From Candidatus Omnitrophota bacterium (GTDB taxonomy: Bacteria; Omnitrophota; Gorgyraeia; Gygaellales; UBA12090): a DNA stretch of 64,000 bases. This document shows positions 1-64,000 of the stretch, piece by piece; position 1 is the first letter of the stretch, and each line of letters starts with the position of its first letter. A model generated the notes under the pieces. The model saw nothing but the letters and a program-made list of their open reading frames with translations. It did not search any database and was not told where the DNA came from. The position numbers were made by a program, and so were the translations under genes. Location: assembly GCA_030674475.1 (NCBI GenBank), contig JAUSCZ010000012.1:319-64318 (forward strand). The letters are read 5' to 3'.

Positions 1-953
1 TCCATAAATACAGAAACTGGAAGAATTATTTAAAGGGCGAATACGATAAATATAAGGATAAATTCAGCATAGTGGTAACCGGAAGCGCCCGGCTGGATAT
101 ATATAGAAAAGGCGGAGATTCTCTCTTGGGCCGGTATCGCTCTTATTGCCTTCATCCTCTCTCGCTGGCGGAATTGCTGGGGGAGAACGCGGATTTTTCT
201 CAACTGAAAGGGCTTGTTTTTTCAGATAAAAAAAAGGAGTGCGCGGAATTGTGCGCGTCCCTGTTTAAGTTTGGGGGTTTCCCCGAGGTTTTTAGCCGGC
301 AGGAGGAGAGGGCGCTAAGGCGTTGGCACAATGAGAGGCTGGATCGGTTGATAAAAGAGGATGTCCGGGATATTGAAAATCTAAGGGACATTTCGGCCCT
401 GCAGGTATTAGCCGAGCTCCTCCCGGAGAAGGCGGGTTCGCTCTTTTCTCTTAATTCCTTGCGCGAAGATTTAAAGGTTACCCATAAAACCGTTTCTTCT
501 TGGGTAGAGATATTGGAGAGGTTTTATTACCATTTTCGGGTGTATCCTTTCCAAAACAGCAGGATAAAATCATTAAGAAAAGAGCCGAAGCTGTATTTGT
601 GGGATTGGTCGGAGATCAAGGATGAGGGGGTAAGGTTTGAGAATATGATGGCTTCCCATCTCTTGAAATTCTGCGGCTTTCTTTCCGACGCGCAAGGATA
701 TAAAGCGAAACTTTATTATCTCAGGGATAAGGAACAGCGAGAAGTTGATTTCCTGGTCAGTATTGATAATAAACCCTGGTTTTGCGTGGAGGTAAAATTA
801 TCCTCTAAGGAGTTACCTTCTTCGTTAAGGTATTTCGCGGATAGGCTAAAAGACCTCCTGGCTTTTGAGGTAGTAAAGGAAGAAGGAGTTGATTTTATCC
901 GGGACAACATCCGGGTGATCAGCGCGAGCAAGTTTCTAAGCGCGCTGGTATGA
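1..953 (+). CDS. AAA-family ATPase (COG1373/DUF4143-type), 5'-truncated by the window edge
   Basis: The reading frame is open from nt 3; the translation '...FSIVVTGSARLDIYRKGGDSLLGRYRS...CVEVK' resembles the C-terminal part of DUF4143 ATPases. A paralogue of the 45861..47054 gene. Confidence 0.55.
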   Translation, partial: HKYRNWKNYLKGEYDKYKDKFSIVVTGSARLDIYRKGGDSLLGRYRSYCLHPLSLAELLGENADFSQLKGLVFSDKKKECAELCASLFKFGGFPEVFSRQEERALRRWHNERLDRLIKEDVRDIENLRDISALQVLAELLPEKAGSLFSLNSLREDLKVTHKTVSSWVEILERFYYHFRVYPFQNSRIKSLRKEPKLYLWDWSEIKDEGVRFENMMASHLLKFCGFLSDAQGYKAKLYYLRDKEQREVDFLVSIDNKPWFCVEVKLSSKELPSSLRYFADRLKDLLAFEVVKEEGVDFIRDNIRVISASKFLSALV

Positions 954-1053
954 TCTCGTATGTGTGCATAAACTTCAAGCCGCGAAGTTTTTATTTCTGA
1001 AGCTTGACAATGCGTACGCTATATGATACGCTTTAGGTAAGGAGGTGAGGCTA

Positions 1054-1296
1054 ATGACAACCTTAACTGCCACCCAGGCGCGCGGACGGCTATATAGATT
1101 GCTGGATTCTATCGCGCAATCCCATGAGCCGGTGCAGATTACCGGCAAGCGCCACAACGCGGTATTAATATCCGATGAAGACTGGCGTTCCATAAAAGAG
1201 ACGCTCTATTTACTTTCCGTTCCGGGAATGCGCGAGTCCATTCAGGAGGGCCTGAAAATCCCGATTTCAGAGTGCGGTAAGACGCCTAAATGGTAA
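1054..1296 (+). CDS. yefM: YefM/Phd-family antitoxin
   Basis: 'MTTLTATQARGRLYRLLDSIAQSHEPVQITGKRHNAVLISDEDWRSIKETLYL' is a typical Phd/YefM fold. AGGAGG lies 9 nt upstream of the ATG. The stop overlaps the start of the next gene. Confidence 0.8.
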   Translation: MTTLTATQARGRLYRLLDSIAQSHEPVQITGKRHNAVLISDEDWRSIKETLYLLSVPGMRESIQEGLKIPISECGKTPKW

Positions 1297-1556
1297 ACTG
1301 GCAGGTAGTTTACACAAGGCAGGCGCAAAAAGACGCGAAAAAACTTTCCGCTTCAGGATTGCGGCCCAAAGCGGAAAGCCTGTTGAAAACCCTGCAAGGA
1401 AATCCTCTCCAAAACCCTCCGCCTTTTGAAAAACTGGTTGGCGATTTAGCAGGCGCTTACTCGCGCAGAATAAATATCCAGCATCGCCTGGTGTATCAGG
1501 TTATTAAAGAATCGCGGACAATAAAAATTATCAGGATGTGGACGCATTATGAATAA
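1290..1556 (+). CDS. yoeB: YoeB/Txe-family mRNA interferase toxin
   Basis: 'VVYTRQAQKDAKKL...QHRLVYQV...IKIIRMWTHYE' matches the YoeB/Txe family. It overlaps yefM, the typical TA gene arrangement. Confidence 0.8.
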   Translation: MVNWQVVYTRQAQKDAKKLSASGLRPKAESLLKTLQGNPLQNPPPFEKLVGDLAGAYSRRINIQHRLVYQVIKESRTIKIIRMWTHYE

Positions 1557-1620
1557 TTTTAGCAGCGAAAACTAGTTGCGCGTCAGGGGAATGCAGGGTG
1601 TAAAATGACGGATAGATAAT

Positions 1621-2124
1621 ATGTATTACGAAAAGTTATTTAGCGCGCTTAATAAAAAAAAGGTTAAATACGCGGTAGTTGGCGGCGTCGCGGTCAATCT
1701 CTACGGGATAGAAAGGGCTACCCATGATTTAGATTTATTGCTGGCAATGGATGAGGAAAATCTGCTTAAAACCATTCTGGTTTTTAAAAAATTAGGCTAT
1801 AGGCCGAAAGTTCCGGTAAGGCCCGAAGATTTTGCCAATAAACAAATAAGAGAAAGATGGATAAAAGAAAAAAATATGATAGTATTTTCGTATATTGATT
1901 TTAAAAATCCTTATATTTTAATTGATATAGTTATAAGTTCTTTTTTGAAATTTGAAGACGCGGCAAAAAATATAAATATCCTAACCGCGCGGGATAAAAA
2001 AATAAAGGTGCCGGTCATCTCTATAGATGATTTGATAAAGATGAAAAAACAAGCCAGGAGGGCGCGGGATATATCCGATATAGAAATGCTTAAAAAAGCC
2101 AGGAAGATCATCGCGCAAAAATAG
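1621..2124 (+). CDS. Minimal nucleotidyltransferase-fold protein
   Basis: NTase signature 'VVGGVAVNLYGIERATHDLDLLL' (hG[GS]...DhDh). Confidence 0.5.
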   Translation: MYYEKLFSALNKKKVKYAVVGGVAVNLYGIERATHDLDLLLAMDEENLLKTILVFKKLGYRPKVPVRPEDFANKQIRERWIKEKNMIVFSYIDFKNPYILIDIVISSFLKFEDAAKNINILTARDKKIKVPVISIDDLIKMKKQARRARDISDIEMLKKARKIIAQK

Positions 2125-2125
2125 A

Positions 2126-2299
2126 TATGAAATCTAAGGGGATAAAGTATACGCGTTCAGACGAAGAAATCAGAGAATATATGAAGATGCCCTTAGAAAG
2201 TAAATTGGCCTGGCTGGAGAACTTTAATACCTTTACCCGTAAGATGCTCAGGGGTAAGAGGTTGAAGGTTTGGAAGAAGTTTATAAAAGGAGAGTTGTA
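2126..2299 (+). CDS. Small hypothetical protein (57 aa), possible partner of the upstream nucleotidyltransferase
   Basis: An ORF 'MKSKGIKYTRSDEEIREYMKMPLESKLAWLENFNTFTRKMLRGKRLKVWKKFIKGEL' begins 2 nt after the stop of the preceding gene. It is below the ORF-track cutoff. Confidence 0.25.
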
Positions 2300-2415
2300 A
2301 AAAATTAGAGCAATTATGGCAATTATGCAATTATGGGGACACGGTACTTAATTCATAAATGACTACGGATGGAAAAAGGTAATCTTCCCATTCCCAGCCA
2401 GACCGGAAAATTGCC

Positions 2416-2443
2416 TTGACTGAACAGTAAAAGATGGTATAAT
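2416..2443 (+). promoter_or_regulatory. Sigma70-like promoter of the pyr operon (TTGACT-16-TATAAT)
   Basis: -35 TTGACT at 2416-2421 and -10 TATAAT at 2438-2443. Confidence 0.55.
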
Positions 2444-2461
2444 AATTAAACCTTTAAACTC

Positions 2462-2486
2462 GGCCCTTGAGAGGCGGGAAAGGATT
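2462..2486 (+). promoter_or_regulatory. PyrR-binding RNA motif (pyr attenuator binding loop)
   Basis: 'GGCCCTTGAGAGGCGGGAAAGGATT' matches the Bacillus PyrR binding-loop consensus '..UCCAGAGAGGCUGAGAAGGAU'. It lies upstream of pyrR in the leader. Confidence 0.7.
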
Positions 2487-2526
2487 AAAATGAATTATTT
2501 TATCAGCCAAAGAAGATTAAATCTAA

Positions 2527-2560
2527 CCCTTGACGCGTAAAACGTGCCAGGGGTTTTTTA
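2527..2560 (+). terminator. Intrinsic attenuator terminator in the pyr leader
   Basis: Hairpin CCCTTGACGCG/CGTGCCAGGGG followed by TTTTTT, immediately before the pyrR start. Confidence 0.6.
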
Positions 2561-2566
2561 TTATCT

Positions 2567-3100
2567 ATGGAAAAAGCCAAAATCTTGGATTCAGAAGCTA
2601 TCGCCCGAACCCTGACCCGGGTTGCCCATCAGATTTTAGAACATAATAAAGGAAGCCAGGGCCTGGTTATTGTGGGCATCAGGAGCCGCGGGGTCTATCT
2701 GGCTCAGAGATTAGCTGAGTGCATCCGGAAAATAGACCATACTGAAATCCCGGTGGGCGCGCTGGATATTACCTTATACCGGGATGATTTGACCCTGGTG
2801 GCGAACCAGCCGGTAGTGCGTAAAACTGAAATAAATTTTGACCTCCAGGACAAGAAGATTATTCTGGTTGACGATGTTTTATATACCGGCAGAACGGTCC
2901 GCTGCGCGCTTTCCGAGTTGATTGACTTCGGCCGGCCTCAATGTATCCAGCTGGCGGTATTAGTTGACCGGGGGCATAGGGAACTGCCGATACGGGCGGA
3001 TTATGTAGGCAAAAATATCCCCACAGCCCAGGATGAAACGGTAGAGGTACGTCTGGTTGAGGTTGATGGTAGAGATGAAGTGGTGATTGTGGAAAAATAG
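2567..3100 (+). CDS. pyrR: Bifunctional pyr operon regulator / uracil phosphoribosyltransferase PyrR
   Basis: PRTase motif '[18 protein letters not shown]' and overall PyrR similarity. First gene of the pyr cluster. Confidence 0.9.
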
Positions 3101-3176
3101 AAAATAGTTTTGGCTTTCAGCTTTCAGCCGTCAGCTTTCAGCTGATAGCCGAAAACTGATAGCCAAAGCTGATAGA

Positions 3177-4124
3177 ATGATTTGGACTAAAAAAGATTTG
3201 TTGGGGTTGGAATATTTATCTCTGGAAGAAATTAGCCTTATTTTAGAGACTGCTGAGTCTTTTAAGGAGGTTTCCAGCCGGGACATCAAAAAGGTTCCGG
3301 CCCTGCGGGGTAAGACCGTGGTGAATTTATTCTATGAACCTTCCACCCGCACCCGGGTTTCTTTTGAAGTAGCCGCCAAGCGCCTTTCCGCGGATGTAAT
3401 CAATATCGCCAGCGAAACCTCCAGCGTCAGGAAAGGCGAAACCCTGATTGATACCGGGAAAAACATTGAGGCCCTGAAGGCGGATATCCTGGTTATCCGC
3501 CACAATTATTCCGGCGCGGCCAATATGCTGGCGGAGCATCTTAATATCAGCGTGGTCAATGCCGGAGACGGCTGGCACGAACATCCCACCCAGGCCCTTT
3601 TAGACATCTTTACCTTAAAAGAAAAATTAGGCCGGATAGACGGCCTGGAGGTGGTAATTGTCGGGGATATTTCCCATTCCCGGGTAGCCCGTTCAAATAT
3701 CTGGGGCCTGAATAAATTGGGGGCCAAGGTTACGGTCTGCGCCCCTAAGATGCTGATACCTCCCGGGATAGAGCGGATGGGGGCTAAGGTTTCCCATAAT
3801 ATTGACCAGGCCTTAGAAAACGCGGACGCGGTCAATGTGCTGCGGATGCAATTTGAGCGCGATAATGAAGAGGCCTTTCCTAAACAGCTGGAATATTTTA
3901 AGGATTTCGGGATTACCCGGGAAAGATTAAAAAGAGCGAAAAAGAACATTCTGGTAATGCATCCCGGGCCGATAAACCGGGGGATAGAGCTGTCCAGCGA
4001 AGTTGCCGACGGGTCGAATTCGGTGATTCTGGAGCAGGTAACTAACGGCATCGCGGTCCGGATGGCGGTATTATTTCTGACCGCCCAGGCCAATGAGAGA
4101 AAGAATGAACCCCGCCCTTCCTAA
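3177..4124 (+). CDS. pyrB: Aspartate carbamoyltransferase catalytic subunit
   Basis: 'STRTRVSFE' carbamoyl-phosphate binding motif and 'HPGP' motif. Confidence 0.9.
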   Translation: MIWTKKDLLGLEYLSLEEISLILETAESFKEVSSRDIKKVPALRGKTVVNLFYEPSTRTRVSFEVAAKRLSADVINIASETSSVRKGETLIDTGKNIEALKADILVIRHNYSGAANMLAEHLNISVVNAGDGWHEHPTQALLDIFTLKEKLGRIDGLEVVIVGDISHSRVARSNIWGLNKLGAKVTVCAPKMLIPPGIERMGAKVSHNIDQALENADAVNVLRMQFERDNEEAFPKQLEYFKDFGITRERLKRAKKNILVMHPGPINRGIELSSEVADGSNSVILEQVTNGIAVRMAVLFLTAQANERKNEPRPS

Positions 4125-4154
4125 AGGCGGGAATAATTTGAAAGGAAGGGCGGG

Positions 4155-5429
4155 GTGAAACTTCTAATTAGGGGCGGACGGGTGGTTGACCCGGCAAATA
4201 ACCTGGATGAAGTATTGGATGTTTTGATTGAGGATGACCGGATAGCCAAAATAGCTAAAAATATCAAAGCCGAAGTTGATAAAATAATTGATGCCGCCGG
4301 AAAAATAGTAATGCCAGGGGCGGTGGATATGCATACGCATTTGAGAGAACCGGGCCGGGAAGATAAGGAAACGGTTTTAAGCGCCACCCGGGCCGCTTTA
4401 GCCGGCGGGGTAACTTCTCTTTTGGCGATGCCCAATACCTCCCCGGCAATGGATTGCGTGGATAATGTCCGGCGGCTAAAAGAAATTATCAGGAATACTT
4501 CAGCCGCCAATGTCTTTATTTGCGGGGCGATTACCCATGCCCGTCAGGGTAAGGATTTGACTGATATCGCCGGCCTAAAAAGAGAAGGAGTTTTGGCTAT
4601 TTCCGATGACGGCTGTTCCGTGGACAATGAAGAGCTTTTTTTACAGGCGTTAAAAGAAGCCCAAGAAAATAACCTTCTGGTTATTTCTCATTGCGAGGAT
4701 AAAAAGCTCTCCAATGGCGGGGTGGTGAATTTAGGATGGACCTCTACTCGCCTCGGACTAAGAGGCATCTCCAAGGAATCGGAATATAAACGGGTGGAAA
4801 GGGATATTCAGCTCACCCAGAGCTCGGGCGCGCCTATTCACATTGCCCATGTCAGCTGTAAAGAGTCAGTTGAAATTATTGCCCAAGCCAAAAAAAAAGG
4901 CCTTAAGGTAACTGCCGAAACCGCGCCGCATTATTTTTCCTTGACTGAAGAGGCGGTTTTGAATTACGATACTAATAAGAAAATGAATCCTCCCCTGCGC
5001 ACCCGGGAGGATGTCTTGGCCCTGAAGCAGGCCTTAAAAGACGGCACCATAGACGCGATTGCCTCAGACCATGCCCCGCATACCGAAAACGAAAAAGAGA
5101 TTGAATTTGAGCGGGCCGAATTTGGGGTAATTGGTTTAGAGACGGAATTGGCGGTAAGCATCAGCGAACTGATTTCTCCGGGTTTATTGGATTGGAGCGG
5201 GTTGGTGAGAAAAATATCCCTTAATCCGGCCAGGATACTGGGACTGGGTAAAGGCACTTTAAGTATAGGCACCGACGCGGATCTTGCGGTGATTGACCCG
5301 GACAAAGAATGGGTGGTGGAAAAAAATGGCCTGGTTTCTAAGTCTAAGAACTCTGCCTTTTTGGTCCGGAGGTTAAAAGGGGTTGTGGAATATACGATTT
5401 GTAATGGCAAGATAGGATATCCTTTTTAG
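4155..5429 (+). CDS. pyrC: Dihydroorotase
   Basis: Amidohydrolase motifs 'DMHTHLREPG' and 'DHAPH'. It sits in the pyr context. Confidence 0.85.
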   Translation: MKLLIRGGRVVDPANNLDEVLDVLIEDDRIAKIAKNIKAEVDKIIDAAGKIVMPGAVDMHTHLREPGREDKETVLSATRAALAGGVTSLLAMPNTSPAMDCVDNVRRLKEIIRNTSAANVFICGAITHARQGKDLTDIAGLKREGVLAISDDGCSVDNEELFLQALKEAQENNLLVISHCEDKKLSNGGVVNLGWTSTRLGLRGISKESEYKRVERDIQLTQSSGAPIHIAHVSCKESVEIIAQAKKKGLKVTAETAPHYFSLTEEAVLNYDTNKKMNPPLRTREDVLALKQALKDGTIDAIASDHAPHTENEKEIEFERAEFGVIGLETELAVSISELISPGLLDWSGLVRKISLNPARILGLGKGTLSIGTDADLAVIDPDKEWVVEKNGLVSKSKNSAFLVRRLKGVVEYTICNGKIGYPF

Positions 5430-5447
5430 AAATCGCGGTATTTAAAG

Positions 5448-6686
5448 ATGGAATTTGTCGCCGATTTTCATATACATTCTAAGTATTCAAGAGCCACCAG
5501 TAAGGATATGGATGTGGAGCATTTGGCTTACTGGGCCAAGCTCAAAGGCATCCAGCTCATCGGCACCGGGGATTTCACCCACCACTTATGGCTGGAGGAG
5601 CTCCGGAGCAAATTAGAGGATAAGGGAAACGGTTTATATGAGTATAAAGGTATTAATTTTATCTTATCCAGCGAGATAAGCAGTATCTATTCTAAAAATA
5701 ACCGGGGCCATCGTATCCATAACATCATCTTTGCCCCTTCATTTAAAACCGTGGATAAGATCAACGCCCACTTGGCCGGCATAGGCAACCTGGCTTCGGA
5801 CGGACGGCCGATTCTGGGCCTGGACGCCGCGGAATTAGCCCGGATAATTTTTGATATTGATGAGAACTGCGTATTGGTGCCCGGGCATATCTGGACTCCC
5901 TGGTTTAGTTTGTTTGGCTCAATGTCCGGGTTTAATAAAATTGAGGATTGCTTTGAGGAGCAGACCCCTAAAATATTCGCCTTAGAAACCGGACTTTCCA
6001 GCGACCCGGCAATGAACTGGCGCTTGAGCGCCCTGGATAGGTATTCCCTGATTTCTAATTCCGATTCCCACTCGCCGCAGAAAATCGGCCGGGAGGCCAA
6101 TGTTTTTAATTGTGAGCTTTCTTATCCGGCAATAATGGAGGCCTTAAGGACCAAAGATAAAAGCAAGTTTTTATACACTATAGAGTTTTATCCCGAGGAA
6201 GGCAAATACCATTACGACGGCCACCGCCTCTGCGAGGTGCGCTTTTCGCCCCAGGAAAGCAGGGCCCATAAAAACCTCTGCCCAAAATGCGGTAAGCCTT
6301 TAACCATTGGGGTGATGAACCGGGTAGACCAGCTTGCCGATCGGCCCGAGGGCTTTAAGCCGGATAACGCTATACCTTTTAAAAACCTGATTCCTTTGGA
6401 TGAGATTATTGCCGATGTTAAGGGAATGGGTAAGGCCTCTAAGGCCGTGGAACAGGAATACCGGGGTATTCTTTCCAAGTTCGGCACCGAATTTGAGGTT
6501 TTAGGCAAAGTCCCGGAAGAATATTTACGCAAAGGAATGGACTCGCGCATCGCCGAGGCAATTATCCGGGCTCGCCAGGGAAAGGTAACTATCGCCGCCG
6601 GCTATGACGGCGAATACGGCAAGGTTTCCATCTTTGGCGATGACGATAAGCCCAAAAAACACGAAGAACAGCTAAGTTTTTTCTAA
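5448..6686 (+). CDS. PHP-domain protein, endonuclease Q-like (TIGR00375 family)
   Basis: N-terminal PHP motif 'DFHIHSKYSRATS' plus a C-terminal zinc ribbon 'CEVRF...CPKCGKPL', as in EndoQ-type enzymes. Confidence 0.55.
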   Translation: MEFVADFHIHSKYSRATSKDMDVEHLAYWAKLKGIQLIGTGDFTHHLWLEELRSKLEDKGNGLYEYKGINFILSSEISSIYSKNNRGHRIHNIIFAPSFKTVDKINAHLAGIGNLASDGRPILGLDAAELARIIFDIDENCVLVPGHIWTPWFSLFGSMSGFNKIEDCFEEQTPKIFALETGLSSDPAMNWRLSALDRYSLISNSDSHSPQKIGREANVFNCELSYPAIMEALRTKDKSKFLYTIEFYPEEGKYHYDGHRLCEVRFSPQESRAHKNLCPKCGKPLTIGVMNRVDQLADRPEGFKPDNAIPFKNLIPLDEIIADVKGMGKASKAVEQEYRGILSKFGTEFEVLGKVPEEYLRKGMDSRIAEAIIRARQGKVTIAAGYDGEYGKVSIFGDDDKPKKHEEQLSFF

Positions 6687-6728
6687 TTGTGATATCAAGT
6701 TAAGCAGTAGAGATAAAGAGGAATAGTC

Positions 6729-7250
6729 ATGAGCTTAGTTCCAGTGGAAAGAATAGAGAGCAAGATTTTTTTGATTAGCGGCAAAAAGGTAATGTTGGAC
6801 AGGGATCTGGCAGAGCTTTATGGGGTAGAGACTAAGTATCTAAAGCGACAGGTGCGTAGAAATCTCAATAGATTCCCGCCCGATTTTATGTTTAAATTAT
6901 CAAAGCCGGAGTTTAAAAATTGGAGGTGCCAATTTGTTACCTCCAATTCTGCTGATAAAATGGGGTTGCGTTATCCGCCTTATGCCTTTAGTGAACCTGG
7001 AGTGGCTATGCTTTCTTCAGTTCTCAATAGCAACAGAGCTATTCATGTTAATATCCAGATTATCAGAACATTCATAAAATTACGACAGCTGCTTTTAACG
7101 CACGTAGAGCTTAAGCGAAAAATTGAGGATATGGAAGGGAAATACGACCAGCAGTTTAAGATTGTTTTTGAGGCGATAAGAAAGTTGTTGGAATCACCAA
7201 AGCCAGAACCGATGAAAAGGATAACGGGTTTTAGTACCAAAAGAGTTTGA
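6729..7250 (+). CDS. ORF6N-domain (KilA-N/antirepressor-like) DNA-binding protein
   Basis: 'IFLISGKKVMLDRDLAELYGVETKYLKRQVRRNLNRFPPDFMFKL' matches the ORF6N domain. Confidence 0.6.
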   Translation: MSLVPVERIESKIFLISGKKVMLDRDLAELYGVETKYLKRQVRRNLNRFPPDFMFKLSKPEFKNWRCQFVTSNSADKMGLRYPPYAFSEPGVAMLSSVLNSNRAIHVNIQIIRTFIKLRQLLLTHVELKRKIEDMEGKYDQQFKIVFEAIRKLLESPKPEPMKRITGFSTKRV

Positions 7251-7379
7251 GTTGGTCGCAAAATAGCTGTATTAAAACATTGAGGTCGGTATTATGTGGG
7301 CGTGTTTCCGGAAGATTTAGAGGAAACGGCAGAGATGCTGGCGCAGAAGCAACTTAATCTTTACAAGGAAAAACAACTT

Positions 7380-8594
7380 ATGAGAAAACATTTTTTGATC
7401 GTAAAAATCGCCTCTTTATTTATTATTTTTTTCTCATTTATGCGTTTTGCGGGAGCAGATACAATTTATTTGAAAAACGGCAAGAAATACAACTGCAGAA
7501 TAATTGATAAAACAGACAAATATATAAAAATAGATTTTTTAGGTGTGGTTTTGACCTATCAGATAGATGAGTTAGAACGAATTGAGTCTGCGAAAGAAGA
7601 GATTTCAGACTCAAAACAAGCTATGATAAAAAACCCTGTTTTTCAAAAAAATAGCATAGAAGCGAATTTTAAAAAAGGAACAGATTATTTAAAAGAGGGA
7701 AAATGGCAAGAGGCAGTAAAAGAATTTGAAAGAGTGATTTCTGTGGATACGTATCATGTTGGCGCGCATTTTAATTTGGGTTGTGCGTTTGCGTTGATGG
7801 AAGAGTATGAGAAGGCAAAAGAGGAATTTGAAAAAGTTTTGCCATTGGAAATGTTCCCTTTCAACGCCTTTTGTTATTTTAATATGGGGGGTCTTTATGC
7901 AAAAAAAGGAATTCTAAACAAAAGTTCAGGATATTTAAAAGAAGCGGCAGAATATTTTAAAAAAGCTGCTCAAGTGTTTCCGGGTTTTAACTTGGCAAGA
8001 GATTATGCCGCGCATTCGCAATTAATAATGGCTGTATTTGATACGGGCGGAGATATCGAACATATAGCGTTTAGCGTAGCAGAAACAGGAACTCCTCCAG
8101 ATTCAGCAATATTTCTATCAAAAGCTGATAGTATGGGAGACAAGGAAAATTTGGTATATCTTTTTGGTGCGGATAGCCCTCCGATGGTGTATTTCCATAG
8201 AAGTCCATCTTGTTATTACTTGACCTGTTCTTCAAAAATAGATGTTCAGAATCTTGCAAACATTGCTCAAGAAGAATTTACTTGTTTAGAAAATATAATA
8301 GATTTGGTAGAAAAAGAGGATAGATTTAACAAAATGATTAAGTGGAATTCATTTATAATATTATCTGCTTCTTATCGCGACAAAAATGATTTTAACAAAG
8401 CTGTTGAATTTGGAGAAAAAGCGATAGCGTTGGGCTTGCGCCTTTCTTCAGAATACATACATTTAGCAAACCTCTATTTTTACAAAAAAGATTATATAAA
8501 GGCTAAACAATTAGCAGAAGAGGCATTAAAGATTAATCCTGATAACACACAATTACGTAAAACAGCCGAGGAAATTATACAGGCAGTTTCTTAA
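7380..8594 (+). CDS. Membrane-anchored TPR-repeat protein
   Basis: N-terminal hydrophobic segment 'IVKIASLFIIFFSF', then TPR-like repeats (WQEAVKEFERVI..., YIKAKQLAEEALKINPDN). The start was chosen at the Met preceding the TM segment. Confidence 0.5.
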   Translation: MRKHFLIVKIASLFIIFFSFMRFAGADTIYLKNGKKYNCRIIDKTDKYIKIDFLGVVLTYQIDELERIESAKEEISDSKQAMIKNPVFQKNSIEANFKKGTDYLKEGKWQEAVKEFERVISVDTYHVGAHFNLGCAFALMEEYEKAKEEFEKVLPLEMFPFNAFCYFNMGGLYAKKGILNKSSGYLKEAAEYFKKAAQVFPGFNLARDYAAHSQLIMAVFDTGGDIEHIAFSVAETGTPPDSAIFLSKADSMGDKENLVYLFGADSPPMVYFHRSPSCYYLTCSSKIDVQNLANIAQEEFTCLENIIDLVEKEDRFNKMIKWNSFIILSASYRDKNDFNKAVEFGEKAIALGLRLSSEYIHLANLYFYKKDYIKAKQLAEEALKINPDNTQLRKTAEEIIQAVS

Positions 8595-8623
8595 TGCCAA
8601 GAGTATTAATAATTTATTCTTAC

Positions 8624-8695
8624 GCGCCTGTGGCCCAACGGATAGGGCAGCAGCCTCCGAAGCTGCTGGTGCAGGTTCAATTCCTGCCAGGCGCA
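8624..8695 (+). tRNA. tRNA-Arg (anticodon CCG)
   Basis: Manual cloverleaf fold: acceptor GCGCCTG/CAGGCGC, anticodon loop CTCCGAA, T-arm GCAGG-TTCAATT-CCTGC. No CCA is encoded. Confidence 0.8.
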
Positions 8696-8708
8696 ATACT
8701 TATAAAAA

Positions 8709-8875
8709 GGAATTGAACAAAAGGGGAGTTTGAGGGGAAAAGGTGATTTTCACCTCAAGAATCGCTTCTTTGTTTACGCTGCGGGGTGACAGCGAACCGC
8801 CGTAGGCGGTGAGCGTCATTAGGGGCAGGAGGCCCATATGATAAGTTCAATTCCTGCCAGGCGCAGTAATACAGA
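8709..8875 (+). ncRNA. tRNA-linked structured element, copy 1 (T-arm complement ... conserved core ... duplicated tRNA-Arg 3' end)
   Basis: It begins GGAATTGAAC, the reverse complement of the tRNA-Arg T-loop region. A ~120-nt core is ~90% identical to 18091..18249. It ends with the 21-nt copy GTTCAATTCCTGCCAGGCGCA of the tRNA 3' end. Confidence 0.5.
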
Positions 8876-9011
8876 ACTAAGAGTTAAAAATTAAGAGCTA
8901 AGATCGGGCTTGGTAGCAGTTTTTGAAAAAAGTGGAGTGATTTACCCATATAATCGGTAAAATTAAGGTAAAAGTGGGGCTAACATTAGTTTTTTACGGT
9001 TTAGGGGAGCG

Positions 9012-10148
9012 ATGAAGGCATTTTTGGTTTTGGAAGACGGGACGGTTTTTGAAGGGGAGGGATTTGGTTGTCAGGGTGAAGCCTTTGGGGAGGTGGTTTT
9101 TAATACCTCAATCACCGGCTATCAGGAAATCATTACCGACCCCTCCTATAAGGGCCAGATTGTGATGATGACCTATCCTTTGATTGGCAACTATGGAGTT
9201 AATGAAGAGGATGTGGAATCGGCTAAACCTTGGTTAGAGGGCTTTGTGGTGAAAGAGTTAAGTTTTATTCGCTCCAACTGGCGCTCAACAATGAGTTTGG
9301 ATGAGTATCTGAAAAAACATAAGGTTCTCGGGATTCAGGGCATAGATACCCGGGCCTTAACCCGGCTTTTACGGGCCAAAGGGGCGATGAAAGGAGTTAT
9401 TTCTACCAATGATAGTGACATAAAAAGCCTGTTAGAAAAGCTCAAGAAAGCCCCTTCATTAGTGGGAGTGGATTTGGTCAAAGAGGTTACTTGTAAGGAG
9501 CCTTATGGATGGAGTGAGAAGTTAGGAGTTGTACATCATAAGTTAAAACATAAGGTAGTGGTCTTAGACTGTGGGGTGAAATTCAATATTTTGCGTAATC
9601 TAGTAAGCGCCGGATGTAAGGTAAAAGTAGTTCCGGCCCAAACCTCTGCCGAACAGATACTAAAACTCAAGCCTGACGGCCTCTTGTTTTCCAACGGTCC
9701 CGGAGACCCGGAGGCGGTTACCTACGTGATTGAAACCGCGCGGAAGCTTTTAGGTCAGCTTCCTATATTCGGGATTTGTCTGGGGCATCAGATGTTGGGC
9801 CTGGCCTTGGGAGGAAAAACCTATAAACTTAAATTCGGCCACCACGGCGGAAACCATCCGGTTAAGGATTTAAAGACCGGCAAAATCTCCATCACCAGCC
9901 AAAACCACGGTTTTAATGTGGATATGCAGTCAATTCCCGACAAAAAAGCAGTGATGACCCACATCAATTTATACGATAATACCGCTGAAGGCCTAGAGCA
10001 TAAGAAGCTGAAACTATTCAGCGTGCAATATCATCCCGAGGCCGGCCCCGGTCCGCACGACGCGCAGTATTTGTTTGAGAGATTTGTAAGATTAATGCAA
10101 AAGTCAAAAGGAAAAAGTCAAAATCTCAATTCAAAAGCCAAAATTTAA
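9012..10148 (+). CDS. carA: Carbamoyl-phosphate synthase small (glutaminase) subunit
   Basis: GATase catalytic motifs 'GICLGHQ' and 'QYHPE'. Confidence 0.9.
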   Translation: MKAFLVLEDGTVFEGEGFGCQGEAFGEVVFNTSITGYQEIITDPSYKGQIVMMTYPLIGNYGVNEEDVESAKPWLEGFVVKELSFIRSNWRSTMSLDEYLKKHKVLGIQGIDTRALTRLLRAKGAMKGVISTNDSDIKSLLEKLKKAPSLVGVDLVKEVTCKEPYGWSEKLGVVHHKLKHKVVVLDCGVKFNILRNLVSAGCKVKVVPAQTSAEQILKLKPDGLLFSNGPGDPEAVTYVIETARKLLGQLPIFGICLGHQMLGLALGGKTYKLKFGHHGGNHPVKDLKTGKISITSQNHGFNVDMQSIPDKKAVMTHINLYDNTAEGLEHKKLKLFSVQYHPEAGPGPHDAQYLFERFVRLMQKSKGKSQNLNSKAKI

Positions 10149-10234
10149 GGTATTAAAAGAATTATATGGTTTTTAACGGTTTTAACTTTTTAGTTGTAGT
10201 TTTGCGTTTTTATTTTTTACTTTTGAGTTAAAAA

Positions 10235-13200
10235 ATGCCAAAAAGAACTGACATCAAGAAGATTCTGATCATCGGTTCCGGGCCGATTATTATCGGCCAG
10301 GCTTGCGAGTTTGATTATTCCGGGACCCAGGCCTGTAAGGCCTTGAGAGAAGAGGGTTTTAAGGTTATTCTGGTAAACTCTAACCCGGCAACCATTATGA
10401 CTGATCCGGAAACCGCGGACAGGACCTATATTGAGCCGATAACCGTGGAGATGTTAGAGAAGATTATCCAGAAAGAAAAACCCGATGCCCTGCTTCCTAC
10501 TTTAGGCGGGCAGACCGGTTTAAATATCAGCATTCAATTGGCGGATAAGGGAATTTTGGATAAATATAAGGTTCAGATGATCGGCGCCGACCGCAAGGCG
10601 ATCAAAAAAGCTGAAGATCGCCAGCTCTTTAAGCAGGCAATGCAAAAAATCGGTTTAGATCTGCCCCGCAGCGGACAGGCCGGCAATATAAAAGAAGCCC
10701 GGAAGATTGCCGCCAAAATCGGCTTTCCTCTGATTATCCGGCCTTCTTTTACCCTGGGAGGCACCGGAGGCGGAATTGCCACTACCCAGGAGCAGTTTGA
10801 GGAAATCGCCAGGCGGGGCCTGGAATCTAGCATGATTTCCGAGATCCTGGTTGAGGAATCTATCATCGGCTGGAAGGAATATGAGCTGGAGGTAATGCGG
10901 GATAAAAAGGATAATGTGGTGATTATCTGTTCTATTGAGAACTTTGACCCGATGGGGGTGCATACCGGAGATTCTATCACTGTGGCTCCTGCCCAGACCT
11001 TAAGCGACCGGGAATACCAGAAGATGCGCGACGCGGCAATTGCCTGTATCCGGGAAATCGGGGTGGAGACCGGCGGCTCCAACATTCAGTTCGCGGTCAA
11101 TCCGGATAACGGCCGGATGGTGGTGATTGAGATGAATCCCCGGGTTTCCCGCTCCTCGGCCCTGGCCTCCAAGGCCACCGGCTTTCCTATTGCCAAGATT
11201 GCCGCCAAATTAGCCATCGGGTATACCTTAGATGAAATCCCTAACGATATTACCAAAAATACCCCGGCCTCTTTTGAGCCGACTATAGACTATTGCGTGG
11301 TTAAGATCCCCCGCTTTGCCTTTGAGAAATTCCCCGCGGCTGACTCGACGCTTACTATCCAGATGAAGTCCGTGGGCGAGGTAATGGCTATCGGCCGGAC
11401 TTTTAAAGAGGCCTTGCAAAAGGGAATCCGCGGCCTGGAGATTAAGCGCGACGGCTTAAGTGGAATAAAATATAAGAATAAAATCGAACTGGAAGAACAG
11501 CTAAAAAGGCCGAACGCGGAAAGATTATTTTATCTCTATGAGGCGCTTAAAGAAAATTATTCCTTGGATAGGCTTTATGAACTGACCAAAATAGACCGTT
11601 GGTTTTTACAGAATTTAAAAGAAATCGTAGAGTTTGAGGCAAACATCAGCGCTGATAATCTTCTCGCGGCCAAGCAATTAGGTTTTAGCGACCAACAGAT
11701 TGCCCGGGCGCTGAACAGTGATGAAGATAAAGTTCGAGCTTTAAGAAAGGCCCAAGGCATTGAGCCGGTATATAAATTAGTAGATACCTGCTCCGCGGAA
11801 TTTGAGGCTTTTACCCCGTATTATTATTCTACATATGAGACGCCGTTTTCATCAGGTGTTAGTCATCAGGTGTTTCCGTCGCAAGCGGGTATGTATATGG
11901 CGCAAGCCGTCAGCACCGAGGATGAAACCAGAAAAAGCAAAAAGAAAAAGATTATGATTTTGGGTGGCGGGCCGAACCGGATTGGCCAGGGGATAGAGTT
12001 TGATTACTGCTGTGTGCATGCCGCTTTTGCCCTTAAGGAATTAGGTTATGAGACTATTATGGTTAATTCCAATCCCGAGACTGTCTCTACTGATTACGAC
12101 ACCTCGGATAAATTATATTTTGAGCCTTTAACCAAAGAAGATGTTTTAAATATCATTGATAAAGAAAGGCCGGAAGGGGTAATAGTGCAGTTAGGCGGCC
12201 AGACCCCTTTGAATTTGGCGGTGCCGCTTAAAGAGGCTGGGGTAAAGATTTTAGGCACTTCGGCTGATGCTATTGACCGGGCTGAGGACCGCAAACGTTT
12301 TTCCCAGCTGGTGGAAAAATTAGGCCTGGTTCAGCCGGCTAACGGCAACGCGGTTACCTTTGCTGAGGCCAAAGTCATCGCTCGAAAAATCGGCTATCCG
12401 GTTTTAGTCCGGCCTTCGTATGTGCTTGGCGGCCGGGCCATGGAGATCATCTATGATGACCAGGCCCTGGAATATTATATTCAGCGCGCGGTCTGGGCCT
12501 CACCAGAGCGGCCGATTTTGGTGGATAAATTTATTGAGGATGCTATTGAAGTGGATGTGGATATGGTTGGCGACGGCGAAACCTTCTGCATCGGCGGAAT
12601 TATGGAACATATTGAAGAGGCCGGGGTGCATTCGGGAGACGCGGCCATGGTTTTGCCGGCGCATACCTTAACCCCGGAGACTTTAGCTAAGGTCCGTGAT
12701 TACACTTATCGGCTGGCCAAGGAGCTCAATATTATCGGCTTGATGAATGTGCAATACGCGGTCAAAAATGGCACCGTTTACATTTTAGAGGTCAACCCCC
12801 GGGCCAGCCGCACCGCGCCTTTTGTTTCCAAGGCCATTGGTGTGCCATTGGCCAAGTTAGCGGCCAAGGTAATGGCGGGTAAAACTCTCAAAGAGCTTGG
12901 TTTTACTCAAGAAATTATTCCAAAACACATTTCAGTCAAGGAATCAGTGTTGCCTTTTGTGAAATTCCCCGGAGTGGACATAACTTTAGGCCCGGAGATG
13001 AAATCAACCGGCGAGGTGATGGGGATTGATACCGATTTTGGCCGGGCTTACGCCAAAAGCCAGCTGGCCGCTTATCAGAATTTGCCCGCGGTCAAAGGCA
13101 CGGTTTTCATCAGCATCAAAGACAAAGACAAAAAAGCACAGATGGCCAAGGTTGCCAAGAAGCTAAAGGACTTGAAATTTGAAATTATCTCTACCCTGGG

Positions 13201-13525
13201 AACGGCTAAGTTCTTGGAGGAAAACGGAATTATTGCCCGGACCATCCAGAGGGTTAGCGACGGAAAACCCAATGTCTTGGATTTAATGAAAGAGGGCAAA
13301 ATCAAACTGATAATTAACACCGTTTCCGGAAAAATCCCCCGTCAGGATGAGCTAAAAATCCGCACCAGCGCGATTGCCTTAGGCATTCCGGTGATTACTA
13401 CCTTGCCCGGGGCAGAGGCCTGCGCTCGGGGAATCGAGGCCTTGATGAAACATAAACTAGGAGTCAAGCCGATACAGGAATACCATAAAAAGTTAAAAGT
13501 AAAAAGTCAAAAGGCAAAAAGATAA
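10235..13525 (+). CDS. carB: Carbamoyl-phosphate synthase large subunit
   Basis: Duplicated ATP-grasp halves and a C-terminal MGS-like domain; 1096 aa. Confidence 0.95.
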
Positions 13526-13606
13526 AGTAAAGTGTAAAATTTAAAGAAACACTTTTGACTTTTGCGTTTTTATTTTTGAATTCCGAGCGACGAAAGGAGC
13601 GAGGAG

Positions 13607-14407
13607 ATGCCGGAACTGCCGGAAGTAGAGACCATAAAAAGGGATTTAGAGAAAGTGCTCTTAGGTAAGCAGATAGTGGATATCTGTATCCATAATCCTA
13701 AGGTTATTCGTCAGCCCTCAGCTGATAAATTCAAAAAGGGCCTTATGGGCGCGGTTATTAAAAGTATCCTGCGCAAGGCCAAGGTTTTGATAATAGAATT
13801 TTCCAATGGAAAATTTCTGGCAGTGCATTTGAAAATGACCGGCCAATTAGTTTATCCGGGAGACGGCACCCGAAGCCGGGTAAGTTTTCATCTCTCTGAC
13901 GGGAAGAATCTGGATTTTAACGACCAGCGGCTGTTTGGGGAACTGCATTTGCTTGATGATTGGCGCCATTTAAAATTTATCCAGAGCTTGGGTCCGGAGC
14001 CGCTGGAGGTAAATTCAGGGCAGTTTAAAGAAATGTTTTCTTCCAAGAAAACCAAAATCAAGCCGCTGTTGATGGATCAGACTTTTATTTCCGGTATTGG
14101 CAACATTTATGCCGCGGAAATTCTGTTCCGGGCCCGGATTCATCCGGAAAGGCCGGCCAACCGGCTTTCGGATCAAGAAAAAGAACTGCTTTTAAAGGAA
14201 ATTAAAGACACTCTAAAAGAAGCCATCCACTGCGGCGGCTCATCCATTGACGATTATATCCGGCTCTCGGGTGAACCGGGAAGCTATGTTAAACACCATA
14301 AGGTTTACGGACGAGGAGGCAAGCCTTGTCTGATCTGCAAAACTCTAATTAAGCGGATCGCCTTAGGCGGTCGAGGCACCTTTTTCTGCCCCAAATGCCA
14401 AAAATAA
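13607..14407 (+). CDS. mutM: Formamidopyrimidine-DNA glycosylase (Fpg/MutM)
   Basis: N-terminal 'MPELPEVETI' and a C-terminal zinc finger 'CLICKTLIKRIALGGRGTFFCPKCQ'. Confidence 0.85.
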   Translation: MPELPEVETIKRDLEKVLLGKQIVDICIHNPKVIRQPSADKFKKGLMGAVIKSILRKAKVLIIEFSNGKFLAVHLKMTGQLVYPGDGTRSRVSFHLSDGKNLDFNDQRLFGELHLLDDWRHLKFIQSLGPEPLEVNSGQFKEMFSSKKTKIKPLLMDQTFISGIGNIYAAEILFRARIHPERPANRLSDQEKELLLKEIKDTLKEAIHCGGSSIDDYIRLSGEPGSYVKHHKVYGRGGKPCLICKTLIKRIALGGRGTFFCPKCQK

Positions 14408-15324
14408 AGTCAAAAGTCAAAAGTCAAAAGTCAAAAGTTATTTCTAATAGAAATATTAAGGATAACTATTTTGAAATTATTATTGAAGCTCCGGAAATCG
14501 CCAAATCCGCCCAGCCGGGGCAGTTTGTGAATATTAAGGTGAGCGATGGCATTGAGCCGCTTTTAAGAAGGCCGTTGAGTATACATAGAATTAGCTATCA
14601 GCCGCCAGCTATCAGCCGCCAGCAAAGAATAAAAAACAGCATAGTGCTGTTGTATGAAGCGGTGGGGAAAGGGACAGAAATTTTATCACAAAGACGGCCG
14701 GGTGAGTTTTTGGATGTTATTGGTCCCTCAGGCAATGGCTTTAATATAGACCGTAGACCGTTGACCGTTGACTATCGACCGATATTGATTGCCGGCGGAA
14801 TGGGCACGGCGCCCTTAGTTTTTCTTGCCGAAAAACTAAGGGAAGTAAAAAGTAAAAAGGCTCCCGCAAAAGCGGGATCCCGCCAAATATTAAGCAATGG
14901 GCGGGAAAAAGGCAAAATGTTGGTTTTAATCGGCGCGAGAACCAGGAAAGATATTCTTTGCGAAGAAGAATTCAAAAATCTCGGCTGCGAAGTAAAGATT
15001 TCCACCGATGACGGAAGCCGCGGCTTTAAAGGTTACGTCAGCGATTTATTAGCCAAAGAGCTCTCAGCTTTCAGTTATCAGCCTTCAGCTATTTATGCGT
15101 GCGGGCCAAAACTTCTGCTCAAAGAAATCAGCCGTATATCTTGCGAGCGGAATATTCCAGCTCAGCTTTCTTTAGAGTCGCATATGGCCTGCGGCATCGG
15201 GGTGTGTATGGGGTGCGTGATAAAAGTCAAAAGTAAAAACGCAAAAGGTAAAACGGACGACAAATATAGCCGGGTTTGCAAGGAAGGGCCGGTGTTTGTG
15301 GCGAATCAGATTCTATGGGAATAA
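14395..15324 (+). CDS. pyrK: Dihydroorotate dehydrogenase electron-transfer (FAD/2Fe-2S) subunit
   Basis: 'CGIGVCMGCV' 2Fe-2S motif; overlaps both fpg and pyrD. It contains Lys-rich insertions encoded by AAAGTCAAAAG-type repeats. Confidence 0.8.
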   Translation: MPKIKSKVKSQKSKVISNRNIKDNYFEIIIEAPEIAKSAQPGQFVNIKVSDGIEPLLRRPLSIHRISYQPPAISRQQRIKNSIVLLYEAVGKGTEILSQRRPGEFLDVIGPSGNGFNIDRRPLTVDYRPILIAGGMGTAPLVFLAEKLREVKSKKAPAKAGSRQILSNGREKGKMLVLIGARTRKDILCEEEFKNLGCEVKISTDDGSRGFKGYVSDLLAKELSAFSYQPSAIYACGPKLLLKEISRISCERNIPAQLSLESHMACGIGVCMGCVIKVKSKNAKGKTDDKYSRVCKEGPVFVANQILWE

Positions 15325-16259
15325 ATCTAAAAGTTAAAATCGGTAAACTTCAGTTAAATAATCCGGTCATGGTTGCCTCGGGAACTTTTGGCTATGCCGA
15401 GGAGTTTAAGGATTTTATAGATTTAAAGAAGTTAGGGGCGATAGTTACCAAGACTATTACCTTAAAGCCCCGGATGGGCAATCCTCCCCCGCGCACCTGC
15501 GAGACTCCGGCCGGTCTGCTTAATTCCATCGGTTTAGAAAATCCCGGGATAGATAAGTTTATTCAGGAAAAACTACCCTTTTTAAGAAAGATTGGCGTGC
15601 CGCTCATTGTCAGCATTGCCTCGGAAGGAGATAGTGAAGAATTTGTCAGTTTGGCCCGGCGCTTAGATAAAATCCCGGAGGTTTCGGCGATAGAATTGAA
15701 CATTTCCTGTCCAAATATTAAAAGTAACCAGAAACCAGAAACCAGTAACCAGAGTTATAAACTAATTTCCCAAGATCCCAATTCAACCTACGAGGTTGTT
15801 AAGGCAGTGCGCGGGGTTACCAAAAAGGCCTTGATTACCAAGCTCTCGCCCAATGTTACGGATATTACAGAAATTGCTCAAGCCGCCGAAGCCGCGGGAA
15901 CAGATGCCGTAGCATTGATAAATACACTTATGGGAATGAGTATTGAGGTAAAGGCGGGAAGGCCTAAGATAGCGATGGGAACAGCCGGCCTCAGCGGCCC
16001 GGCAATCCGGCCGGTGGCGGTCAGGATGGTCTGGGAGGTTTACAAAAAAGTGAAAATTCCCATAATCGGAATGGGGGGAATTATGGATACTTCAAGCGCT
16101 CTGGAATTTTTTATTGCCGGCTCAAGCGCGATTGCCGTGGGCACGGCTAATTTTATTAATCCCCGGACGACGATTGAAATCATTTCCGGTTTAGAGAAAT
16201 ATTTAGCCCGGAATAAAATCAAGGACATCAAAGAGTTGATAGGAAGTCTAAAGATATGA
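15315..16259 (+). CDS. pyrD: Dihydroorotate dehydrogenase catalytic subunit (class 1B)
   Basis: 'MGINLKVKIGKLQLNNPVMVASGTFGY'. The start ATG overlaps the pyrK stop (ATGGGAATAA). Confidence 0.85.
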   Translation: MGINLKVKIGKLQLNNPVMVASGTFGYAEEFKDFIDLKKLGAIVTKTITLKPRMGNPPPRTCETPAGLLNSIGLENPGIDKFIQEKLPFLRKIGVPLIVSIASEGDSEEFVSLARRLDKIPEVSAIELNISCPNIKSNQKPETSNQSYKLISQDPNSTYEVVKAVRGVTKKALITKLSPNVTDITEIAQAAEAAGTDAVALINTLMGMSIEVKAGRPKIAMGTAGLSGPAIRPVAVRMVWEVYKKVKIPIIGMGGIMDTSSALEFFIAGSSAIAVGTANFINPRTTIEIISGLEKYLARNKIKDIKELIGSLKI

Positions 16260-16912
16260 ACGAACGAAAATTAATCTTGGCTTTAGATGTGGATAGCCCG
16301 GAAAAAGCCAGGAATTTTGTGAATCTCCTGTATCCTAAAGTAAGGGTTTTTAAGATAGGCTCCCAGCTTTTTACCGGATGCGGGCCGAAGATTATAGAGT
16401 TTATCCATAAAAAAGGAGGAGAAGTCTTCTTGGACCTTAAGTTTCACGATATCCCTAATACCGTGGCCAATGCCGTGGCCCAGGCCGCGCGGCTTAAGGT
16501 GAAGATGCTGACTTTGCATATTTCCGGCGGGAAGGAGATGCTGGAGGCGGCTGTTAAAGCGGCTAAAACCATTAAACATAACCATCCTCTTTTAATTGGG
16601 GTTACAGTCTTGACCAGTCAGGAGTCAGGCCGAGATGAGGTCTTGCGTTTAGCCAGGATAGGTTTAGAGTGCGGCTTAGACGGGGTGGTCTGTTCTGTCC
16701 AGGAAGTGAGGTTCTTGCGGGGTGAACTGGGCAAAGATTTTGTAATAGTAACCCCGGGGATTAGGCCCAAGAAGACAGGAGTTGATGATCAAAAAAGGAT
16801 AGCCACGGCCAGCCAGGCTATTGCCGCCGGAAGCGATTTTCTGGTGGTGGGCCGGCCGATTTTAGAGGCCAAAGACCCGGTAGAGGCATTAACCGGCATA
16901 TTGAATGAATAA
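16256..16912 (+). CDS. pyrF: Orotidine-5'-phosphate decarboxylase
   Basis: 'LILALDV' and 'FLDLKFHDIPNTV' motifs. ATGA start/stop overlap with pyrD. Confidence 0.85.
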   Translation: MNERKLILALDVDSPEKARNFVNLLYPKVRVFKIGSQLFTGCGPKIIEFIHKKGGEVFLDLKFHDIPNTVANAVAQAARLKVKMLTLHISGGKEMLEAAVKAAKTIKHNHPLLIGVTVLTSQESGRDEVLRLARIGLECGLDGVVCSVQEVRFLRGELGKDFVIVTPGIRPKKTGVDDQKRIATASQAIAAGSDFLVVGRPILEAKDPVEALTGILNE

Positions 16913-17303
16913 ACAGCCTAAGGATCAGACGCTTTTACATCTTCAAAAAAAGGTGCGGGAGTTTGTCCGGGAGCGGGATTGGCTGAAATTTCACTCCCCA
17001 AAAAACATCAGTATGTCTATCGCCATTGAGTCCGCCGAATTAATGGAGCATTTTCAGTGGCTGAGTGAGAATGAATCTAAGGAATTGCTCCGGGATAAAA
17101 ATAAGCGTGGGGAAATCGAGGATGAATTAGCCGATATCGCCATCTATATCCTGGATTTCTGCGAGCATTTCGGAGTTGATCTGGAAAAAAGCATCCTGAG
17201 TAAGCTGGATAAAACCGCCAAAAAGTATCCGGTGCGCTTAGTGAAAGGCAAAGCTCATAAATATACCTATTATGCAAAGAAAGGGAGGATGAAGGCTTTA
17301 TAG
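16905..17303 (+). CDS. MazG-like nucleoside triphosphate pyrophosphohydrolase
   Basis: 'REFVRERDWLKFHSPKNISMSIAIESAELME' matches the MazG/NTP-PPase helix motif. Confidence 0.7.
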   Translation: MNKQPKDQTLLHLQKKVREFVRERDWLKFHSPKNISMSIAIESAELMEHFQWLSENESKELLRDKNKRGEIEDELADIAIYILDFCEHFGVDLEKSILSKLDKTAKKYPVRLVKGKAHKYTYYAKKGRMKAL

Positions 17304-17365
17304 TTGACAGATTGAGGATTGCAGGGTAGTATTTAACGGTATCAAAAGCATAGCCAGGAGGCGTT

Positions 17366-17776
17366 ATGAAAAAAGCAATCGCGGGAATTATCTTTTTAGG
17401 GTGTATGTTCGCGTTCGGTCAATCGCTTTCTTATTCCGAGGGTGAGGGCGCGAAAGCCAAGGAATGTAATTTCGAGAAGCATCAAAAAAAAGTCAAAGGA
17501 GCTAAGGCGGATAAAATTAAAGCCAGGCTTGATAAATGGACTAAGGTGTTAAGTCTAACCGCCGAACAGCAGGCCGGGACTAAAGAAATTCTCACCAAAG
17601 CCAAAGAAGACATCAAGGTTATCTGGAAAGACACCAAAGCCAAGGCCAAAGAAATCCGCGTCAGCGCGCATGACCAAATAGCCGGCATTTTGACAGATGA
17701 GCAAAAAGCCAAATTCCAAGACCTGCGCAACGAATGTGAAGAATCCCCCGATGCCCATAGCGAGGGCAAGGAATAA
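17366..17776 (+). CDS. Secreted Spy/CpxP-like (LTxxQ motif) periplasmic protein
   Basis: Signal peptide, 'LTAEQQAGTKEIL', Lys-rich. Confidence 0.5.
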   Translation: MKKAIAGIIFLGCMFAFGQSLSYSEGEGAKAKECNFEKHQKKVKGAKADKIKARLDKWTKVLSLTAEQQAGTKEILTKAKEDIKVIWKDTKAKAKEIRVSAHDQIAGILTDEQKAKFQDLRNECEESPDAHSEGKE

Positions 17777-17783
17777 GACATCC

Positions 17784-17857
17784 GGGCGGTTAGTTCAGCT
17801 GGTTAGAATGCATGATTTACATTCATGAGGTCACAGGTTCAAGTCCTGTACCGCCCA
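17784..17857 (+). tRNA. tRNA-Val (anticodon TAC)
   Basis: Manual fold: acceptor GGGCGGT/ACCGCCC, anticodon loop TTTACAT, T-arm ACAGG-TTCAAGT-CCTGT. Confidence 0.8.
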
Positions 17858-17999
17858 TTAATACAGAACTAAGATTTAAGAATTAAAAAGGCTGAACTGG
17901 CAGAAAAAAAAAGAAAACATTGAAGTTATTAAAATTTTGAGTACAATAATAACATCTCTTTCGCAGTTCTTAGCTCTAAATTCTTAGTTCTGCTTTATT

Positions 18000-18075
18000 G
18001 GGGTCGTGGTGTAGCCTGGTTTAACACATCGCCCTGTCACGGCGAAGACCGCGGGTTCAAATCCCGTCGACCCCG
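18000..18075 (+). tRNA. tRNA-Asp (anticodon GTC)
   Basis: Manual fold: acceptor GGGGTCG/CGACCCC, anticodon loop CTGTCAC, T-arm GCGGG-TTCAAAT-CCCGT. Confidence 0.8.
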
Positions 18076-18090
18076 TTAAACCTAAATTAA

Positions 18091-18249
18091 GGGATTTGAA
18101 CAAAAGGGGAGTTTGGGGGGAAAAGGTGATTTTCCCCCCAAGAATCGCTTCTTTGTTTACGCCACGGGGTGACAGCGAACCGCCGCAGGCGGTGAGCGTC
18201 ATTAGGGGCAAGGAGCCCCTATGAAAAGTTCAAATCCCGTCGACCCCAC
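18091..18249 (+). ncRNA. tRNA-linked structured element, copy 2 (T-arm complement ... conserved core ... duplicated tRNA-Asp 3' end)
   Basis: It begins GGGATTTGAAC, the reverse complement of the tRNA-Asp T-loop. The core is ~90% identical to copy 1, with a compensatory change in the GGGGGG/CCCCCC hairpin. It ends GTTCAAATCCCGTCGACCCC, a copy of the tRNA-Asp 3' end. Confidence 0.5.
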
Positions 18250-18336
18250 TATAAACAACATAACCGCGAATTCTCTCGCGGTTTTTTGTTTTGATAAAAC
18301 ATGAAAATGGTGTATAATAATTAAAATAGGCTAAAT

Positions 18337-18996
18337 ATGAAAAAACAAGAGAGAACGAAAATGAGTATTATTAAAAAAATCTTGAGTGTAAGTGCGGTGT
18401 CAGTGTTATTTTTTGTTTTTATGTTTTCCGCTTTTGCTCAAGGGACAGAGGAATTGGTTTTAGATGATTTTGAGGGGGTGATTTCCGGCGGCGAGCACGG
18501 GACGGTGGATTTTGGCTCCGGCGGCGGCTCAACGGTTGAAGTAGCGGCATCCCAGGAAACAAAACAGCACGGTGAACAGTCTTTGGAGGCAAAATTTGAG
18601 GCGGTAGCCGGCGGATATATGTGGATTGCCCGCGGATATGATTTGACGGTCAAAGGCGCGGGCTGCTGGCAGGTTAAGCCAGAAGAAATTGATTTTAGCA
18701 AATATAACGCTTTTTCGGTGTATGTGCATGGCGCCAATACCGGAACACAAATAGCCATAGATTTGGTGGATGGCGGATTTGAATACTGGCGTTATTTTAT
18801 AAATGATGATTTTACCGGCTGGAAGGAAATTGTAATACCTTTTGGCGATTTCTTCGCCCGGGGCGATTGGCAGCCGGAGAAGGCGGATAAAAACGGAGCA
18901 ATGGATTTTCCGCTCAAAGTATTTCAGTTTGAGCCCCGCCCCGAGGCCAAAGGGACGTTGTATTTTGATTATGTTCGGTTGGTGAAGAAACAATAG
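18337..18996 (+). CDS. Secreted hypothetical protein
   Basis: Signal peptide 'ILSVSAVSVLFFVFMFSAFAQG'; no recognisable motif. Confidence 0.4.
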   Translation: MKKQERTKMSIIKKILSVSAVSVLFFVFMFSAFAQGTEELVLDDFEGVISGGEHGTVDFGSGGGSTVEVAASQETKQHGEQSLEAKFEAVAGGYMWIARGYDLTVKGAGCWQVKPEEIDFSKYNAFSVYVHGANTGTQIAIDLVDGGFEYWRYFINDDFTGWKEIVIPFGDFFARGDWQPEKADKNGAMDFPLKVFQFEPRPEAKGTLYFDYVRLVKKQ

Positions 18997-19177
18997 ATGG
19001 TCTTACGCCCTAATACACGGCGGTTTTTCAGAAATAGTGTATGGTGACCCCGCCTCGTAAGCTGAGGTAAAATTCTCTGCGACAATTTTACCTCACTCGG
19101 TGGGGTTAATTCGCACTTATAACTTACTCTCCGCCTACGGCGGATCGTAAGTTATGTGCTCATTAAGGAGGTGCAGT

Positions 19178-19258
19178 ATGGGTTGTGGAACCTGTGCCCC
19201 AAAAAAGAAAAAGTCAACGGCAAAGCCAAAGGCAAAAGCAAAGGCCAAGAAGAGATAG
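19178..19258 (+). CDS. Putative 26-aa Cys/Lys-rich peptide (MGCGTCAPKKKKSTAKPKAKAKAKKR)
   Basis: AGGAGG lies 7 nt upstream of the ATG, and a structured leader precedes it. The Lys-rich part is encoded by the AAAGTCAA-type motif seen elsewhere, so it may not be a genuine gene. Confidence 0.25.
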   Translation: MGCGTCAPKKKKSTAKPKAKAKAKKR

Positions 19259-19332
19259 CCGCTTTTTCTGGAATTTGTAAAAGAGATACCTGCATAATAA
19301 TGTGCAGGTATCTCTTTTAGTGGAGATAAAAT

Positions 19333-20052
19333 ATGCTGGAGATTGCTTTTAGAAGAGTTGAATCGGTCGCGGTTTTGGACTTGACCGGTAATATTAATAT
19401 AGATTCAGCCAATCTTATTGAGAAGATCGGCTGGTGTTTAGAAAACGGCTATCCGGACATCCTCTGCAATTTTGAAAACATCAATCTGGTGGATTACGCC
19501 GGATTGTCGGTGCTGGCGATTGCCTTTAAAAATGTGGAAAACCATAAAGGCAGGATAAAGCTGTCGGGTGTGGCCGGACATATTAAAAATATTTTCTCTT
19601 TGATGTGCTTAGACCGGATTGTTGAGATGTGCGATGAGGAAAAACAGGCGGTCAGCAGTTTTAAAGAAGACCAGATTATTTCTGAGATTAAAAAGAAGAA
19701 GTTAAGAAGAAGATTCCGGCGCCTGCCTTTAGATATTAAGGTGGAATTTAAAGCTAAGGATAAGAATGAGGAATTCAGCCGCGGGAAAGTGGCGAATCTC
19801 AGCGGGGTGGGCTTATTGGTTGTGGCTGATAAACTGTATCCGCTTAATGAAATGCTGGAGGTTAAGCTGCTACTCTCGCAGAAAACCGGGGTATTGGAAA
19901 TTCAGGCCAAGGTAGCCTGGTTGGTGCGGATGGAATTACAGCCGCAGTTTTATCCCGGGATGGGTTTGGAGTTTTATCAGCTTGAACCCAGCCTGCAGAA
20001 AAAGATTGTGGAGTTTGTGGAAAGGAATCTGCCTTCTGGTTGTAATATATAA
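19333..20052 (+). CDS. STAS-domain (anti-sigma-factor antagonist-like) - PilZ-domain fusion protein
   Basis: N-terminal STAS ('VLDLTGNIN...YAGLSVL'). C-terminal PilZ motifs 'RRFRRLPL' (RxxxR) and 'ANLSGVGLLV' (D/NxSxGG). Confidence 0.65.
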   Translation: MLEIAFRRVESVAVLDLTGNINIDSANLIEKIGWCLENGYPDILCNFENINLVDYAGLSVLAIAFKNVENHKGRIKLSGVAGHIKNIFSLMCLDRIVEMCDEEKQAVSSFKEDQIISEIKKKKLRRRFRRLPLDIKVEFKAKDKNEEFSRGKVANLSGVGLLVVADKLYPLNEMLEVKLLLSQKTGVLEIQAKVAWLVRMELQPQFYPGMGLEFYQLEPSLQKKIVEFVERNLPSGCNI

Positions 20053-20054
20053 AA

Positions 20055-21983
20055 TTACCCCGCGCGCAGCTGCCTTTCGGCATCCACAATGTCCCGGTTG
20101 ATTTTGGGGATAAGAGAGGTAATTTTTTCTTTAAGGGTGTCCGAACTGAGGCGGTTAGAAAGCATTTCCCTTAAAAGCTGGTTAGACATCCTCAAATATC
20201 TGACTAATTCCCCCTCGTCAGTTGAGGTATTCAGGATAGCCTTATGAAAGGGTTCTCCCCGGACCCAGGCTTCAACGGTATTGGCCAGATGGTAATGGGG
20301 AATTTTACTGGCCGGGTGTATCTTAAACCTGTCCTCCTGCCTTAAGATCTGGCGCATTATGTTCTCGGTAAGATTTTTGAGGTTTTTCCCCTGGTGGGAT
20401 AATTTGGGTAACTCATCGTGCCGGCGCGGCTCAAAGACCACCGCGGCCATCAGTATCGCCAGCTCCATTTCATTGAAATTTTCTAAGTATCCCTCCATAA
20501 ACAGTTCGGATAAAATAATTTCATAGCCGTATATCCCGGAGGCGAATTTGCCCTTGGTGGTGAGCTCGTTATTCTTGATGTAACCGGCTGACTTCAGGAA
20601 ATTTATTTTCTGGCGCATGAGGCCTAAGGCTTCTTCCTTTTTGCGCGCGCCCGCTTGATAGAAGTGATAGGAGAGGGGATATATTTCCAGAAACCGCTCT
20701 TTATATTTTTCATACAAATGCAGCAAGGTGGCGTAAGAGCTGTTAAACTGGGAATTGACCTTTTCCGGCTGGCCGTAGATTATCCGTTTGAGCTCATCGG
20801 GGGTTATTTTACTCGGGTTGATTCGGGAATAGACAAAGCCCTCGGTATCAATTCCCCGCCTTCCGGCGCGTCCGGCCATCTGGTAGAAGTCCCGCGTTTT
20901 TAAACTGCATACATAATTTCCGTAGAATTTTCTTAAATCATCAAAGGCCACCGAGCGCGCCGGCATATTTATCCCTAAGGCAAAGGTTTCAGTGGTAAAG
21001 ATTACCTTTAAGAGGCGCGAGGTAAAAAGCTGTTCTACTACTTCTTTTAAGGTAGGCAGCATCCCGGCGTGATGATAGGCAATTCCCCGGCTGACCAAAG
21101 GATACATCCGGGAGGTGCTGGGTTCGCGCTCAAGGTCATAGCGCTTGATCAGTTCGTTGAATAATTTAAGTATGTCTTCGCGCTCGTCTTCCTTCAGAAA
21201 GTCAAAGTTGTATAATTCCTCAGCCAGTTCCTCGCATCTGCGGCGGGAGAAACAGAAATAGATGCAGGGTAGTTCCTCATTCTGGCGGATATGCCCAATG
21301 AGCGCGGAAAGGCGGTTGGGATGGGCTTCTTTATGGAATTCAGAGCGCCGCCCGCGATAAGCATAGCTGATAGTTTTAAGACTTATCTCTCTGAGTTTCT
21401 TAAAATCATCTAAGATTTTATTCTGGCACTGAAAGCGAAAATGCAGCGGCACCGGGCGGGTTTCTTCAATAATAATTTTAAGCGGCATATTGTGCACGGA
21501 TTCCAGCCACAGGCTAAATTCCTCGATATTGGGGACGGTCGCGCTGAGCCCCAGGATACGGATATGGCTGGGCAAAAGCATTAAGGACTCTTCCCAGACC
21601 GTGCCCCGTTCATAGTTGTCAATGTAGTGGATTTCATCGTAAATCACCCAGGAGAATTTCTTCAGTGAACGCGGCTCATCCAGGATCTTATTGCGGAAGA
21701 TTTCAGTAGTCATTATCAGGACCGGGGCATCCGGATTGATCGAGACATCGCCGGTGAGGATGCCGATTTTATCCCGGTAGGCCTTACTGAAGTCGCGAAA
21801 TTTCTGATTGGAGAGGGCTTTGATCGGGGCGGTATAGATTACCCCTTGATTAGATTCTATGCACCTTTCAATCACATACTCGGCGATAGCGGTTTTTCCC
21901 GCGCCGGTAGGGGCGGAAACTATCACCGAATGGCCTTTTTTAATATAATCTATGGCCTCCTGCTGGAAACGGTCATATTGCAT
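20055..21983 (-). CDS. Ski2-like DEAD/DEAH-box SF2 helicase
   Basis: Walker A 'APTGAGKTAIAEY' and 'VIYDEIHYI' (DEIH). The start is placed at 'MQYDRFQQEAIDYI' rather than the upstream in-frame Met. Confidence 0.75.
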   Translation of the reverse strand: MQYDRFQQEAIDYIKKGHSVIVSAPTGAGKTAIAEYVIERCIESNQGVIYTAPIKALSNQKFRDFSKAYRDKIGILTGDVSINPDAPVLIMTTEIFRNKILDEPRSLKKFSWVIYDEIHYIDNYERGTVWEESLMLLPSHIRILGLSATVPNIEEFSLWLESVHNMPLKIIIEETRPVPLHFRFQCQNKILDDFKKLREISLKTISYAYRGRRSEFHKEAHPNRLSALIGHIRQNEELPCIYFCFSRRRCEELAEELYNFDFLKEDEREDILKLFNELIKRYDLEREPSTSRMYPLVSRGIAYHHAGMLPTLKEVVEQLFTSRLLKVIFTTETFALGINMPARSVAFDDLRKFYGNYVCSLKTRDFYQMAGRAGRRGIDTEGFVYSRINPSKITPDELKRIIYGQPEKVNSQFNSSYATLLHLYEKYKERFLEIYPLSYHFYQAGARKKEEALGLMRQKINFLKSAGYIKNNELTTKGKFASGIYGYEIILSELFMEGYLENFNEMELAILMAAVVFEPRRHDELPKLSHQGKNLKNLTENIMRQILRQEDRFKIHPASKIPHYHLANTVEAWVRGEPFHKAILNTSTDEGELVRYLRMSNQLLREMLSNRLSSDTLKEKITSLIPKINRDIVDAERQLRAG

Positions 21984-22118
21984 AGATTTATTATAACACA
22001 AATTTGTTTTGGCGCATTTGATTAATACAATATCGCTTACAGGAGGCCCAAAAAGTGGTATAATATTTTGTTTTCTTATGTTGATTACCAAATTTATTAA
22101 CTGAAGGAGGTTTTCAGA

Positions 22119-24299
22119 ATGGATATCAAGAACAATCAGGTAGAGGCATATTTATCTCAACTCCAGCAGGAAAAGTTTAATGAACAGCTAAACAGCGCTT
22201 ACGGGATTTCTAAGGATGCCGCCAACCCTAAGATAGCCCGGATAGGCTTTGACGCCCAGGAGAACCGCTTAGGTTGGACTTTGGCCAACCTGAATTGGAT
22301 TTTGGGGAATTACCGGGTTGTGGAAGGCCTGCTTGAGGATGCTCAAAAGATCCGCGATAATTTTAAATACGCGGTTTTCTGCGGCATGGGGGGTTCGGGA
22401 TTAACCGTGCAGTTAGTCAAAGATACCTTTGGTGAGGGCGGGGTAATTATATACAGCTTAAGGACTACCGACCCTAAGGCAATCAAGGATATCCTGGATG
22501 AGATAACCGCGATAGAAGGCTCCTTGGAGAAAGTGCTGGAGAAGACATTAGTGATCGCGGTAAGTAAATCCGGGACTACCATAGAGACGGTTTCTCATAA
22601 AAAATATTTTGAAGAGCTTTACCATAAATTCGAAATAGACATTAAAAGGCATCTCTGGGTAATTACCGATAAAGGCTCGCCAATGGATACCGGGGACTAC
22701 CAGCAGAAAGAAATCCAGCTTAACGGTAAAGGCGATATCGGAGGCAGGTTTACCGCCCCGGCCACCAATATCTTTTTACTGCCTCTGGCCATAGCCGCTG
22801 CGGAAAAAGTTCGGACAGTTTTAGAGACGGCTAAAGCTATGAATGATACCGGGGATGTCCAGCAAGACACATTCTTAAGGTTGGGGGCTTATTTATATTA
22901 TATGGCCTTTAATGAGAGAAAAGATAAGCTTACTATGCTGATGCCGGATGAATTAAAAGATATACCGATGTGGGCGGAGCAGTTGATTGAGGAGTCTTTG
23001 GGTAAAGACGGCAAAGGCATAAGCCTTTTTTACGCGGAGAAACTCTCGCCCCGGGAATTAAGGCCTGTTCCACAGAATGACCGGGTATTCTTTCGGATAA
23101 ATATAGGCGGCAAGAAGACCAGCCCGGAGCTTTGGAACTACCTGGCGGTAAATAAATATCCGGTGTTTGAGATAGATATAAAAGATATTTACTCCGTCGG
23201 CGGGATTATGCTGGGATTGCAAAGGGCGGTGGCCGCTATCGGTTATCTCTGGGATATTTGTTTTGTGGATCAGCCGGCAGTGGAAGGTTATAAGAAGGCA
23301 ACCAAAGAGGTGATGCAGACGCCAGGGGAAGTTAAGGTCCCCGCGCAATGGCGTTTTGCCGCCTATAAAGGGCTGAAACTATATTATAGCCCTTTGCTTG
23401 AGGCTGGAGCCTTTAGCGACAGCCAATTGCGAGAAGAAGTAAAAGAGATGATAAAAAATCCTCCCCTTACCAAGGGGAGGTGGGGAGGGGTAAGAAATCC
23501 AGATGACCCGGCCGAGATATACGCGGCAATAATCAGACTGCTTGTTCAAAAGACAAAATTAGAGGCGATTGAATTTACCTCTTACGGCAAGATGTCCCCG
23601 GCTTTTAAAAATATTCTGGATGAGGCCAGGTATAATCTGTTTACCCAAGGATTAAAACTGCCGGCGAAATTAGGAGAAGGCCCGGATAAGAATCATTCTT
23701 ACCACCAGAATATTGAGGCCGGAAAAGATATGTGGTTTTCCACTTATTTCCTGGCCGATAAAATTGAACAGCCTGGATCTTTAGCATTTGACCCCAATCT
23801 GCTTAAGGCCCAGGCCATCGGAACAGTCCAATCGCTCATCAACAATAAGCGCAAGGTGGTCCTGATTACCTTTTCCGGCACCGCTCAAGACGCCCAGGGG
23901 GAGCTGAAGGAATTCTGGGATAAGGTTTTAGGGATTCTTATTGCCGCGAAGATAATAAAGAGTCCCGAGGCAAGTCAGATGGTTACTTATGATGAATTCC
24001 GGAAATTAGAGATAAAAATAGCGCGGATACAAGAGGTTAGCCCGCATCCCAATGCCGATAGGCTTTATGTGCTCAAGATTGATTTAGGCGATTCCCAGCG
24101 CCAGATTGTAGCCGGAATCCGCAATTCCTATAAACCCGAGGAATTAACCGGGAAACAGATCGCGGTGATAGTCAATTTAGAGCCGGCAGTTATCCGGGGG
24201 GTGGAGAGCCAGGGGATGTTGTTAGCCGCTTCCGATGAGAACGGAATCGCGATACTCACTCCGCAAAGGGAAGTCAAGCCGGGGAGCGTGGTAAAGTAG
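22119..24299 (+). CDS. Glucose-6-phosphate isomerase-like (SIS) domain fused to a C-terminal Myf/EMAP-type tRNA-binding domain
   Basis: PGI signature 'GDIGGRFTAPATNIF' and SIS 'FCGMGGSG'. The C-terminal ~110 aa 'EVSPHPNADRLYVLKIDLG...QIVAGIRN...GVESQGMLLA' match the tRNA_bind (CsaA/MetRS C-term) fold. Confidence 0.6.
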   Translation: MDIKNNQVEAYLSQLQQEKFNEQLNSAYGISKDAANPKIARIGFDAQENRLGWTLANLNWILGNYRVVEGLLEDAQKIRDNFKYAVFCGMGGSGLTVQLVKDTFGEGGVIIYSLRTTDPKAIKDILDEITAIEGSLEKVLEKTLVIAVSKSGTTIETVSHKKYFEELYHKFEIDIKRHLWVITDKGSPMDTGDYQQKEIQLNGKGDIGGRFTAPATNIFLLPLAIAAAEKVRTVLETAKAMNDTGDVQQDTFLRLGAYLYYMAFNERKDKLTMLMPDELKDIPMWAEQLIEESLGKDGKGISLFYAEKLSPRELRPVPQNDRVFFRINIGGKKTSPELWNYLAVNKYPVFEIDIKDIYSVGGIMLGLQRAVAAIGYLWDICFVDQPAVEGYKKATKEVMQTPGEVKVPAQWRFAAYKGLKLYYSPLLEAGAFSDSQLREEVKEMIKNPPLTKGRWGGVRNPDDPAEIYAAIIRLLVQKTKLEAIEFTSYGKMSPAFKNILDEARYNLFTQGLKLPAKLGEGPDKNHSYHQNIEAGKDMWFSTYFLADKIEQPGSLAFDPNLLKAQAIGTVQSLINNKRKVVLITFSGTAQDAQGELKEFWDKVLGILIAAKIIKSPEASQMVTYDEFRKLEIKIARIQEVSPHPNADRLYVLKIDLGDSQRQIVAGIRNSYKPEELTGKQIAVIVNLEPAVIRGVESQGMLLAASDENGIAILTPQREVKPGSVVK
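23457..23500. repeat. REP-like palindromic repeat (CCTCCCCTTACCAAGGGGAGG + G-rich tail), copy inside a CDS
   Basis: Near-identical to the 25777, 27410 and 24332 copies. It encodes the in-frame segment 'KNPPLTKGRWGGVRNPDD'. Confidence 0.6.
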
Positions 24300-24331
24300 C
24301 GTTCCATGACAGTAGTTATTATTAACTACTT

Positions 24332-24369
24332 CCTTCTCCCCTCGTGGGAGAAGGTTAGGATGAGGGGGA
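24332..24369. repeat. REP-like palindromic repeat variant (CTCCCCTCGTGGGAGAAGG...)
   Basis: Intergenic, after the 22119..24299 gene. Related to the CCTCCCCTT..AAGGGGAGG family. Confidence 0.45.
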
Positions 24370-24387
24370 ATTGATTGACAATAATTA

Positions 24388-25761
24388 ATGTCACAGAGTA
24401 ATGATATGTTAAAACAGTTTATTCCTTCTGAGTTTTGCCTGAGGTGTTTTGGCTGTTGTAGATTTAACCAGAACCCCAGCATTTGGGCTCCGGCAGGATT
24501 TAAATTAGTTAAAGATAACGACGGCTATGCCTGTGAAAAGCTCGATGTCAAAAATAACACCTGCCGGATTTATGAAAAACGTCCCTTAGACTGCCGGTTG
24601 TATCCTTTTTTATTAGTCAAAAACGACAGCCACCTTCAATTAGGCCTGCATAAAAGCTGTTGTTTTATTGAAGAGAAACAGCCTGCCCCGGCCGATATTC
24701 AAACTTACGCCCAATATCTCAAGAATAGACTCAATACCGCTTCATGTATTTCCGCAATCCGTAAAAATCCGGAAGTCTCTGCCGATTATCAGGAAAATGT
24801 AGAATTAATCACAGATTTAAAAGATGTATTTGCCAAAGCCTATCTTCCTAAACTCAATATACTTACCCTCAAAGATAAACCCCGGATAGAGGGTTACCTT
24901 TTAAAATCTAAAACTAGCCTTTCGGCGCGCCATTTTGTGGATATCTTTATTTGGAAAGACCTGTTTCAGATTTTTTGGGTAATCATCGAAGATGAGCTTG
25001 GTATCTTTTATCAGGATAAAATCGGGATGTTTATGATGTTACCGCCATTAGGAAAGTTTAAGCCAACGGTGGTTAAAAAGTGTTTTGAGATTATGAATGT
25101 TTATAACCAGAATAGCGCGGTGAGCCGGATTGAGAATGTAGCTCAGGAAGATATTGCTAAATATTCACGCTTAGGATTAAGCTCCAAGCTTAAAGATATC
25201 GAATACCTTTGCCTAAGAAAGGATTTGATTGAATTAGCCGGCAAAGGCTTTAAGTCTAAGCGCTCAAGTTGTAATTATTTTGTTAAAAATTATCGCGCCG
25301 ATTTTTTAGAATATAAAGACAGCTATTACCGGGATTGCCTTAAGCTTTATCAGTCCTGGAGCCGTCAACGTAAAGGTAGACACCAGGATATTATCTATCA
25401 GCAGATGCTGGAGGACAGTTTCTTAAGTTTCCAAACCGCTTTGCGGTATTATAAAAAGTTAGGCTTAAGCGGTTATGTGGTTCGACTACGCTCACCACAG
25501 GTGGTGAAGATTGCTGAAAGAATAAAATCCTGCACGTTCGGCTATCCTTTAAACAAAGAGACCTTTTGCGTTTTGTTTGAAATCTGCGATTTAAATTTTA
25601 AAGGAATAGCCCAATATGTCTTCCGGGAGTTTTGCAAAAAATTATCCGGGTATAAGTATATAAATATTATGGGCGCCTCAGATTTAGAGAACCTAAAAAC
25701 AGTAAAACTTTCCTACCGGCCGAAGAGAGAAATCGGAGTTTACAATATCTATCAAAAATAA
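24388..25761 (+). CDS. YkgJ-type (CxxCxxCC) Fe/Zn-binding domain fused to a DUF2156/MprF-C-terminal-like (FemAB/GNAT fold) domain
   Basis: N-term 'CLRCFGCCRF...CRIYEKRPLDCRLYPF'. The C-terminal domain assignment is by sequence recollection only. Confidence 0.4.
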   Translation: MSQSNDMLKQFIPSEFCLRCFGCCRFNQNPSIWAPAGFKLVKDNDGYACEKLDVKNNTCRIYEKRPLDCRLYPFLLVKNDSHLQLGLHKSCCFIEEKQPAPADIQTYAQYLKNRLNTASCISAIRKNPEVSADYQENVELITDLKDVFAKAYLPKLNILTLKDKPRIEGYLLKSKTSLSARHFVDIFIWKDLFQIFWVIIEDELGIFYQDKIGMFMMLPPLGKFKPTVVKKCFEIMNVYNQNSAVSRIENVAQEDIAKYSRLGLSSKLKDIEYLCLRKDLIELAGKGFKSKRSSCNYFVKNYRADFLEYKDSYYRDCLKLYQSWSRQRKGRHQDIIYQQMLEDSFLSFQTALRYYKKLGLSGYVVRLRSPQVVKIAERIKSCTFGYPLNKETFCVLFEICDLNFKGIAQYVFREFCKKLSGYKYINIMGASDLENLKTVKLSYRPKREIGVYNIYQK

Positions 25762-25776
25762 ATTATGGTTATATTA

Positions 25777-25818
25777 GAAATCCTCCCCTTACCAAGGGGA
25801 GGCGGGGTGGGGTTAAAA
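25777..25818. repeat. REP-like palindromic repeat
   Basis: 'AATCCTCCCCTTACCAAGGGGAGGCGGGGTGGGGTTAAA', immediately upstream of pabB. Confidence 0.6.
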
Positions 25819-27302
25819 TGCCATACTTGACCTGGAAATCGTTTGACTGGAAGCAGGACGCCTGGGGAATTTTTGAGGCAATTAAGGATAAGCAAAATGT
25901 CTTTTTTTTGGACAGTTCTCTGCGCCGTCCGGACTTAGGCCGGTATTCCTTTTTAGGCTTTGAGCCGTTTTGTATCTTTAAAGCCAAAGGCCAAAAAGAT
26001 TCGCTTAATCAGTTAAGAACTCTGCTTGGGCGCTACAGGTTAACAAATACGAAATTTCCTTTTTTAGGCGGGGCAGTCGGCTATCTGGCGTATGATTTCG
26101 GCTTAAGCTTAGAGAACATTGAGGAAAAAACCAAGGATGATATTGGCCTTCCGGATGTATTCTTTGGCTTTTACGATGTGGTAATCGCCATTGACCATTG
26201 GCAGAAAAAGCTGACTATTTTTTCCACCGGTTTTCCCGAAAAAAGCTCTTTCTTAGCCAAAAAACGCTCAGAGCAGAGATTAAAACAGTTTATTCAGGAG
26301 TTGTCTAAGCAGGGCCGTCATTCAGGTTGTGTCACGATGTCATTGCGAGCCCCGTTAGAAAACTTTAGCAATGTTAAAAGAGTTTTTCTAACGGGGCGAG
26401 GAGCCGCAGGCGACGCGGCAATCTCAAAAACGAGTTTGCTTCACCCCTTCGGGGTTCGCAATGACAAATTAGCAATTAAGCCTGTATCTAATTTCACCAA
26501 AGAGAAATATTTAAAAGCAGTTACCAAAGCCAAGGATTACATTAAAAAAGGCGACATCTATCAGGTTAATCTCTCCCAAAGATTCAGCGCGCAAACCTCT
26601 TTAAGCAGTTTTGACTTATATCAGAAACTACGCCAGGTTTCACCCAGCGACTTCTCGGCTTACCTTGCCTGCGGAGATTTTCAGATTATCAGCTCTTCTC
26701 CGGAGAGATTCCTTAGTTTTGACGGGAAAAAGGTTTCCACCCGGCCGATGAAGGGGACCCGGCCGCGAGGAACAAATCCCCGGGCGGACGCGCGCCATAA
26801 GCGGGATTTACTGCAAAGCCCCAAAGATAAGGCCGAATTGCTGATGATTGTGGATTTACTGCGTAATGACCTGGGCCGGGTCTGTAAATATGGCTCAATC
26901 AAAGTCAGCTCAATGCGCGCCCTGGAGGCCTATTCCACGGTTTATCAGACCACCGCCTCTATTGAAGGAGTTTTGCATCCGGAAAAAGACCGCCTTGACC
27001 TGCTCAAAGCCTGCTTTCCCGGCGGCTCAATAACCGGATGCCCCAAAATCCGCTCAATGGAGATAATTGAAGAACTTGAGCCGACTAAGCGGGCAATTTA
27101 TACCGGTTCGCTGGGCTATTTTGGATTCAATAATACCATGGACCTGAATATCTTAATCCGCACAATTTTGAAAAAAAGTGATAAAATATACTTTCAGACC
27201 GGCGGCGGAATCGTATCCGATTCCCAAGCCGAAAACGAATACCAGGAAACCCTCACCAAAGCCCAGGGTATCTTTAAGACGTTAAAGCGCGGTTGCCTGT
27301 AG
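25818..27302 (+). CDS. pabB: Aminodeoxychorismate synthase component I (chorismate-binding enzyme family)
   Basis: 'SSSPERFL', 'PKIRSMEIIEELE', 'RAIYTGSLGY', 'GGGIVSDSQAENEYQET' motifs. A PabC-like gene lies 11 kb downstream. Confidence 0.75.
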   Translation: MPYLTWKSFDWKQDAWGIFEAIKDKQNVFFLDSSLRRPDLGRYSFLGFEPFCIFKAKGQKDSLNQLRTLLGRYRLTNTKFPFLGGAVGYLAYDFGLSLENIEEKTKDDIGLPDVFFGFYDVVIAIDHWQKKLTIFSTGFPEKSSFLAKKRSEQRLKQFIQELSKQGRHSGCVTMSLRAPLENFSNVKRVFLTGRGAAGDAAISKTSLLHPFGVRNDKLAIKPVSNFTKEKYLKAVTKAKDYIKKGDIYQVNLSQRFSAQTSLSSFDLYQKLRQVSPSDFSAYLACGDFQIISSSPERFLSFDGKKVSTRPMKGTRPRGTNPRADARHKRDLLQSPKDKAELLMIVDLLRNDLGRVCKYGSIKVSSMRALEAYSTVYQTTASIEGVLHPEKDRLDLLKACFPGGSITGCPKIRSMEIIEELEPTKRAIYTGSLGYFGFNNTMDLNILIRTILKKSDKIYFQTGGGIVSDSQAENEYQETLTKAQGIFKTLKRGCL

Positions 27303-27385
27303 ATAGATAAATGTGCAGGGGGAGAATGAGGGGGTTTTCCTGATTGTAATCGGTCAGAATGGAGACAAAATATTTTCCCTCTATT

Positions 27386-27457
27386 CCTCTCCCCTTGTGG
27401 GAGAGGTAAGAAATCCTCCCCTTACCAAGGGGAGGCGGGGAGGGGTTAGGTGAGGGG
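27386..27457. repeat. Tandem pair of REP-like palindromic repeats at the island boundary
   Basis: CCTCTCCCCTTGTGGGAGAGG followed by CCTCCCCTTACCAAGGGGAGGCGGGGAGGGG. Confidence 0.55.
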
Positions 27458-27515
27458 TACAAACTGTGAGTTTTCCCCTGAGAACTTACCGATTACTTAT
27501 AACAGAAAAAATGGC

Positions 27516-27554
27516 TTGACAATATGTCGCAAAAAGCATATACTTTTTGCGACA
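27516..27554 (+). promoter_or_regulatory. abiE promoter (TTGACA-17-TATACT) with an overlapping perfect 30-bp palindrome (putative AbiEi operator)
   Basis: TGTCGCAAAAAGCATATACTTTTTGCGACA spans the -10. AbiEi proteins are known to autoregulate via inverted repeats. Confidence 0.55.
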
Positions 27555-27571
27555 AGCGATAGGTTATAGAA

Positions 27572-28171
27572 ATGACACAAAGTATTTATAATAAAGTAGT
27601 TAGCATGATATACGGAATGAAGAGGGGTTGGGTATTTACTACAACTAATTTTCTTGATCTTGGAAGTCGCACGGCCGTGGCTAAAACCCTAGAGCGTTTA
27701 GCGGACTCCGGTACTATTCGCCGACTCGCGCGTGGCCTGTATGATTACCCGGAGAAACATCCTGTGTTGGGAGAGTTACCCGCGAATTATGAGCGCATCG
27801 CTCAAGCATTGGCAGGAAGGGATAGTTTGAAAATTCAACCTTCCGGGGCATATGCCGCTAATCTGCTTGGTTTAACCGAACAGGTGCCGGCAAGAATTGT
27901 TTTTTTGACAGATGGCTCCAATAGAAAAGTGCAGGTCAAAAATCAGCAGATCATTTTGAAAAGAACAACCCCCAAGAATATGGCAACCGCCGGGAATGTG
28001 AGCGGTTTGGTCATTCAGGCTTTGCGGTATTTAGGTAAAGATCACGTAGATGCTAAAACAGTAGGAATACTTAATAAGAGATTAACGGGAGATGATAAGC
28101 GCCAGCTTATGCGCGATCTTCGCTATGCCCCCGCGTGGATAGGATCAATATTTAGACAACTACAGAGATAA
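27572..28171 (+). CDS. abiEi: AbiEi-family type IV toxin-antitoxin antitoxin / transcriptional regulator
   Basis: 'TAVAKTLERLADSGTIRRLARGLYDY' matches the AbiEi N-terminal wHTH. Paired with a downstream AbiEii gene. Confidence 0.7.
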   Translation: MTQSIYNKVVSMIYGMKRGWVFTTTNFLDLGSRTAVAKTLERLADSGTIRRLARGLYDYPEKHPVLGELPANYERIAQALAGRDSLKIQPSGAYAANLLGLTEQVPARIVFLTDGSNRKVQVKNQQIILKRTTPKNMATAGNVSGLVIQALRYLGKDHVDAKTVGILNKRLTGDDKRQLMRDLRYAPAWIGSIFRQLQR

Positions 28172-28178
28172 GAAGATT

Positions 28179-29204
28179 ATGGATAAATTCGTATTGTTGA
28201 CGCGTAAAGATAAACGCGCGTACTTTGAAGTGGCCGCGGCTAACTTGAACATAATGCCGCAACTGATTGAAAAGGATTTTTGGGTATGCTGGATACTAAA
28301 AATTATTTTTTCATTACCGAAGGTCGGCGCGCATTTAACCTTTAAAGGGGGAACATCCCTCTCAAAATGTTATAACGTTATTAAACGCTTTTCGGAAGAT
28401 ATCGATATTTCAATAGAAAGGCCTTTTTTATCAAAGACCCATGCTATCGAACCGGATAAAGAAAAAAGCAATAAGGAAAATCAGAAAAGACTCAAGGAAT
28501 TGCAATTGGTTTGTAAAACAAAAATTGATGAAATGATCATCCCCAGCTTAAAACAATCAATCGCGGCAGTTCTTTCCGATACCGGGGAATGGAAAATTGA
28601 ACCGGATTCCGGGGATGAGGACGGACAAACTGTTTTATTTATCTTTCCTCATGCTATGACGAGTACCGCGGAAAGTTACGTAAGATCCTCAGTCAAAATT
28701 GAATTTGGCGCTCGATCTGATCATTGGCCGGTTGAAACCGCGACAATTGTCCCCTATGTCGCGAATGTTTCCGGGGAGCGGGTTATTGAAGGGGCTTCCG
28801 CGCGCGTTTTAGCCGCGGAACGGACTTTTTGGGAGAAAGCGACGATCCTGCATATGATATATCATTATCCGTCTGAAAAAAACATACCGCCGCGAATGTC
28901 GCGGCATTATTACGATATATACGCGATGGCAGATTCGCCCATATATAAAAAAGCATTAAAGAGTATTTCGTTGTTAAAACATGTATCTGACCATAAATCT
29001 CTATTTTTTAAAGCGAATTGGGCGCATTATGATACAGCCAAGTCGGGTACCTTGCGGTTAGTGCCTCGTGATAATCTGGTGAGCCAACTGAAAAATGATT
29101 ACCGTCAAATGCAGCAAATGTTTTTTGAAGAGCCTCCGTCATTTGAGCAAATTATAGAAAAACTCCGGGCCATAGAAGAACAGATTAATAGGATCTCCTT
29201 ATGA
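28179..29204 (+). CDS. abiEii: AbiEii/AbiGii-family nucleotidyltransferase toxin (DUF1814)
   Basis: 'FKGGTSLSKCY...SEDIDIS' NTase motif typical of AbiEii. Confidence 0.75.
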   Translation: MDKFVLLTRKDKRAYFEVAAANLNIMPQLIEKDFWVCWILKIIFSLPKVGAHLTFKGGTSLSKCYNVIKRFSEDIDISIERPFLSKTHAIEPDKEKSNKENQKRLKELQLVCKTKIDEMIIPSLKQSIAAVLSDTGEWKIEPDSGDEDGQTVLFIFPHAMTSTAESYVRSSVKIEFGARSDHWPVETATIVPYVANVSGERVIEGASARVLAAERTFWEKATILHMIYHYPSEKNIPPRMSRHYYDIYAMADSPIYKKALKSISLLKHVSDHKSLFFKANWAHYDTAKSGTLRLVPRDNLVSQLKNDYRQMQQMFFEEPPSFEQIIEKLRAIEEQINRISL

Positions 29205-29349
29205 ATTACTACTGCACCTCAGATTATCACTTTTCGCGTTGCGTAAAAAAGAAGGCCCTGGCCTTATCCAATCCCGAACTGCATCGCCTTGCGCGAAAAC
29301 TATTAGAAGTTTAAAGGGAAAAAAGGAAAAATGGGGTCAGGGAATAATA

Positions 29350-29453
29350 GGGTCAGCGACCATTTTATTGAAAGATGGAGGAAATTTTGGGAAGCGTTAA
29401 CTATAATGAAAAAGGACAGACCACGAAAATGACAATAAATGGTCGCTGTCCTT
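29350..29453. repeat. Small TIR element (GGGTCAGCGACCAT ... ATGGTCGCTGTCC), GGGGTCAG-family relative
   Basis: A 12-nt inverted repeat with one mismatch flanks ~76 nt. It is preceded by a partial GGGGTCAG at 29333. Confidence 0.4.
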
Positions 29454-29530
29454 ATTTTCCGATTGTTCGCCTGGGCAAGGATTTTTGCAAAAAGACTAAA
29501 CCAAGGTGTGAAATATGCCCGATAAAGTAA
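29452..29530 (+). pseudogene. Fragment homologous to the 3' end of the endonuclease III-like gene at 45146..45787
   Basis: It translates to '..PIVRLGKDFCKKTKPRCEICPIK*', versus 'ALIVRLGKDFCKKTNPKCEICPIK*' at 45723..45787. The helicase start codon (29515) lies inside it. Confidence 0.6.
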
Positions 29531-32500
29531 AGAAACAATCCGAAGTGCAAAACAAAGCAATCAGGCTTTTTACTTATCTCGAAAAAGCCCTTTCTCTCGA
29601 TGACACTATCGTGAGAGATTTTCGGTCTACTATCACTGCACCTTCTCCTTGGTGGCTGGCAGATTTACCTGATGATGTTGAAAATCTTCAAGTTAGGCAG
29701 TTTGAAACTAATCAGACTGGGGATGAGGAGAATGCGACTCAAGATGAGGTTTGGCTTCGTGTGGAGAAAAAGAGTATCAAATCTGCTCCGCCGATGCCGG
29801 ATGCTCTGAACGAATGGATTGATGAAGTGAATCCCATTGAGACCCCAAAAGCAAAGGAAAAAATTGACCGGAAGATAAAGTTTGATCAAGACGAAACTCG
29901 CGCTCGGGAATTCAAAAAATTCAGAAAAGAATTTGCTCAAGGAAACAAGCCGCCGAAACTTCTTGAGGAATGGGTTGTTTTGAGCCCAAATAAATTTCCC
30001 GAGGTTATAGAAGAAAGATATATTGAGGAATACTTTAACGATCACCCCGAACTCCAAAGTCTTCTTAATGACTACATTGAGAACGAATGGAAGCCGTGGG
30101 CGCAAAAAGTGGTAAAAATCTACAAGGCAAATTTGCTTTATGACCAACTCTATGCCTTACGCTTTCTTTTGAAAAACGAGGGGGATAGTTATGAGTTGTT
30201 ATGGGGACACGGTTTACTCACATGGAAGCACGGTGGCATAGGGACAATTTATGCACCGATCTTTTTAACTCCTTTAACGCTGGGTTTTGACGCTTCAAAG
30301 AGAGTAATTGAGATTTATCCCGATCCAATGTTTCGGGGTTTTGCGGAAATTTCATCCCTGTACGAAATGGATAATCCCGCAGAAATGGACTTGATAACAT
30401 GGTCGGACAAAATCAATTCAAATCCATTCAACTTTTGGCATTTTGAAACACTCAAAACGCAGACGCGGTTTATGATAAACACACTCTCAACCTCAAGTGA
30501 AGACTATTTTGACGAAAAACTTGTTTCTGCTCCCAATTCTACCGTAACGCCGAGTATTTGGAACGCGCCAGTGATATTTGCGCGGAAACGGACAAATGAC
30601 CTTTGGTCAAAATACGCGGGTATTATTCGGCGCGATATCGAGCAGAACAACATAGAACCGACAGAGTTTATTGCCGATCTTGTTGGCAACTATCAAGAGA
30701 CGGAGCAAATAGAAAGCGAGAATGGCGGCGAAAAAGAAGGCGAAACGATACTAAAAGAATCAGAATTGTTTTTCCCGTTGCCATGGAATGATGAGCAAAA
30801 AAGAATCGCGGAACGGCTTGATGCGCATTATGGGGTCGTAGTAAAAGGTCCGCCGGGCACCGGAAAAACTCACACTATCGCCAATCTTATTTCTCGCTTT
30901 CTGTCACAAGGAAAGACTGTTTTGGTTACATCACAAACGAGTAAGGCATTGGAAGTTTTAAGAGATAAATTACCAGAAAATATTCGAAGCCTTGCCGTCT
31001 CGCAACTCCATCAAACCGCGAGACAGGACGATGTATTACAACAATCAATTACTGAGATTAGCTCTAACCTGGGAGAGCGGCATACAAAATTCAGCGAGCA
31101 AAAAGCGGAAATTAAAAGAAAGGAACTTCAGGGCGTCAGGGAAGAGAGAGCACCTCTCGCAAATCAAATAAGGAAGTACATTCTTACGGACTCAAGCGTA
31201 AAAATTGAAATAGACGGAGAGGAAATCAATCCTATTGACGCGGCGAAGTTGGTTAGCAGGTACAAAGATGATCCAACGCTTGAATGGTTTACGGATAAAA
31301 TTCACTTTGAGACAAAACTCAATTTCAAAGACGAAGATTTAGAAGAAATCTACATGTTACTTACAGAACTTAATTCCGAAGAGCGGCAACTACATAAATT
31401 TGAGTTACCAATGACCTTCAGTCTACCAAGCGAAGATGCGGCAACGGGAGTTTTTTCCTCATACCGAGATCTAAGTGATAGGGTGAAAACATCAAATAAA
31501 GTTTTTGGCGACTCCAATCCAAACCTCCAGCAGGAGAAACTCACAACCCTATGGGAACAACTATCAAGCGCTAAAAAGGTTTTATTTTCCATAAACAAGG
31601 ATTATGAAAAAGAGATTTTTGGATTGTGTATAGTCAGCCAAAGCGAGCGAGAAAAATGGCGCGTCGTCCTTTCAAAAATTGGCGAGAAAATCTATTTGAT
31701 CGGCAAAAGTAGTACAAGCATTCTCGGCCACGAAATTATCGGTAACCAAAACATCCCGCTCACTGATCTTTTGGAGGCAATATCTGTTCTGAAGGAAAAG
31801 GCGAGAGGTAGAACAAAGATAGGGACTTTTGCGAAGTTGCTTTTGTCGTCTCATGGGAAAAAGGTTTTGGAGAGCTACAAAGTAGACGGCCGCGTTCCCG
31901 AAGATGCAGAACGCTTGGAAATTCTGCACCAAAGCGTTCTTATCAAGCAAGCACAGAAAGAAATTAAAACTTTATTGGGACAAAGTTTTTCTCACCTGAA
32001 GTCGCCTTTTGATTCGCAGGATCAAGAGGTTGATGTGGTACAACTTGAGGTATTGATCTCAAGTCTTGAAAGGATAATCAATTACTACGAAAACTTTGTT
32101 ACCATAGACAAATTTTGCAAAGCAATAAGACAACTTTCCGATTTTGCGTTTACTAAAATCGAGGATATCGAAAAACTTACTGAAATCATTTCGTCCCATG
32201 TAGCGAAATTTGAGATCGTGAATTTAGAAACTTTATTGTCCGGCTGGACTCAATCAATTGAGACATCTATAAACGGCGAAAGACACTCAATCATAGAAAA
32301 ATTACTATCGGCGATAAACAAACGGAATACAACCGCATGGAGAAACGCCCTTGATGAACTCGGGTTGCTTCTTGATAAAAAGCAAAGGGCGATCCGCTTG
32401 AATGAATTATCTCAAAAAGTTAAAGAACTCTCTCCGAATCTCTATCAGGATATTGGTGGACTTGCCGATCAGAAAAAAAAGCTTTTGTGCCCTAAAAATC

Positions 32501-34113
32501 TCGGTCTTGCATGGAAAATAGCGCGACTCGAATCGTGGCTCGATCATATCCATAATCATATTGATATTGATAGTTTGCAAAATCAATTAGAGCGGCTAAC
32601 CAAAAAAGAATATCAACTGAATTCCGATCTCGTAACTATTCTCGCTTGGCAGAGACAGATTGATAAGGTTACGAAAAAACAACGTGATGCGCTGATGGCG
32701 TGGTCGCACGAGATGAAAAAGTATGGAAAGGGTACCGGCAAGTGGGCGATTACGCATCTCCGTGCGGCACAAGAGGCATTGAAAGAGGCGAAAAATGCCG
32801 TGCCTGTTTGGATTATGCCGCTCCATCGTGCCGCTCAAATGTTTTCGGATCCGAAGGCGGGAATGTTCGATATTGTTATTTTTGACGAAGCGAGCCAGTG
32901 CGATATACGAGGAATTACAATAGGATATCTCGGTAAAAAACTTCTCGTTGTCGGCGACCCAGAACAGATTAGCCCCGCCGGTATATTCCAAGATCAAGAG
33001 AAAATATTTGAACTCATTTCTCGATTTCTGTTTGATATTCCTTTCAAAGAAAGTTTCTCAATAACATCGAGCTTGTTTGATCTCGCAAAAATAAGATTAT
33101 CCAATATAATTCAGTTAAACGAACATTTTAGGTGCGTGCCGGAAATCATCGCATTCAGCAATCACCATATATACGAAGGAAAACTTAAACCTCTACGGTA
33201 TCCTCACCCTAAAGGATTATTGAAGCCCGCACTTGTTCCGATTTTTATAGAAACGGGCTATCAAAATACAAACAACAAAGTCAACGTGCCAGAAGCAGAA
33301 GCGATTGTTGAAAAGTTAGTTGAATGCCTAAATGACCCAAATTATCAAAAACGCCCGGATAATGTAGGTAGCCACATATGTACATTCGGGATCGTGTCTC
33401 TGCTTGCCGAAGATCAAGCGAAATATATCAAAGAGTTAATTTTAAGACGTATTGACGAGAGAACAATAGAGGAAAGGCGTATTGTTTGTGGAGATGCGTA
33501 TGCGTTTCAAGGAGATGAAAGGGATGTGATGTTTCTTTCTGTGGTGAAAGCACTCGATTCAAATGATCCGGAAGATGTAGTTAGATCTCTGACGGACGAG
33601 GGTACGAAACGAAGGTTTAACGTTGCCGCGTCTCGTGCCCGCGATCAGATGTTTTTATTTCATTCAATCCCCCTTGAAGAATTTAGAAACCCTAACGATT
33701 GGAGATATAAACTTCTCAACTGGTTTTACAATCCAAGGACCGAGGAATTGAATGCTGGGCGAGATGCCCTAAAGCGAGAGTTTAATTCTGGCAGGGCATC
33801 GCAGTTCTCTTTTGATGTTGGAAATATCCTGATCGATCGTGGCTATCAGGTTTTGCCGGAATATCCAGTCATTGGGTATCGAATTGACCTTGTTGTGCAG
33901 GGTGCAGAGGCTCGTCTTGCTGTGGAGTGCGATGGAGATCAATATCATACACTAGAAAATTGGGAAGAGGATCAAGTGCGAGAGAGACAGCTGAGAAGGG
34001 CTGGATGGGAATTTTGGAGAGTTACCGGAAGTGCGTTTTATCGAAACAAAGAAAAAGCTCTCGAAAGTTTATGGAAGAAACTAAACGAATTAGGCGTTAA
34101 ACCGATTATTTAA
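29515..34113 (+). CDS. 1532-aa SF1 (Upf1/DNA2-like) helicase with a DUF4011-like N-terminal region and a C-terminal Vsr/DUF559-type PD-(D/E)xK nuclease domain
   Basis: Walker A 'GPPGTGKTHTIANL', Walker B 'VIFDEASQ', 'VVGDPEQISP', 'CGDAYAFQGDERDVMFLSVV' and 'RRFNVAASRARDQMFLF' motifs. C-term 'YRIDLVVQGAEARLAVECDGDQYHTLENWEEDQVRERQLRRAGWEFWRV' matches DUF559. Confidence 0.8.
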   Translation: MPDKVKKQSEVQNKAIRLFTYLEKALSLDDTIVRDFRSTITAPSPWWLADLPDDVENLQVRQFETNQTGDEENATQDEVWLRVEKKSIKSAPPMPDALNEWIDEVNPIETPKAKEKIDRKIKFDQDETRAREFKKFRKEFAQGNKPPKLLEEWVVLSPNKFPEVIEERYIEEYFNDHPELQSLLNDYIENEWKPWAQKVVKIYKANLLYDQLYALRFLLKNEGDSYELLWGHGLLTWKHGGIGTIYAPIFLTPLTLGFDASKRVIEIYPDPMFRGFAEISSLYEMDNPAEMDLITWSDKINSNPFNFWHFETLKTQTRFMINTLSTSSEDYFDEKLVSAPNSTVTPSIWNAPVIFARKRTNDLWSKYAGIIRRDIEQNNIEPTEFIADLVGNYQETEQIESENGGEKEGETILKESELFFPLPWNDEQKRIAERLDAHYGVVVKGPPGTGKTHTIANLISRFLSQGKTVLVTSQTSKALEVLRDKLPENIRSLAVSQLHQTARQDDVLQQSITEISSNLGERHTKFSEQKAEIKRKELQGVREERAPLANQIRKYILTDSSVKIEIDGEEINPIDAAKLVSRYKDDPTLEWFTDKIHFETKLNFKDEDLEEIYMLLTELNSEERQLHKFELPMTFSLPSEDAATGVFSSYRDLSDRVKTSNKVFGDSNPNLQQEKLTTLWEQLSSAKKVLFSINKDYEKEIFGLCIVSQSEREKWRVVLSKIGEKIYLIGKSSTSILGHEIIGNQNIPLTDLLEAISVLKEKARGRTKIGTFAKLLLSSHGKKVLESYKVDGRVPEDAERLEILHQSVLIKQAQKEIKTLLGQSFSHLKSPFDSQDQEVDVVQLEVLISSLERIINYYENFVTIDKFCKAIRQLSDFAFTKIEDIEKLTEIISSHVAKFEIVNLETLLSGWTQSIETSINGERHSIIEKLLSAINKRNTTAWRNALDELGLLLDKKQRAIRLNELSQKVKELSPNLYQDIGGLADQKKKLLCPKNLGLAWKIARLESWLDHIHNHIDIDSLQNQLERLTKKEYQLNSDLVTILAWQRQIDKVTKKQRDALMAWSHEMKKYGKGTGKWAITHLRAAQEALKEAKNAVPVWIMPLHRAAQMFSDPKAGMFDIVIFDEASQCDIRGITIGYLGKKLLVVGDPEQISPAGIFQDQEKIFELISRFLFDIPFKESFSITSSLFDLAKIRLSNIIQLNEHFRCVPEIIAFSNHHIYEGKLKPLRYPHPKGLLKPALVPIFIETGYQNTNNKVNVPEAEAIVEKLVECLNDPNYQKRPDNVGSHICTFGIVSLLAEDQAKYIKELILRRIDERTIEERRIVCGDAYAFQGDERDVMFLSVVKALDSNDPEDVVRSLTDEGTKRRFNVAASRARDQMFLFHSIPLEEFRNPNDWRYKLLNWFYNPRTEELNAGRDALKREFNSGRASQFSFDVGNILIDRGYQVLPEYPVIGYRIDLVVQGAEARLAVECDGDQYHTLENWEEDQVRERQLRRAGWEFWRVTGSAFYRNKEKALESLWKKLNELGVKPII

Positions 34114-34155
34114 AAAACCATTAGAGTAAGCCAAAGTTGAAGAATACAGAAAAAT

Positions 34156-34229
34156 GGGGTCAGAGTGAATTTATGATGGCAGAATCGTGAGGGGAATAGA
34201 GAGAATGCTTAAAAAATAGACCTGACCCC
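34156..34229. mobile_element. 74-nt MITE, GGGGTCAG...CTGACCCC family, copy A
   Basis: Terminal inverted repeats GGGGTCAG/CTGACCCC. Identical, including short flanks, to copy C at 35536. Confidence 0.7.
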
Positions 34230-34249
34230 TATATTTGGCTGAAAATAAA

Positions 34250-34322
34250 GGGGTCAGAGCGGATTTAGGATGGTAGAATCGTGAGGGGATGGAGGGAATA
34301 CTTTAAAAGTAGACCTGACCCC
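34250..34322. mobile_element. 73-nt MITE, same family, copy B (diverged)
   Basis: GGGGTCAGAGCGGATTTAGGATGGTAGAATCGTGAGGGG...AGACCTGACCCC. Confidence 0.65.
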
Positions 34323-34431
34323 GACTCCTATGTGCGTTGAAGTAGCGAAAGCAAAATTTGCAATGAAACAGGCATGTAAGAGGTTAGTTTTCGCTATGAG
34401 CTTTATTACGGCTTAAATCTATGATTCTAAT

Positions 34432-35379
34432 ATGAAGAAATATGCAGATTCAATAACACAATATTTACAAAATGAATTAAAGAATTCTGCAGTTAGTTAT
34501 TTAAAGGCAGGGTTGGAGATTTTTCATAAGACAAATAAAGCAGGAAGTTGGAGCAGTCAACCTGCTTTGGGAAATTTGGGGATAGCGGTAGAATTGATGT
34601 TAAAGGCGTTTATCGTAAAAAATAATCCCCTTCTCCTTTTTAAAGGGTTGCCTATAGAACTTCAGGTGTTATTTACTTGCCCTGATTCTTTGCCCCGAGA
34701 TTTTAATTGGAGACTATTTGATATCGATTTACGATCATTTAAGTATGAAACCAAAGAATTAAATGAGTGTATCTCAGCATTTTATGTATTATTACCAGAG
34801 CATAAACAAGAGCTTAATCCGTACATGCAATTATTATCACGGTATAGAAATGCTAGTGTTCATTCTGCTTTGCCTTCATTTCAGGCCTATGAGATTCAAA
34901 GAGTGGCGTTTCTATCGTTGCGTTTGTTATCAATTCTCCAGTCTCGAAAAATAATCTCTGAGTATGCGCACATCACTACAAAAGATGACAAGTATTTCCT
35001 TTCTGCATTTAAACTTGACCGAATCGACCGTGTTAAGAAGAAAATCGATGATGCTAAGGAAAAGTCAAAACGTATTCCAGCGGGGCAAGCTTCATTGAGC
35101 GTAGATGGTTGGGAGAACTATGTGACACAATGTCCAATATGCGAATCTGACGGGATGCTTTCTGGCTATACAGATATACATGTTGAAGGGTCAGCAGAAG
35201 ATGTTGATCTATCGCTAGACTTTCTCGCAGATGGATTCATATGTGAAGAGTGTGGATTAGAGTTAAATGATACTGAAGAACTCAGGTTGGCAGGGATAGA
35301 GTTGTATTATGATCGTTCTAGTGAATTAGATGCATGGCATAGGGATCAGTATGAGCCTGATCCAAGTGAATATCTATAA
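34432..35379 (+). CDS. Hypothetical 315-aa protein with an Rx4H (HEPN-like) motif and a C-terminal zinc ribbon
   Basis: 'LLSRYRNASVHSALP' (R-x4-H) at aa ~139-144; 'CPICESDGM...CEECGLEL' Cys pairs. No other recognisable motif. Confidence 0.4.
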   Translation: MKKYADSITQYLQNELKNSAVSYLKAGLEIFHKTNKAGSWSSQPALGNLGIAVELMLKAFIVKNNPLLLFKGLPIELQVLFTCPDSLPRDFNWRLFDIDLRSFKYETKELNECISAFYVLLPEHKQELNPYMQLLSRYRNASVHSALPSFQAYEIQRVAFLSLRLLSILQSRKIISEYAHITTKDDKYFLSAFKLDRIDRVKKKIDDAKEKSKRIPAGQASLSVDGWENYVTQCPICESDGMLSGYTDIHVEGSAEDVDLSLDFLADGFICEECGLELNDTEELRLAGIELYYDRSSELDAWHRDQYEPDPSEYL

Positions 35380-35535
35380 CTATTTGCTTTTATGAACGAA
35401 GCCTATCCCCTTAAAATTCCGTCAGTTTTTTTGAAAAAAGAGGGAGAAGGATAGCGGGGTAAATAGGGTTAGCTTAGGTTGTCCCTATTTTTTCAAAGAG
35501 GAGCAATTTGGAAAAATTATTGCAGAGGGAATAAT

Positions 35536-35609
35536 GGGGTCAGAGTGAATTTATGATGGCAGAATCGTGAGGGGAATAGAGAGAATGCTTAAAAAATAGA
35601 CCTGACCCC
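35536..35609. mobile_element. 74-nt MITE, same family, copy C
   Basis: Identical to copy A. Confidence 0.7.
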
Positions 35610-35639
35610 TATATTTCCTATATTTACGCGGAACATCTG

Positions 35640-36412
35640 GAAGTATGGTATGGGCAGAAAAAAACAGAGACTATCAGCCGGCTAAGAGGAGAATACAAAC
35701 ACAGGATAAATTACCGGCATATCATAGATTGGCTGGTAAGGAAGCCCGGCGCATTCCAACAATACCGGTATCGGCAGGATATGTTCCCCACGACAATATT
35801 CCGCCTGGCATATGACAATTTAATAGCGCATAGCCCTGCCAAAGGGCATAAGGATTATCTGGAGATATTATATTTAGCTTCAAAAGAGAGCGAAACAGGG
35901 GTTGGACAGGCATTGGAGAGCCTTTTAGAGAATCAGCAGGCTATAAATATGGACGCGGTCAGGAAAATCTTAGAAGTGGATACAGAAAAAACATCAGTTG
36001 CGGATATACGAATCGACAGTATTAACTTATATGATTACGATGAATTCCTGACGGTTAAGGAGGCAGCCTGATGATAAAGACAGCAATCAATATTAAGTCG
36101 CGCCTCAAGGAAATGTTAAAAGAACTGCATTTATCAGCAATCAGGGAATCGTATGAAGAGCTGGCAAAAGACGCGCAAGCGAATTCGTTATCTCCTGAAG
36201 AATTTTTATTAGGATTGACTGAGCGGGAATGTGAATACCGGCGGTTAAGACGAACAGATCGGTTATTACGGGAATCGCGGCTGCCGCTGGAGAAAACGAT
36301 GGAGTTATTTAATTTAAAACGGCTGCCGGCGATAGTAATCCAGAAGGTAAAAAGCCTGCTTGATGGTGAATTCCTTAACCCCTCCGAAAATGGGGTCAGC
36401 CCCGGACAGTAG
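35640..36412 (+). mobile_element. IS21-family remnant: istA C-terminal fragment and 3'-truncated istB (N-terminal 113 aa only)
   Basis: 'MLKELHLSAIRESYEELAKDAQANSLSPEEFLLGLTERECEYRRLRRTDRLLRESRLPLEKTMELFNLKRLP' matches the IstB N-terminal domain. It stops before the Walker A box, exactly where repeat E1 begins. The upstream ORF 'DMFPTTIFRLAYDNLIAHSPAKGHKDYLEIL...' abuts it as istA does. Confidence 0.65.
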
Positions 36413-36470
36413 ACATTAATTGATAAAAGATTAATTGAATGACTATAATCGCGTTTTGTCCACACAACGC
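36392..36470 (+). repeat. Repeat E1: GGGGTCAG-initiated ~78-nt element end carrying an inward sigma70 promoter (TTGATA-18-TATAAT)
   Basis: ~90% identical to E2 (37480..37548). It truncates istB and sits 170 nt upstream of the DUF3800 gene. Confidence 0.6.
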
Positions 36471-36642
36471 TTAATTCATCGAATTCGATGGGGAGATAAA
36501 AAATGGACATCCTTTGTAACATGTTGAAATCTTTAACAGGATAGATAAATATTGTGACAAAGTTAATCTTGTTAAAAAGATTGGGCTAATCGTTTTTATC
36601 CGCGAAGTAGAGTAAAACGTGGCTGTGCAGAAGGCAGGGTAA

Positions 36643-37295
36643 GGTGTTTTATTTATATCTAGACGAAAGCGGTGATTTGGGGGTTTGATTTTGTTACTAA
36701 GAAACCCTCAAAATTCTTCACTATCATGGTGCTCGTGCTGAAAGGACAGGATAAGAACCGCGCGCTTATTAATGCGGTAAAGCATACATTAAGGCGCAAG
36801 TTAGGGAAAAGGAAGCTGTTCAAGAGCATTGGCTGCGAATTAAAGGCAAGCAGGGTGTCTATTGAAATTAAAAAGTATTTCTACGACCAGGTCAAGGGGT
36901 TGGATTTCAAATTGTATACGTTGACTCTCAACAAGAAAAGGGTGTATCAAAGCTTAATGCAAGAAAAGGAGAGAATTTATAATTACCTCGCCCGCTTAGT
37001 GTTGGATAAGATAAGTTTTGATAATGCTGAAGTCAGGGTTACGCTGATAGTGGACAAAAGCAAGGGTAAGCCTGAAATTTCCGAATTCAATTCATATATC
37101 TTTAGGCAGATTCAGGCAAAAATTGATCCCAAGATACCATTAGATATTGAGCATGCGTTATCGCATGAGAACTTGGGTTTGCAAGCAGTGGATATGTTTA
37201 CTTGGGGGATATTCAGAAAATATGAGAGGAAAGACTTTGGGTGGTTCAGGGTATTTGAGAGCAAGATGGCTTACGATGATGTTTATCTACCATAA
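36643..37295 (+). pseudogene. DUF3800-family gene with a +/-1 frameshift in a G5 tract
   Basis: GTG-initiated 'VFYLYLDESGDLGV*' (the N-terminal DUF3800 DESGD motif) stops at 36686. The rest continues in another frame as 'GFDFVTKKPSKFFTIMVLVLKG...GLQAVDMFTWGIFR'. A single-base change in GGGGG would fuse them. Confidence 0.6.
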
Positions 37296-37626
37296 AATAA
37301 AAATGAGCGCGCCTTACAGGTTCGTTAAGTTTAGGCTTTTGCCCACCATACGGAGGGGAACACCTAAACAACCCGTAACGGTCTTACCGCTCACTTATAA
37401 GTATACCCTATGAGAAGGTTTTGTCAAGATGAAAATTTGGATAAATAGTCGTTTCTGTGCAAAACGACGGGAAAACGACGGGGTCAGACCCGGACAGTAG
37501 ACATTAATTGGTAAAAGATTAATCGAATGACTATAATCGCGTTATGTCCAACTATGGGATAGTAGAAACATATTGACAATGTAACTACATTGTAGTATTA
37601 TTGTAATAGAATAAGAAAATGAACCA

Positions 37627-37902
37627 TTGATGCATATTCATAGTTTTGACTGGGATGAGAAAAATGAAAACCATATAGCCGAACATGGAGTCGCGATCTT
37701 TGAGGTTGAGGAGGCAGTTCTATTTAGTAGGCCTTTCTATCAGAGAAGCAGGGAGGGTAAATATATTGCTTATTCTCTCACCGAGGAAGAGAGGTATCTC
37801 TTTATAGTTTTTGTGATCAAAGATAGTGGCCGGATAAGGGTGATTAGCGCCAGAGATATGAATGAGAAAGAGAAGCGTTATTATAAAAAGAAGAAGAGGT
37901 AA
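37627..37902 (+). CDS. brnT: BrnT-family ribonuclease toxin (DUF497)
   Basis: 'FDWDEKNENHIAEHGVAIFEVEEAV...RVISARDMNEKEKRYY' matches BrnT. Confidence 0.75.
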   Translation: MMHIHSFDWDEKNENHIAEHGVAIFEVEEAVLFSRPFYQRSREGKYIAYSLTEEERYLFIVFVIKDSGRIRVISARDMNEKEKRYYKKKKR

Positions 37903-37909
37903 AATAAAC

Positions 37910-38239
37910 ATGAAGAAACTGCCCAAATTCAAAACGGAAAAAGAAGAGGCCAGTTTTTGGGATACGCACAGCCCATTGGATTATCCAGGTGAGTTCAGTG
38001 AGGTAAAGAATCCGTTTGAATTCGCTCCCGGTCTTTTAAAAAAAGCCGCCCGAAGCCGCGAAGAAAGAAAACGCCAGCTTACCTTAAGGATGGGGCAGCG
38101 TCAAATTGATCTCGCCAAGGTTATTGCTAAATATAAAGGATTGGGCTATCAAACTCTAATGAGAATATGGGTTATTGAAGGAATCCGTCAAGAGATTAAG
38201 ACGCATCCAGAGATAGAAAAACTCCTTACCAAAATATAG
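37910..38239 (+). CDS. brnA: BrnA-family antitoxin
   Basis: 'KKLPKFKTEKEEASFWDTHSPLDY' matches the BrnA N-terminus. C-terminal RHH-like region. It overlaps brnT. Confidence 0.7.
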   Translation: MKKLPKFKTEKEEASFWDTHSPLDYPGEFSEVKNPFEFAPGLLKKAARSREERKRQLTLRMGQRQIDLAKVIAKYKGLGYQTLMRIWVIEGIRQEIKTHPEIEKLLTKI

Positions 38240-38337
38240 CTAAATAAAAAGCTGGAGAGAATGGGTTAAGCTCAAGCAATAGAAATTAACTTCTAAAGTT
38301 GAGGTCTGACCCCAGAAAGTGCAGCGGTACCATTTAG

Positions 38338-39150
38338 ATGAAAATTTGGCTTAATGGGAAATTTGTAAAAGAGGAAGAAGCGAAGGTTGACATTACCTCA
38401 AGCGGTTTTTTATACGGCCAGGGGGTTTTTGAGACGATGCGGGCTTATAATGAGCGGGTTTTTCGTTTGGACAGCCATCTGGAGCGCCTGTTTAAGGCCC
38501 TGCCTATTCTTAACCTGGAATTATCCGTAGGACCTGAGGTTTTGAAAAAGGCGCTTAAGCAGGCTTTAAAAGAAAATAATCTTAAAGACGCCTATTTACG
38601 GATAACGGTCTGGCAGGGGAAAGATAAGGTTGAGGCCGCGGTTTTTGCCCGGGCGTATAATTTTTTAACCAAAGAGGATTACCATAAAGGCTTTAAGGCG
38701 ATAGTTTCCAGTTTTCGCCAGAATGAATTTTCCATCTTTTCCGGAATTAAGTCCGCTAACTATTTGCCTTTACTCCTGGCTTATCAGGAGGCAAAAAAGA
38801 AAAATGCCGATGAGGCCATACTTTTAAATACCCGGGATTTTCTGGTTGAGGCCTCCCGGGCTAATCTCTTTTTAGTTAAAGATAATTGTTTATTGACCCC
38901 ATCGTTAGACTGCGGATGCCTTCCCGGAATTACCCGGGATACGGTTTTAGGCCTGGCGGCTAAGGAAAAGATAAAGGTAATTGAGACTAAGCTTAAACCG
39001 GAGGATGTCCAGAGAGCCGAGGAGGCCTTTTTGACTAATTCCTTGATTGAGGTGATGCCGCTGGTCGCGGTTGAAGGAAGGCCGATTAAAAAAGGAGTTC
39101 CCGGTAAGATTGCCGAGCGTATTTTAAAACGTTACAAGGGATTGACTTAA
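38338..39150 (+). CDS. pabC: Class IV aminotransferase-fold protein, probable aminodeoxychorismate lyase
   Basis: Fold-type IV PLP enzyme ('GQGVFETMRAY', 'EAFLTNSLIEVMPLV'). It is the only nearby partner for pabB. Confidence 0.6.
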   Translation: MKIWLNGKFVKEEEAKVDITSSGFLYGQGVFETMRAYNERVFRLDSHLERLFKALPILNLELSVGPEVLKKALKQALKENNLKDAYLRITVWQGKDKVEAAVFARAYNFLTKEDYHKGFKAIVSSFRQNEFSIFSGIKSANYLPLLLAYQEAKKKNADEAILLNTRDFLVEASRANLFLVKDNCLLTPSLDCGCLPGITRDTVLGLAAKEKIKVIETKLKPEDVQRAEEAFLTNSLIEVMPLVAVEGRPIKKGVPGKIAERILKRYKGLT

Positions 39151-39160
39151 GAAGTTATAA

Positions 39161-39370
39161 ATGATAAAACATATATTTAGAATAAGTTTTGGGGTGGTTT
39201 TGATACTCTTAGGCGTTGTTGGGATATTCCTGCCGATTATGCCCGGGCTGTTATTGATTCTTCTGGGTAGCGCGGTGATAGTAGAGAAAAACCCTAAGGT
39301 TTTATTCGGTGAAATCGCCGAAAAAGTAAAAAGAAAGATGAGGACTAAACAAAATGAAAAAGCCGGTTAA
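39161..39370 (+). CDS. DUF454/YbaN-like small inner-membrane protein
   Basis: 'LGVVGIFLPIMPGLLLILLGS' with two TM helices. Confidence 0.5.
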   Translation: MIKHIFRISFGVVLILLGVVGIFLPIMPGLLLILLGSAVIVEKNPKVLFGEIAEKVKRKMRTKQNEKAG

Positions 39371-41702
39371 GCTGTTTTTTATTGTTTTAATTTTTCTTTC
39401 CGGCTGTTCCGCGGATTTGGAGAACGCCAAATATTTGGTGGGAAAATCCCAGGCCGCGTATACCCGGGCGGTGGCAAGTTATCAAAGGCTCTTAACTAAA
39501 AATAAGAAAAACGATGCCTTGCGTCTGGAATTGGCCAGACTTTATTCTGGCCGCGGGGACTACGACAGCGCCATAGCTACCCTTAAAGACTCTGAAAGCC
39601 CAAAATCCAAAATGTTTTTGGCTATTGCTCTGTATAAATCCGGGGACTATACCCAGGCCTTAGGCATTTTCGAGAAATTGGGCAAGATTCAGGACGGCGA
39701 GTATTTGTATTATTACGCCCTGACCTGCAAAAAACACAATCTCTACGAGCAGGCCTTAGAGAGCTTGACCCGGATAAAAGATAAAGAATACGCCCCCAAA
39801 GCCCAAGAGCTGATTAAGTCCATCCAGGGCTCAACCCAGGAATATTTGCAAAATACCGCCCCCGAGTTTAAAGAGGCGATGCTTAACGCTACCCAGGAGA
39901 AATATCCTCTGGCCGGAGCGGTAATAATTTTGGCGGACGAGGATATCCGGCTTTTAAAAGATGATACCGTGGTTTCGGAGTCGCGTTTTATTATTAAGAT
40001 ACTAAACGAGCGGGGAAAAAATGATTTCTCCGAGATAGTTATCGGTTACGATTCTACTTATGAAAAGGTGGAAATTGAATATGCCCGGACTATTCTGCCG
40101 GACGGCCAGGTGATTACGGTGGGGGAAAAAGATACGCGGGACGTTTCTCTATATCTGAATTTTCCGCTCTATTCCAATGCCCGGGCCAGGATAATTTCTA
40201 TGCCGGGGATTGTCGAGGGCTCAATTGTGGAATATAAGATAAGACATCTGGAGAACCTGGGTTTGAGCAAAAAAGGCTTTAATTTAGCTTATAGCCTGAA
40301 GGAAGGCCAGCCAATAGCTTACGCCAACTTTAAATTAACTGTCCCCAAGAATAAAAATCTAAAAACCAAGATATTAAATCCTGAATACAATACAGAGAAA
40401 TTTGATTTATCTCCCCTGATTACTCAAGCCCGGGATGAAAAAACTTATACCTGGGCTTTTAGAAATATTTCCCAGATAGAAGTAGAACCGAATATGCCGC
40501 CGGAGGCCGAAATAAATCCGATAATTCTTGTTTCAACTTATCAATCCTGGGATGAGATTTATAAATGGTGGCAGGAATTAGCCAAAGACCGGATGTTCGC
40601 GGATAAGGCTATCAGTGAAAAGGTTACCCAGCTTATCCAGGGTAAAAACAATAAAGAGGAAATTATCCGGGCTATCTATAACTACTGCGCCCAAGACATC
40701 CGTTATGTGGGCATAGAATACGGCCAGGCCGGATACCAGCCGCATTATGCCGGGGAGATATTCAAAAACAAATACGGCGACTGCAAGGATAAGGCCATAC
40801 TTTTTATTGCTATGCTCAAATCCGCCGGATTGAGCGCTTATCCGGTTTTAATCGGCACCCGGGGCAATCCAGCACTACAGGAGGATGTTCCCGCGGATAT
40901 CTTTAATCATTGTATTGCCGCGGTAGAGTTAGACGGCAGATTGATTTTCTTAGACATAACTGCTGAGGTTTGTTCTTTTGGAGATCTGCCGGCAGGGGAT
41001 CAACAAAGGCGGACTTTGGTCTTTCGGGAGGATAGATATGAAATAGTCGAAACTCCTTTATTAAATACTCAGCAGAATAGAATTAAATATATTACCCGGA
41101 TGAATATTGCCAAAGATGAGTCTGTTTCTGCCCAAAGGCAGGTTGACGGCCGGGGGGAGTTTGACCAGGCCCAGCGCTATTGGCTTAGATATACCCAGCC
41201 GGATTTGATTGAGCAGGGTTTAAAAGAAAGGGTTCAGTCTATGGTGGTTTCCGGGGATTTAATTAAGTATAATTATGAAAACGCCGATGACTTGAACACT
41301 CCCATCAGGCTGACCTATGAATTCCAGGGAAAGAATTTTCTCTGGCGCTCTGGACGGGCCAGGATAATTCCGCCTCTGGCCGCGATGGATGCCTCTATAG
41401 CGGCTAAAGGCGCGCGGGCGTATCCTTTGGAATTGGGCCAGCCGCACAGTAAGGAATCTGTTTTTGAGATTAAGTTAGAGAAGAATTTTATTCTCAAGTA
41501 TCTTCCGGAAAAAGTGGATGCTCAGAGTCCCTGGTTAGATTATTTAGTCAATTATGAGTTTAAGGGTCAGGTTTTAAAAGTCTCTCAAAAGGAAACCTTA
41601 AAATTAAGGGAGGTCAGCCGGCAAGAGTATCCGGAGTTTAAAAGGTTTTTAGAGGATTTGGCCGGTAAATTAAAAGAGTATATAATTTTAGAGAAAAAAT
41701 AA
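39354..41702 (+). CDS. Lipoprotein with N-terminal TPR repeats and a DUF3857/transglutaminase-like cysteine protease core
   Basis: Lipobox 'FLSGCSA'. Transglutaminase motif 'KYGDCKDKAILFIAMLKSAG'. Confidence 0.65.
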   Translation: MKKPVKLFFIVLIFLSGCSADLENAKYLVGKSQAAYTRAVASYQRLLTKNKKNDALRLELARLYSGRGDYDSAIATLKDSESPKSKMFLAIALYKSGDYTQALGIFEKLGKIQDGEYLYYYALTCKKHNLYEQALESLTRIKDKEYAPKAQELIKSIQGSTQEYLQNTAPEFKEAMLNATQEKYPLAGAVIILADEDIRLLKDDTVVSESRFIIKILNERGKNDFSEIVIGYDSTYEKVEIEYARTILPDGQVITVGEKDTRDVSLYLNFPLYSNARARIISMPGIVEGSIVEYKIRHLENLGLSKKGFNLAYSLKEGQPIAYANFKLTVPKNKNLKTKILNPEYNTEKFDLSPLITQARDEKTYTWAFRNISQIEVEPNMPPEAEINPIILVSTYQSWDEIYKWWQELAKDRMFADKAISEKVTQLIQGKNNKEEIIRAIYNYCAQDIRYVGIEYGQAGYQPHYAGEIFKNKYGDCKDKAILFIAMLKSAGLSAYPVLIGTRGNPALQEDVPADIFNHCIAAVELDGRLIFLDITAEVCSFGDLPAGDQQRRTLVFREDRYEIVETPLLNTQQNRIKYITRMNIAKDESVSAQRQVDGRGEFDQAQRYWLRYTQPDLIEQGLKERVQSMVVSGDLIKYNYENADDLNTPIRLTYEFQGKNFLWRSGRARIIPPLAAMDASIAAKGARAYPLELGQPHSKESVFEIKLEKNFILKYLPEKVDAQSPWLDYLVNYEFKGQVLKVSQKETLKLREVSRQEYPEFKRFLEDLAGKLKEYIILEKK

Positions 41703-42100
41703 TGCCCAGAAAAAAAGAAGACAAGGAAAAAAAGGATTTGGATTTTGAGATTGATTTTTTTGAGCAACTGCTTAAGAAGAAGCCGGATTTTATCCTGGCC
41801 TTAACCGCCTTGGGAAATGCCTATACCCAGCGGGGAGATTATAAGAAAGGCTTGGAAATTGACCTGCATTTGAGCCGCTTGCGTCAGGATGATTCCACGG
41901 TGCATTATAATCTGGCCTGTAGTTATTCCCTCCTGGGCGAGCTGGATTTGGCCTTTTCTACCCTAAAAAAGGCCTTTGACTTAGGTTATGAGGATTTTGA
42001 ACATCTTAAGTATGACCCGGACTTAGAGAACTTAAGAAAAGATGAGCGTTTTCAACTTATCTTAAAAAATAGGCCAGCCCCTTATGCGGACAAGCCCTGA
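41702..42100 (+). CDS. TPR-repeat protein
   Basis: 'ALTALGNAYTQRGDYKKGLE...YNLACSYSLLGELDLAF'. Confidence 0.5.
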   Translation: MPRKKEDKEKKDLDFEIDFFEQLLKKKPDFILALTALGNAYTQRGDYKKGLEIDLHLSRLRQDDSTVHYNLACSYSLLGELDLAFSTLKKAFDLGYEDFEHLKYDPDLENLRKDERFQLILKNRPAPYADKP

Positions 42101-43193
42101 AGCAAAAAATTATCACCGGATAAAAAATAGCTTATTCGTAATTAACCTGTTATTTTCTTTGGCAGTGCTTCTGGCAGTTATTTTCAGCGGTTTTTCAATC
42201 CGGCTTAAAGTGGTTGTTGAGAACTACGCCCACAATCTTCTTTTTTTAAACGGCTTATACATAGCCGCGTTTTCGGTATTTCTCTATGTGTTAGGCCTCC
42301 CCCTGGAACTCTATGAAGGCTACTTCTTAGAGCACCGCTTTAAGCTTTCCAATCAAAGTTTAGTTGGATATCTTAAAGATAACCTGAAGAAATCCCTCCT
42401 CTCATTAGTTATTGCCCTGATTGCTGTCGAGGTTCTCTATTTATTTTTGGGAAGGTTTGCTCAAATCTGGTGGATTTTGGCGGCGCTGGCCTGGTTTTTC
42501 CTGACCATAATTCTGGCCAAGATAACCCCGAATATTTTTGTCCCGCTTTTTTATAAATACCTGCCCTTGAAAGATATTGAGTTGAGAAATAAGATTATGG
42601 AGATGTTTAAGAATTCCGGCACCAAACTTAAAGATGTGTATATGATTGATTTTTCCTCCAAGACCAAGAAATTAAACGCCGCCGTGGCCGGATTTGGGAA
42701 TAACCGCCGGGTGATTTTGACCGATAACCTCTTAAACGAATTATCCCATGATGAAATATTGGCTATTGTTGCCCATGAACTCGGCCACTATAAAAATAAA
42801 GATACTATTAAGATAATCGCCTTTAGCTCAGCGGTTACCCTGGCCCTTTTTTTCTTAAGCGACCTAGCCTTAAGAAAAAGCTTTTCCCTCTTTGGCTACT
42901 CTTCAATAGCGGATATAGCCGGTTTTCCTTTATTCGCCCTGGTTATGCTTATCCTGGGCCTTTTCAGCCTGCCTCTACAGAATGGTTTTATCCGCTTTTT
43001 GGAGACCCGGGCCGACCTTTATAGCCTTAAGTCAAGTAAGGCGGATGTTTTTATTTCTATGATGGAGAAATTAGCCGCTAAGAATCTGGCGGAGTTGAAT
43101 CCTTCTAAATTTATTGAGCTTATGCTTTATGACCATCCGCCGGTAGGTAAACGGATTGAATTTGCCCAGAGCTTTAAAAAAAATGAAAACTAA
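42084..43193 (+). CDS. M48-family (Ste24/HtpX-like) zinc metallopeptidase
   Basis: Multiple TM segments followed by 'HELGHYKNKD' (HExxH). Confidence 0.7.
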   Translation: MRTSPEAKNYHRIKNSLFVINLLFSLAVLLAVIFSGFSIRLKVVVENYAHNLLFLNGLYIAAFSVFLYVLGLPLELYEGYFLEHRFKLSNQSLVGYLKDNLKKSLLSLVIALIAVEVLYLFLGRFAQIWWILAALAWFFLTIILAKITPNIFVPLFYKYLPLKDIELRNKIMEMFKNSGTKLKDVYMIDFSSKTKKLNAAVAGFGNNRRVILTDNLLNELSHDEILAIVAHELGHYKNKDTIKIIAFSSAVTLALFFLSDLALRKSFSLFGYSSIADIAGFPLFALVMLILGLFSLPLQNGFIRFLETRADLYSLKSSKADVFISMMEKLAAKNLAELNPSKFIELMLYDHPPVGKRIEFAQSFKKNEN

Positions 43194-45141
43194 ATCCGCG
43201 GAAAAAAGAGGATACCTGCGTCTTAATTCGGTGTTTCCGGTAAAATACCAGCTGATCAAAGCCCCCCACAGCGAGAGCGTATGGCATCAGGGTTTTACCG
43301 GCAATGTCAGCGATGGCGGGATATGCCTGGAATTCTCCGATGTGGATAAAGAGATCTTGGTTCTTTTGAACAGTCCTCAAGAGGTCCGGCTGAATTTAAG
43401 AATCAACATCCCGGCCTTTGGCCATCCGGTTTCCGCCAGCGCTAAGGTAAGCTGGTTTAAAAAAGAGCAGGATAGGTTTGGCCACTACGCGGTGGGCCTC
43501 AGATACGACCATATAGCTGAGAAAGACCGTCGAAAGATTATGCGCTTTGCTTACGGCAAGGTAATTTTGCCGCGGCTGGCCTTAGGGGCTATTATTATCT
43601 TGTCTTTGGCCGCCGGGATCACCCTGTATAATAATTTTCGCCTTTCTTCGGATAATAAAAAATTAGTTAAGGATATGGTAAATATCGTCGAGGATTCCCG
43701 CGTAAACAAGGACGAGCTGGAAAACATTCAGCAAGAAAAGGCCCAATTAGACGCGAAACTCCGGGAGTCTGAATCTAAGATTAAGGCCTTTGACGCCCAG
43801 CTGAAAAATAAAGAAGAGGAATTTAAGATGATAGAAGAGGATAACACTGAGATGCTCAGCGAAAAGGAATCCGAAATCCAGAAATTGAAATTAAGGATTA
43901 TTGAACAGGCCAGAGAAAAGACCGGAATTTTGGAAAAGATAGGAGATTTAGGCAAAAGGGAAGAGACGGTGAGTATTAAGTTGAACGAAATCAGGGATAA
44001 AAAAAGTATCCTGGAGAAGGCCAGTTTTGAGCAGATGTATCAATGGATTAAACTTCATCAAAATCCGCGCACCGGTTTAATTATCAGCTTTGAGGGCGAC
44101 GGCGGGCTAAGCGATCAGGCCTTTACTTATGACCAGGCGCTTTCGGTGATTGTGTTTAGTTATTTTAAGGACTATGAACCGGCTAAGAAAATCCTGGATT
44201 TTTATGTAAGCCGGCCGGAGCAAAAAAGCGGTTTTTACAACGGTTATTATGTCTCAACCGGCGAAGCCTCCGAATTTACCGTGCATAGCGGGCCGAACCT
44301 TTGGCTGGGGATAGCGGTTTTGCAGTATACCAGGCTTTCCCAGGACAGTAGTTATCTTTCTATCGCCAGAAATATTGCCAGGTGGATTACCAAGATGCAG
44401 AATGAGGATTCAGGAAAAGGCCTGCGCGGCGGCCCAAACACCCTGTGGTATTCTACCGAACACAACCTGGACGGATTCGCCTTTTTCAATATGCTTTATA
44501 AAATCACCCAGGATAATTCCTATCACGATGCCGGGTTAAATATCTTATCCTGGCTTAAGACTAATGCCTACGATAACCTGGATATTCCGATTAAGCGGGG
44601 AAAAGGCGATGCCACTATTGCCACCGATACCTATGCCTGGTCAATTGCCAGCTTAGGCCCCCAAAGGCTGATTGACCTGGGGATGGACCCGGAGGCGATA
44701 ATGCAATTTGCCCAGGATAATTGCGGTGTCGAGGTAGAGTTTCAGCGTCCGGATAACGGTAGTGTTTTGGTCAAAGGCTTTGATTTTGCCCGGGCCCGGC
44801 ATATTGCCCGAGGCGGGGTAATATCTACGGAATGGACTGCCCAGATGGCGCTTTCCTACAAGCTTTTAAGCCGCTATTTTGCCTTAAAAGAAGATATCGA
44901 AAAAGAATTGATTTATAAAAACAAAGCCGAGGAATATCTGGAGGAATTAAGCAAGATGATTATTTCTAGTCCCTCCCGCACCGGCCAGGGCCAGGGCTGT
45001 CTGCCTTATGCCTCCAGCGACTCGGTAGATACCGGACACGGCTGGACTACCCCCAAGGGTAAAAACACCGGTTCACTTTCAGCTACGATTTACGCCATCC
45101 TGGCCTACTACGGCTTTAACCCCTTAGAATTATCTAAGTAG
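43156..45141 (+). CDS. PilZ-domain membrane protein with a coiled-coil segment and a large C-terminal domain of unknown function
   Basis: N-terminal PilZ motifs 'EKRGYLRL' (RxxxR) and 'GNVSDGGICLEF' (DxSxGG). TM helix 'LALGAIIILSLAAGITLY'. Coiled-coil (EKAQLDAKLRESESKIK...). Confidence 0.6.
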   Translation: MNLPRALKKMKTKSAEKRGYLRLNSVFPVKYQLIKAPHSESVWHQGFTGNVSDGGICLEFSDVDKEILVLLNSPQEVRLNLRINIPAFGHPVSASAKVSWFKKEQDRFGHYAVGLRYDHIAEKDRRKIMRFAYGKVILPRLALGAIIILSLAAGITLYNNFRLSSDNKKLVKDMVNIVEDSRVNKDELENIQQEKAQLDAKLRESESKIKAFDAQLKNKEEEFKMIEEDNTEMLSEKESEIQKLKLRIIEQAREKTGILEKIGDLGKREETVSIKLNEIRDKKSILEKASFEQMYQWIKLHQNPRTGLIISFEGDGGLSDQAFTYDQALSVIVFSYFKDYEPAKKILDFYVSRPEQKSGFYNGYYVSTGEASEFTVHSGPNLWLGIAVLQYTRLSQDSSYLSIARNIARWITKMQNEDSGKGLRGGPNTLWYSTEHNLDGFAFFNMLYKITQDNSYHDAGLNILSWLKTNAYDNLDIPIKRGKGDATIATDTYAWSIASLGPQRLIDLGMDPEAIMQFAQDNCGVEVEFQRPDNGSVLVKGFDFARARHIARGGVISTEWTAQMALSYKLLSRYFALKEDIEKELIYKNKAEEYLEELSKMIISSPSRTGQGQGCLPYASSDSVDTGHGWTTPKGKNTGSLSATIYAILAYYGFNPLELSK

Positions 45142-45145
45142 GAAG

Positions 45146-45787
45146 ATGAGTTCAAAAGTTTACCAACTGGAAGCTATCTATGATAAACTCTACCGCCATT
45201 TTGGCCCCCAGTCCTGGTGGCCGGGAGAGACTCCTTTTGAGGTTATCGTAGGGGCTATTCTCACCCAGAGCACCAATTGGCAGAATGTTTCCAAGGCGAT
45301 AGATAATCTAAAAAAGTCCAAGGTGTTGACTCCTAAGAAACTTCATGCCTTGCCCCAACCGCGCCTGGCTGAACTTATCCGGCCTTCGGGTTATTTTAAC
45401 GTTAAGGCCAAACGGTTGAAGGAATTCCTGAATTTCTTATTTAAGAATTACGGTGGAAGCCTGAAAAAAATGTTCAGCCGCCCCTTAGAAGACCTAAGAA
45501 AGGAAATCTTAGCTGTCCGCGGAATCGGCCCGGAAACCGCCGACTCCATCCTGCTTTATGCCGGAGGCCTTCCGGTATTTGTGGTGGATGCCTATACCAA
45601 GAGGATTTTTTCCCGTCAGAAGCTTTTAAGCGAGGACGCGGAGTATTATCAAGTCCAGGAATTATTTACCCGAAGCCTTAAAAAAGATGTCCAATTATAC
45701 AACGAATACCACGCCCTGATCGTGCGCCTGGGAAAAGACTTTTGCAAGAAAACCAACCCCAAATGCGAAATCTGCCCGATAAAATAA
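45146..45787 (+). CDS. Endonuclease III-like HhH-GPD DNA glycosylase family protein
   Basis: HhH-GPD region 'VGAILTQSTNWQNV...RGIGPETADSILLY'. C-terminal Cys cluster 'CKKTNPKCEICP' (three Cys only). Confidence 0.6.
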   Translation: MSSKVYQLEAIYDKLYRHFGPQSWWPGETPFEVIVGAILTQSTNWQNVSKAIDNLKKSKVLTPKKLHALPQPRLAELIRPSGYFNVKAKRLKEFLNFLFKNYGGSLKKMFSRPLEDLRKEILAVRGIGPETADSILLYAGGLPVFVVDAYTKRIFSRQKLLSEDAEYYQVQELFTRSLKKDVQLYNEYHALIVRLGKDFCKKTNPKCEICPIK

Positions 45788-45860
45788 AAGCAAAAGGCTT
45801 GACAATCTCCGAATTCTCTAGTAAGATTATGGAGTTACTTATTCCAAAAAAGGACTTATT

Positions 45861-47054
45861 GTGGAAACAATAATACCAAGATTATTTACGCCGCCTAAAC
45901 AAAGTTTTTTTCTTTTCGGGCCCCGCGGAACGGGGAAATCAACATGGCTCAAAGCACATATGCCGGATGCCATCTGGATTGATTTATTGGAAGCTGACCA
46001 GTTTCGCTCATACAGCGCCAGGCCGGAACGGCTTAAAGAGCTTGTGCTTGCTGAAACCGGGAAGAAAATCGTAGTCATTGATGAAATTCAAAAAGTTCCC
46101 GATTTATTAAGCGTAGTGCATTCTCTTATTGAAAAAAAACTTGGGTTTAGGTTTATCCTTACAGGTTCAAGCCCGCGAAAATTGAAGAAAACGGGAGCGG
46201 ATTTGCTCGCGGGAAGAGTGATTAAGCAGGCGTTTCATCCTTTTATGGCGGTTGAGCTTGGCAGGAAATTTAATCTTAATTCAGCGTTAAAACAAGGGCT
46301 TCTGCCGCTGGTGTTTTCTGCTGCCGCTCCTGAGGCGGTATTAAGGACTTACGCTTCGTTATATGTCAGAGAAGAAGTTCAAGCGGAAGGGCTGACGCGT
46401 AACATCGGCAATTTTTCAAGATTTCTTGAAGCGGTCAGTTTTTCTCACGGTTCATTGCTTAATACGAGTAATGTTGCCAGAGATTGTGAAGTTGAAAGGA
46501 AAACAGTAGAAACATATATAACAATTCTTGAGGATTTTCTTTTGGCTTATCGTATACCTGTTTTTTCAAAGAAAGCTAAAAGGGCAACGATAACTCATCC
46601 TAAGTTCTACTATTTTGACGCGGGGGTTTACCGCTCGCTTAGGCCTTGCGGGCCTTTGGATAGGCCTGAGGAAATAGAAGGAGCGGCGCTTGAAGGGCTG
46701 GTTGCCCAGCATTTGACGGCCTGGAGTTCTTATCGAGGCGAAAAAAATAAAGTTTATTTTTGGAGGACCGCGGCCGGGTCCGAAGTGGATTTTGTGGTAT
46801 ATGGAGAAGAGGTGTTTTGGGCTATAGAAGTTAAAAATACTTCAAAGATAAGGCCGGAAGATCTTCGCTCCCTAAGAAGTTTTAAATCCGAGTATCCGCA
46901 AAGCAGCGCGTTTTTATTGTATCGCGGTAAAGAACGCTTGAAAAAAGACAATGTGCTCTGTATCCCTTGCGATGAATTCCTGTTAAACTTGAACCCTGAA
47001 AAAATACAAATAAACTACGGGCCGGACCCGGACGGGAAAGTGAGGTCAGAATGA
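45861..47054 (+). CDS. AAA-family ATPase (COG1373, DUF4143)
   Basis: Walker A 'GPRGTGKST'; 'IDEIQKVPDL'; the C-terminal DUF4143 region parallels the 1..953 gene. Confidence 0.65.
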   Translation: METIIPRLFTPPKQSFFLFGPRGTGKSTWLKAHMPDAIWIDLLEADQFRSYSARPERLKELVLAETGKKIVVIDEIQKVPDLLSVVHSLIEKKLGFRFILTGSSPRKLKKTGADLLAGRVIKQAFHPFMAVELGRKFNLNSALKQGLLPLVFSAAAPEAVLRTYASLYVREEVQAEGLTRNIGNFSRFLEAVSFSHGSLLNTSNVARDCEVERKTVETYITILEDFLLAYRIPVFSKKAKRATITHPKFYYFDAGVYRSLRPCGPLDRPEEIEGAALEGLVAQHLTAWSSYRGEKNKVYFWRTAAGSEVDFVVYGEEVFWAIEVKNTSKIRPEDLRSLRSFKSEYPQSSAFLLYRGKERLKKDNVLCIPCDEFLLNLNPEKIQINYGPDPDGKVRSE

Positions 47055-47117
47055 ATTTAGGATGACAGAATTATAAGGGGAATAGAGAGAATGCTTAAAA
47101 AATAGACCTGACCCTGT
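47042..47117. mobile_element. MITE, GGGGTCAG-family, copy D (5' end degenerate), overlapping the ATPase stop codon
   Basis: 'GAGGTCAGAATGAATTTAGGATGACAGAATTATAAGGGGAATAGAGAGAATGCTTAAAAAATAGACCTGACCC', followed by a duplicated CTGACCCTGTAAAC. Confidence 0.6.
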
Positions 47118-47143
47118 AAACTGACCCTGTAAACCCCGTTTCT

Positions 47144-47569
47144 GTGATAAAAAAGCAGGATCATAAGGAAAAATATGGTATATTCGCGGAGAATCCTTAC
47201 GATTTAGCAATGATGTTTTGTATGGAGAGACTCTTGCCATTACTCGAGGAGAAGAATCAAGGCGGAGTGCAACTTATCGCGGAGAGTCGTGGAAAGAAAG
47301 AAGACGATGAGTTGATGTTAAGTTTTTTACGGATTGCTAATCAGGGTACCAGCTACATACCTGCTGTTCGATTTAAAAAGATAAATTTCAAGCTGAAATT
47401 TGTTCCTAAAATGATGAATGTGGTAGGCACGCAGTTAGCGGATTTGGCAGCTTATCCGGTTGCTCGGTATATACATAATCCTAATAAGCAAAATTCAGCA
47501 TACGATATTGTTAAGACAAAATTTTACAAGGGCGAAGGATGGATACAGGGATTGAAAATATTTCCATAA
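47144..47569 (+). pseudogene. 5'-truncated DUF3800-family gene (C-terminal ~140 aa only)
   Basis: 'VVGTQLADLAAYPVARYI' parallels 'GLQAVDMFTWGIFR' of the 36643 copy. The N-terminal DESGD part is absent, and a MITE lies immediately upstream. Confidence 0.5.
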
Positions 47570-47751
47570 AAACAAAAAGCCCCGATTCGCATCAGAGCTT
47601 TTTGCCGACCGGGAATCCCCAGTCCCTTAATTCAATTTCTATATAAAATATACCTCGGAAATAGTTGTTTGTCAAGATATTTCATAGTATAGTAAGATTT
47701 TGGAATTGCTGATTCCAAAAATGGACTTAAAATGGAAATGCGGAAAAAGCT

Positions 47752-50568
47752 ATGAGAGGACATAATAAAGTATATAGTACATTATTTTTTCTGATGAGCC
47801 TCACTTATTTGGCTTCTGGGGGTGTTTGCGCTTACCAGAATTCCAAATACGAGATAGAGGCCAGGGTGGATAATGCCGGCCACTTTATCCGGGCCAAGCA
47901 AAAAGTAACTTTGGTGAATAATTCGGATAGGGCCGTAAAGGAAGCTTATTTTCATATTTATCCTAACCGTAACTACACTGAAAAGGAAAAAAGGTTTATT
48001 TCCCGCTATGCCGCCTACTTTAAGGTGAATCTGTTCCCCGAGGGTTTTCAATCGGGAAGCCTAAAAATAAATTCGGTTTCTTCTTCAGGCCAAAGCCTTA
48101 AATACCAAATTGAAGGAGAAGACCAGACCATATTGAAGGTTGAGTTGGAAAAAGAGGTTGCCGCCGGCTCCTCCGAGGTAGTAGAGTTAGAGTATCAGGT
48201 AGAGATACCTCATGGTTATGGAAGATTCGGCTGGAATAAAAGTATCACCAGTTTACTGCGCTGGTATCCGATGCTTTCGGTATTAGATAAAGAGGGTTGG
48301 CATAATTATCCTTTTTATCCTTATCATCAGCCTTATTTTTCTGAGGCTGCCGATTATTCGGTTAAACTTACTGTGGCTAAGGAGGAGACCGCTATCCATA
48401 GCGGGATATTAAAAGAGGAAAAACAAAACCCGGATGGCAGTAAAACCCTTTTTATTGAGTCCGAGCTTCCTTTGCGGGATTTCGGCCTGGCCTTAAGCCC
48501 GGATTATAAAGTCCAATCCCTGGATGCCGGAGGAATAAAGATAAATTCTTATTATTTGGAAGGCGATGATTTCTACGCTCAAAAAGCGGCGGAATTTGCC
48601 CGGGATTTAATGGAATATTATTCTCAAAAATTAGGCCCCTATCCTTATAAGGAATTTAACATCGCCCCGGTGTATCTGGCCTACGGAGGGACCCAATCCT
48701 CTAATCTTATCCTTATTGATACCCGGGCCTACCGCCTGCCGAAATTTTTAATCCGCTATTTTGACTTTTTGGTTGCCCATGAAACCGGCCACCAGTGGTT
48801 TTACAACTTAGCCGGATCGGATGAATACCAGGAGATGGTGATTGACGAGGGCCTTAATTCCTATTTTATCCTTAAACATCTGGAGAATAAATACGCCCCT
48901 GACGCCCAGGTGATGGTTTTGCCCAAAACTCTAAGCTGGCTTATTCCTAATTTTTCCTTTCACCGGGCCCAGACCGACCGCTACAGCTTCACCGCTGAAA
49001 ACGGCTTGGATTCACCAGCCTTAAATAAGCTTTCCAGCTTCCAGGAGCCCAGCTCTATATTTTCCATCACCTACGGCAAAGGTTCTAAAATATGGGATAT
49101 GCTCAACTATGTGGTCGGCGATGAAATATTTAATAAGATTACGCGGAGGATTTTCGCGGAATACAAATTCAGGAATATTTCCATGCGGGATATTCAAGCC
49201 TTGGCTCAAGAAGAATCCGGACAGGATTTAGACTGGTTTTTCCAGGAGTGGTTTAAGACCTCTAAAAAGTGCGATTATGCCGTCAAAGAGGTTCGAAAAA
49301 ATAAAGTTATTCTGGAAAATCGGGGCGAAATCCGGATGCCGGTTGAACTCTTAGTAGAATTTGAAGATGGGACAAAGCAAAAATTATCCTGGGATGGCCT
49401 GGGAAAAGAAAAAGAATTCTTGCTTGAATATCCGCGAAAAATAAAATCCGTCCAACTGGATCCGGAAAAAAGGCTTTTGGATTTAGACCGGATTAATAAT
49501 AATTGGAAACGCAAAATCGTCCTCAAGCCGGTTCCTTTATATTATCCGATATACGAAATTCCGGTCTTTCTTAAAGACGATGCCTACAGTTTGGTTTTTG
49601 GGCCGCAGATAGGCAGTGATTTAGGGATAAGGGCATCCTTACAAAAGCCCCAGGATAATATCTTATATCTTTCCAGCGGTTATAATTTCGGTGAGCAAAG
49701 GATAAAAAATGTTTTGGGTTTTGAACAGCGCCATTTGGGCGGCCGGCTGCTTAAATGGGGAATCGAGGCCTTTGATTATAATGATACCCACGGCAAAGAC
49801 GACCAGGATGGCTTTAAGCTGTATTTACGTAAAGAACTTTGGCCGGCCAGCTACGGCCTTGCGGACGAGAACGACCACATCAGTCTGTATCTTTTAAAGA
49901 ACCGGGATTTTAAAAGCGCTTTGACCTCCGGGGGATTAGAAGACATCCGCAATTTATATTACCGCAAAGAGGATGAGACCATAGCCGGCCTGAATCTGAA
50001 ATTAGGCCGCTACGGCACTTATCCTGACCCCCGGGAAGGCTGGAAATTTATCTCTACCTTAGAAAACGCCGGGCATTTCCTGGGCGGGGATAATTACTTT
50101 TGGCGCTTAAGCCCGGAGCTAACCCGCTATTTTTCTCTCAATCAAAATCAGATTATAGCCGCCAGGGCCAAGCTGGGCCTGGGTTATCCGGATGACAAAG
50201 GCTTGTTTCAATTAGGCGGAGAAAAAGCCTTAAGAGGCTTTGCGTATAAAACCATCAACGGCTCCCAGGCCGCGATGTTAAATTTGGAATACCGCCGGGA
50301 TATAATTGATAACCTGGATTTGAGGTTTTTTGACAATATTATTTCTTTAGAAAAAATTCAGGGAGTGGGTTTTTTTGATATCGGCAAAAGCTGGTTTAAT
50401 AGTTTTAATCAGCGCGGTTTCAAAAAGGATGTTGGGTTAGGGTTGCGCCTGCATTTTACCTTAGGCTCATTTCTGGAGAAGTTTATCCTGCGCTTAGACG
50501 CCGCCCAACCCCTGAATCAGCCCAAATCCCCGCGCCGCTATTGGTTTGGCCTGGGTCATTCATTTTAG
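47752..50568 (+). CDS. Secreted M1-family (gluzincin) peptidase-like domain fused to a C-terminal Omp85/surface-antigen-like beta-barrel region
   Basis: Signal peptide. 'LVAHETGHQWFYNLAGSDEYQEMVIDEGLNSYF' (HExxH-x18-E). The C-terminal 'LRGFAYKTINGSQAAMLNLEYRR...GVGFFDIGKSW...GLGLRLHFTLG' resembles a D15/Omp85 barrel. Confidence 0.5.
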   Translation: MRGHNKVYSTLFFLMSLTYLASGGVCAYQNSKYEIEARVDNAGHFIRAKQKVTLVNNSDRAVKEAYFHIYPNRNYTEKEKRFISRYAAYFKVNLFPEGFQSGSLKINSVSSSGQSLKYQIEGEDQTILKVELEKEVAAGSSEVVELEYQVEIPHGYGRFGWNKSITSLLRWYPMLSVLDKEGWHNYPFYPYHQPYFSEAADYSVKLTVAKEETAIHSGILKEEKQNPDGSKTLFIESELPLRDFGLALSPDYKVQSLDAGGIKINSYYLEGDDFYAQKAAEFARDLMEYYSQKLGPYPYKEFNIAPVYLAYGGTQSSNLILIDTRAYRLPKFLIRYFDFLVAHETGHQWFYNLAGSDEYQEMVIDEGLNSYFILKHLENKYAPDAQVMVLPKTLSWLIPNFSFHRAQTDRYSFTAENGLDSPALNKLSSFQEPSSIFSITYGKGSKIWDMLNYVVGDEIFNKITRRIFAEYKFRNISMRDIQALAQEESGQDLDWFFQEWFKTSKKCDYAVKEVRKNKVILENRGEIRMPVELLVEFEDGTKQKLSWDGLGKEKEFLLEYPRKIKSVQLDPEKRLLDLDRINNNWKRKIVLKPVPLYYPIYEIPVFLKDDAYSLVFGPQIGSDLGIRASLQKPQDNILYLSSGYNFGEQRIKNVLGFEQRHLGGRLLKWGIEAFDYNDTHGKDDQDGFKLYLRKELWPASYGLADENDHISLYLLKNRDFKSALTSGGLEDIRNLYYRKEDETIAGLNLKLGRYGTYPDPREGWKFISTLENAGHFLGGDNYFWRLSPELTRYFSLNQNQIIAARAKLGLGYPDDKGLFQLGGEKALRGFAYKTINGSQAAMLNLEYRRDIIDNLDLRFFDNIISLEKIQGVGFFDIGKSWFNSFNQRGFKKDVGLGLRLHFTLGSFLEKFILRLDAAQPLNQPKSPRRYWFGLGHSF

Positions 50569-50571
50569 CTT

Positions 50572-51564
50572 ATGATGGATAAAAGGTTATCCAAAGTTTT
50601 TATTTCTTTTCTGGCGGCTGCCTCTTTTTTGTTTCTGAGTGAGATGGGCTTGAGGTTGTTTTGGGAAATGGCTCCTTCGGTGCGCCGGCCGTTTTATCAA
50701 AGAAGCAAGAATCCCTTTATCCGCTACGAGCTTATTCCTAATGCCGAATCCGGAAGTGTCAAAATAAATTCCGCCGGTTTCCGCGGCCCGGAAATAAAAA
50801 TTAAAAAACCCAAGGATACAATACGTATCCTGATGTTGGGCGATTCAGAGTTGTTTTCAATATTACTGCCTGAAAATGACAACCTTAGCCGTCAGCTGGA
50901 GAGGCTCTTAAATGAAAAATCCAGCGGATTAAAATTTGAGGTGATTAATACCGGGGTGGAAGGCTATAATACTTATCAGGAGTTTGAGGTTTTAAAGGAT
51001 AATGGCCTCAAATATACTCCGGATTTGGTAGTCTTGAATTATGTCTTGAATGACCCGGAGCCTGGTGAGTATTATTTCGGGAATAATTTTCTTTCCCGAA
51101 ACAGCGCCTTATACCGTTATAGTATTTACCGGGTTAAAAAAGGCCTGATAAAAAGAGAGCGCAAAAGGCTCAAGATCAAGACCGAACCGGATCATTTTAA
51201 TTATCTGCACAGCGGTGAATCTTTCCTCCATTTAAAAAATACAATCCTGGAAATGGCTTCTAGGCTTGAGGAACGCCGGATAAGGCTGGTGGTCCATATT
51301 TTTCCCGTCTCCAGCCTGGCAGTCAAGGATTTTAAGGAGAATTATCCTTATGGCCATCTACATCAGATGATAAAAGACATAACGCATAAGAATATTATCT
51401 GTGTGGACGCGATAGAGGAGTTTAACCGTTTAGGAATGACGCCGCAAGAGGTTTCCATTAATTACCAATATAACGAGTCCCACAAGAACGCCTTGGCCCT
51501 GGGGGTCATGGCTGAGCTTTTATGCCGGGTATTCAGGGAGAATAAGCTCATTTCCGGCATCTAA
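50572..51564 (+). CDS. SGNH/GDSL-family hydrolase with an N-terminal membrane anchor
   Basis: 'IRILMLGDSELFS' (GDS block). N-terminal TM. Confidence 0.55.
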   Translation: MMDKRLSKVFISFLAAASFLFLSEMGLRLFWEMAPSVRRPFYQRSKNPFIRYELIPNAESGSVKINSAGFRGPEIKIKKPKDTIRILMLGDSELFSILLPENDNLSRQLERLLNEKSSGLKFEVINTGVEGYNTYQEFEVLKDNGLKYTPDLVVLNYVLNDPEPGEYYFGNNFLSRNSALYRYSIYRVKKGLIKRERKRLKIKTEPDHFNYLHSGESFLHLKNTILEMASRLEERRIRLVVHIFPVSSLAVKDFKENYPYGHLHQMIKDITHKNIICVDAIEEFNRLGMTPQEVSINYQYNESHKNALALGVMAELLCRVFRENKLISGI

Positions 51565-51753
51565 AAGCAACAAGAAAAGGAGAAAAAATGATAGAAAAGA
51601 GCGAATACAAAGGAAACCCGATTATCGTGATTAAAAGAACCGAGGATGATAAATATCCTTTTTCTTTCGGGGTAAGTAAGGCCAAGCTGATTCTGGAAAA
51701 TATTGAGGAGATTAAGAAATTCGTGGAAGAAAATCCAGGGAAATAGCCCAAAT

Positions 51754-52191
51754 ATGAAATATACCAAAGGAAAAATCAAGCAGGTATTCTTAGTTAAATT
51801 TGAGAATGAGGATATACTCGCCAAAGAGCTGGAAAAGTTAATCCGTAAGGAGCGTATCCGGTGCGCGGTTTTTGTTTTCTTAGGCGCGCTTAAGCAGGGG
51901 AATCTGGTAACCGGCCCCAAAAAAGCAGTCATTCCGCCTGAACCTAACTGGGTGGCTTTTAAAGACGGCTGGGAGGTTTTGGGTCTGGGCACGGTCTTTA
52001 GCAATAAGTCCGGGCCGCAGATACATATCCATAGCGCGATGGGCAAGAAAAACAAGACCTTAACCGGATGTGTGCGTAAGGATTCTAAGGTATTCATAGT
52101 TATTGAGGCGGTTATCTTTGAGCTGGAGGGCATAAGAGCCCAAAAAGATATTGACCCCCAGACTGGATTAAATATGTTAAAGATATTATAG
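51754..52191 (+). CDS. PPC-domain (DUF296) protein
   Basis: '...GPQIHIHSAMGKKNKTLTGCVRKDSKVFIVIEAVIFEL' fits the PPC fold. The start is placed at MKYTKGK. Confidence 0.5.
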   Translation: MKYTKGKIKQVFLVKFENEDILAKELEKLIRKERIRCAVFVFLGALKQGNLVTGPKKAVIPPEPNWVAFKDGWEVLGLGTVFSNKSGPQIHIHSAMGKKNKTLTGCVRKDSKVFIVIEAVIFELEGIRAQKDIDPQTGLNMLKIL

Positions 52192-52198
52192 GAGAATA

Positions 52199-52855
52199 AT
52201 GAGTACTTATAAGACTAAATCCCTGGATGATCTTGAGCAAAGGATGCGGGAAACTGACCCGGATTCTTTTCGTCAGCATGTCTTAAAGAGCGCCAAGGAT
52301 TTTAAGACTTCTTGGATAGAATTAGGCCGGGCCTTATATACGGTATGGAAGGACAAGTTGTATAAAGAATGGGGTTACAGCACCATAGATACCTACGCGG
52401 CCAAGGAAATCGGTATCCGTAAACAAACGGCAATGAAGCTCTTAAGGAGCTATTCTTTTCTGGAAAAGGAGGAGCCGCAGTATTTAAAAAGCGATTATGC
52501 TGATTCCCAGGACGCGGCTTTGGTGCCCGGATATGAGTCCATTGATGTCTTGCGCCAGGCCAAGAATAAAAAAGATTTGGATAGCCAAGACTATGCGGGC
52601 CTGAAGAAAGCGGTATTTGAAAAAGGCAAAGACGTTCAGGAAGTCAAAAAGGATTTAACCAATTTTATCCGCCAGCGCAGAGAGCTGGAGCCCGAGGAGG
52701 CGCGTCAGGAAAAGCGGCTTTCGGTATTAAAAAGATTTTTGGGTAGTCTAAAAGCCATAACCCGGGAATTAGAAACCGCGAAGCTGGGTTCAGCTTCCTT
52801 GGTTAAGGAAGCGGACAGCTTAATCAAGAAAATAGAAGCTGAGATAAATTTATGA
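52199..52855 (+). CDS. Hypothetical protein
   Basis: ORF with a good start context; no recognisable motif. Confidence 0.35.
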   Translation: MSTYKTKSLDDLEQRMRETDPDSFRQHVLKSAKDFKTSWIELGRALYTVWKDKLYKEWGYSTIDTYAAKEIGIRKQTAMKLLRSYSFLEKEEPQYLKSDYADSQDAALVPGYESIDVLRQAKNKKDLDSQDYAGLKKAVFEKGKDVQEVKKDLTNFIRQRRELEPEEARQEKRLSVLKRFLGSLKAITRELETAKLGSASLVKEADSLIKKIEAEINL

Positions 52856-53142
52856 TGAAGTGTCTAAAGATTAAAATAGGCGGGAAATATATAGAAGCGT
52901 TTTTAATAAGTTTGCAGAGTAAAAATCTTATTCTCTTAAGAGGAGCCCGCGGCTATGTAATGTGCGGATATTTAAATATGAAGGCCGCGGAAAAATTTAA
53001 GGATGTCGCGATAAAAATTACCGGAATATCTACTATTGAAGAGGCATTAAAAACCTCGGTTCATTCCTGCACCAGTTACGCCAAGAAATTAGGCATCACC
53101 AAAGGCCAGCCTATACAAAATGTTTTAAAGATTATTGCGTAA
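52852..53142 (+). CDS. DUF1805 (YunC-like) protein
   Basis: 'IEAFLISLQSKNLILLRGARGYVMCGYLNMKAAEKF' matches DUF1805. Confidence 0.5.
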   Translation: MMKCLKIKIGGKYIEAFLISLQSKNLILLRGARGYVMCGYLNMKAAEKFKDVAIKITGISTIEEALKTSVHSCTSYAKKLGITKGQPIQNVLKIIA

Positions 53143-54266
53143 TGGCGCCATCTCTTTATATCCACATCCCTTTCTGTGAAAAGAAATGTCTGTATTGCGA
53201 TTTTTACAGCCTAGCCTCTCAGGAAAAGCTGGCCGCGGATTATGTCCGGGTGCTGATTAAGCAGATCAGGCGGATAGACGCGCCGGTTTCCAGCATTTAT
53301 ATCGGGGGAGGGACGCCTTCGGTGCTGGGAATAAATTTGTTGGGTCAATTACTCAAAAGCCTCAAGAAAATCATTACTCCGGGAATTGAATTTACTATTG
53401 AGGTTAATCCGGAAAGCTTTAGTAAAAAATCAGCGGAGTTGTTTTTAGAAAATGGGGTAAATCGTTTAAGCATAGGCCTGCAATCTTTTGACGATCAAAA
53501 GCTAAGAAAGTTAGGCCGGATTCATGATTGCCGCAAAGCCCAAGAGGCAGTGGACCTGGCCCAAAAAAGCGGATTTAAGAATATAAGCATTGATTTGATT
53601 TTTGGAGTCTGGGATGAAAAATTTCCGGATTGGAAAAATGAATTACAGAAAGCAGTCAGTCTGCCGGTTAAGCATATATCAGTCTATTCTTTAACCTATG
53701 AGAAAAGCACGCCTTTATCTAAAATGCTCAAGAATGGTTTGATTAAACCTTTAGAAGACGAGGCGGTGGCCGGGATGTATGAATACGCGGTTGATTTTCT
53801 GGAAGGCCGCGGATTTAAACGTTATGAGGTATCCAATTTTGCCCGGGACGGTTATATCTGCCGGCATAATTGCGGTTATTGGCAAAATGAGTCTTATGCC
53901 GGTATAGGCCCTTCGGCGGTTTCCTATCTTGACGGCGTAAGAAAGAAGAATATTCCCGATGTCAAAGAGTATATCGCGAGAATTAAAAAGGGAAGCAGTG
54001 TTATTAAGTCTCAGGAAAAACTTTCTGTTGTCCAGAAAGCCAAAGAAACAGCCGCGCTTAAAATCAGGACTAAGGAAGGGATAAGCCTTGAGTGGTTTAA
54101 AGAGAAGACAGGATTTGATTTCTTAAGGTTAGAAAAATCTTCAATAACCGGCTTGCGGGAAAAGGAACTCATTGACTACGAGAAAAAAGACGGTAAAATA
54201 AAAAGAGTTTCACTTACTAAGAAGGGATTTCTGTTCTGCGATATTGTTTCGAGTGAATTGCTATAA
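53142..54266 (+). CDS. hemW: Radical SAM heme chaperone HemW (HemN-like)
   Basis: 'LYIHIPFCEKKCLYCDF' CxxxCxxC radical SAM motif plus the HemW architecture. Confidence 0.8.
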   Translation: MAPSLYIHIPFCEKKCLYCDFYSLASQEKLAADYVRVLIKQIRRIDAPVSSIYIGGGTPSVLGINLLGQLLKSLKKIITPGIEFTIEVNPESFSKKSAELFLENGVNRLSIGLQSFDDQKLRKLGRIHDCRKAQEAVDLAQKSGFKNISIDLIFGVWDEKFPDWKNELQKAVSLPVKHISVYSLTYEKSTPLSKMLKNGLIKPLEDEAVAGMYEYAVDFLEGRGFKRYEVSNFARDGYICRHNCGYWQNESYAGIGPSAVSYLDGVRKKNIPDVKEYIARIKKGSSVIKSQEKLSVVQKAKETAALKIRTKEGISLEWFKEKTGFDFLRLEKSSITGLREKELIDYEKKDGKIKRVSLTKKGFLFCDIVSSELL

Positions 54267-54284
54267 AAGAGGGAGCTTAGAAGA

Positions 54285-56906
54285 ATGATTTACCGCTTTA
54301 TTGACAACCAGGGGACGTTTAGAGTTAAAGACCCCCACAAATATAATCTTTATTTTCCGCTGACTAACCGGGATGGCAGCCTTTTGAGTTCAATCAGCCC
54401 GAATCTGTCCGGGGATATCAAGAAAGATAACGAACATTTTTTAATGGCTCCGGTAAGTATTGAAGACTTAAGGAGCAATCTCCTCTGCCGGCGGGAATTT
54501 TTTCTTAAAACCGGAGGCCGCTCCCTAAGGCTGTCTTGCGCTTACCAGGATACTTTAGAGGCCGGGCTTCTGTATCATAAAATTATCAAGAGGATAGGTG
54601 CCTTAGAAATAGAAATCCTTACCTTTATCCCTTATGATTGCGCGACGGAGATTACCCGAATCAGCGTCAGGAATAAGGGGAATAAAGAGATAAAGATTAC
54701 GCCGACTTCTTTTATTCCGCTGTATGGCCGTTCGGAAAAATGCCTGCGGGACCACCGCCATGTCAGCTCTTTATTGAACCGGGTCTATCTGGATACCTAC
54801 GGCATCCTGCTGAAGCCGACCATGGTTTTTGATGAAAAAGGGCATAAGGTCAATGAGGTTATTTATTATGCCTTGGGCTTTGAAGGCCAAAAAATAGCGC
54901 CCGTCGGGCAATTTCCCACTCTGGATTATTTTTTCGGAGAGTCGGATGTAACCGCTCCGGACGCCATAGAAAAAAAGGTTAAGCCTGCCTCTAAAAAGCT
55001 TCCCGAATTTGACGGTAAAGAATCCTGCGCGGCCTTTCGCTTTAAGGAAAAAACCTTAAGAAAGAATGATACCGCGGAATATTTTCTCTTTATCGGCATA
55101 GATACCGCTCAGGAAAATATCCAAAATACCTTTAGTAGATTTGATAGCCCTGAGAAAATTCAAAAAAGCCTGGAGGAGACTAAAAAGTATTGGTTGAAGC
55201 ATCTTTCGGCTTTAGAGTTTGATTTTAAGGATAAAAATTACAATAACTGGCTGTTCTGGGTAAAACTCCAACCTACCTTAAGAAAGCTGTTCGGCTGTTC
55301 CTTCCTGCCTCATTTTGATTACGGTAAAGGCGGCCGGGGCTGGCGCGACCTCTGGCAGGACGCCTTAACCTTGCTTCTGACTGAAGCCGGACCAGGGGCC
55401 AGAAGTTTTATCCTGAATAATTTTAAAGGAGTGCGCGTTGACGGCTCTAACGCCACTATTATCACCAAAGACGGAGAATTCATCTCGGACCGCAACCGCA
55501 TCAGCCGGGTGTGGATGGATCACGGAATCTGGCCCTATCTGACCTTACGGCTGTATCTGAATAAGACCGCGGATATAGATATCCTTTTGGAAGAGGATGT
55601 CTATTTCCAGGACCATCAGCTAAGGAGGGCCCGGGAGGTAAACCGGGATTTTCATCACCAGAGCTATATCTTACATACCAAAGATGGCGAGGTTTACCGC
55701 GGGAGCATCTTAGAACATATTCTGGTCCAGAACTTAGTGCAGTTTTTTAACGTGGGCCGGCACAATATTATCCGCTTAGAGAATGCCGACTGGAATGACG
55801 GTTTGGATATGGCCCCGGACCACGGGGAGAGCGTAACCTTTAGCTTTATGTATGCCCATAACTTAGCTGATCTTTGCGGATTCCTGGAAAGGCTGAAGGA
55901 AAAGGTTGAAAAAGTAAATATTTTAGCGGAGTTGACTTTTCTTCTGGATGCCGCGGGAAACTCAACCCAATATAACGATTATTCCTATAAGCACAAAAGA
56001 TTAGATGAGTATCTGAGCCGGGTAAAAAACGTAAGTGGAGATAAAAAAGAAATCATCCTGGAAGATTTGATCGCGGATTTAAAGGCAAAATCAGGGCATT
56101 TATTTAAATGGCTGAGAGAAAAAGAATGGCTTAAGGAGGGTTTTTTTAACGGTTATTATGATAATAAGGGAAACCGGGTAGAGGGAAAGACCGCCGGGCA
56201 GAATATCCGGATGCTTCTTCCTTCCCAGGTCTTTGCCATAATGAGCGGGGGAGCGGATAGCCGGCAGATTAAGCAGGCCTGGACCTCAATAAAAAAATAT
56301 CTCCAAGATAAACAACTAGGAGGATTTCGCCTGAATACCAATTTTAACTCTCACCATAATCTGGATTTAGGAAGGGCCTTTGGTTTTTCTTATGGCGACA
56401 AAGAAAATGGGGCTTTTTTTAGTCATATGGTAGTAATGTTAGCTAATGCTTTATATAGTAGAGGCTTTATTAGTGAAGGCTTTGAGGCCTTTGATTCCAT
56501 TTACAAGATGGCACTAAACGATAGAGGAAAGATTTATCCGCTTATCCCGGAATATTTTAATAATGAGGGAAGAGGACTTTATCTGTATCTTACCGGCTCA
56601 GCCAGTTGGTATATCTATACCTTATTAGAGGAGGTTTTGGGGATAAAGTTCAATTTCGGTAATATCTGTTTAGAGCCCAAGCTTACCCGGAGTAGTTTCA
56701 TTAGTAAGGAAATCAGGGTAAAATTAAGCCTGCGGGATAATCCGGTAGAGGTTGTCTTTACCAGAGAAGTTTCTAAAGATGTTTACCGCGTCCAAGATGT
56801 CTATGTGGGAGATAAAAAACAAATTCTCTCTAAGAATAACCGCTATATCCTTAAAAGAGAAGATTTGAATAATAAAGAAAATCTGATCAAGGTGCGTTTA
56901 GGCTAA
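54285..56906 (+). CDS. Glycoside hydrolase family 94-like (cellobiose/chitobiose phosphorylase-like) protein
   Basis: 'ENADWNDGLDMA' is the catalytic-region hallmark of GH94 (GT36) phosphorylases; ~870 aa. Confidence 0.5.
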   Translation: MIYRFIDNQGTFRVKDPHKYNLYFPLTNRDGSLLSSISPNLSGDIKKDNEHFLMAPVSIEDLRSNLLCRREFFLKTGGRSLRLSCAYQDTLEAGLLYHKIIKRIGALEIEILTFIPYDCATEITRISVRNKGNKEIKITPTSFIPLYGRSEKCLRDHRHVSSLLNRVYLDTYGILLKPTMVFDEKGHKVNEVIYYALGFEGQKIAPVGQFPTLDYFFGESDVTAPDAIEKKVKPASKKLPEFDGKESCAAFRFKEKTLRKNDTAEYFLFIGIDTAQENIQNTFSRFDSPEKIQKSLEETKKYWLKHLSALEFDFKDKNYNNWLFWVKLQPTLRKLFGCSFLPHFDYGKGGRGWRDLWQDALTLLLTEAGPGARSFILNNFKGVRVDGSNATIITKDGEFISDRNRISRVWMDHGIWPYLTLRLYLNKTADIDILLEEDVYFQDHQLRRAREVNRDFHHQSYILHTKDGEVYRGSILEHILVQNLVQFFNVGRHNIIRLENADWNDGLDMAPDHGESVTFSFMYAHNLADLCGFLERLKEKVEKVNILAELTFLLDAAGNSTQYNDYSYKHKRLDEYLSRVKNVSGDKKEIILEDLIADLKAKSGHLFKWLREKEWLKEGFFNGYYDNKGNRVEGKTAGQNIRMLLPSQVFAIMSGGADSRQIKQAWTSIKKYLQDKQLGGFRLNTNFNSHHNLDLGRAFGFSYGDKENGAFFSHMVVMLANALYSRGFISEGFEAFDSIYKMALNDRGKIYPLIPEYFNNEGRGLYLYLTGSASWYIYTLLEEVLGIKFNFGNICLEPKLTRSSFISKEIRVKLSLRDNPVEVVFTREVSKDVYRVQDVYVGDKKQILSKNNRYILKREDLNNKENLIKVRLG

Positions 56907-59558
56907 GGCGTTAAGCTCCATAACCTTCTCTCTTAATCCAACCGCGATTGCCTCGTATTCATCCCCATCCGTTTTTTTCGCCCCTGTTTCTTTTAGCTCT
57001 TCCCGGGCGCAAGGCTTTCCAAAGATAATTTTAATGGGATATGGTCTGGGAAAGGTTTTTCCCCTGGGCCAGCTATGGTGTGAACCCTGGATATAGCAGG
57101 GAACTACCAGGGCGGAAGTTTCTTTGATCAATATGCCGGCGCCTTTTTTGAAAGGTTTAACCTGGTCGTCTATGGAGCGCTCGCCCTCAGGAAATACGCA
57201 CAGGGATTTGTTGTTACGCAAGACATAAGAAGACGCCTGCATTGCCTCAGTAAGATTAACCGCCGGGTCAACGGCGATTAATCTGGCGATTTTTACCGCC
57301 CATCTCACCAAAGGGTGTTGGAAATACACGCTGTAGCCTAAAAAAAATAGATTCAATTCCCGCCTTATCCCCACACTGGCCGCCGCCACAAAGCCGTCTA
57401 AGTAGCTGGCGTGATTAGGACAGAGGATAAAGGGTTTATCCAGGGGTAAATTTTCCCGGCCCTTTATTTTTAGTTTCCAGAATATCTTTAAGGCTAAAAG
57501 CGTTAAATTGAGCAGGAGGAAGGAAATTATCTTATCCGCGATACCGGGATGAAGGACGATTTTATCTAAGATTTCCTGTTTCGGCTCCTTTTGGATAATC
57601 TGGCTCCAGACAGGCTGAAGATTAGGCTTAAGCTTTTCTTGGCCGGTATTTAAAAGAGAGCCTATTTTGGCGATCAATTCTTTCACGGTGAAGATTTCCG
57701 AGAAATCCGCGTCGGGTATATTGATATTGAATTTTTTCTCAAAGGCAATGGCTAATTCTACCCGGCTTAAGGAATCAATCCCTAAATCCAGCTCTAAATG
57801 GTCGTTGAGATTAACCTTAGCCTTTAACTGCTGAGAGACTAATTCTAAGATCTTTGCGGTCAGCGGTTCCCGGGGCGCGAAACCCTCATCAGAAACGGCA
57901 TCTTTTTTTACCTGCCCTATTTCGGTTCCAGGAGCTCTGCCGGCGGGTAAATATCCGGCCTTAATTTCGTATCTTTTCAGTTTTCCCAAACGGGTTTTAG
58001 GCAATTCTTCCTTGGCGACTGTAAAACCCATAATTCGTTTATAAGAAGGAAGCTCTTTAGAAAGGTTTTCTAAAATCCAGCGGATCTTACCCTGGATGTT
58101 TATCTCCCGGGTTTTACGAAAATAATCAACATTGGGAAATACTACCGCGTATAAGGAAGACAGCCCGGAGGAGGTTGTTTCTAAAACGCAAATCTCTTTG
58201 ATATAGGGGCTTTTCAGGTAATGGTTTTCGATTTCCTCAGGATAGATATTTTTACCGCTGGATAACACAATTATTTCTTTGGATCGTCCGGTAAGATGGA
58301 GGTATCCTTTTTTATCAATGAACCCTAAGTCTCCGGAATAAAACCATCCTTCTTTTAAAACCTCCAGCGTTTCTTTAGGTTTTTTATAATAGCCTTTCAT
58401 TACATTGGGGCCCTGGATGAGGACCTCACCGACATTTTCGCGGTTGGGGTTATTTATTTTTATCTTTACCTTAGGTATGGGTGGCCCTACTGAGCCAATT
58501 CGGACCCGCTTTAGGGGATTAAAGGTAACTACGGGTGAGGTTTCAGTCAGGCCGTAGCCCTCCAAAATAGTAAAGCCCAGCAGGGTTAATTCCTGGCCGA
58601 CCTTGGGGTCTAAGCGGGCCCCGCCTGAGGCAAAAAAGCGCAAGGAGGAACCGAATTTTTGATGTAGTTTTTTAAGCAGGATTTTGTTGAGGTTCAGACG
58701 CAGGGCCTTACGCGCCAGATTTCCGGCTTTAAGGATAGGCAGTAGAATTAAAGGGTTAGGGATTTTCTCAAAAATAGCCTTATGCAGGAGGTGATAGAGC
58801 TGGGGCACGCCCACTAAGATAGTGGCGTTGGTTTCTTCCAGACACTTAAGCAGGTCTTCGGACTTCAGACTGTTTAAAAAGGTGATTTTCGCGCCGGTAA
58901 AAAGCGGGGTGAGCAGGGTAACCATAAAGGGGTAAGAATGATGCAAAGGAAGGAGCGCGATAATATTGTCTTGGGGCAGGATTATTTTAAGCCCAAAGAT
59001 ACTCTCAAAATCAGAAGAGAAGTTTTTATGAGTAAGCATTACCCCTTTAGGAGAGGCGGTGGTGCCGGAGGTATAAAGGATAGAGGCGATGTCCCAGGGA
59101 TTATTTTCAAGCGATATTTCTTCAGGCCTTAGGGTGTCTATTTCCCTGAAGGGATAAAGGAGCGCTTTTTTAAAAGAAAGTATGTTTTTTAGCCTGGCTT
59201 CCAGCGGTTCATAAAGCTCAGCTGAGCTAAAGAGTATCCTGGCCCCGGAATCCCGGAGGACGTTATTGACTTCGTAAGGGGTGAGTTTGGGGTCTATGGG
59301 AACAGCGGTGGCGCCGCTGGCCATGATCCCAAAATATATTGCCGGCCATAGGTGCGAATTTTCCAGCAGTATGGCCGCGCGCTCGCCTTTGGCCAGGCCT
59401 TCTTGTTTTAGGAGATTAGCGAATTTTAAGCTTAATTCGTAAAGCCGGGCGTAGGTAAAGGTTTGGTAAACATTACCTTCTTTTGTCTGGCAGGCAATAG
59501 CATCAGGATGAGCTTTAGCCGATTCTCGAAACCGGCTAAACAAGCAACATTTCTCCAT
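56898..59558 (-). CDS. Tri-domain acyl-ACP synthetase (AMP-binding) - acyl carrier protein - lysophospholipid acyltransferase (PlsC) fusion, Aas-like
   Basis: AMP-binding 'YTSGTTASPKGV'; ACP 'LGIDSLSRVEL'; acyltransferase 'CPNHASYLDGF' (HxxxxD). Confidence 0.75.
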   Translation of the reverse strand: MEKCCLFSRFRESAKAHPDAIACQTKEGNVYQTFTYARLYELSLKFANLLKQEGLAKGERAAILLENSHLWPAIYFGIMASGATAVPIDPKLTPYEVNNVLRDSGARILFSSAELYEPLEARLKNILSFKKALLYPFREIDTLRPEEISLENNPWDIASILYTSGTTASPKGVMLTHKNFSSDFESIFGLKIILPQDNIIALLPLHHSYPFMVTLLTPLFTGAKITFLNSLKSEDLLKCLEETNATILVGVPQLYHLLHKAIFEKIPNPLILLPILKAGNLARKALRLNLNKILLKKLHQKFGSSLRFFASGGARLDPKVGQELTLLGFTILEGYGLTETSPVVTFNPLKRVRIGSVGPPIPKVKIKINNPNRENVGEVLIQGPNVMKGYYKKPKETLEVLKEGWFYSGDLGFIDKKGYLHLTGRSKEIIVLSSGKNIYPEEIENHYLKSPYIKEICVLETTSSGLSSLYAVVFPNVDYFRKTREINIQGKIRWILENLSKELPSYKRIMGFTVAKEELPKTRLGKLKRYEIKAGYLPAGRAPGTEIGQVKKDAVSDEGFAPREPLTAKILELVSQQLKAKVNLNDHLELDLGIDSLSRVELAIAFEKKFNINIPDADFSEIFTVKELIAKIGSLLNTGQEKLKPNLQPVWSQIIQKEPKQEILDKIVLHPGIADKIISFLLLNLTLLALKIFWKLKIKGRENLPLDKPFILCPNHASYLDGFVAAASVGIRRELNLFFLGYSVYFQHPLVRWAVKIARLIAVDPAVNLTEAMQASSYVLRNNKSLCVFPEGERSIDDQVKPFKKGAGILIKETSALVVPCYIQGSHHSWPRGKTFPRPYPIKIIFGKPCAREELKETGAKKTDGDEYEAIAVGLREKVMELNALA

Positions 59559-59659
59559 AAGGTGTATTATACTTAAGTTTTAGTGGTAAGCCAAGGGAAT
59601 TAAGATATAATAATAAAGCAGAATTAAGAATTAAGAGTTAAGAACTGAGAAAATAAATC

Positions 59660-60577
59660 ATGGATAATAAACATTGCGGCATCGCGGCGATTATCGGCCG
59701 GACTAATACGGGAAAGTCAACTCTGCTTAATGCTCTCTTGGGTCAAAAGGTCTCCATTGTCTCAAAAATTCCCCAAACTACCCGTAATATCATCCGCGGG
59801 ATCCTGACTGAAGAGAGGGGACAGATTATTTTTGTGGATACCCCGGGCCTGCATAAGCCCAAGCACCATTTGGGAAAGTATATGAATATCCTGGCTGAGG
59901 ACTCGGCTAAGGGCGCGGATGTAGTTTTACATTTGGTGGATTCATCGGAAAATGTGGGTGAGGAAGAGACGATGATTGTTGGTTTTTTAAGCCGGCAATT
60001 AGGAAAGCTTCCCATAATCCTGGTTTTAAACAAGATAGATTTAGGGGGGAAATTTATTCAGGAATACCTGAAGCTTTGGGAGGCCAAAAGCGGAAAACTC
60101 ATCAATGAGCTCAACGATAAGCTGATTGTAATTCCAGTTTCCGCTTTAAAGGGAACCAGCTTAGATAAGCTTTTAGAGGTTTTGTTTTCCTATATGCCTA
60201 AGGGCCCACAGCTATATCCTGAGGATATGGTTTCGGATTTTCCGGATAATTTGGCTTACGCTGATATAATCCGCCAAAAGCTTTTTGAACGGATGCGCCA
60301 GGAAATTCCTTATTCTATCGGAGTGTTGATTGATGAGGTTATTGAGCGCACCAAAGAGCTGACCTTTATAAAAGCCGTAATTCTGGTAGAAAGGGATTCC
60401 CAGAAGGCAATGGTAATCGGAGATAAAGGCAGGATTATAAAAGAAGTAGGCAGCGCCTCCCGTAAGGAATTGGAAGGAATGCTGGACAAAAATGTTTATC
60501 TGGAGCTGACCGTAAAAACTAATCCCGATTGGCGCGAAGATAAAGAAATCCTCCAGCGAATGGGGATAATCCTATAG
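59660..60577 (+). CDS. era: GTPase Era
   Basis: G1 'GRTNTGKST', G3 'DTPG', 'NKID', C-terminal KH domain. Confidence 0.9.
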   Translation: MDNKHCGIAAIIGRTNTGKSTLLNALLGQKVSIVSKIPQTTRNIIRGILTEERGQIIFVDTPGLHKPKHHLGKYMNILAEDSAKGADVVLHLVDSSENVGEEETMIVGFLSRQLGKLPIILVLNKIDLGGKFIQEYLKLWEAKSGKLINELNDKLIVIPVSALKGTSLDKLLEVLFSYMPKGPQLYPEDMVSDFPDNLAYADIIRQKLFERMRQEIPYSIGVLIDEVIERTKELTFIKAVILVERDSQKAMVIGDKGRIIKEVGSASRKELEGMLDKNVYLELTVKTNPDWREDKEILQRMGIIL

Positions 60578-60603
60578 TTCCAAAATTTTTTACCCTGCCC
60601 CCC

Positions 60604-60631
60604 TTGACAAATGAAAATTTTGTGTTATACT
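60604..60631 (+). promoter_or_regulatory. Sigma70-like promoter (TTGACA-16-TATACT) driving the riboswitch leader
   Basis: Consensus -35 and near-consensus -10 hexamers. Confidence 0.55.
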
Positions 60632-60720
60632 TTAATTAGAAATTTGCACTTTGACAATTAAACAAGAAATACCATTTGTCCCAATGAAATCGGGATCCCG
60701 CTAAAGTGTTAAAATACTAA

Positions 60721-60819
60721 GGCGGGAAAAAAAGGCAAACCATCCGTAAGGATGGGGCGCAAAGCTTCCGGTCCTAGAACGAATGAAGTGAATCGTAGGA
60801 TAGCGGAGCCGCCAAGGGG
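60721..60819 (+). promoter_or_regulatory. c-di-GMP-I (GEMM) riboswitch aptamer
   Basis: 'GGCAAACCAUCCGUAAGGAUGGGGCGCAAAGCUUCCGGUCCUAGAAC...UAGGAUAGCGGAGCCGCC' is near-identical in its conserved blocks to the Vibrio Vc2 aptamer ('GGCAAACCAUUCGAAAGAGUGGGACGCAAAGCCUCCGGCCUAAACC...UAGGUAGCGGGG'). P1 closes by GGCGG/CCGCC. Confidence 0.75.
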
Positions 60820-60835
60820 TAAAAGTAGTCCTTAA

Positions 60836-60869
60836 CCCTAAAGAAGATGCCTTTAGGGTTTTTTATTTT
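60836..60869 (+). terminator. Riboswitch expression-platform intrinsic terminator
   Basis: CCCTAAAG-loop-CTTTAGGG followed by TTTTTTATTTT. Confidence 0.65.
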
Positions 60870-60959
60870 CTATGGCGTCATTGCAACTCCGCCAAGGGCG
60901 GAGGAAGCCTGCCTACCCTGCCTGCCGGCAGGGTAGGCAGGCAATCTTAAAAAGGAAGA

Positions 60960-61946
60960 ATGAAAAACATAACCAATATTTTACTGATTTTGCTGGTAGT
61001 TCTGGTATTAGGATTTAGCGTTATAGTTATCTTAAATATCTTTACTCCCCCTCCCCCCAAACCGCAAATTTCGGCAGTCAGCCAACCAATAGAAGAGACT
61101 GCTATCCCAGAATCAGAAACAACAGCCCAGCCCAAAACCGAAACCCCAGAGGCATTACCTATTTCCGCGCCGCAACCCAAAGCTGAGGCTCCGCAAGCGG
61201 ATTTAGCCAAGCCCACAGAAGACCAAGCGCTTAAAGTTAAAATAGACTCCTTAATTGCTAAGATTAATTCTAATAATGCGGAGGAATCCTTAAAGGCCGA
61301 AGATGAGCTGGTCGAGTTGGGTAAGCCCGCGCTTAAGGAATTAGTCAACGTCTTAAATAATCTTGAGCCTTCAGAAGACATCTTGCGCCCGGAGATAGCC
61401 TTTATTTTAGGCAGGTTTGAGGATGCAGAGGCAGTTTCGGCATTGACACCTCTATTAGAGAATGAGAACTCCTATATCCGCAGAAATGCCATTAATTCTC
61501 TGAAAAGAATAAGAAGCCAGGAGGCAGTGTTTTCATTGACAGCGAGACTTTCCGATAAAGACGACTTAGTTCGAGAATCAGCCGTATCCGCCCTGGGAGA
61601 GATTAGCGGTTACGAAGCAACCGAGGACCTGATTAACCGGCTCAAGGATGAGAATGAAACTGAAGGGATAAAACTGGCGGCGGTGAAGGCCTTGGGTCAG
61701 ATTAAGGATGCCCGGGCTGTCAATGAGCTATCGGAACAGTTAAAAAACGAGTCCGATCCATTCTATAAAGATGAGGTAGTAGATTCTTTAGCTAATATAG
61801 GGGAGATGCGGGCGGTTTCAGGACTAAATGAATATCTTGACCAGCTTAAAAATAATAAACCAGAAAATGCCGGGGATTTATTCTTCTGGCAGAACAGCGT
61901 AGAGATAACTGAACAAGCTATCCAAAGATTGACCAGCGGCTCTTAA
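60960..61946 (+). CDS. Membrane-anchored HEAT-repeat (PBS-lyase HEAT-like) protein
   Basis: N-terminal TM, Pro/Glu-rich linker, then repeated 'EDILRPEIAFILGRFEDAEAVSALTPLLENENSYIRRNAINSL'-type HEAT units. Confidence 0.6.
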   Translation: MKNITNILLILLVVLVLGFSVIVILNIFTPPPPKPQISAVSQPIEETAIPESETTAQPKTETPEALPISAPQPKAEAPQADLAKPTEDQALKVKIDSLIAKINSNNAEESLKAEDELVELGKPALKELVNVLNNLEPSEDILRPEIAFILGRFEDAEAVSALTPLLENENSYIRRNAINSLKRIRSQEAVFSLTARLSDKDDLVRESAVSALGEISGYEATEDLINRLKDENETEGIKLAAVKALGQIKDARAVNELSEQLKNESDPFYKDEVVDSLANIGEMRAVSGLNEYLDQLKNNKPENAGDLFFWQNSVEITEQAIQRLTSGS

Positions 61947-62064
61947 AAGGAAGCGCTTTCTCAAAAACGCGGTTTTAGCCTTGAAAATGGGAAAAGATGT
62001 GGTAAGCTTTAAGCATAAGGGTCTTAAGCATAAGGGTCAGAAAATAAAAAACGGAGGTAGAGAA

Positions 62065-64000
62065 ATGAAAAAGACGCTTTACAATCTAATCAAAACCGGA
62101 ATAACAGTTGTAAGTTTGACCTTAGTCTTGACTGCCTCAGCCTGGGCGGGGTATGTGCAGATTTACCAATCCGATAAAGAAACAAAATCCGACGGCACAA
62201 CCCAAAGAGATAAGATCCTGGTGGTAGTGAATAAGGGCATCTATAGTTCCATTTCCGCCTCCATTACTACTTATAAAAATGATTTGGAATCCGAAGATTA
62301 CTATGTCATTGTAGCTACTGACGAGGAAACAGAGACCGAAACACCCGAGCAATTAAAGGATTTTATTAAAAAATATTACGACGGCACCTTAACCAGCGGG
62401 CTGACAGGAGTAGTTTTGATAGGTGATTTGCCGAAAGGAACTCCTATTTACCCTAGAAAGTATAAGAAGTTTCCTGATGATGTATTTTATAGGGATATTA
62501 ATGGCGACGGAATGACAAAACCTGATATCTGGCTCGGCCGTATTGATGCCTCTAAGCTTACCAAGACAGGAAAGAGCGAAAAAACATCTCTGGAGGATTA
62601 TTTTAGACGGAATCATAACTATCGTATTGGCAAGGCAGACTTACCTAGTCATCGAGGACTGGCTTATATTAGTACAGGAAGAGCTTCTTTTAATTCCCTT
62701 GAGAAAGCCGGGTATGATAGTGTTACTGAAGTATTACCGAAGGATTCCTCGACTAGTGATTTCAAAGCAAAGCTAAATGATACCAATGGTTATGAATGGA
62801 TTTATCTTGCTGGCACTCACCCAGGTTATTCTGGTCATAGTGGAGTTGCATCATCCCGGGTTACCTATTTCTATTTTCGCAAGAATAAAGATGACAAAGG
62901 AACAAAGCTATATAATACCTCTTTTTATGGTAGTGACAAGATTAATCCTAAAGCTCTGTTTTATTATCTTAGTGGCGTTTATAGCGGGATGTATACTTAC
63001 AATGACTATATAGCAGGATACTGTGTTATTGGTAACGACTACGGACTGGCAGCTATTGTCCCGACTGGCAATGCCGCATTCCTTGCAGAAGCATTTGCTC
63101 GTAGCAATAAATATTTTTATGATAAATTAGGCCGGGACAAAAACCGTAAAAACATTGGAGAGGCATTCTTATCCCAATCTCAGTATCTGTTTGAGCAAAA
63201 TGAAAATTCTCAAGCTGTTATGAGCAGTTTTACGACTATTTTAGGCGACCCCACTTTAACCATTGACCCTCCAATAGCCGATATCTCTGAACCGATAATA
63301 GGTGCCATAAACGGCTCGGAGCACCCTGTTACCCTTAGCGGCTCAGGCCATCTTAATAATGACACCTCCGCCACTATAACAGGATACGCCTGGCGCTCTA
63401 AAGACGACAAAGTAAGCTTTAGCGATTCCTCATCTTCTGGGCCAACAGCAAGCCTTTCTGCCGGAGAATATACGGTATATTTCAAGGTGAAAGACAGCTA
63501 CGGCAGATGGTCATCTGAAGCGGAAAAGACTTTTACCATAGGTAGCAACAACACCGAAGGACCCAGCGGCACAATCAACATCAACAGTGATGCCGCCTAT
63601 ACTGCTTCAACCGCGGTTACTCTTACTCTCACCGCCACCCATGACACCGGAGTAACCGGATATTATGTCTCAAACAGCGCAACTGCGCCTTTAGCTACAG
63701 ACTCAGGTTGGACCATCGTAACCTCAACCACCAGTTATAGCGGGAGTGTATCTCATACCTTATCTACAGGCGACGGTTCAAAGACCGTCTATGCCTGGTA
63801 TAAGACCGCCGCCAGCAATGTTTCAAGCGCGGCCAGCGCCACAATCACTCTGGATACTGCCGTACCCACAGTTACTATCACCAGCCCTACTTCAGACGCG
63901 ACTTCTTCCACCGATAAAAAGAAGCTGTCCATAGGAGGATCCGCCTCGGATAGCACATCAGGGATAAAAAGTGTAGCCTGGTCTAATAATAAAGGAGGAG
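62065..64000 (+). CDS. Large secreted/surface protein, 3'-truncated by the window edge; possible clan-CD (C25/C11-like) peptidase region followed by Ig-like repeats
   Basis: GGAGGT lies 7 nt upstream of the ATG. Signal peptide 'VVSLTLVLTASAWA'. The frame is open to the window end (absent from the ORF track because it lacks a stop). 'GTHPGYSGH' and 'AGYCVIG' may be His/Cys catalytic dyad candidates. The C-terminal region is Thr/Ser-rich. Confidence 0.5.
   Translation, partial: MKKTLYNLIKTGITVVSLTLVLTASAWAGYVQIYQSDKETKSDGTTQRDKILVVVNKGIYSSISASITTYKNDLESEDYYVIVATDEETETETPEQLKDFIKKYYDGTLTSGLTGVVLIGDLPKGTPIYPRKYKKFPDDVFYRDINGDGMTKPDIWLGRIDASKLTKTGKSEKTSLEDYFRRNHNYRIGKADLPSHRGLAYISTGRASFNSLEKAGYDSVTEVLPKDSSTSDFKAKLNDTNGYEWIYLAGTHPGYSGHSGVASSRVTYFYFRKNKDDKGTKLYNTSFYGSDKINPKALFYYLSGVYSGMYTYNDYIAGYCVIGNDYGLAAIVPTGNAAFLAEAFARSNKYFYDKLGRDKNRKNIGEAFLSQSQYLFEQNENSQAVMSSFTTILGDPTLTIDPPIADISEPIIGAINGSEHPVTLSGSGHLNNDTSATITGYAWRSKDDKVSFSDSSSSGPTASLSAGEYTVYFKVKDSYGRWSSEAEKTFTIGSNNTEGPSGTININSDAAYTASTAVTLTLTATHDTGVTGYYVSNSATAPLATDSGWTIVTSTTSYSGSVSHTLSTGDGSKTVYAWYKTAASNVSSAASATITLDTAVPTVTITSPTSDATSSTDKKKLSIGGSASDSTSGIKSVAWSNNKGG

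Follow-up and report, generated by a model that had tools for sequence, protein, structure and literature searches.

A miniature, ORF-less candidate mobile element of about 170 bp at the 3' ends of two tRNA genes in an Omnitrophota genome

In the 64,000-nt stretch of Omnitrophota DNA analyzed here (the window), the genes for tRNA-Arg(CCG) and tRNA-Asp(GTC) are each followed by a short structured segment, and the ends of each segment match the tRNA that it adjoins. tRNA genes are the classic landing pads of large islands and phages, and the question is whether these small segments are also insertions and, if so, by what means they could have entered two different tRNA genes. The copy at tRNA-Arg is organized as follows.

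8624–8695, + strand: intact tRNA-Arg(CCG) (ARAGORN; Rfam tRNA, 71.4 bits), identical in sequence to the tRNA-Arg of relatives
8675–8695, + strand: upstream repeat, the 3' 21 nt of the tRNA (G53 to A73), GTTCAATTCCTGCCAGGCGCA
8696–8707, + strand: AT-rich spacer, ATACTTATAAAA, placed from the alignment
8708–8718, + strand: anti-T segment, AGGAATTGAAC, the reverse complement of G53–T63 of tRNA-Arg (GTTCAATTCCT) and the 5' strand of stem P1
8719–8844, + strand: conserved core of 126 nt with a consensus fold; identity is 91.3% with the Asp copy and 88.1% with a third copy (L018)
8845–8865, + strand: downstream repeat, GTTCAATTCCTGCCAGGCGCA again, its first 11 nt being the 3' strand of P1

The two repeats of this copy agree at 21 of 21 positions, and the 21-nt direct copy of the tRNA 3' end described in the initial annotation is exact at 8675–8695 and 8845–8865. 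The reverse complement of the T-loop, with which the element was said to open, was also borne out, but it is 11 nt long and not 10. A 10-nt complement of the repeat start arose in 76 of 200,000 shuffles of the Arg element and in 43 of 200,000 shuffles of the Asp element. The spacer and the acceptor strand form the loop of a hairpin between the T-loop and the anti-T segment. The downstream repeat is followed by the native tRNA-Arg trailer, and the sequence from 8866 onward is collinear with the tRNA-Arg flank of relatives (L010–L016, L019, L020). Delimited against these empty sites, the insertion occupies 170 nt (8696–8865), which replaces the bounds of 8709–8875 proposed initially. Because its repeat is perfect (21/21), we regard the insertion as recent. 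Two Logan contigs from SRR13727527 match the Arg copy at every base across its two junctions. The same contigs break within the core with a 30-nt overlap, which hints at further copies in the sample.

The copy at tRNA-Asp has the same parts.

18000–18075, + strand: intact tRNA-Asp(GTC) (ARAGORN; Rfam)
18055–18074, + strand: upstream repeat, GTTCAAATCCCGTCGACCCC, followed by the discriminator base G18075
18076–18090, + strand: spacer, TTAAACCTAAATTAA
18091–18101, + strand: anti-T segment, GGGATTTGAAC, complementary to GTTCAAATCCC of tRNA-Asp
18102–18227, + strand: core (covariance model, 190 bits)
18228–18247, + strand: downstream repeat, GTTCAAATCCCGTCGACCCC, and then ACTA-TAAACAAC... (in relatives, GCCA-TAAACAAC...)
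18262–18283, + strand: native terminator

The ends of this second copy, both the repeated segment and the anti-T segment, match tRNA-Asp, as had been noted at the outset. The insertion is 173 nt long (18076–18248); its repeats are identical at 20 of 20 positions and the discriminator base differs. Element DNA (G-TTA-AAC) lies directly 3' of the working tRNA-Asp, and the tRNA remnant, the syntenic trailer and the terminator come after it. The spacer, as we read its sequence, looks like a tRNA-Asp trailer. An exact look-up of the protein encoded downstream of tRNA-Asp returned no record.

The cores of the two copies are identical at 115 of 126 positions (91.3%), close to the ~120 nt and ~90% first reported, and the core motifs occur in the window at these two places only, with 0 expected by chance. 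The two anti-T segments differ at only two positions; they are so similar because T-loops are highly conserved. The spacer is not conserved between copies in the alignment. The third copy, L018, was found through a spurious ORF (P0121) that overlaps the core, and is located on an ENA contig of 565 nt (ERZ4903185), next to a tRNA-Asp end that has decayed. It has the same boundaries as the window copies (anti-T, core and T-loop copy) and keeps the anti-T segment, the copy of the tRNA-Asp T-loop and acceptor strand, and the tRNA-Asp trailer; no copy away from tRNAs and lacking matched ends was found. No tRNA occurs within the 375 nt upstream of it, and this upstream stretch is GC-rich. The three cores are about equidistant (91, 88, and 87% identity) and do not group by target. 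The element thus consists of a variable module (T-loop copy, acceptor strand, AT-rich spacer, and anti-T) joined to a conserved, hairpin-rich core. The motif GGTGA is present three times and is not kept in L018.

Comparison with relatives bears directly on whether the copies were inserted. In relatives whose CarA is 82–93% identical, synteny is kept and the sites are empty at both tRNAs. Ten empty-site loci were checked base by base, eight at tRNA-Arg and two at tRNA-Asp; the tRNA-Arg sites were established by sequence in L010–L013, L016, L019, and L020, and by BLAST in L014 and L015. At these tRNA-Arg loci, an identical tRNA-Arg is followed directly by the trailer found after 8865 in the window. 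In L010 and L011, tRNA-Asp is followed by GCCA-TAAACAAC... and the terminator, collinear with 18248 onward in the window. The covariance model had no match in L141–L144, which also bear tRNA-Arg. Since the sites of close relatives are empty, we interpret both copies as recent insertions, and not as scars or as a conserved regulatory RNA. In both copies, the insertion lies within the 3' part of the tRNA gene and the gene is restored by a copy that the element probably carries: the upstream repeat completes the working tRNA, and the downstream repeat is joined to the native trailer and terminator. That the element is a mobile insertion is, in our judgment, very probable, and the empty sites at both tRNAs, together with copies at two tRNAs with matched ends, support the early suggestion of a mini mobile element targeting the tRNA T-arm. 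Omnitrophota are known almost exclusively through metagenomes, and such an element would give an initial view of active mobile DNA in this phylum. Another early suggestion, a tRNA-dependent regulatory RNA, is unnecessary and lacks support; the element is absent from close relatives and no promoter of its own was found within it.

A non-mobile origin, as the scar of larger elements after deletion or as an assembly or duplication artefact, could appeal to L018, in which at least 375 nt of other DNA take the place of the 12–15-nt spacer seen in the window copies, and to the Asp spacer, which can be read as the two ends of a longer stretch. We regard this origin as very improbable. Two loci of one genome share the same architecture and boundaries with perfect or near-perfect repeats, the Logan contigs are independent evidence for the two Arg junctions, the conserved core shows compensatory changes, and independent deletions would not stop at the same points. 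The earlier idea of remnants of integrases with swapped specificities is also unlikely as stated: the three copies have the same boundaries, and their hairpins are kept by compensatory changes.

The consensus fold of the three copies comprises five helices. P1 is the 11-bp stem that the anti-T segment forms with the T-loop copy, closing the core; the positions of the other four in the Arg copy are given below.

8722–8741 with 8747–8767: hairpin P2
8768–8773 with 8781–8786: hairpin P3, weak
8787–8801 with 8805–8818: hairpin P4, with tandem G-A
8820–8826 with 8832–8838: hairpin P5

An AGGGG/CCCCU helix is common to P2 and P5, and these hairpins lie 13 and 9 nt from the ends of the core. Folding z-scores were −4.8 to −6.9, whether the sequence was folded as RNA or DNA and on either strand. 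As single-stranded DNA, both strands form P1, P2, P4, and P5 (z from −4.9 to −6.9). In four pairs both partners have changed (P1 contains two of these, P2 and P4 one each), against a mean of 1.6 in shuffled alignments, and 13 of 500 shuffles reach this number, a comparison that covers three copies only. All four are changes from one Watson-Crick pair to another without G-U intermediates, and they include the compensatory change in the first hairpin reported initially (G-C to A-T), which was confirmed. In P1, the anti-T segment covaries with the T-loop across the three copies (columns 6/145 and 2/149). Variable columns are less frequent among paired positions (13/108) than among unpaired positions (12/40; Fisher p = 0.014). 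P1, P4, P5, and upper P2 are made of Watson-Crick pairs, and G-T wobbles occur only in lower P2 and the weak P3. The covariation statistics are weak because only three copies are known. Taken with the folding results, this pattern makes it rather likely that a folded single strand matters for the element.

The folded strand could be RNA. The core may be a functional structured RNA cotranscribed as a tRNA trailer. It might, for instance, guide a recombinase in the manner of a bridge RNA, template a retroelement, or regulate tRNA maturation, and mobility would then depend on RNA. With the tRNA before it and the native terminator after it, the element must presumably be cotranscribed; its plus strand folds strongly as RNA (z of −4.8 and −6.2), the plus-strand model has several G-U pairs, and the tandem G-A of P4 is RNA-like. 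Nevertheless, we consider this reading improbable. In the window, the element matched no Rfam family at the gathering score, only the tRNA and noise appeared at E ≤ 10 over 8600–8920, and L018 contained none, which agrees with the initial statement that the element belongs to no recognized RNA family. No ribozyme motif was found in Rfam even at E ≤ 10, and the 30 window ORFs scanned include no reverse transcriptase or recombinase. The well-supported helices are Watson-Crick only, with kept changes from Watson-Crick to Watson-Crick, and a host function is made less likely by the empty sites of close relatives. The bridge RNAs of IS110 elements are bipartite guides, whereas here the anti-T segment and the T-loop copy cover the same segment. 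A bridge or seek RNA of the IS110/IS1111 kind, which has two internal loops with bipartite guides to adjacent halves of target and donor and adjoins a DEDD recombinase gene, was rejected because these two segments are the same 11 nt, paired with each other, and no recombinase gene was found among the window ORFs scanned. Readings as group II intron domains 5 and 6 or as a retron were rejected by inspection. A small ORF with a Shine-Dalgarno sequence was also rejected: the AGGAG noted 7 nt before an ATG is not conserved (L018 has AGAGA), and the short ORFs share only residues encoded by the T-loop.

These results leave the question of what moves the element. No ORF was found in the 170-nt element, and a Pfam search of 30 ORFs in the window revealed no integrase, transposase, or reverse transcriptase. 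We consider it probable that the element is mobilized in trans and carries the tRNA end with it. The reading that we tentatively favor, at a little short of even likelihood, is a miniature, non-autonomous, ORF-less mobile element of ~170 bp that is site-specific for the 5' edge of the tRNA T-loop. It would insert between positions 52 and 53 of tRNA genes, just before GTTC, and it would bring a replacement tRNA 3' end, so that the insertion would not kill the tRNA. Movement would proceed through a folded single strand, most likely of DNA, with an enzyme encoded elsewhere and acting in trans. If the element were excised, the circle junction would read ...TATGATAA-GTTCAATTCCTGCCAGGCGCA-ATACTTAT..., and the empty Arg site would read ...GGTGCAG-GTTCAATTCCTGCCAGGCGCA-GTAATACAG....

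Several simpler or related accounts of the ends were rejected. A plain target-site duplication was excluded because the 12–15-nt “left end” is not conserved. A guide for the left target within the core was excluded because the TG/CA difference does not track the tRNA, as the Asp-type L018 has TG. An origin of the anti-T segment by hairpin opening (P-nucleotides) was excluded because the intervening sequence is not palindromic.

As to the enzyme, our leading guess is a single-strand nuclease or transposase of the HUH type, working by the logic of IS91 or of IS200/IS605, and we hold it only tentatively, as a possibility that may well prove wrong. Read on the bottom strand, the order would be a flank ending in GAAC, the junction, two subterminal hairpins, and a terminal T-loop/anti-T hairpin ending in GAAC at the other junction, which would correspond to the IS91-family formula. 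The anti-T segment would present the cleavage site in a hairpin, serve as a DNA guide to T-loops, or both. GTTC is found at the right junction and at the start of the carried segment in all three copies, which is a weak test as every T-loop has GTTC; its presence at the junction is trivial for the same reason. Subterminal palindromes are found at both ends, P4 and P5 no more than 60 nt from the right junction, and the T-loop/anti-T hairpin at the other end. The 20–21-nt repeat can be read as a copy in the element and not as a duplication, and the unconserved spacer and the G-TTA junction favor this. No HUH gene or other candidate enzyme gene was seen among the window ORFs scanned. The exchange of the tRNA-specific module between Arg and Asp versions is not accounted for by the favored reading. 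In L018, at least 375 nt separate the anti-T segment from any upstream tRNA, so a hairpin with an upstream copy would be long-range. We know of no HUH element that rebuilds a tRNA gene, but of integrase-driven elements there are thousands that do so.

The main rival to the HUH guess is a tRNA-specific integrase. The element would then be a miniature attP mobilized in trans by a tyrosine (or serine) integrase of a resident island or phage; its 170 bp would be little beyond attP (the identity segment G53–73 plus arms), excised as a small double-stranded circle. It would be an extreme cis-mobilizable element, whose hairpins are protein-binding palindromes or incidental. The ends are textbook attL and attR of the T-loop class, reportedly defined by Williams in 2002, with an identity block from the T-loop to the 3' end, a restored tRNA, and a remnant at the native flank. 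The spacer resembles a captured tRNA trailer, and the size is near that of a minimal attP, which is ~200–250 bp. However, we find this reading rather doubtful. It has no role for the covarying anti-T segment, and the compensatory changes point to base pairing and not to half-site recognition. As double-stranded DNA, the core site is asymmetric: to the left of the crossover (ATGATAAG / ATGAAAAG, left half-site ATGAWAAG), the sequence does not repeat the right half-site in inverted orientation. Arm-type direct repeats kept in all three copies were not seen, nor was an integrase among the window ORFs scanned, and we know of no described integrase-dependent element this small. If an ordinary integrase does drive the element, it is still a marker of recent mobility and a minimal attP.

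A tyrosine recombinase might instead act on the element as folded single-stranded DNA, as in CTXphi/XerCD or attC/IntI. In that case, the stem of T-loop and anti-T would imitate the target duplex, and the exchange of one strand would be followed by replication; such one-strand exchange into a hairpin was reportedly described by Val and by Bouvier in 2005. The order predicted (site, loop, inverted copy, body, site, and native flank) is the order observed, and both strands fold with P1 closed. Against this, the stem has no more than 11 bp and nothing of it lies left of the crossover, where the AAAAGG that follows the anti-T segment is not the complement of TATGAWAA. Because the stem is 11 bp on one side of the crossover, there is room for one recombinase arm and not two. 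By inspection, attC L-boxes are absent and the R-box match is 5–6/7, as in any T-loop. We assign this reading a low probability.

Searches of large collections returned only chance matches beyond the copies described. BLAST with a word size of 11 found no match to the element in 50,697 phages or 72,556 plasmids, the latter presumably including IS91-type elements, and none to the stretch upstream of L018 in phages and plasmids. An exact pattern of the P4 hairpin gave one chance match in GTDB genomes, in a Verrucomicrobiia coding region (L001), and seven chance matches in JGI metagenomes, all coding-looking. Three core patterns gave one chance match in IMG/VR, at the start of an ORF. A loose scan of IMG/VR for T-loop inverted repeats listed more than 100 loci, among which the only one with a 10/11 complement is a normal tRNA matched upstream by chance. 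HMMER with P0121 over 1.84 billion protein representatives found nothing beyond L018, and a search of the window and of 21 Omnitrophota loci with covariance model R1 yielded no additional copy. In the collections and literature searched, we found no ORF-less element of ~170 bp that sits in a tRNA T-loop, rebuilds the tRNA, and keeps a copy of the target paired in a stem with its complement.

Among known systems, the integrative elements and CIMEs of the tRNA T-loop class are alike in their insertion into the 3' part of the tRNA, the rebuilt tRNA, the direct repeat from the T-loop to the acceptor end, and, as for a CIME, the lack of a recombination gene. The present element differs in its size (170 bp, some 10- to 100-fold smaller) and lack of cargo, and in having a covarying inverted T-loop copy and conserved hairpins; the inverted core half-sites and repeated arm-type sites of integrase systems are absent. 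CTXphi-type IMEX and attC share the single-strand hairpin that recreates a duplex target, and the integrated order matches a one-strand exchange. Here, in contrast, the stem is confined to one side of the putative crossover, the site resembles neither dif nor attC, and the target is a tRNA T-loop. An integron attC was rejected: the R boxes (RYYYAAC / GTTRRRY) match at 5–6/7 as any T-loop does, and the L-box positions are unpaired (AAAAGGGGAG vs. CCATATGATAA). A classical MITE was also rejected, as the only inverted repeat is derived from the target and differs between copies, and the outer 12–15 nt are not conserved.

The IS91 family has no target duplication, and its oriIS, with one or two palindromes, adjoins a GTTC/CTTG tetranucleotide; the terIS cleavage site is GTTC at a subterminal palindrome, the inserting form is a single-stranded DNA circle, and the functional ends are 89 + 82 bp (PMC13181058, PMC3189936). 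Capture of flanking DNA is frequent, and miniature derivatives of 229 nt are described (PMC13181058, PMC3189936). Our element resembles IS91, IS801, IS1294, and their miniature one-ended derivatives in having GTTC at the junction beside an end with two subterminal palindromes, another end that starts with GTTC at a palindrome, and a size near that of the minimal 89 + 82 bp ends. The variable, flanking-like stretch would fit the capture of adjacent DNA, and single-stranded hairpins, which matter in the IS91 family, probably matter here as well. It differs in showing no sequence similarity to IS91, IS801, or ISCR ends and no Y2 transposase in view, in a repeat of 20–21 nt and not 4 nt, in targets that are apparently tRNA T-loops only, and in a terminal palindrome formed from target sequence.

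The PATE derivatives of the IS200/IS605 family (IS608 TnpA) are likewise small and ORF-less with subterminal hairpins, are excised precisely, and have cleavage and target sites read through base pairing with a short internal DNA “guide,” so that target and element end have sequence in common. That guide is 4–5 nt long with non-canonical pairs, and no tRNA-restoring segment is known there, whereas the guide-like segment here is an 11-bp Watson-Crick stem; the hairpins are present, and no TnpA was seen in the window. On this model, the element may be a DNA-guided single-strand transposon in which the 11-nt anti-T segment is a programmable guide that pairs with the tRNA T-loop and with its own end, although we think this unlikely. 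An HUH-type (or other) enzyme would cut and join just before GTTC, and a change of the guide together with the carried tRNA end would retarget the element to another tRNA. If the anti-T stem is a recombination substrate or a guide, target specificity would reside in a few DNA bases that can be rewritten for another tRNA, which would bear on how integrative elements switch attachment sites and would offer a very small candidate module for programmable insertion. If the guide reading in particular is true, the element would be the smallest known self-contained site-specific integrating unit, and it would carry the guide principle known from the 4 nt of IS608 over to 11 bp of Watson-Crick pairing.

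The element was found directly 3' of two tRNA genes, tRNA-Arg(CCG) and tRNA-Asp, and both copies share one plan, except that the ends of the second are matched to tRNA-Asp. The tRNA genes, which were located with ARAGORN and Rfam, and the parts of the two copies, including the reverse complement of the T-loop region (anti-T), are as follows.

8624-8695, tRNA-Arg(CCG)
8696-8707, Arg copy, AT-rich spacer of 12 nt
8708-8718, Arg copy, anti-T AGGAATTGAAC, exact reverse complement of tRNA-Arg G53-T63
8719-8844, Arg copy, core of 126 nt
8845-8865, Arg copy, downstream repeat GTTCAATTCCTGCCAGGCGCA, perfect copy of the last 21 nt of tRNA-Arg
17784-17857, tRNA-Val
18000-18075, tRNA-Asp
15 nt directly before the next feature, Asp copy, spacer
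18091-18101, Asp copy, tRNA-Asp-specific anti-T GGGATTTGAAC
18102-18227, Asp copy, core
18228-18247, Asp copy, tRNA-Asp-specific downstream repeat GTTCAAATCCCGTCGACCCC

The initial annotation had described a copy after tRNA-Arg and a sister copy after tRNA-Asp, and the sequence read-out, the aligned cores (91.3% identity) and the tRNA-matched ends bear this out. The unit after tRNA-Arg is present as described, with its limits revised to 8696-8865, and the complementarity to the T-loop is exact, with its length corrected to 11 nt. A 10-nt complement of the repeat start arose in only about 2–4 of 10,000 shuffles of each element. The two spacers could not be confidently aligned, and a motif search of the 64-kb window found the core motifs in these two copies only. 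The core of all three copies known (the third is described below) also contains CGGGGTGAC (8782-8790 and 18165-18173 in the window), which is complementary, with one bulge, to the 3' strand of the tRNA-Asp acceptor (GTC(G)ACCCCG) and is unchanged in the Arg copy; it could have been left from an ancestor specific for Asp, or have arisen by chance.

By its CarA homologues the organism belongs to Candidatus Omnitrophota. Relatives, defined as contigs whose CarA is 82–93% identical to that of the window, retain the gene order pyrR, pyrB, pyrC, MJ0043_C protein, tRNA-Arg, carA and carB, and then on to tRNA-Val and tRNA-Asp. Their identical tRNA-Arg is followed directly by a trailer (TAAATACAGAGTTAAGAG... 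or GTAAAACAGAGATAAGAG...) that corresponds to the window sequence after 8865. The empty site was read base by base in loci L010-L013, L016, L019 and L020, and by BLAST in L014 and L015; in L141-L144, which carry tRNA-Arg, the covariance model found no match for the element. The tRNA-Asp end reads ...GACCCCG-CCA-TAAACAACATAAACCGCGAAATCTCTCGCGG in L010 and L011, and the window reads ...GACCCC-ACTA-TAAACAACATAACCGCGAATTCTCTCGCGG after the downstream Asp repeat. Because the relatives' tRNA-Arg and tRNA-Asp run straight into native flank, this comparison indicates that 170 nt (Arg) and 173 nt (Asp) were added. The downstream repeat is the displaced native tRNA end, and the upstream repeat completes the working tRNA, with element DNA next (G-TTAAACC... 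at Asp). The Arg repeats are identical at 21 of 21 positions, and the insertion event is therefore young. Both junctions of the Arg copy were reproduced by two Logan contigs from SRR13727527 that share just 30 nt, inside the core (L002 1-30 and L148 3458-3487, equal to window 8753-8782), as would be expected of an assembly graph with a branch point in a repeat. At this overlap the Arg and Asp copies share no more than 24 identical bases, so the branch hints at further copies in that sample. That the element is a non-mobile scar is, in our estimation, highly improbable.

Other variable content lies around these tRNA genes. Window 6729-8594, between the MJ0043_C gene and tRNA-Arg, holds an ORF6N (KilA-N/Rha-like) gene and a TPR gene; the ORF6N gene occurs in L019, and L010-L016 lack both. 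Between the tRNA-Arg trailer and carA, some relatives carry genes for an EcoRV-like endonuclease, a D12-class methyltransferase and an uncharacterized protein (L016 2427-5419; L020 306-3294; L150 3-1920), a restriction-modification insertion at the same hotspot as the Arg copy, in which BLAST detected no tRNA repeat. tRNA-Arg and tRNA-Val are each followed by a repeat motif, (A)CAGAACTAAGAG...TTAAGAGCTAAGA, which is inverted ahead of tRNA-Asp (five matches vs. 1.1 expected; window 17858-17998, 8866-8905 and 59619-59637). In relatives (L010 19134-19572), an inverted pair of this motif brackets a 121-aa 23S_rRNA_IVP (PF05635) gene between tRNA-Val and tRNA-Asp, and another such gene lies between carA and carB; in the window, about 45 nt of the IVP gene 3' end remains (about 17914-17960). 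The motif-flanked genes look like small mobile gene cassettes with inverted-repeat ends. Farther away, a DUF3800-V RNA (37300-37398, minus strand; 76.5 bits) adjoins a DUF3800 protein gene (36672-37295, plus strand) in a region with AbiEi/AbiEii, BrnT/CopG toxin-antitoxin pairs and a 1532-aa helicase-nuclease, which looks like a defence or mobile-gene island. A c-di-GMP-I-GGC riboswitch aptamer (60725-60817, plus strand), barely above its gathering score (59.7 vs. 59 bits), lies upstream of the ORF 60960-61946.

The finding is real, and it fits no Rfam family and nothing in the collections searched. BLAST gave no match among phages (50,697 records) or plasmids (72,556 records). Exact-pattern scans, which covered IMG/VR, GTDB at one genome for each species and the JGI metagenomes, yielded chance matches in coding regions and nothing else. 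When a spurious ORF callable on the core minus strand was used as a protein query against 5.8 billion protein clusters, one more copy was obtained (P0121), on a 565-nt ENA contig (L018); an exhaustive HMMER search found no others. The L018 copy has the anti-T AGGATTTGAAC, a core 87–88% identical to either window copy, and a tRNA-Asp end that lacks 2 nt (GTTCAAATCCC--CGACCCCG); the tRNA-Asp trailer, G-TTA-TAAACAACATAAACC, comes after it. The 375 nt upstream contain no tRNA, and include a stretch rich in A and T as well as GC-rich hairpins that span about 200 nt and have no match in Rfam or among phages and plasmids; these are followed by CCATAAATAACACATAAGG, similar to the CCA plus trailer of a tRNA-Asp. 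These nested hairpins (L018 95-470, minus strand; folding z = -6.2), one of which has a tandem G-A internal loop like that of helix P4 below, stand in an AT-rich setting and could be an uncharacterized structured RNA or part of an autonomous parent element. The Asp spacer in the window can be read as the two ends of an L018-like longer stretch (TTA-AAC ... C-TAAAT-TAAGG); the short elements may therefore be deletion derivatives, or L018, a short contig, may have gained a later insertion.

The three cores lie at similar distances from one another (91, 88 and 87% identity): the two Asp-type copies resemble each other no more than they resemble the Arg-type copy, and the module of T-loop copy, spacer and anti-T differs between copies as one block. 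Either this specificity module is readily exchanged, or cores recombine between co-resident lineages.

A consensus fold is supported by the three copies.

P1, anti-T paired with the T-loop copy, 11 bp, closing the junction of P2-P5
P2, long hairpin, GRGGGGAAAA-GGTGA-TTTTCCCCYC
P3, doubtful helix, G-U rich
P4, UGAC-A-GC-GA-ACCGCC / GGCGGU-GA-GC-GUCA, with a bulged A and tandem G-A
P5, UAGGGGC / GCCCCUA

In four pairs both partners have changed and pairing is kept (P1 twice, P2 and P4 once each); these include the compensatory G>A / C>T hairpin change already noticed in the initial annotation. Five single changes, of which L018 has three, disrupt a pair. A result this good came from just 13 of 500 column shuffles, and slid controls gave no both-side compensatory changes. 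Paired columns varied less than unpaired ones (13/108 vs. 12/40, p = 0.014). The well-supported helices are Watson-Crick only, and as ssDNA P1, P2, P4 and P5 form on either strand (z -4.9 to -6.9). Strong folding was also seen for RNA, in the Arg copy on both strands (z -4.8 and -5.3) and in the Asp copy on the plus strand (z -6.2); an RNA-dependent route is unlikely in our ranking. With three sequences, these data are suggestive, not conclusive; they do speak more for a folded single strand than for simple protein-binding sites in double-stranded DNA.

Several other readings were rejected. The hairpin thought to present AGGAG before an ATG is not a conserved Shine-Dalgarno-like feature: it is lost in L018, and the short ORFs of the copies are unrelated. 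The element has no promoter of its own, and at the Asp copy the native terminator lies beyond it; it is therefore probably transcribed as a tRNA trailer. The proposal of a tRNA-dependent regulatory RNA, and a host regulatory role generally, is doubtful because close relatives lack the element. Nor does the core track its target tRNA: near the tRNA-like stretch the only Arg/Asp difference is TG vs. CA, and the Asp-type L018 has TG. By inspection, the element shows no attC L-boxes, no domains of a group II intron and no bipartite guides of the bridge-RNA type.

The element is a gene-less insertion at position 52/53 of two different tRNA genes, after which a working tRNA and a displaced 3' end remain. 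It belongs to a known category, the non-autonomous site-specific integrating elements; what sets it apart there is that it is so small, has no gene and carries a stem that mimics its target, and a full-text literature search came upon no insertion sequence reported to target the T-loop. The main limits on its interpretation are the number of copies (n = 3) and the enzyme evidence, which comes from the window ORFs scanned. With a plain target duplication, the left end should be conserved, and the left 12–15 nt are not. The element would instead bring along a replacement tRNA 3' end, because the 12–15 nt after the working tRNA are unconserved and trailer-like, and because at Asp they share G-TTA with L018, not with the window's own native flank. 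Movement would have to rest on an enzyme coded elsewhere; Pfam scans of 30 ORFs from the window detected neither an integrase nor a transposase, and no reverse transcriptase or HUH protein either. A mini-attP used by a conventional integrase of the T-loop class is a possible, if doubtful, explanation. A tyrosine recombinase on a folded site, as in CTXphi or attC, would account for the integrated order, which is that predicted for one-strand exchange, but the stem spans only one side of the crossover, and we regard this route as improbable.

We tentatively rank first an HUH-type single-strand mechanism, because of an IS91-like layout, an IS608-like guide parallel and the evidence for a folded strand, which the anti-T covariation and conserved hairpins would indicate. 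In IS608, an internal DNA guide reportedly base-pairs with the target and the element's end (Barabas 2008; Guynet 2009); the anti-T, with 11 bp, might serve as such a guide for both. If this DNA-guide reading is true, the element could be something categorically new. Members of the IS91 family insert at GTTC/CTTG, and their ter cleavage site is a GTTC next to a palindrome; they have an ssDNA circle as the inserting form, functional ends of 89 and 82 bp, often captured flanking DNA, and miniature derivatives of 229 nt (PMC13181058, PMC3189936). The bottom strand of our element has a formally similar layout, with a flank ending in ...GAAC at the boundary, an end with two subterminal palindromes and, at the other boundary, a terminal palindrome ending in ...GAAC.

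Follow-up and report, generated by a model that had tools for sequence, protein, structure and literature searches.

A rare RNA-structured insert, bounded by a duplicated tRNA 3' end, in the trailers of two tRNA genes of an Omnitrophota bacterium

What kind of genetic element lies directly behind a tRNA gene with both of its ends matched to that tRNA, and recurs with nearly the same core behind a different tRNA, where its ends match the new neighbor instead? This question is raised by a 64 kb stretch of DNA from a Candidatus Omnitrophota bacterium (hereafter, the window), in which a unit of about 170 bp occurs twice. ARAGORN and Rfam place three tRNA genes in the window, tRNA-Arg(CCG) at 8624-8695, tRNA-Val(UAC) at 17784-17857 and tRNA-Asp(GUC) at 17999-18076; copy 1 of the element follows tRNA-Arg and copy 2 follows tRNA-Asp. 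A preliminary description had proposed that the unit is either mobile, with ends derived from its target, or a duplicated functional RNA that co-evolves with its host tRNA. Both of these may be true.

The host of copy 2, tRNA-Asp (17999-18076, + strand, as are tRNA-Arg, the parts of both copies and the terminator; Rfam tRNA score 66.7 bits), is intact and matches exactly the tRNA-Asp of the related loci L005 and L006. Its positions 53-72 (18055-18074), which span the T-loop, the 3' strand of the T-stem and the 3' strand of the acceptor stem inside the functional gene, constitute direct repeat 1, and a repeat search recovered an exact 20-nt copy of them at 18228-18247 (direct repeat 2, GTTCAAATCCCGTCGACCCC; 100% identity). 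The copy stops before position 73, which is G in the tRNA and A in repeat 2. Between the two repeats, an AT-rich linker of 14-15 nt (18077-18090; TAAACCTAAATTAA, after G73 and a T) starts at the tRNA 3' end and leads into an 11-nt inverted segment (18091-18101; GGGATTTGAAC), which the repeat search identified as the exact reverse complement of 18055-18065, that is, of tRNA-Asp positions 53-63, and which is 100% complementary to both copies of the direct repeat. A 126-nt structured core (18102-18227; 92% identical to copy 1 and 87% to a further copy, L043) fills the remainder. Thus the two matches to the host reported earlier, a 5' segment complementary to the T-loop and a 3' segment copying the tRNA 3' end, are both exact. 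In the predicted fold the inverted segment forms the 5' strand of a closing helix, P1, whose 3' strand is 18228-18238, while 18239-18247 remains as a single-stranded copy of the acceptor 3' strand.

Downstream of the second repeat stand the tRNA-Asp trailer and an intrinsic terminator for the tRNA-Val/tRNA-Asp unit (18262-18289; hairpin 18262-18283 plus a T run, found by a terminator scan). Since the same hairpin comes straight after tRNA-Asp in the relative L005, this terminator, already noted in the preliminary description, is real and native to tRNA-Asp. Because the insert lies behind the tRNA but ahead of the native terminator, and no promoter-like site was found inside it, the earlier proposal that it is transcribed together with tRNA-Val and tRNA-Asp is plausible.

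Copy 1 (8696-8865; delimited by sequence, repeat search and core alignment) lies behind a tRNA-Arg (8624-8695; ARAGORN, Rfam) that is likewise intact and is identical in ten related loci. Its parts are a linker (8696-8707), an inverted segment (8708-8718; AGGAATTGAAC), a 126-nt core (8719-8844) and a 21-nt direct repeat 2 (8845-8865), the last a copy of 8675-8695 or tRNA-Arg positions 53-73. The architecture that the two elements were said to share is therefore borne out part by part, and the core identity, put earlier at about 90%, measures 92.1% (117 of 127 aligned columns) between two cores of exactly 126 nt each. Core words of 19 and 23 nt occur window-wide only at copies 1 and 2, against a shuffle expectation of 0.00. 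Every copy of the element is oriented as its neighboring tRNA.

The T-loop-derived ends of the Asp and Arg copies (GTTCAAATCCC against GTTCAATTCCT) differ by 1-2 bases, and the anti-T-loop segments differ at two positions, one of them a clean A-U to U-A compensation and the other one that may be chance within the A-rich linker. As the T-loops are nearly identical, any "re-matching" of the 5' segment needs only 1-2 substitutions. The acceptor-strand repeats, by contrast, are wholly different (GTCGACCCC against TGCCAGGCGC) despite the 92% identity of the cores, so the tRNA-specific half of the repeat must be copied from each target; neither point mutation nor a fixed attachment site can account for the difference. 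The idea of target-derived ends consequently holds for the element as a discrete unit with a copied 3' repeat, but not in the same sense for its 5' segment, a near-constant anti-T-loop that 1-2 substitutions fit to either tRNA. In every copy the repeat starts at G53, the start of the GTTCAA common to all T-loops, and G53 is also where the element-specific sequence stops. A possible extension of the repeat into the trailer (ATAC, TAAAC) was rejected, as it needs indels and is not significant.

Orthologues of carA place the organism in Candidatus Omnitrophota. Related loci, reached through these orthologues (syntenic pyrimidine-operon loci with 79-93% carA identity), provided empty sites and no new copies of the window-type element. 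Identical tRNA-Arg genes without the insert were present in L005/6/7, L008, L012, L036, L039 and L040/41, identical tRNA-Asp genes without it in L005/6, and near-identical ones in L009 and L036; at all of these empty loci an ordinary trailer lies directly 3' of the tRNA. A complete related genome, ERZ1286166 contig_28, is free of the element. In the window, it is the sequence 3' of repeat 2 that resembles these trailers, the Asp copy matching the trailer and native terminator of L005 tRNA-Asp at 86% identity and the Arg copy matching Arg trailers at 70-77%, whereas the sequence following repeat 1 is at background (44-50% identity to native trailers, and 44% for Asp against L005). The order at the locus is thus tRNA, insert, duplicated tRNA 3' end and native flank. 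Because the sites of relatives are empty and the native trailer resumes only after the second repeat, comparison across these loci establishes the unit as an insertion bounded by a duplication of the tRNA from T-loop to 3' end (the last 20-21 bp), with the tRNA itself left intact.

An assembly artefact or a chance repeat, a reading to which we attach virtually no weight, is already refuted. An independent Logan contig from the same strain (L004) reproduces the junction between tRNA-Arg and the element at 100% identity, a third copy (L043) occurs in an unrelated ENA assembly, and chance does not produce the shared core words. Sample SRR13727527 contains the same strain as the window. The sole observation that relates to an artefact is that short-read assemblies break inside the element, as L004 does at element position 74; such a break is expected, since the element is a repeat, and lends the artefact no support.

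The RNA of the element appears to be structured. Every copy is much more stably folded than its shuffled counterparts (z-scores of -4.5 to -7.4, and -7.35 for copy 2). The core contains three hairpins: P2 (18113-18141; UUGGGGGG / CCCCCCAA, loop AAAAGGUGAUUUU), P4 (18175-18197; GC GA ACCGCC GCA GGCGGU GA GC) and P5 (18199-18224; UCAU.AGGGGC / GCCCCUAUGA). In an alignment of four sequences, 92% of the cells in the 26 pairs of these hairpins are paired, as opposed to 42-59% when partners are slid by 1-3 columns. Double changes occur in 5 of the 26 pairs, and 2-13 of 500 shuffles reach the observed values, with only four sequences in the comparison. Within P2, compensatory A-U/G-C changes are found at columns 26-48 and 29-45, with G-U in the divergent family member L009up. 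In P4, pair 90-104 is A-U, U-A and C-G in different copies; this hairpin, just before which lies the invariant GGGUGACA, has tandem G.A/A.G beside a G+C stem, with one such step in the window type and two in the L009 version. The outer pair of P5 changes from U-A to C-G in L009up, where the inner stem is fully different yet still paired. On this evidence, that is, helices retained through compensatory substitution in a sample of four sequences, P2, P4 and P5 have been kept paired as expected of a structured functional RNA.

The closing helix P1 is predicted in every minimum free energy (MFE) and centroid fold. It exists in every intact copy, though not with one sequence: it is a T-loop duplex in copies 1 and 2 and in L043, and an unrelated 18-bp stem in L009up (5 of 500 shuffles reach the score of this stem), so that P1 has three different sequences across the family. 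Given that L009up uses an unrelated stem to close this core, the preferred model makes the 5' segment one half of the closing helix of the element itself, its likeliest partner being the element's own 3' segment rather than the T-arm of the host tRNA. The MFE fold of the full precursor is an alternative, purely predicted, in which the 5' segment is paired to the T-loop of the tRNA itself and repeat 2 to the acceptor 5' strand. Predicted pairings of UCAU likewise exclude one another.

Several other structural or coding interpretations were tried and rejected. Folding energy does not discriminate between the strands, as the antisense strand folds almost as well as the sense strand; the choice of strand therefore depends on a small number of G-U pairs and on the orientation that all copies share with tRNAs. 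Pairing of the tail GGGGUGAC with the core sequence GUCGACCCC works for the Asp copy only. The P5 loop bears AGGAG 5 nt before AUG, opening a small frame that runs into the repeat, but this small open reading frame was dismissed as a feature of the family: L043 and L009up have lost the motif, and the peptides have nothing in common except the residues encoded by the T-loop.

Beyond the window, the family is small. L043, whose core is 87-89% identical to those of the window, was found by using the antisense open frame of the element as a protein query, a search that returned just this one new match across 5.8 billion protein clusters; when 1.8 billion representatives were searched exhaustively with HMMER, no other copy appeared. 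Its ends are of the Asp type (AGGATTTGAAC ... GTTCAAATCCC--CGACCCCG, a 2-nt deletion included), its 3' end is followed by 16 nt of the Asp trailer, and the 376 nt on its upstream side contain no tRNA. When the fetched loci were searched with profiles, two further members came to light in Omnitrophica WOR_2 GWF2_43_52 (L009/10/11/31). One is a decayed Arg-type copy (L009 9362-9420) immediately behind tRNA-Arg, which keeps the anti-T-loop GGAATTG and the block GCTTCTTT..TGCGGGGT and has a TG variant and a similar linker in common with copy 1. As this lineage has 82% carA identity, the shared features suggest, as far as sequence comparison goes, that the Arg insertion is old rather than recent. 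The other, L009up (L009 9054-9262), is a divergent intact member of about 60% identity that lies 27 nt upstream of the same tRNA-Arg, in its leader; direct repeats flanking it did not rise above shuffles. The 5' arm of its closing stem (L009 9062-9072) is similar to AAACCTAAA in the linker of copy 2. The preliminary description had made its case depend on terminal matching to the adjacent tRNA in more copies, and these members give a mixed answer: L043 has ends of a recognizable tRNA type in a place with no nearby upstream tRNA, and L009up adjoins a tRNA-Arg to which its ends are unrelated.

Other searches added nothing to this set. A metagenome scan for the pattern GGTGACAGCGAA..TGAGCGTCAT gave just three chance matches inside coding regions; a scan of species-representative genomes for GCTTCTTTNTNTNCGNNNCGGGGT, in a collection that evidently does not hold the window's own genome, gave 18 loci, a chance level, the only real match being the GWF2_43_52 remnant described above. 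Neither two viral-contig scans nor blastn against phages and plasmids returned a copy, and 237 kb of Omnitrophota DNA searched with a covariance model of the core contained none beyond those already known. Against Rfam 15, the window, L009 and L043 matched nothing besides tRNAs at either gathering or permissive thresholds, the best chance matches to the three element types scoring 13-24 bits as against gathering scores of 34-117. In all available data only two tRNA species, Arg-CCG and Asp-GUC, serve as hosts, and full-text searches of the literature yielded no description of such an element. It is, then, an undescribed and very rare RNA-structured insert in the tRNA trailers of some Omnitrophota.

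Which known systems does this insert resemble? The closest footprint is that of integrative elements and genomic islands that target the T-loop-to-3'-end part of tRNA genes. P4-like tyrosine integrases are said, on the basis of work by Williams in 2002, to recombine there. As in such elements, the direct repeat reproduces the tRNA from its T-loop to its 3' end, an intact tRNA stands on one side and native flank follows the distal repeat. Unlike them, the unit is only about 170 bp long, lacks an integrase, and consists of a folded RNA-like module whose repeat is copied from the target instead of being brought along as attP, so that near-identical copies bear different repeats. The insert could nevertheless be a miniature integrative element mobilized in trans by a P4-like integrase, with the repeats as attL and attR and the inverted segment as a recombinase-binding repeat. 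The repeat footprint fits an integrase site of the T-loop class, and the tRNA-Arg locus is a hot spot for islands, with an EcoRV restriction-modification island in L008/L013 and ORF6N and TPR genes in the window. We regard this as distinctly unlikely. A Campbell-type element must bring the 3' half of its target tRNA, and a fixed attP cannot explain the copies because their 92% identical cores bear Arg-specific and Asp-specific halves; a repeat copied from the target is therefore incompatible with a fixed attachment site and so with the ordinary integrase model. Moreover, the stretch on the left side of the presumed attR crossover (..TATGAAAAG) is not symmetrical with the T-stem, and the ORFs scanned across the 64 kb window, in or next to the element, carry no integrase or other recombinase domain.

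Family 2 casposons, which use a Cas1-type integrase, also integrate at the 3' ends of tRNA genes with target-site duplication. A precedent for recognition of the T-loop is the A. boonei casposase, which reads the motif TCAAATC there; its target duplication at the tRNA 3' end is 14-15 bp long and starts 8 bp downstream of the motif (PMC6614799). In contrast, the duplication in the window is 20-21 bp long and starts in the T-loop, at G53, and conserved terminal inverted repeats are absent; casposons are also many kb long, whereas this element is small, has a bacterial rather than an archaeal host and has no casposase in the window. Miniature inverted-repeat transposable elements (MITEs) and other non-autonomous DNA transposons are similar in being small, non-coding and multi-copy, with inverted sequences near their ends and presence/absence polymorphism. 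They differ in that here the "terminal inverted repeat" varies between copies and is unrelated in L009up, its right arm lies inside the duplicated target with no short duplication outside the arms, and the helices covary.

The element was also compared with systems in which RNA is central. Small RNAs are known to be processed out of tRNA precursors, examples being the E. coli 3'ETS-leuZ spacer RNA and the tRNA-snoRNA units of plants. Like these, the insert would be a non-tRNA RNA that has its promoter, terminator and processing enzymes in common with a tRNA unit, but those RNAs are not multi-copy and are not insertions bounded by a tRNA duplication, and we found no similarity to them in sequence or structure. 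Resemblance to the IS110 bridge RNA or the TnpB RNA, the latter with a 3' guide that copies the flank, lies in a structured scaffold with segments that match adjacent DNA, one per strand; in this element, however, the two matching segments are directed at one and the same flank and pair with one another, Rfam gives no match, and no IS110 recombinase or TnpB gene lies adjacent or in the window, the neighbors being the tRNA and the carA or CBM_11 genes. Integron attC sites, 57-141 nt long, consist of RYYYAAC ... GTTRRRY core sites that close one imperfect hairpin. This candidate was rejected, since TTTGAAC and GTTCAAA are each two positions off the consensus and the element has a multi-branched fold with three internal hairpins.

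The reading we favor, with confidence about evenly poised for the inferred mechanism, is that the element is a non-autonomous, non-coding, RNA-structured module that is mobilized in trans and lodges in tRNA 3' trailers, duplicating its target. It would ride as a passenger on the transcript of the tRNA operon, with tRNA 3' processing releasing its 5' end. The 11-nt anti-T-loop segment would then form P1 by pairing with the T-loop-derived portion of the downstream repeat, and P1 could keep the duplicated 3' half of the tRNA from competing with the real tRNA 3' end in folding. New copies would arise by an event anchored in the GTTCAA that is common to the 3' junction of the element and every T-loop: a cut staggered by about 21 bp and then filled in, template switching or recombination within the T-loop, or possibly priming on a nicked T-loop, with the insertion enzyme acting in trans. 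An event anchored in this way would explain both boundaries, since the repeat would always begin at G53 and always continue with the acceptor sequence of the local tRNA. Following a jump to a new tRNA, 1-2 compensatory substitutions in the anti-T-loop segment would restore P1. An empty-site junction, with no insert, would read ...GTCGACCCCG/A+CTATAAACAAC, and a circle or tandem junction ...CCCCTATGAAAAGTTCAAATCCCGTCGACCCCGTTAAACCTAAATTAAGGGATTTGAAC.

Among the window ORFs of at least 120 aa outside the pyrimidine-biosynthesis operon, whose own ORFs were annotated via orthologues only, there was no recombinase, transposase, casposase or reverse transcriptase. The copies themselves point to something beyond one isolated accident: the element occupies two of the window's three tRNAs, which is unlikely if the genome (about 2.1 Mb, a size taken from the relative L006) held only two copies; the independent assembly breaks inside the element; and L043 presents the unit in a different context. 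The first and the last of these observations also count against an explanation by vertical descent, according to which the element is a small RNA of benefit to the host, residing in tRNA operons, that underwent one rare duplicative accident, such as a template switch during replication within the GTTCAA of two T-loops, and has since been under selection for its fold. The empty sites would then have arisen as precise losses, through recombination of one 20-21 bp repeat with the other. One ancient duplication, with vertical inheritance and repeat-mediated loss thereafter, would also fit the finding of only two host tRNA species, and the Arg-linked copy does look ancient, given the decayed orthologue with the same TG variant behind the GWF2_43_52 tRNA-Arg. 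The identity of 92% between paralogous cores exceeds that of neutral trailers between close relatives (70-86%), which fits purifying selection; P1, P2, P4 and P5 show compensatory changes, and the divergent member sits in a tRNA leader without any tRNA-derived ends. Vertical descent, however, needs at least five or six independent precise losses at tRNA-Arg in close relatives, and the extreme rarity of the element, a single protein-cluster match through an antisense pseudo-ORF, would be unusual for a useful conserved RNA. We consider it possible, if on the whole unlikely.

A mobile RNA, either SINE-like or RNA-guided, would combine transcription from the tRNA promoter, release by tRNA 3' processing, pairing of T-loop and anti-T-loop to both DNA strands and a 21-bp duplication; we hold this broader proposal to be rather improbable. 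In its specific form as a SINE-like retroelement, which we find doubtful indeed, the GUUCAA of a read-through RNA, with its 5' end produced by tRNA 3' processing, would anneal to the nicked bottom strand of the T-loop in another tRNA gene and be reverse-transcribed to that 5' end, and a second nick at the tRNA end would yield the duplication of about 21 bp. This would account for a unit that starts exactly at the tRNA 3' end without a promoter, for the placement of each new copy again behind a tRNA promoter, for repeat lengths that differ between the two copies (20 and 21 nt), and for the GTTCAA microhomology. L043, which brings 16 nt of Asp trailer into a tRNA-less context, resembles the product of 3' transduction, and the conserved fold could be a protein-binding scaffold. 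All of this support is circumstantial, however; there is no A-tail beyond a 3' stretch of GAAAA/GATAA, and, as noted, the window ORFs scanned contain no reverse transcriptase. To our knowledge, no such non-autonomous retroelement is known in bacteria. Were the SINE-like or RNA-guided proposal true, each new copy would again find itself behind a strong promoter with the tRNA unharmed.

tRNA genes are classic landing sites of large integrating elements, in which the repeat is brought by the element and ties it to one tRNA. Here, a 170-bp, protein-less, RNA-structured unit leaves the same footprint at two tRNAs with a repeat copied from each target, which points to targeting of the universally conserved T-loop without ties to a single tRNA. 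The footprint resembles that of known tRNA-targeting elements while the way in which the repeat is acquired, so far as mechanism and function can be inferred, does not. Should it be active, the element would represent a minimal parasite of tRNA transcription units, or a passenger RNA in them, within a little-studied phylum, as well as a new conserved RNA fold with tandem G.A motifs; if it is instead an old host RNA, it would be a new example of a non-tRNA product derived from tRNA precursors. Either reading explains assembly breaks behind tRNAs in these genomes.

Both window copies of the element, the folded insert of about 170 nt found behind a tRNA gene, carry the sequence AGGAG(G) in the loop of P5, the core hairpin nearest the 3' end, 5 nt ahead of an ATG (8827-8840 and 18210-18223). 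The short frames that begin there comprise 17 and 27 codons in the two copies and run through the duplicated tRNA end. This combination of AGGAG(G) and ATG is probably not a feature of the family, judging from the sequences compared, because AGGAG(G) is lost both in L043, the contig that holds a third close copy of the element and reads AGAGAG at this place, and in the divergent member at L009, a locus of Omnitrophica WOR_2 GWF2_43_52.

That divergent member is intact (L009 9054-9262), is closed by an 18-bp stem of its own and lies 27 nt upstream of a tRNA-Arg gene, while a decayed Arg-type copy (L009 9362-9420) directly follows the same gene, such that in GWF2_43_52 (L009, and also L010, L011 and L031) one tRNA-Arg has a family member on each side. 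The third close copy, in L043, is immediately preceded by a G+C-rich and very strongly folded stretch of about 230 nt (L043 565-190, minus strand; predicted minimum free energy about -148 kcal/mol over 375 nt). This stretch has no match in Rfam and no likeness to the window or to the other loci compared, and may represent another structured RNA or mobile element.

Between tRNA-Val and tRNA-Asp (17854-18002), the window retains only the 3' part of a PF05635 '23S_rRNA_IVP' gene, flanked by 36-nt inverted repeats (17854-17889 and 17967-18002), and the related locus L005 has an intact gene of this type at the matching position (L005 19164-19529). Similar cassettes follow carA in L005, L009 and L012, and these units look like small cassettes within operon spacers, with long stems as their borders. 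The motif AATACAGAACTAAGAKTTAA.AATTAA, common to the tRNA-Arg and tRNA-Val trailers (window 8866-8905 and 17858-17889; L005 9898-9935), also serves as left arm in the long inverted repeats that enclose the IVP cassettes.

Two further RNA motifs were detected in the window. A DUF3800-V motif (RF02964; 37300-37398, minus strand; 76.5 bits in Rfam) directly follows a DUF3800 gene (36672-37295), and a c-di-GMP-I-GGC riboswitch aptamer (RF03167; 60725-60817, plus strand), whose 59.7 bits barely exceed the gathering score of 59, precedes a HEAT-repeat ORF (60960-61946). Defence-like genes are present at 1621-2124, 27572-29204 and 29515-34113; they include two AbiEii-type nucleotidyltransferase toxins, one with a DUF6088/AbiEi-like partner, and a 1532-aa helicase whose C-terminal domain is MTES_1575 restriction-endonuclease-like.

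At L012, the 5' end of tRNA-Arg is copied over 10 nt (GCGCCTGTGG) 50 nt upstream of the tRNA (L012 1730-1789), as if a different event had left its trace on the 5' side of this gene. The flanks of tRNA-Arg(CCG) differ among relatives (window 6729-8594; L008 2672-5419; L013 544-3294; L009 9509-9979), with ORF6N and TPR genes upstream in the window, an EcoRV-type restriction-modification island downstream in L008 and L013, and an LDcluster4 gene nearby in L009 and L039. The tRNA-Arg(CCG) site looks like a hot spot for integration.

Follow-up and report, generated by a model that had tools for sequence, protein, structure and literature searches.

The analysed window is a 64,000-nt stretch of DNA from a Candidatus Omnitrophota MAG. 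In it, pabB and a pabC-like gene are separated by 11,035 nt, matching the ~11 kb noted in a previous, sequence-only reading (Table 1). PabB clears the NCBIfam pabB equivalog cutoff (TIGR00553, 346.6 vs 328.4 bits). The pabC-like product falls below every NCBIfam PabC cutoff; as the sole class-IV aminotransferase in the window, it is indeed the only PabC-like candidate there. The intact modules between the two genes, counted as six, comprise AbiEi/AbiEii, the helicase-nuclease, the HEPN-like gene, DUF3800 with its DUF3800-V RNA, and brnTA, most of them with a promoter-like site of their own. AbiEi/AbiEii, the helicase-nuclease, the IS21 remnant and brnTA had all been recognized previously, and the coordinates given in that reading agree with ours. 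The modules are separated by four gene remnants, namely the 3' ends of a 223-aa gene and of an EndoIII-like gene, an internal IS21 fragment and an old pabC start. No integrase, attC site, intact mobility gene or target-site duplication was found in the island.

Table 1. Features of the pabB-pabC interval, its flanks and a second variable site (window coordinates).
Position	Strand	Feature
25818..27302	+	pabB, encoding aminodeoxychorismate synthase component I; core gene flanking on the left
27386..27449		Pair of GC-rich hairpins, the second of which (27407-27449) copies a 40-nt REP-like repeat
27516..27554	+	Promoter-like TTGACA-17-TATACT overlapping a 30-nt palindrome, upstream of AbiEi
27572..29204	+	AbiEi (DUF6088) 27572-28171 and AbiEii 28179-29204, both full length
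29228..29311	+	Remnant: final 28 codons of a 223-aa gene
29333..29456		GGGGTCAG stub, then hairpin element with 20-nt arms (29346-29365 / 29437-29456)
29461..29531	+	Remnant of 71 nt, 79% identical to the 3' end of an HhH-GPD/EndoIII-like gene (45146-45787)
29515..34113	+	1532-aa SF1 helicase with MTES_1575/DUF559 nuclease, related to PDC-S37, ProA and Hhe
34149..34330		E88a (34149-34236) and E88b (34243-34330), tandem 75-88-nt element with ends GGGGTCAG...CTGACCCC
34432..35379	+	HEPN-like protein (orf315), 315 aa, C-terminal zinc ribbon
35529..35616		E88c, 100% identical to E88a over 84 nt (99% over 88 nt)
35646..36391	+	IS21 internal fragment: IstA C-terminal 141 aa and IstB N-terminal ~107 aa
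36392..36462	+	D2a, 71-nt repeat beginning GGGGTCAG, promoter-like TTGATA-18-TATAAT
36672..37295	+	DUF3800 protein, 207 aa, intact
37300..37427	-	DUF3800-V RNA 37398-37300 (76.5 bits); promoter-like TTGACA-16-TATACT 37427-37400
37426..37446	+	Displaced old pabC start, AAGATGAAAATTTGGATAAAT, 20-21 nt
37448..37550	+	Small hairpin 37448-37468, tandem AAAACGACGGG duplication, D2b 37480-37550 (94% identical to D2a)
37573..38239	+	brnTA module: palindrome-bearing promoter 37573-37601, BrnT 37627-37902, BrnA ORF from 37862
38263..38313		Small palindromic element: degenerate left arm, right arm ending CTGACCCC
38338..39150	+	pabC-like class-IV aminotransferase, core gene flanking on the right
45791..47829	+	Second variable site, outside the island: AAA_14/DUF4143 ATPase, E88-like element, DUF3800 fragment

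According to the comparison of composition with the flanks proposed in that reading, the island has a GC-content of 40.9% versus 44.2% elsewhere in the window, lower than all 124 equal-sized windows outside it. Its tetranucleotide distance is also anomalous, about twice that of any flanking segment.

At the left edge, homology of pabB to its relatives breaks off about 11-16 nt ahead of the stop codon. The tandem pair of REP-like hairpins previously taken as the beginning of the island does not mark a terminus, since the 40-nt repeat of the second hairpin recurs at two sites outside it (23452-23494 and 25776-25815). AbiEi, AbiEii, BrnT, BrnA and DUF3800 all gave full-length profile matches, as in the known AbiE, BrnTA and DUF3800 systems, and the palindrome upstream of AbiEi may serve as an operator. 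The 223-aa gene is intact in L003 and in L082, where it is the partner of a DUF6036 nucleotidyltransferase.

The EndoIII-like remnant provides the start codon of the helicase gene, which is 95% identical at the DNA level, from that codon to 34074, to copies in other defence islands; a match beside DarTG and restriction-modification genes spans 29513-34074 at 95%. The protein shares the SF1 core and MTES_1575 nuclease with PDC-S37, ProA and Hhe. However, it scores far below the NCBIfam cutoffs for the latter two (ProA, 236.6 vs 1500 bits; Hhe, 130.5 vs 2000 bits), and its residues 1-375 gave no match. For the HEPN-like orf315, the family carries an invariant R139-N140-x3-H144 motif and four invariant Cys, but there was no Pfam match, and the best fold matches, although HEPN proteins, were non-significant. 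Its homologues occur in defence islands, beside HsdR, GmrSD, TIR, SIR2 and AIPR genes.

The IS21 fragment (IstA C-terminal part 35646-36068; IstB N-terminal ORF 36071-36412) is cut by E88c on the left and by D2a on the right, and its own ends are absent. Profile positions 13-149 of 149 are matched by the DUF3800 ORF, whose residues 4-207, up to the very last one, show 97% identity to the copy in L086. The frameshift once ascribed to this gene does not exist; the supposed second frame is the minus-strand DUF3800-V RNA gene, which scores well over the Rfam gathering score. DUF3800-associated RNA motifs have been described (Weinberg et al. 2017, PMC5737381).

The small TIR/REP-type repeats noted previously in the island are real. 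The window contains 11 copies of GGGGTCAG against 1.3 expected, ten of them inside the island, and palindromic repeats ending in this sequence occupy six of the seven internal junctions between modules. E88a and E88c stand in direct orientation and bracket orf315, while D2a and D2b bracket the DUF3800 module. The elements resemble each other only in an 8-11-nt terminus and are otherwise heterogeneous; target-site duplications of any length were found in 0 of the 12 elements examined.

In related genomes the pabB-pabC junction is uninterrupted: the gap is at most 100 nt in 65 of 71 loci, with the aminotransferase following pabB. In L002, the pabB match ends at 9643 and the pabC match starts at 9648, which we read as a stop codon, 4 nt and ATG. 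The original spacer was very probably a few nucleotides within a tightly linked pair, and the island now occupies it. Because tight linkage is conserved in Omnitrophota and Clostridia, it is unlikely that the aminotransferase is unrelated to pabB, the objection raised in the sequence-only reading. Its other objection, that relatives might carry the same content as conserved core, did not hold either, as island genes were encoded in 0 of 80 relatives' loci. The site itself varies. In L001 the cargo is 2 kb long (a Y1, RAYT-like transposase together with an AAA_14/DUF4143 ATPase), in L082 it is 8 kb with ten other genes, in L086 a DUF3800 gene abuts pabC, and L085 has what, on visual inspection of the sequence, is the end of an IS110-type transposase gene. 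Since cargo differs among close relatives, the site is a recombination hotspot. A near-identical strain lacking cargo at this site was not found; among genomes in which the two genes adjoin, the nearest is L002, with a PabB identity of only 73%.

The right end of the island records its growth. The sequence-only reading had pointed to a 13-nt duplicate of the pabC start inside the island and suggested recombination or insertion at the pabC 5' end. The duplicate at 37426-37446 has 14 nt exact and matches the window's own pabC start at 18 of 20 positions and that of L001 at 20 of 21. In L086, the DUF3800 module joins pabC exactly at the sequence that survives as this remnant; L086 shows the state before the arrival of brnTA. 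In L082, a longer displaced pabC 5' fragment of 91 nt precedes the same brnTA unit. These two loci directly support the suggested event. In both the window and L082, no more than 24 nt separate the left junction of brnTA from the same GGGGTCAG end, although the pabC remnants differ in length; a single event followed by a deletion could explain this, as could an element with a defined end. Where modules occur elsewhere, homology stops at the gene boundaries, and brnTA has matches over 37570-38234 in many contexts; homologues of 109 aa suggest that BrnA may start at 37910. The sequence CTGACCCC (38306-38313) ends 24 nt before the pabC ATG, rather than 28 nt as reported earlier. No terminator-like site was found on the plus strand between brnA and pabC, and pabC may be transcribed by read-through from island promoters. 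A test for mosaicism of pabC (5' part L082-like, 3' part L086-like) was only suggestive (permutation p = 0.067).

The 11-kb interval between the folate-pathway genes is clearly an ordinary strain-variable defence island. We consider it highly probable that 27303-38337 is a defence and toxin-antitoxin island built stepwise from modules at a recombination hotspot. The variability of the site, the module boundaries, the scars and the state before brnTA insertion are directly visible, while defence functions are predicted for every module by homology or neighbourhood only. Such an island would have been assembled from self-contained modules, each replacement or insertion leaving a scar. In the last event, an L086-like ancestor (DUF3800-RNA-pabC) would have gained a brnTA segment of ~0.9 kb together with a fresh pabC 5' end from a donor with an L082-like arrangement, displacing the first 20 nt of the resident pabC. 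The GGGGTCAG repeats, REP/REPIN- or MITE-like and without target-site duplication, most likely accumulate in dispensable DNA and would supply short homologies for the gain, loss and shuffling of modules. The route was presumably recombination, either homologous or illegitimate, or else re-insertion of circles of the Campbell type.

It is rather unlikely that the GGGGTCAG-ended elements instead serve an active and so far undescribed cassette-mobilising system as its recombination sites or ends; its enzyme (for example RAYT/HUH, IS110-type or another site-specific enzyme), encoded elsewhere, would excise and insert modules and sometimes run one-ended into adjoining core genes. Their concentration in the island and at its junctions agrees with this idea, as do the bracketing repeats around orf315 and the DUF3800 module. 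The left ends are tandemly duplicated, resembling multiple binding sites, and modules take along the ends of neighbouring core genes. The shared left junction of brnTA fits as well, the pabC breakpoint differing between the two genomes (codon 7 vs codon 30). Both L001 and L086 have a Y1 transposase at this locus, and the IS110-type gene end in L085 adjoins a TGACCCCAGAAA motif. However, the 64-kb window contains no candidate enzyme, the repeat on either side of the Y1 gene in these relatives is a different one that the window lacks, and brnTA, the helicase and orf315 have copies in other genomes without GGGGTCAG elements. The elements share little beyond their terminus, and repeat build-up in dispensable DNA predicts the identical distribution.

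The same elements resemble REP/REPIN sequences with RAYT (Y1/HUH) enzymes in being short palindromes with inverted ends, without target-site duplication and with several intergenic copies per genome; the Y1 transposase of L001 and L086 also has flanking inverted repeats. In contrast to such systems, this flanking repeat, GGGGACGCTTCTAT, differs in sequence from the window's elements and is absent from the window, a cognate enzyme for the GGGGTCAG elements was not found, and the elements cluster in variable regions instead of being spread genome-wide (64 kb sampled).

An integrase-mediated integrative element, or its decayed remains, targeting the pabC 5' end is very improbable. The duplicated start would then represent attL/attR: copies of the pabC start in direct orientation stand on both sides of the brnTA segment in the window (14 nt exact) and of a larger segment in L082 (91 nt), and an intact pabC is restored, as is seen for elements integrating at the ends of genes. 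Nevertheless, neither the window nor L082 has an integrase or recombinase between the repeats or in the island, the repeat lengths are unequal between the two, no repeat copy lies at the pabB side, and there is no tRNA gene nearby.

We regard it as similarly improbable that the arrangement is a chimera in which assembly joined several strains or loci through short repeats. The window comes from a MAG, several module junctions are known from this single assembly, exact PabB or AbiEii protein records were not found in other assemblies, and an independent assembly of the same sample (SRR13727527) breaks exactly at repeats (L081 starts at 38284; L179 spans 34207-35562). However, the repeats, at 71-88 nt, are expected to be shorter than the reads. 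L179 confirms the order E88a-E88b-orf315-E88c and L081 the palindrome-pabC junction. From other samples, L086 independently contains DUF3800-RNA-pabC start and L082 pabC remnant-D2-brnTA-palindrome, and the scars agree across genomes.

Delivery of the genes by Tn3-family-like mini-elements or MITEs and composite transposons can practically be dismissed: although element termini begin GGGG, brnTA is surrounded by a 30-nt imperfect terminal inverted repeat (77% complementary), orf315 is flanked by E88 copies and an IS21 remnant is present, the elements examined lack target-site duplications, a transposase is absent, the IS21 fragment is internal and cut by repeats rather than bounded by its own ends, and brnTA copies elsewhere have no inverted repeats.

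E. coli, Pseudomonas and Vibrio are known to carry defence islands at hotspots of recombination that lie between conserved core genes. The stepwise-built island shares with them fixed core flanks, cargo varying among close relatives and consisting mostly of defence and toxin-antitoxin genes, deviant composition and mobile-element debris. Unlike them, it lies inside a tightly linked two-gene biosynthetic pair and not between operons, has no integrase or recognisable mobile-element backbone, and belongs to an uncultivated Omnitrophota bacterium. Co-oriented single-function modules separated by imperfect palindromes of 50-90 nt also recall integron cassette arrays and CALINs; in contrast to integrons, intI is absent, the repeats fall into several unrelated kinds without the attC R''/R' core (RYYYAAC/GTTRRRY), modules have their own promoter-like sites, and gene remnants lie between them.

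The second variable site, 8 kb away, is a further hotspot and the source of the EndoIII-like 3' end found in the island. Its ATPase has 95% amino acid identity to an L082 island gene, which, with the EndoIII-like remnant, supports the view that modules move between both hotspots. The site also contains a 5'-truncated DUF3800 gene, a duplicated ATPase promoter and 5' end, and a degenerate E88 copy (47037-47114). At the corresponding position, L082 has just an E88-like element.

The interval between pabB and pabC was identified as an accessory island that splits the pair; the sequence-only reading, which had proposed this, was correct in both observation and interpretation and contained one annotation error, concerning DUF3800. 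Its suggestion to look for an uninterrupted junction in relatives was followed by collecting 80 genome loci that surround relatives of PabB and placing the window genes in them by tblastn. The aminotransferase gene started no more than 100 nt after pabB in 65 of the 71 loci carrying both genes, in Omnitrophota and Clostridia alike. At locus L002, the pabB match ended at 9643 and the pabC match started at 9648; read in the sequence, the junction consists of a stop codon, 4 nt and ATG. The island proteins were encoded in none of the 80 loci.

The pabB product exceeded the NCBIfam pabB equivalog cutoff (346.6 versus 328.4 bits). The pabC product scored below all cutoffs of the curated PabC models (best ADC-lyase model 174 bits, cutoff 308) and also below those of the branched-chain aminotransferase models. 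Since no curated cutoff was passed, the name pabC follows from the tight linkage to pabB, which is conserved among related loci. Neither of the outcomes named beforehand as contrary to the island, a conserved core between the genes or an aminotransferase unrelated to pabB, is what the data show; the conserved-core reading is ruled out by the 80-locus search together with the comparison of close relatives.

Compared with its nearest relatives, the window loses DNA homology 11-16 nt upstream of the pabB stop codon and regains it 2-5 nt ahead of the pabC ATG. The closest genome locus was L001, from a Hainich aquifer Omnitrophica bin, with 83-91% amino acid identity in the flanking genes; L086 likewise stems from a Hainich aquifer bin, and L082 from Ga0209212. 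The composition check, also proposed beforehand, set the island apart from its flanks: its GC-content was 40.9% versus 44.2% in the rest of the window, lower than in all 124 equal-sized windows outside it, and its tetranucleotide distance from the rest was 281-363, compared to 123-185 for all other 4-kb segments.

Close relatives with PabC proteins 86-93% identical each carried different content before pabC. This establishes the pabB-pabC site as a hotspot and not the target of a single insertion. The Y1 transposase genes of L001 and L086, situated at this same hotspot, are 99% identical and each lie between perfect inverted repeats of 16 nt, GGGGACGCTTCTATTT. The 316-aa protein of L082 gave a weak Zn-protease (DUF2268) match. 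Within the first 440 nt of contig L085, GGGTGACCCCAGAAATTT, a motif similar to the right end and flank of the small palindrome in the window, lies just before the ATG; the contig breaks there.

Features of the pabB-pabC site, the second hotspot and the related loci (window coordinates unless a locus is named)
Feature	Position	Content
pabB	25818-27302	Chorismate_bind and Anth_synt_I_N domains by profile search
Island	27303-38337	11,035 nt
Remnant of the L082 223-aa gene	29228-29311	last 28 codons, by homology to L082
Remnant of EndoIII-like (HhH-GPD) gene	29461-29531	71-nt 3'-end copy, 79% identical; source gene 45146-45787
Helicase-nuclease gene	29515-34113	1532 aa; SF1 helicase and C-terminal MTES_1575 nuclease
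E88a	34149-34236	
E88b	34243-34330	
orf315	34432-35379	HEPN-like 315-aa protein
E88c	35529-35616	
IS21 remnant		internal piece: IstA C-terminal 141 aa and IstB N-terminus
D2a	36392-36462	
DUF3800-V RNA	37398-37300, minus strand	Rfam RF02964
Promoter-like site of the RNA	37427-37400	TTGACA-16-TATACT
Old pabC start	37426-37446	remnant
Interruption	37447-38335	889 nt: small hairpin, D2b, brnTA, small palindrome, 24 nt
D2b	37480-37550	
pabC	38338-39150	only class-IV aminotransferase gene in the window
Second hotspot	45791-47829	DUF4143 ATPase, 95% identical to one in the L082 pabB-pabC island; E88-like element with 13-nt tandem duplication at right end; 5'-truncated DUF3800 gene; duplicate of ATPase promoter and 5' end
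Fourth E88 copy	47037-47114	degenerate
L001, pabB-pabC		2 kb: AAA_14/DUF4143 ATPase and Y1 (IS200-like, RAYT-like) transposase
Y1 transposase gene, L001	12676-13410	
L082, pabB-pabC		8 kb: DUF6036 nucleotidyltransferase with 223-aa partner, 316-aa protein, DUF4143 ATPase, brnTA, three small ORFs, AlbA_2/HATPase_c_4 protein
L086, before pabC		Y1 transposase of L001, further stretch, DUF3800 abutting pabC
Y1 transposase gene, L086	421-1150	
L085, before pabC		contig start 440 nt upstream of pabC; apparent IS110-type transposase gene end, by eye
L002		pabB and pabC adjacent

The island consists of six intact modules with four remnants between them. According to PADLOC and Pfam, its cargo comprises AbiE, a PDC-S37/Hhe-like helicase, DUF3800 and BrnTA, and it is enriched in defence and toxin-antitoxin genes; homology and gene neighbourhood suggest that the modules may act in defence. 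Profile searches bore out the earlier assignments of AbiEi/AbiEii, the helicase-nuclease and brnTA. AbiEi and AbiEii gave full-length PADLOC matches (E = 3.7e-70 and 1.3e-104) and are preceded by a promoter-like site overlapping a 30-nt palindrome. The brnTA module has its own promoter-like site and palindrome; copies with 76-87% DNA identity were found in unrelated contexts, such as in L167, where LptF/LptG-family (PF03739) genes lie on one side and an AdoHcyase gene on the other, and the homology covered only 37570-38234.

PADLOC PDC-S37 and NCBIfam ProA and Hhe are relatives of the helicase-nuclease, which nevertheless scored far under their cutoffs. Its residues 1-375 matched nothing in the profile searches, and a literature search on 'PDC-S37' found nothing. 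The protein belongs to a large family: over 2,600 members reach E <= 1e-50, and the best 120 listed are 64-94% identical. Proteins named from the CPR groups Levybacteria and Woesebacteria share 64-70% identity over about 1,500 residues, and such unusually strong cross-phylum conservation suggests frequent horizontal transfer. Another Hainich contig carries a copy 95% identical in DNA, adjoining DarT/Macro and Eco57I-type genes, with homology spanning only the start codon to 34074.

No Pfam match was obtained for the orf315 protein. Across the 28 sequences of its family, R139, N140 and H144 are invariant, in agreement with the R-x4-6-H motif, as are four cysteines. In the AlphaFold model (pLDDT 88), residues 2-212 are helical and precede a beta-rich zinc-ribbon portion; its best Foldseek matches, which were not significant, were HEPN proteins. 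Homologues adjoin HsdR, GmrSD, TIR_2, AIPR, SIR2 with DUF87, and PDDEXK genes. Calling the protein HEPN-like is reasonable but unproven.

The DUF3800 gene, previously described as frameshifted, proved intact: its 207-aa product covers the complete Pfam profile and, from residue 4 through the last one, 207, matches the L086 copy with 97% identity. What had been taken for a second DUF3800 frame is the minus-strand gene of the DUF3800-V RNA (76.5 bits, gathering score 37.4), a motif class of Weinberg et al. (PMC5737381). This RNA gene is convergent with the DUF3800 gene, and the -35 box of its strong promoter-like site abuts the old pabC start.

Among the remnants, the IS21 piece noted earlier was verified, its IstA part being 43% identical to annotated istA genes at the protein level; a DNA search of the fragment against plasmids gave no match. 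The helicase start codon sits within the EndoIII-like 3' remnant. This start codon and the first five codons (29513-29531) are built out of frame from the remnant, and the 95%-identical copy in L176 has different first residues, MTEKKE.

The EndoIII-like source gene marks a second hotspot. Right after it, the window carries 2 kb that are extra compared to L082, which has only an E88-like element at this position. The 3' end of the EndoIII-like gene stands before the helicase in the pabB-pabC island; this and the ATPase cross-match show that modules move between the two sites, sometimes with the end of a core gene.

The sequence-only reading had also suggested recombination or insertion at the pabC 5' end, and the relatives bear this out. 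The uninterrupted state is preserved in L086, where ...gttttgtcAAGATGAAAATTTGGATTAATGGG... runs directly from the RNA promoter into pabC. The window shares this sequence up to ...GGATAAAT (37446) and restarts pabC only after the interruption. The displaced remnant is the L086/L001 allele (GGAT.AAT), and the functional start is the L082 allele (GGCTTAAT). L082 itself carries a 91-nt pabC 5' fragment with about 20 nt of L001-like upstream sequence before the same D2-brnTA unit. At informative sites, the window pabC is nearest to L082 in the first ~260 nt (17:7) and to L086 thereafter (10:20); this mosaic, with a breakpoint suggested at about nt 261-270, is suggestive only (maximum chi-square with permutation, p = 0.067). 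Most simply, an ancestor resembling L086 would have gained brnTA and a fresh pabC 5' end from an arrangement like that of L082, either through recombination with a single crossover within pabC or through Campbell-type integration of a circular molecule bearing the pabC start. Transcription of pabC would now occur by read-through, since the island genes are all co-oriented with it and no plus-strand terminator-like site lies between brnA and pabC.

Repeats are concentrated in the same DNA. Where 1.3 copies of GGGGTCAG would be expected, the 64 kb contain 11, of which 10 lie in the island. E88 elements (75-88 nt) have the ends GGGGTCAG...CTGACCCC and form a tandem pair before orf315 and a single copy after it; the outer copies share 84 identical nt in direct orientation. 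The 71-nt D2 repeat starts with GGGGTCAG, contains a strong promoter-like site and precedes the DUF3800 and brnTA modules (94% identity). A small palindrome of about 50 nt after brnA ends in CTGACCCC; its 'empty' counterpart in L082, GGGGTCAGACCTCAAC...GTTGAGGTCTGACCCC, is palindromic throughout. Left ends of the repeats are often tandemly duplicated. Another Omnitrophota defence island (L162, 9040-9260) contains three tandem CAGAGACAACGGGGTCA(G) and one AAAACAACGGGGTCAG, resembling the duplicated left ends of the window and L082. The repeats gave no match in an Rfam scan, which found the DUF3800-V RNA instead. The E88 core had no matches in viral contigs, and the palindrome 16-mer had 23 single matches there, judged to be at about chance level.

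The tandem REP-like palindromes previously placed at the island start are not its terminus, because the 40-nt unit containing the second GC-rich hairpin of the left edge recurs outside, at 25776-25815 and 23452-23494. The latter copy lies in frame within ORF 22119-24299 (726-aa protein), where it contributes 13 residues (IKNPPLTKGRWGGVR region) that L001 lacks. The other fills the pabB upstream spacer, which is 56 nt in the window versus 15 nt in L001.

The site thus varies among genomes, its modules have sharp boundaries and scars, a pre-insertion state survives, modules pass between two sites, and repeats are associated with junctions. Rather than a dedicated enzyme, homologous recombination would act in the flanks, and short-homology or illegitimate recombination where the modules are joined. 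Alternatively, the GGGGTCAG-ended palindromes could be the functional components of a system, as yet undescribed, that shuffles modules in Omnitrophota. A trans-acting enzyme would start at an element end and mobilise the adjacent module, sometimes with a core-gene end, and the segment would re-enter at another element or via carried homology. This would account for the pabC 5' and EndoIII-like 3' fragments travelling with modules between the hotspots. Two genomes have the left junction of brnTA within 24 nt of the same GGGGTCAG end but different breakpoints in pabC. The brnTA, helicase and orf315 copies of other genomes lack these elements, and we consider such a system improbable. The elements behave like REP/REPIN- or MITE-like repeats that are specific to the lineage and cluster in variable DNA, and do not look like vehicles of the modules. 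They share palindromic repeats without target-site duplication with REP/REPIN-RAYT systems, but the cognate Y1 transposase is absent from the window, the L001/L086 Y1 genes are flanked by a different repeat, and that repeat (GGGGACGCTTCTAT) was not found in the window.

Tn3-family mini-elements or MITE-type transposons would have inverted ends, as these elements do, but the defining target-site duplication is missing at all 12 GGGGTCAG-type elements. An integrase-mediated integrative element likewise lacks a defining feature: no tyrosine or serine recombinase was found among the scanned ORFs of the window and L082 islands, and no tRNA gene as integration target lies near the island. The pabC-start repeat, a candidate for its att direct repeats, flanks only the 0.9-kb brnTA segment, has no copy at the pabB side and differs in length in L082. 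An integron-like array or CALIN fails on its attC sites, as the repeat ends GGGGTCAG/CTGACCCC differ from RYYYAAC...GTTRRRY cores, judged from reading the sequences, and IntI is absent among the scanned window genes.

Independent contigs reproduced E88a-E88b-orf315-E88c (L179, 100% identical), palindrome-pabC (L081, 100% identical), DUF3800-RNA-pabC start (L086) and pabC remnant-D2-brnTA-palindrome (L082); for all other junctions, the MAG assembly is the sole source. Exact look-ups of the PabB and AbiEii proteins, which could have led to further contigs over the island's left half, returned no records.

The locus is a well-resolved case of a known phenomenon, a defence and toxin-antitoxin hotspot; its position is unusual and its phylum understudied. 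It changes no current concept and serves as a clean, unsurprising example: in an uncultivated phylum, a defence hotspot can open within a tightly coupled biosynthetic pair with neither gene destroyed, and scars and sister genomes reveal the order of events. It also supplies candidate defence modules, namely the HEPN-like zinc-ribbon protein, DUF3800 with its RNA and the widespread 1.5-kaa helicase-nuclease, and a repeat family at the junctions with a possible role in module exchange. Elsewhere in the window, 60725-60817 matched the c-di-GMP-I-GGC riboswitch aptamer with 59.7 bits, just over the gathering score of 59.
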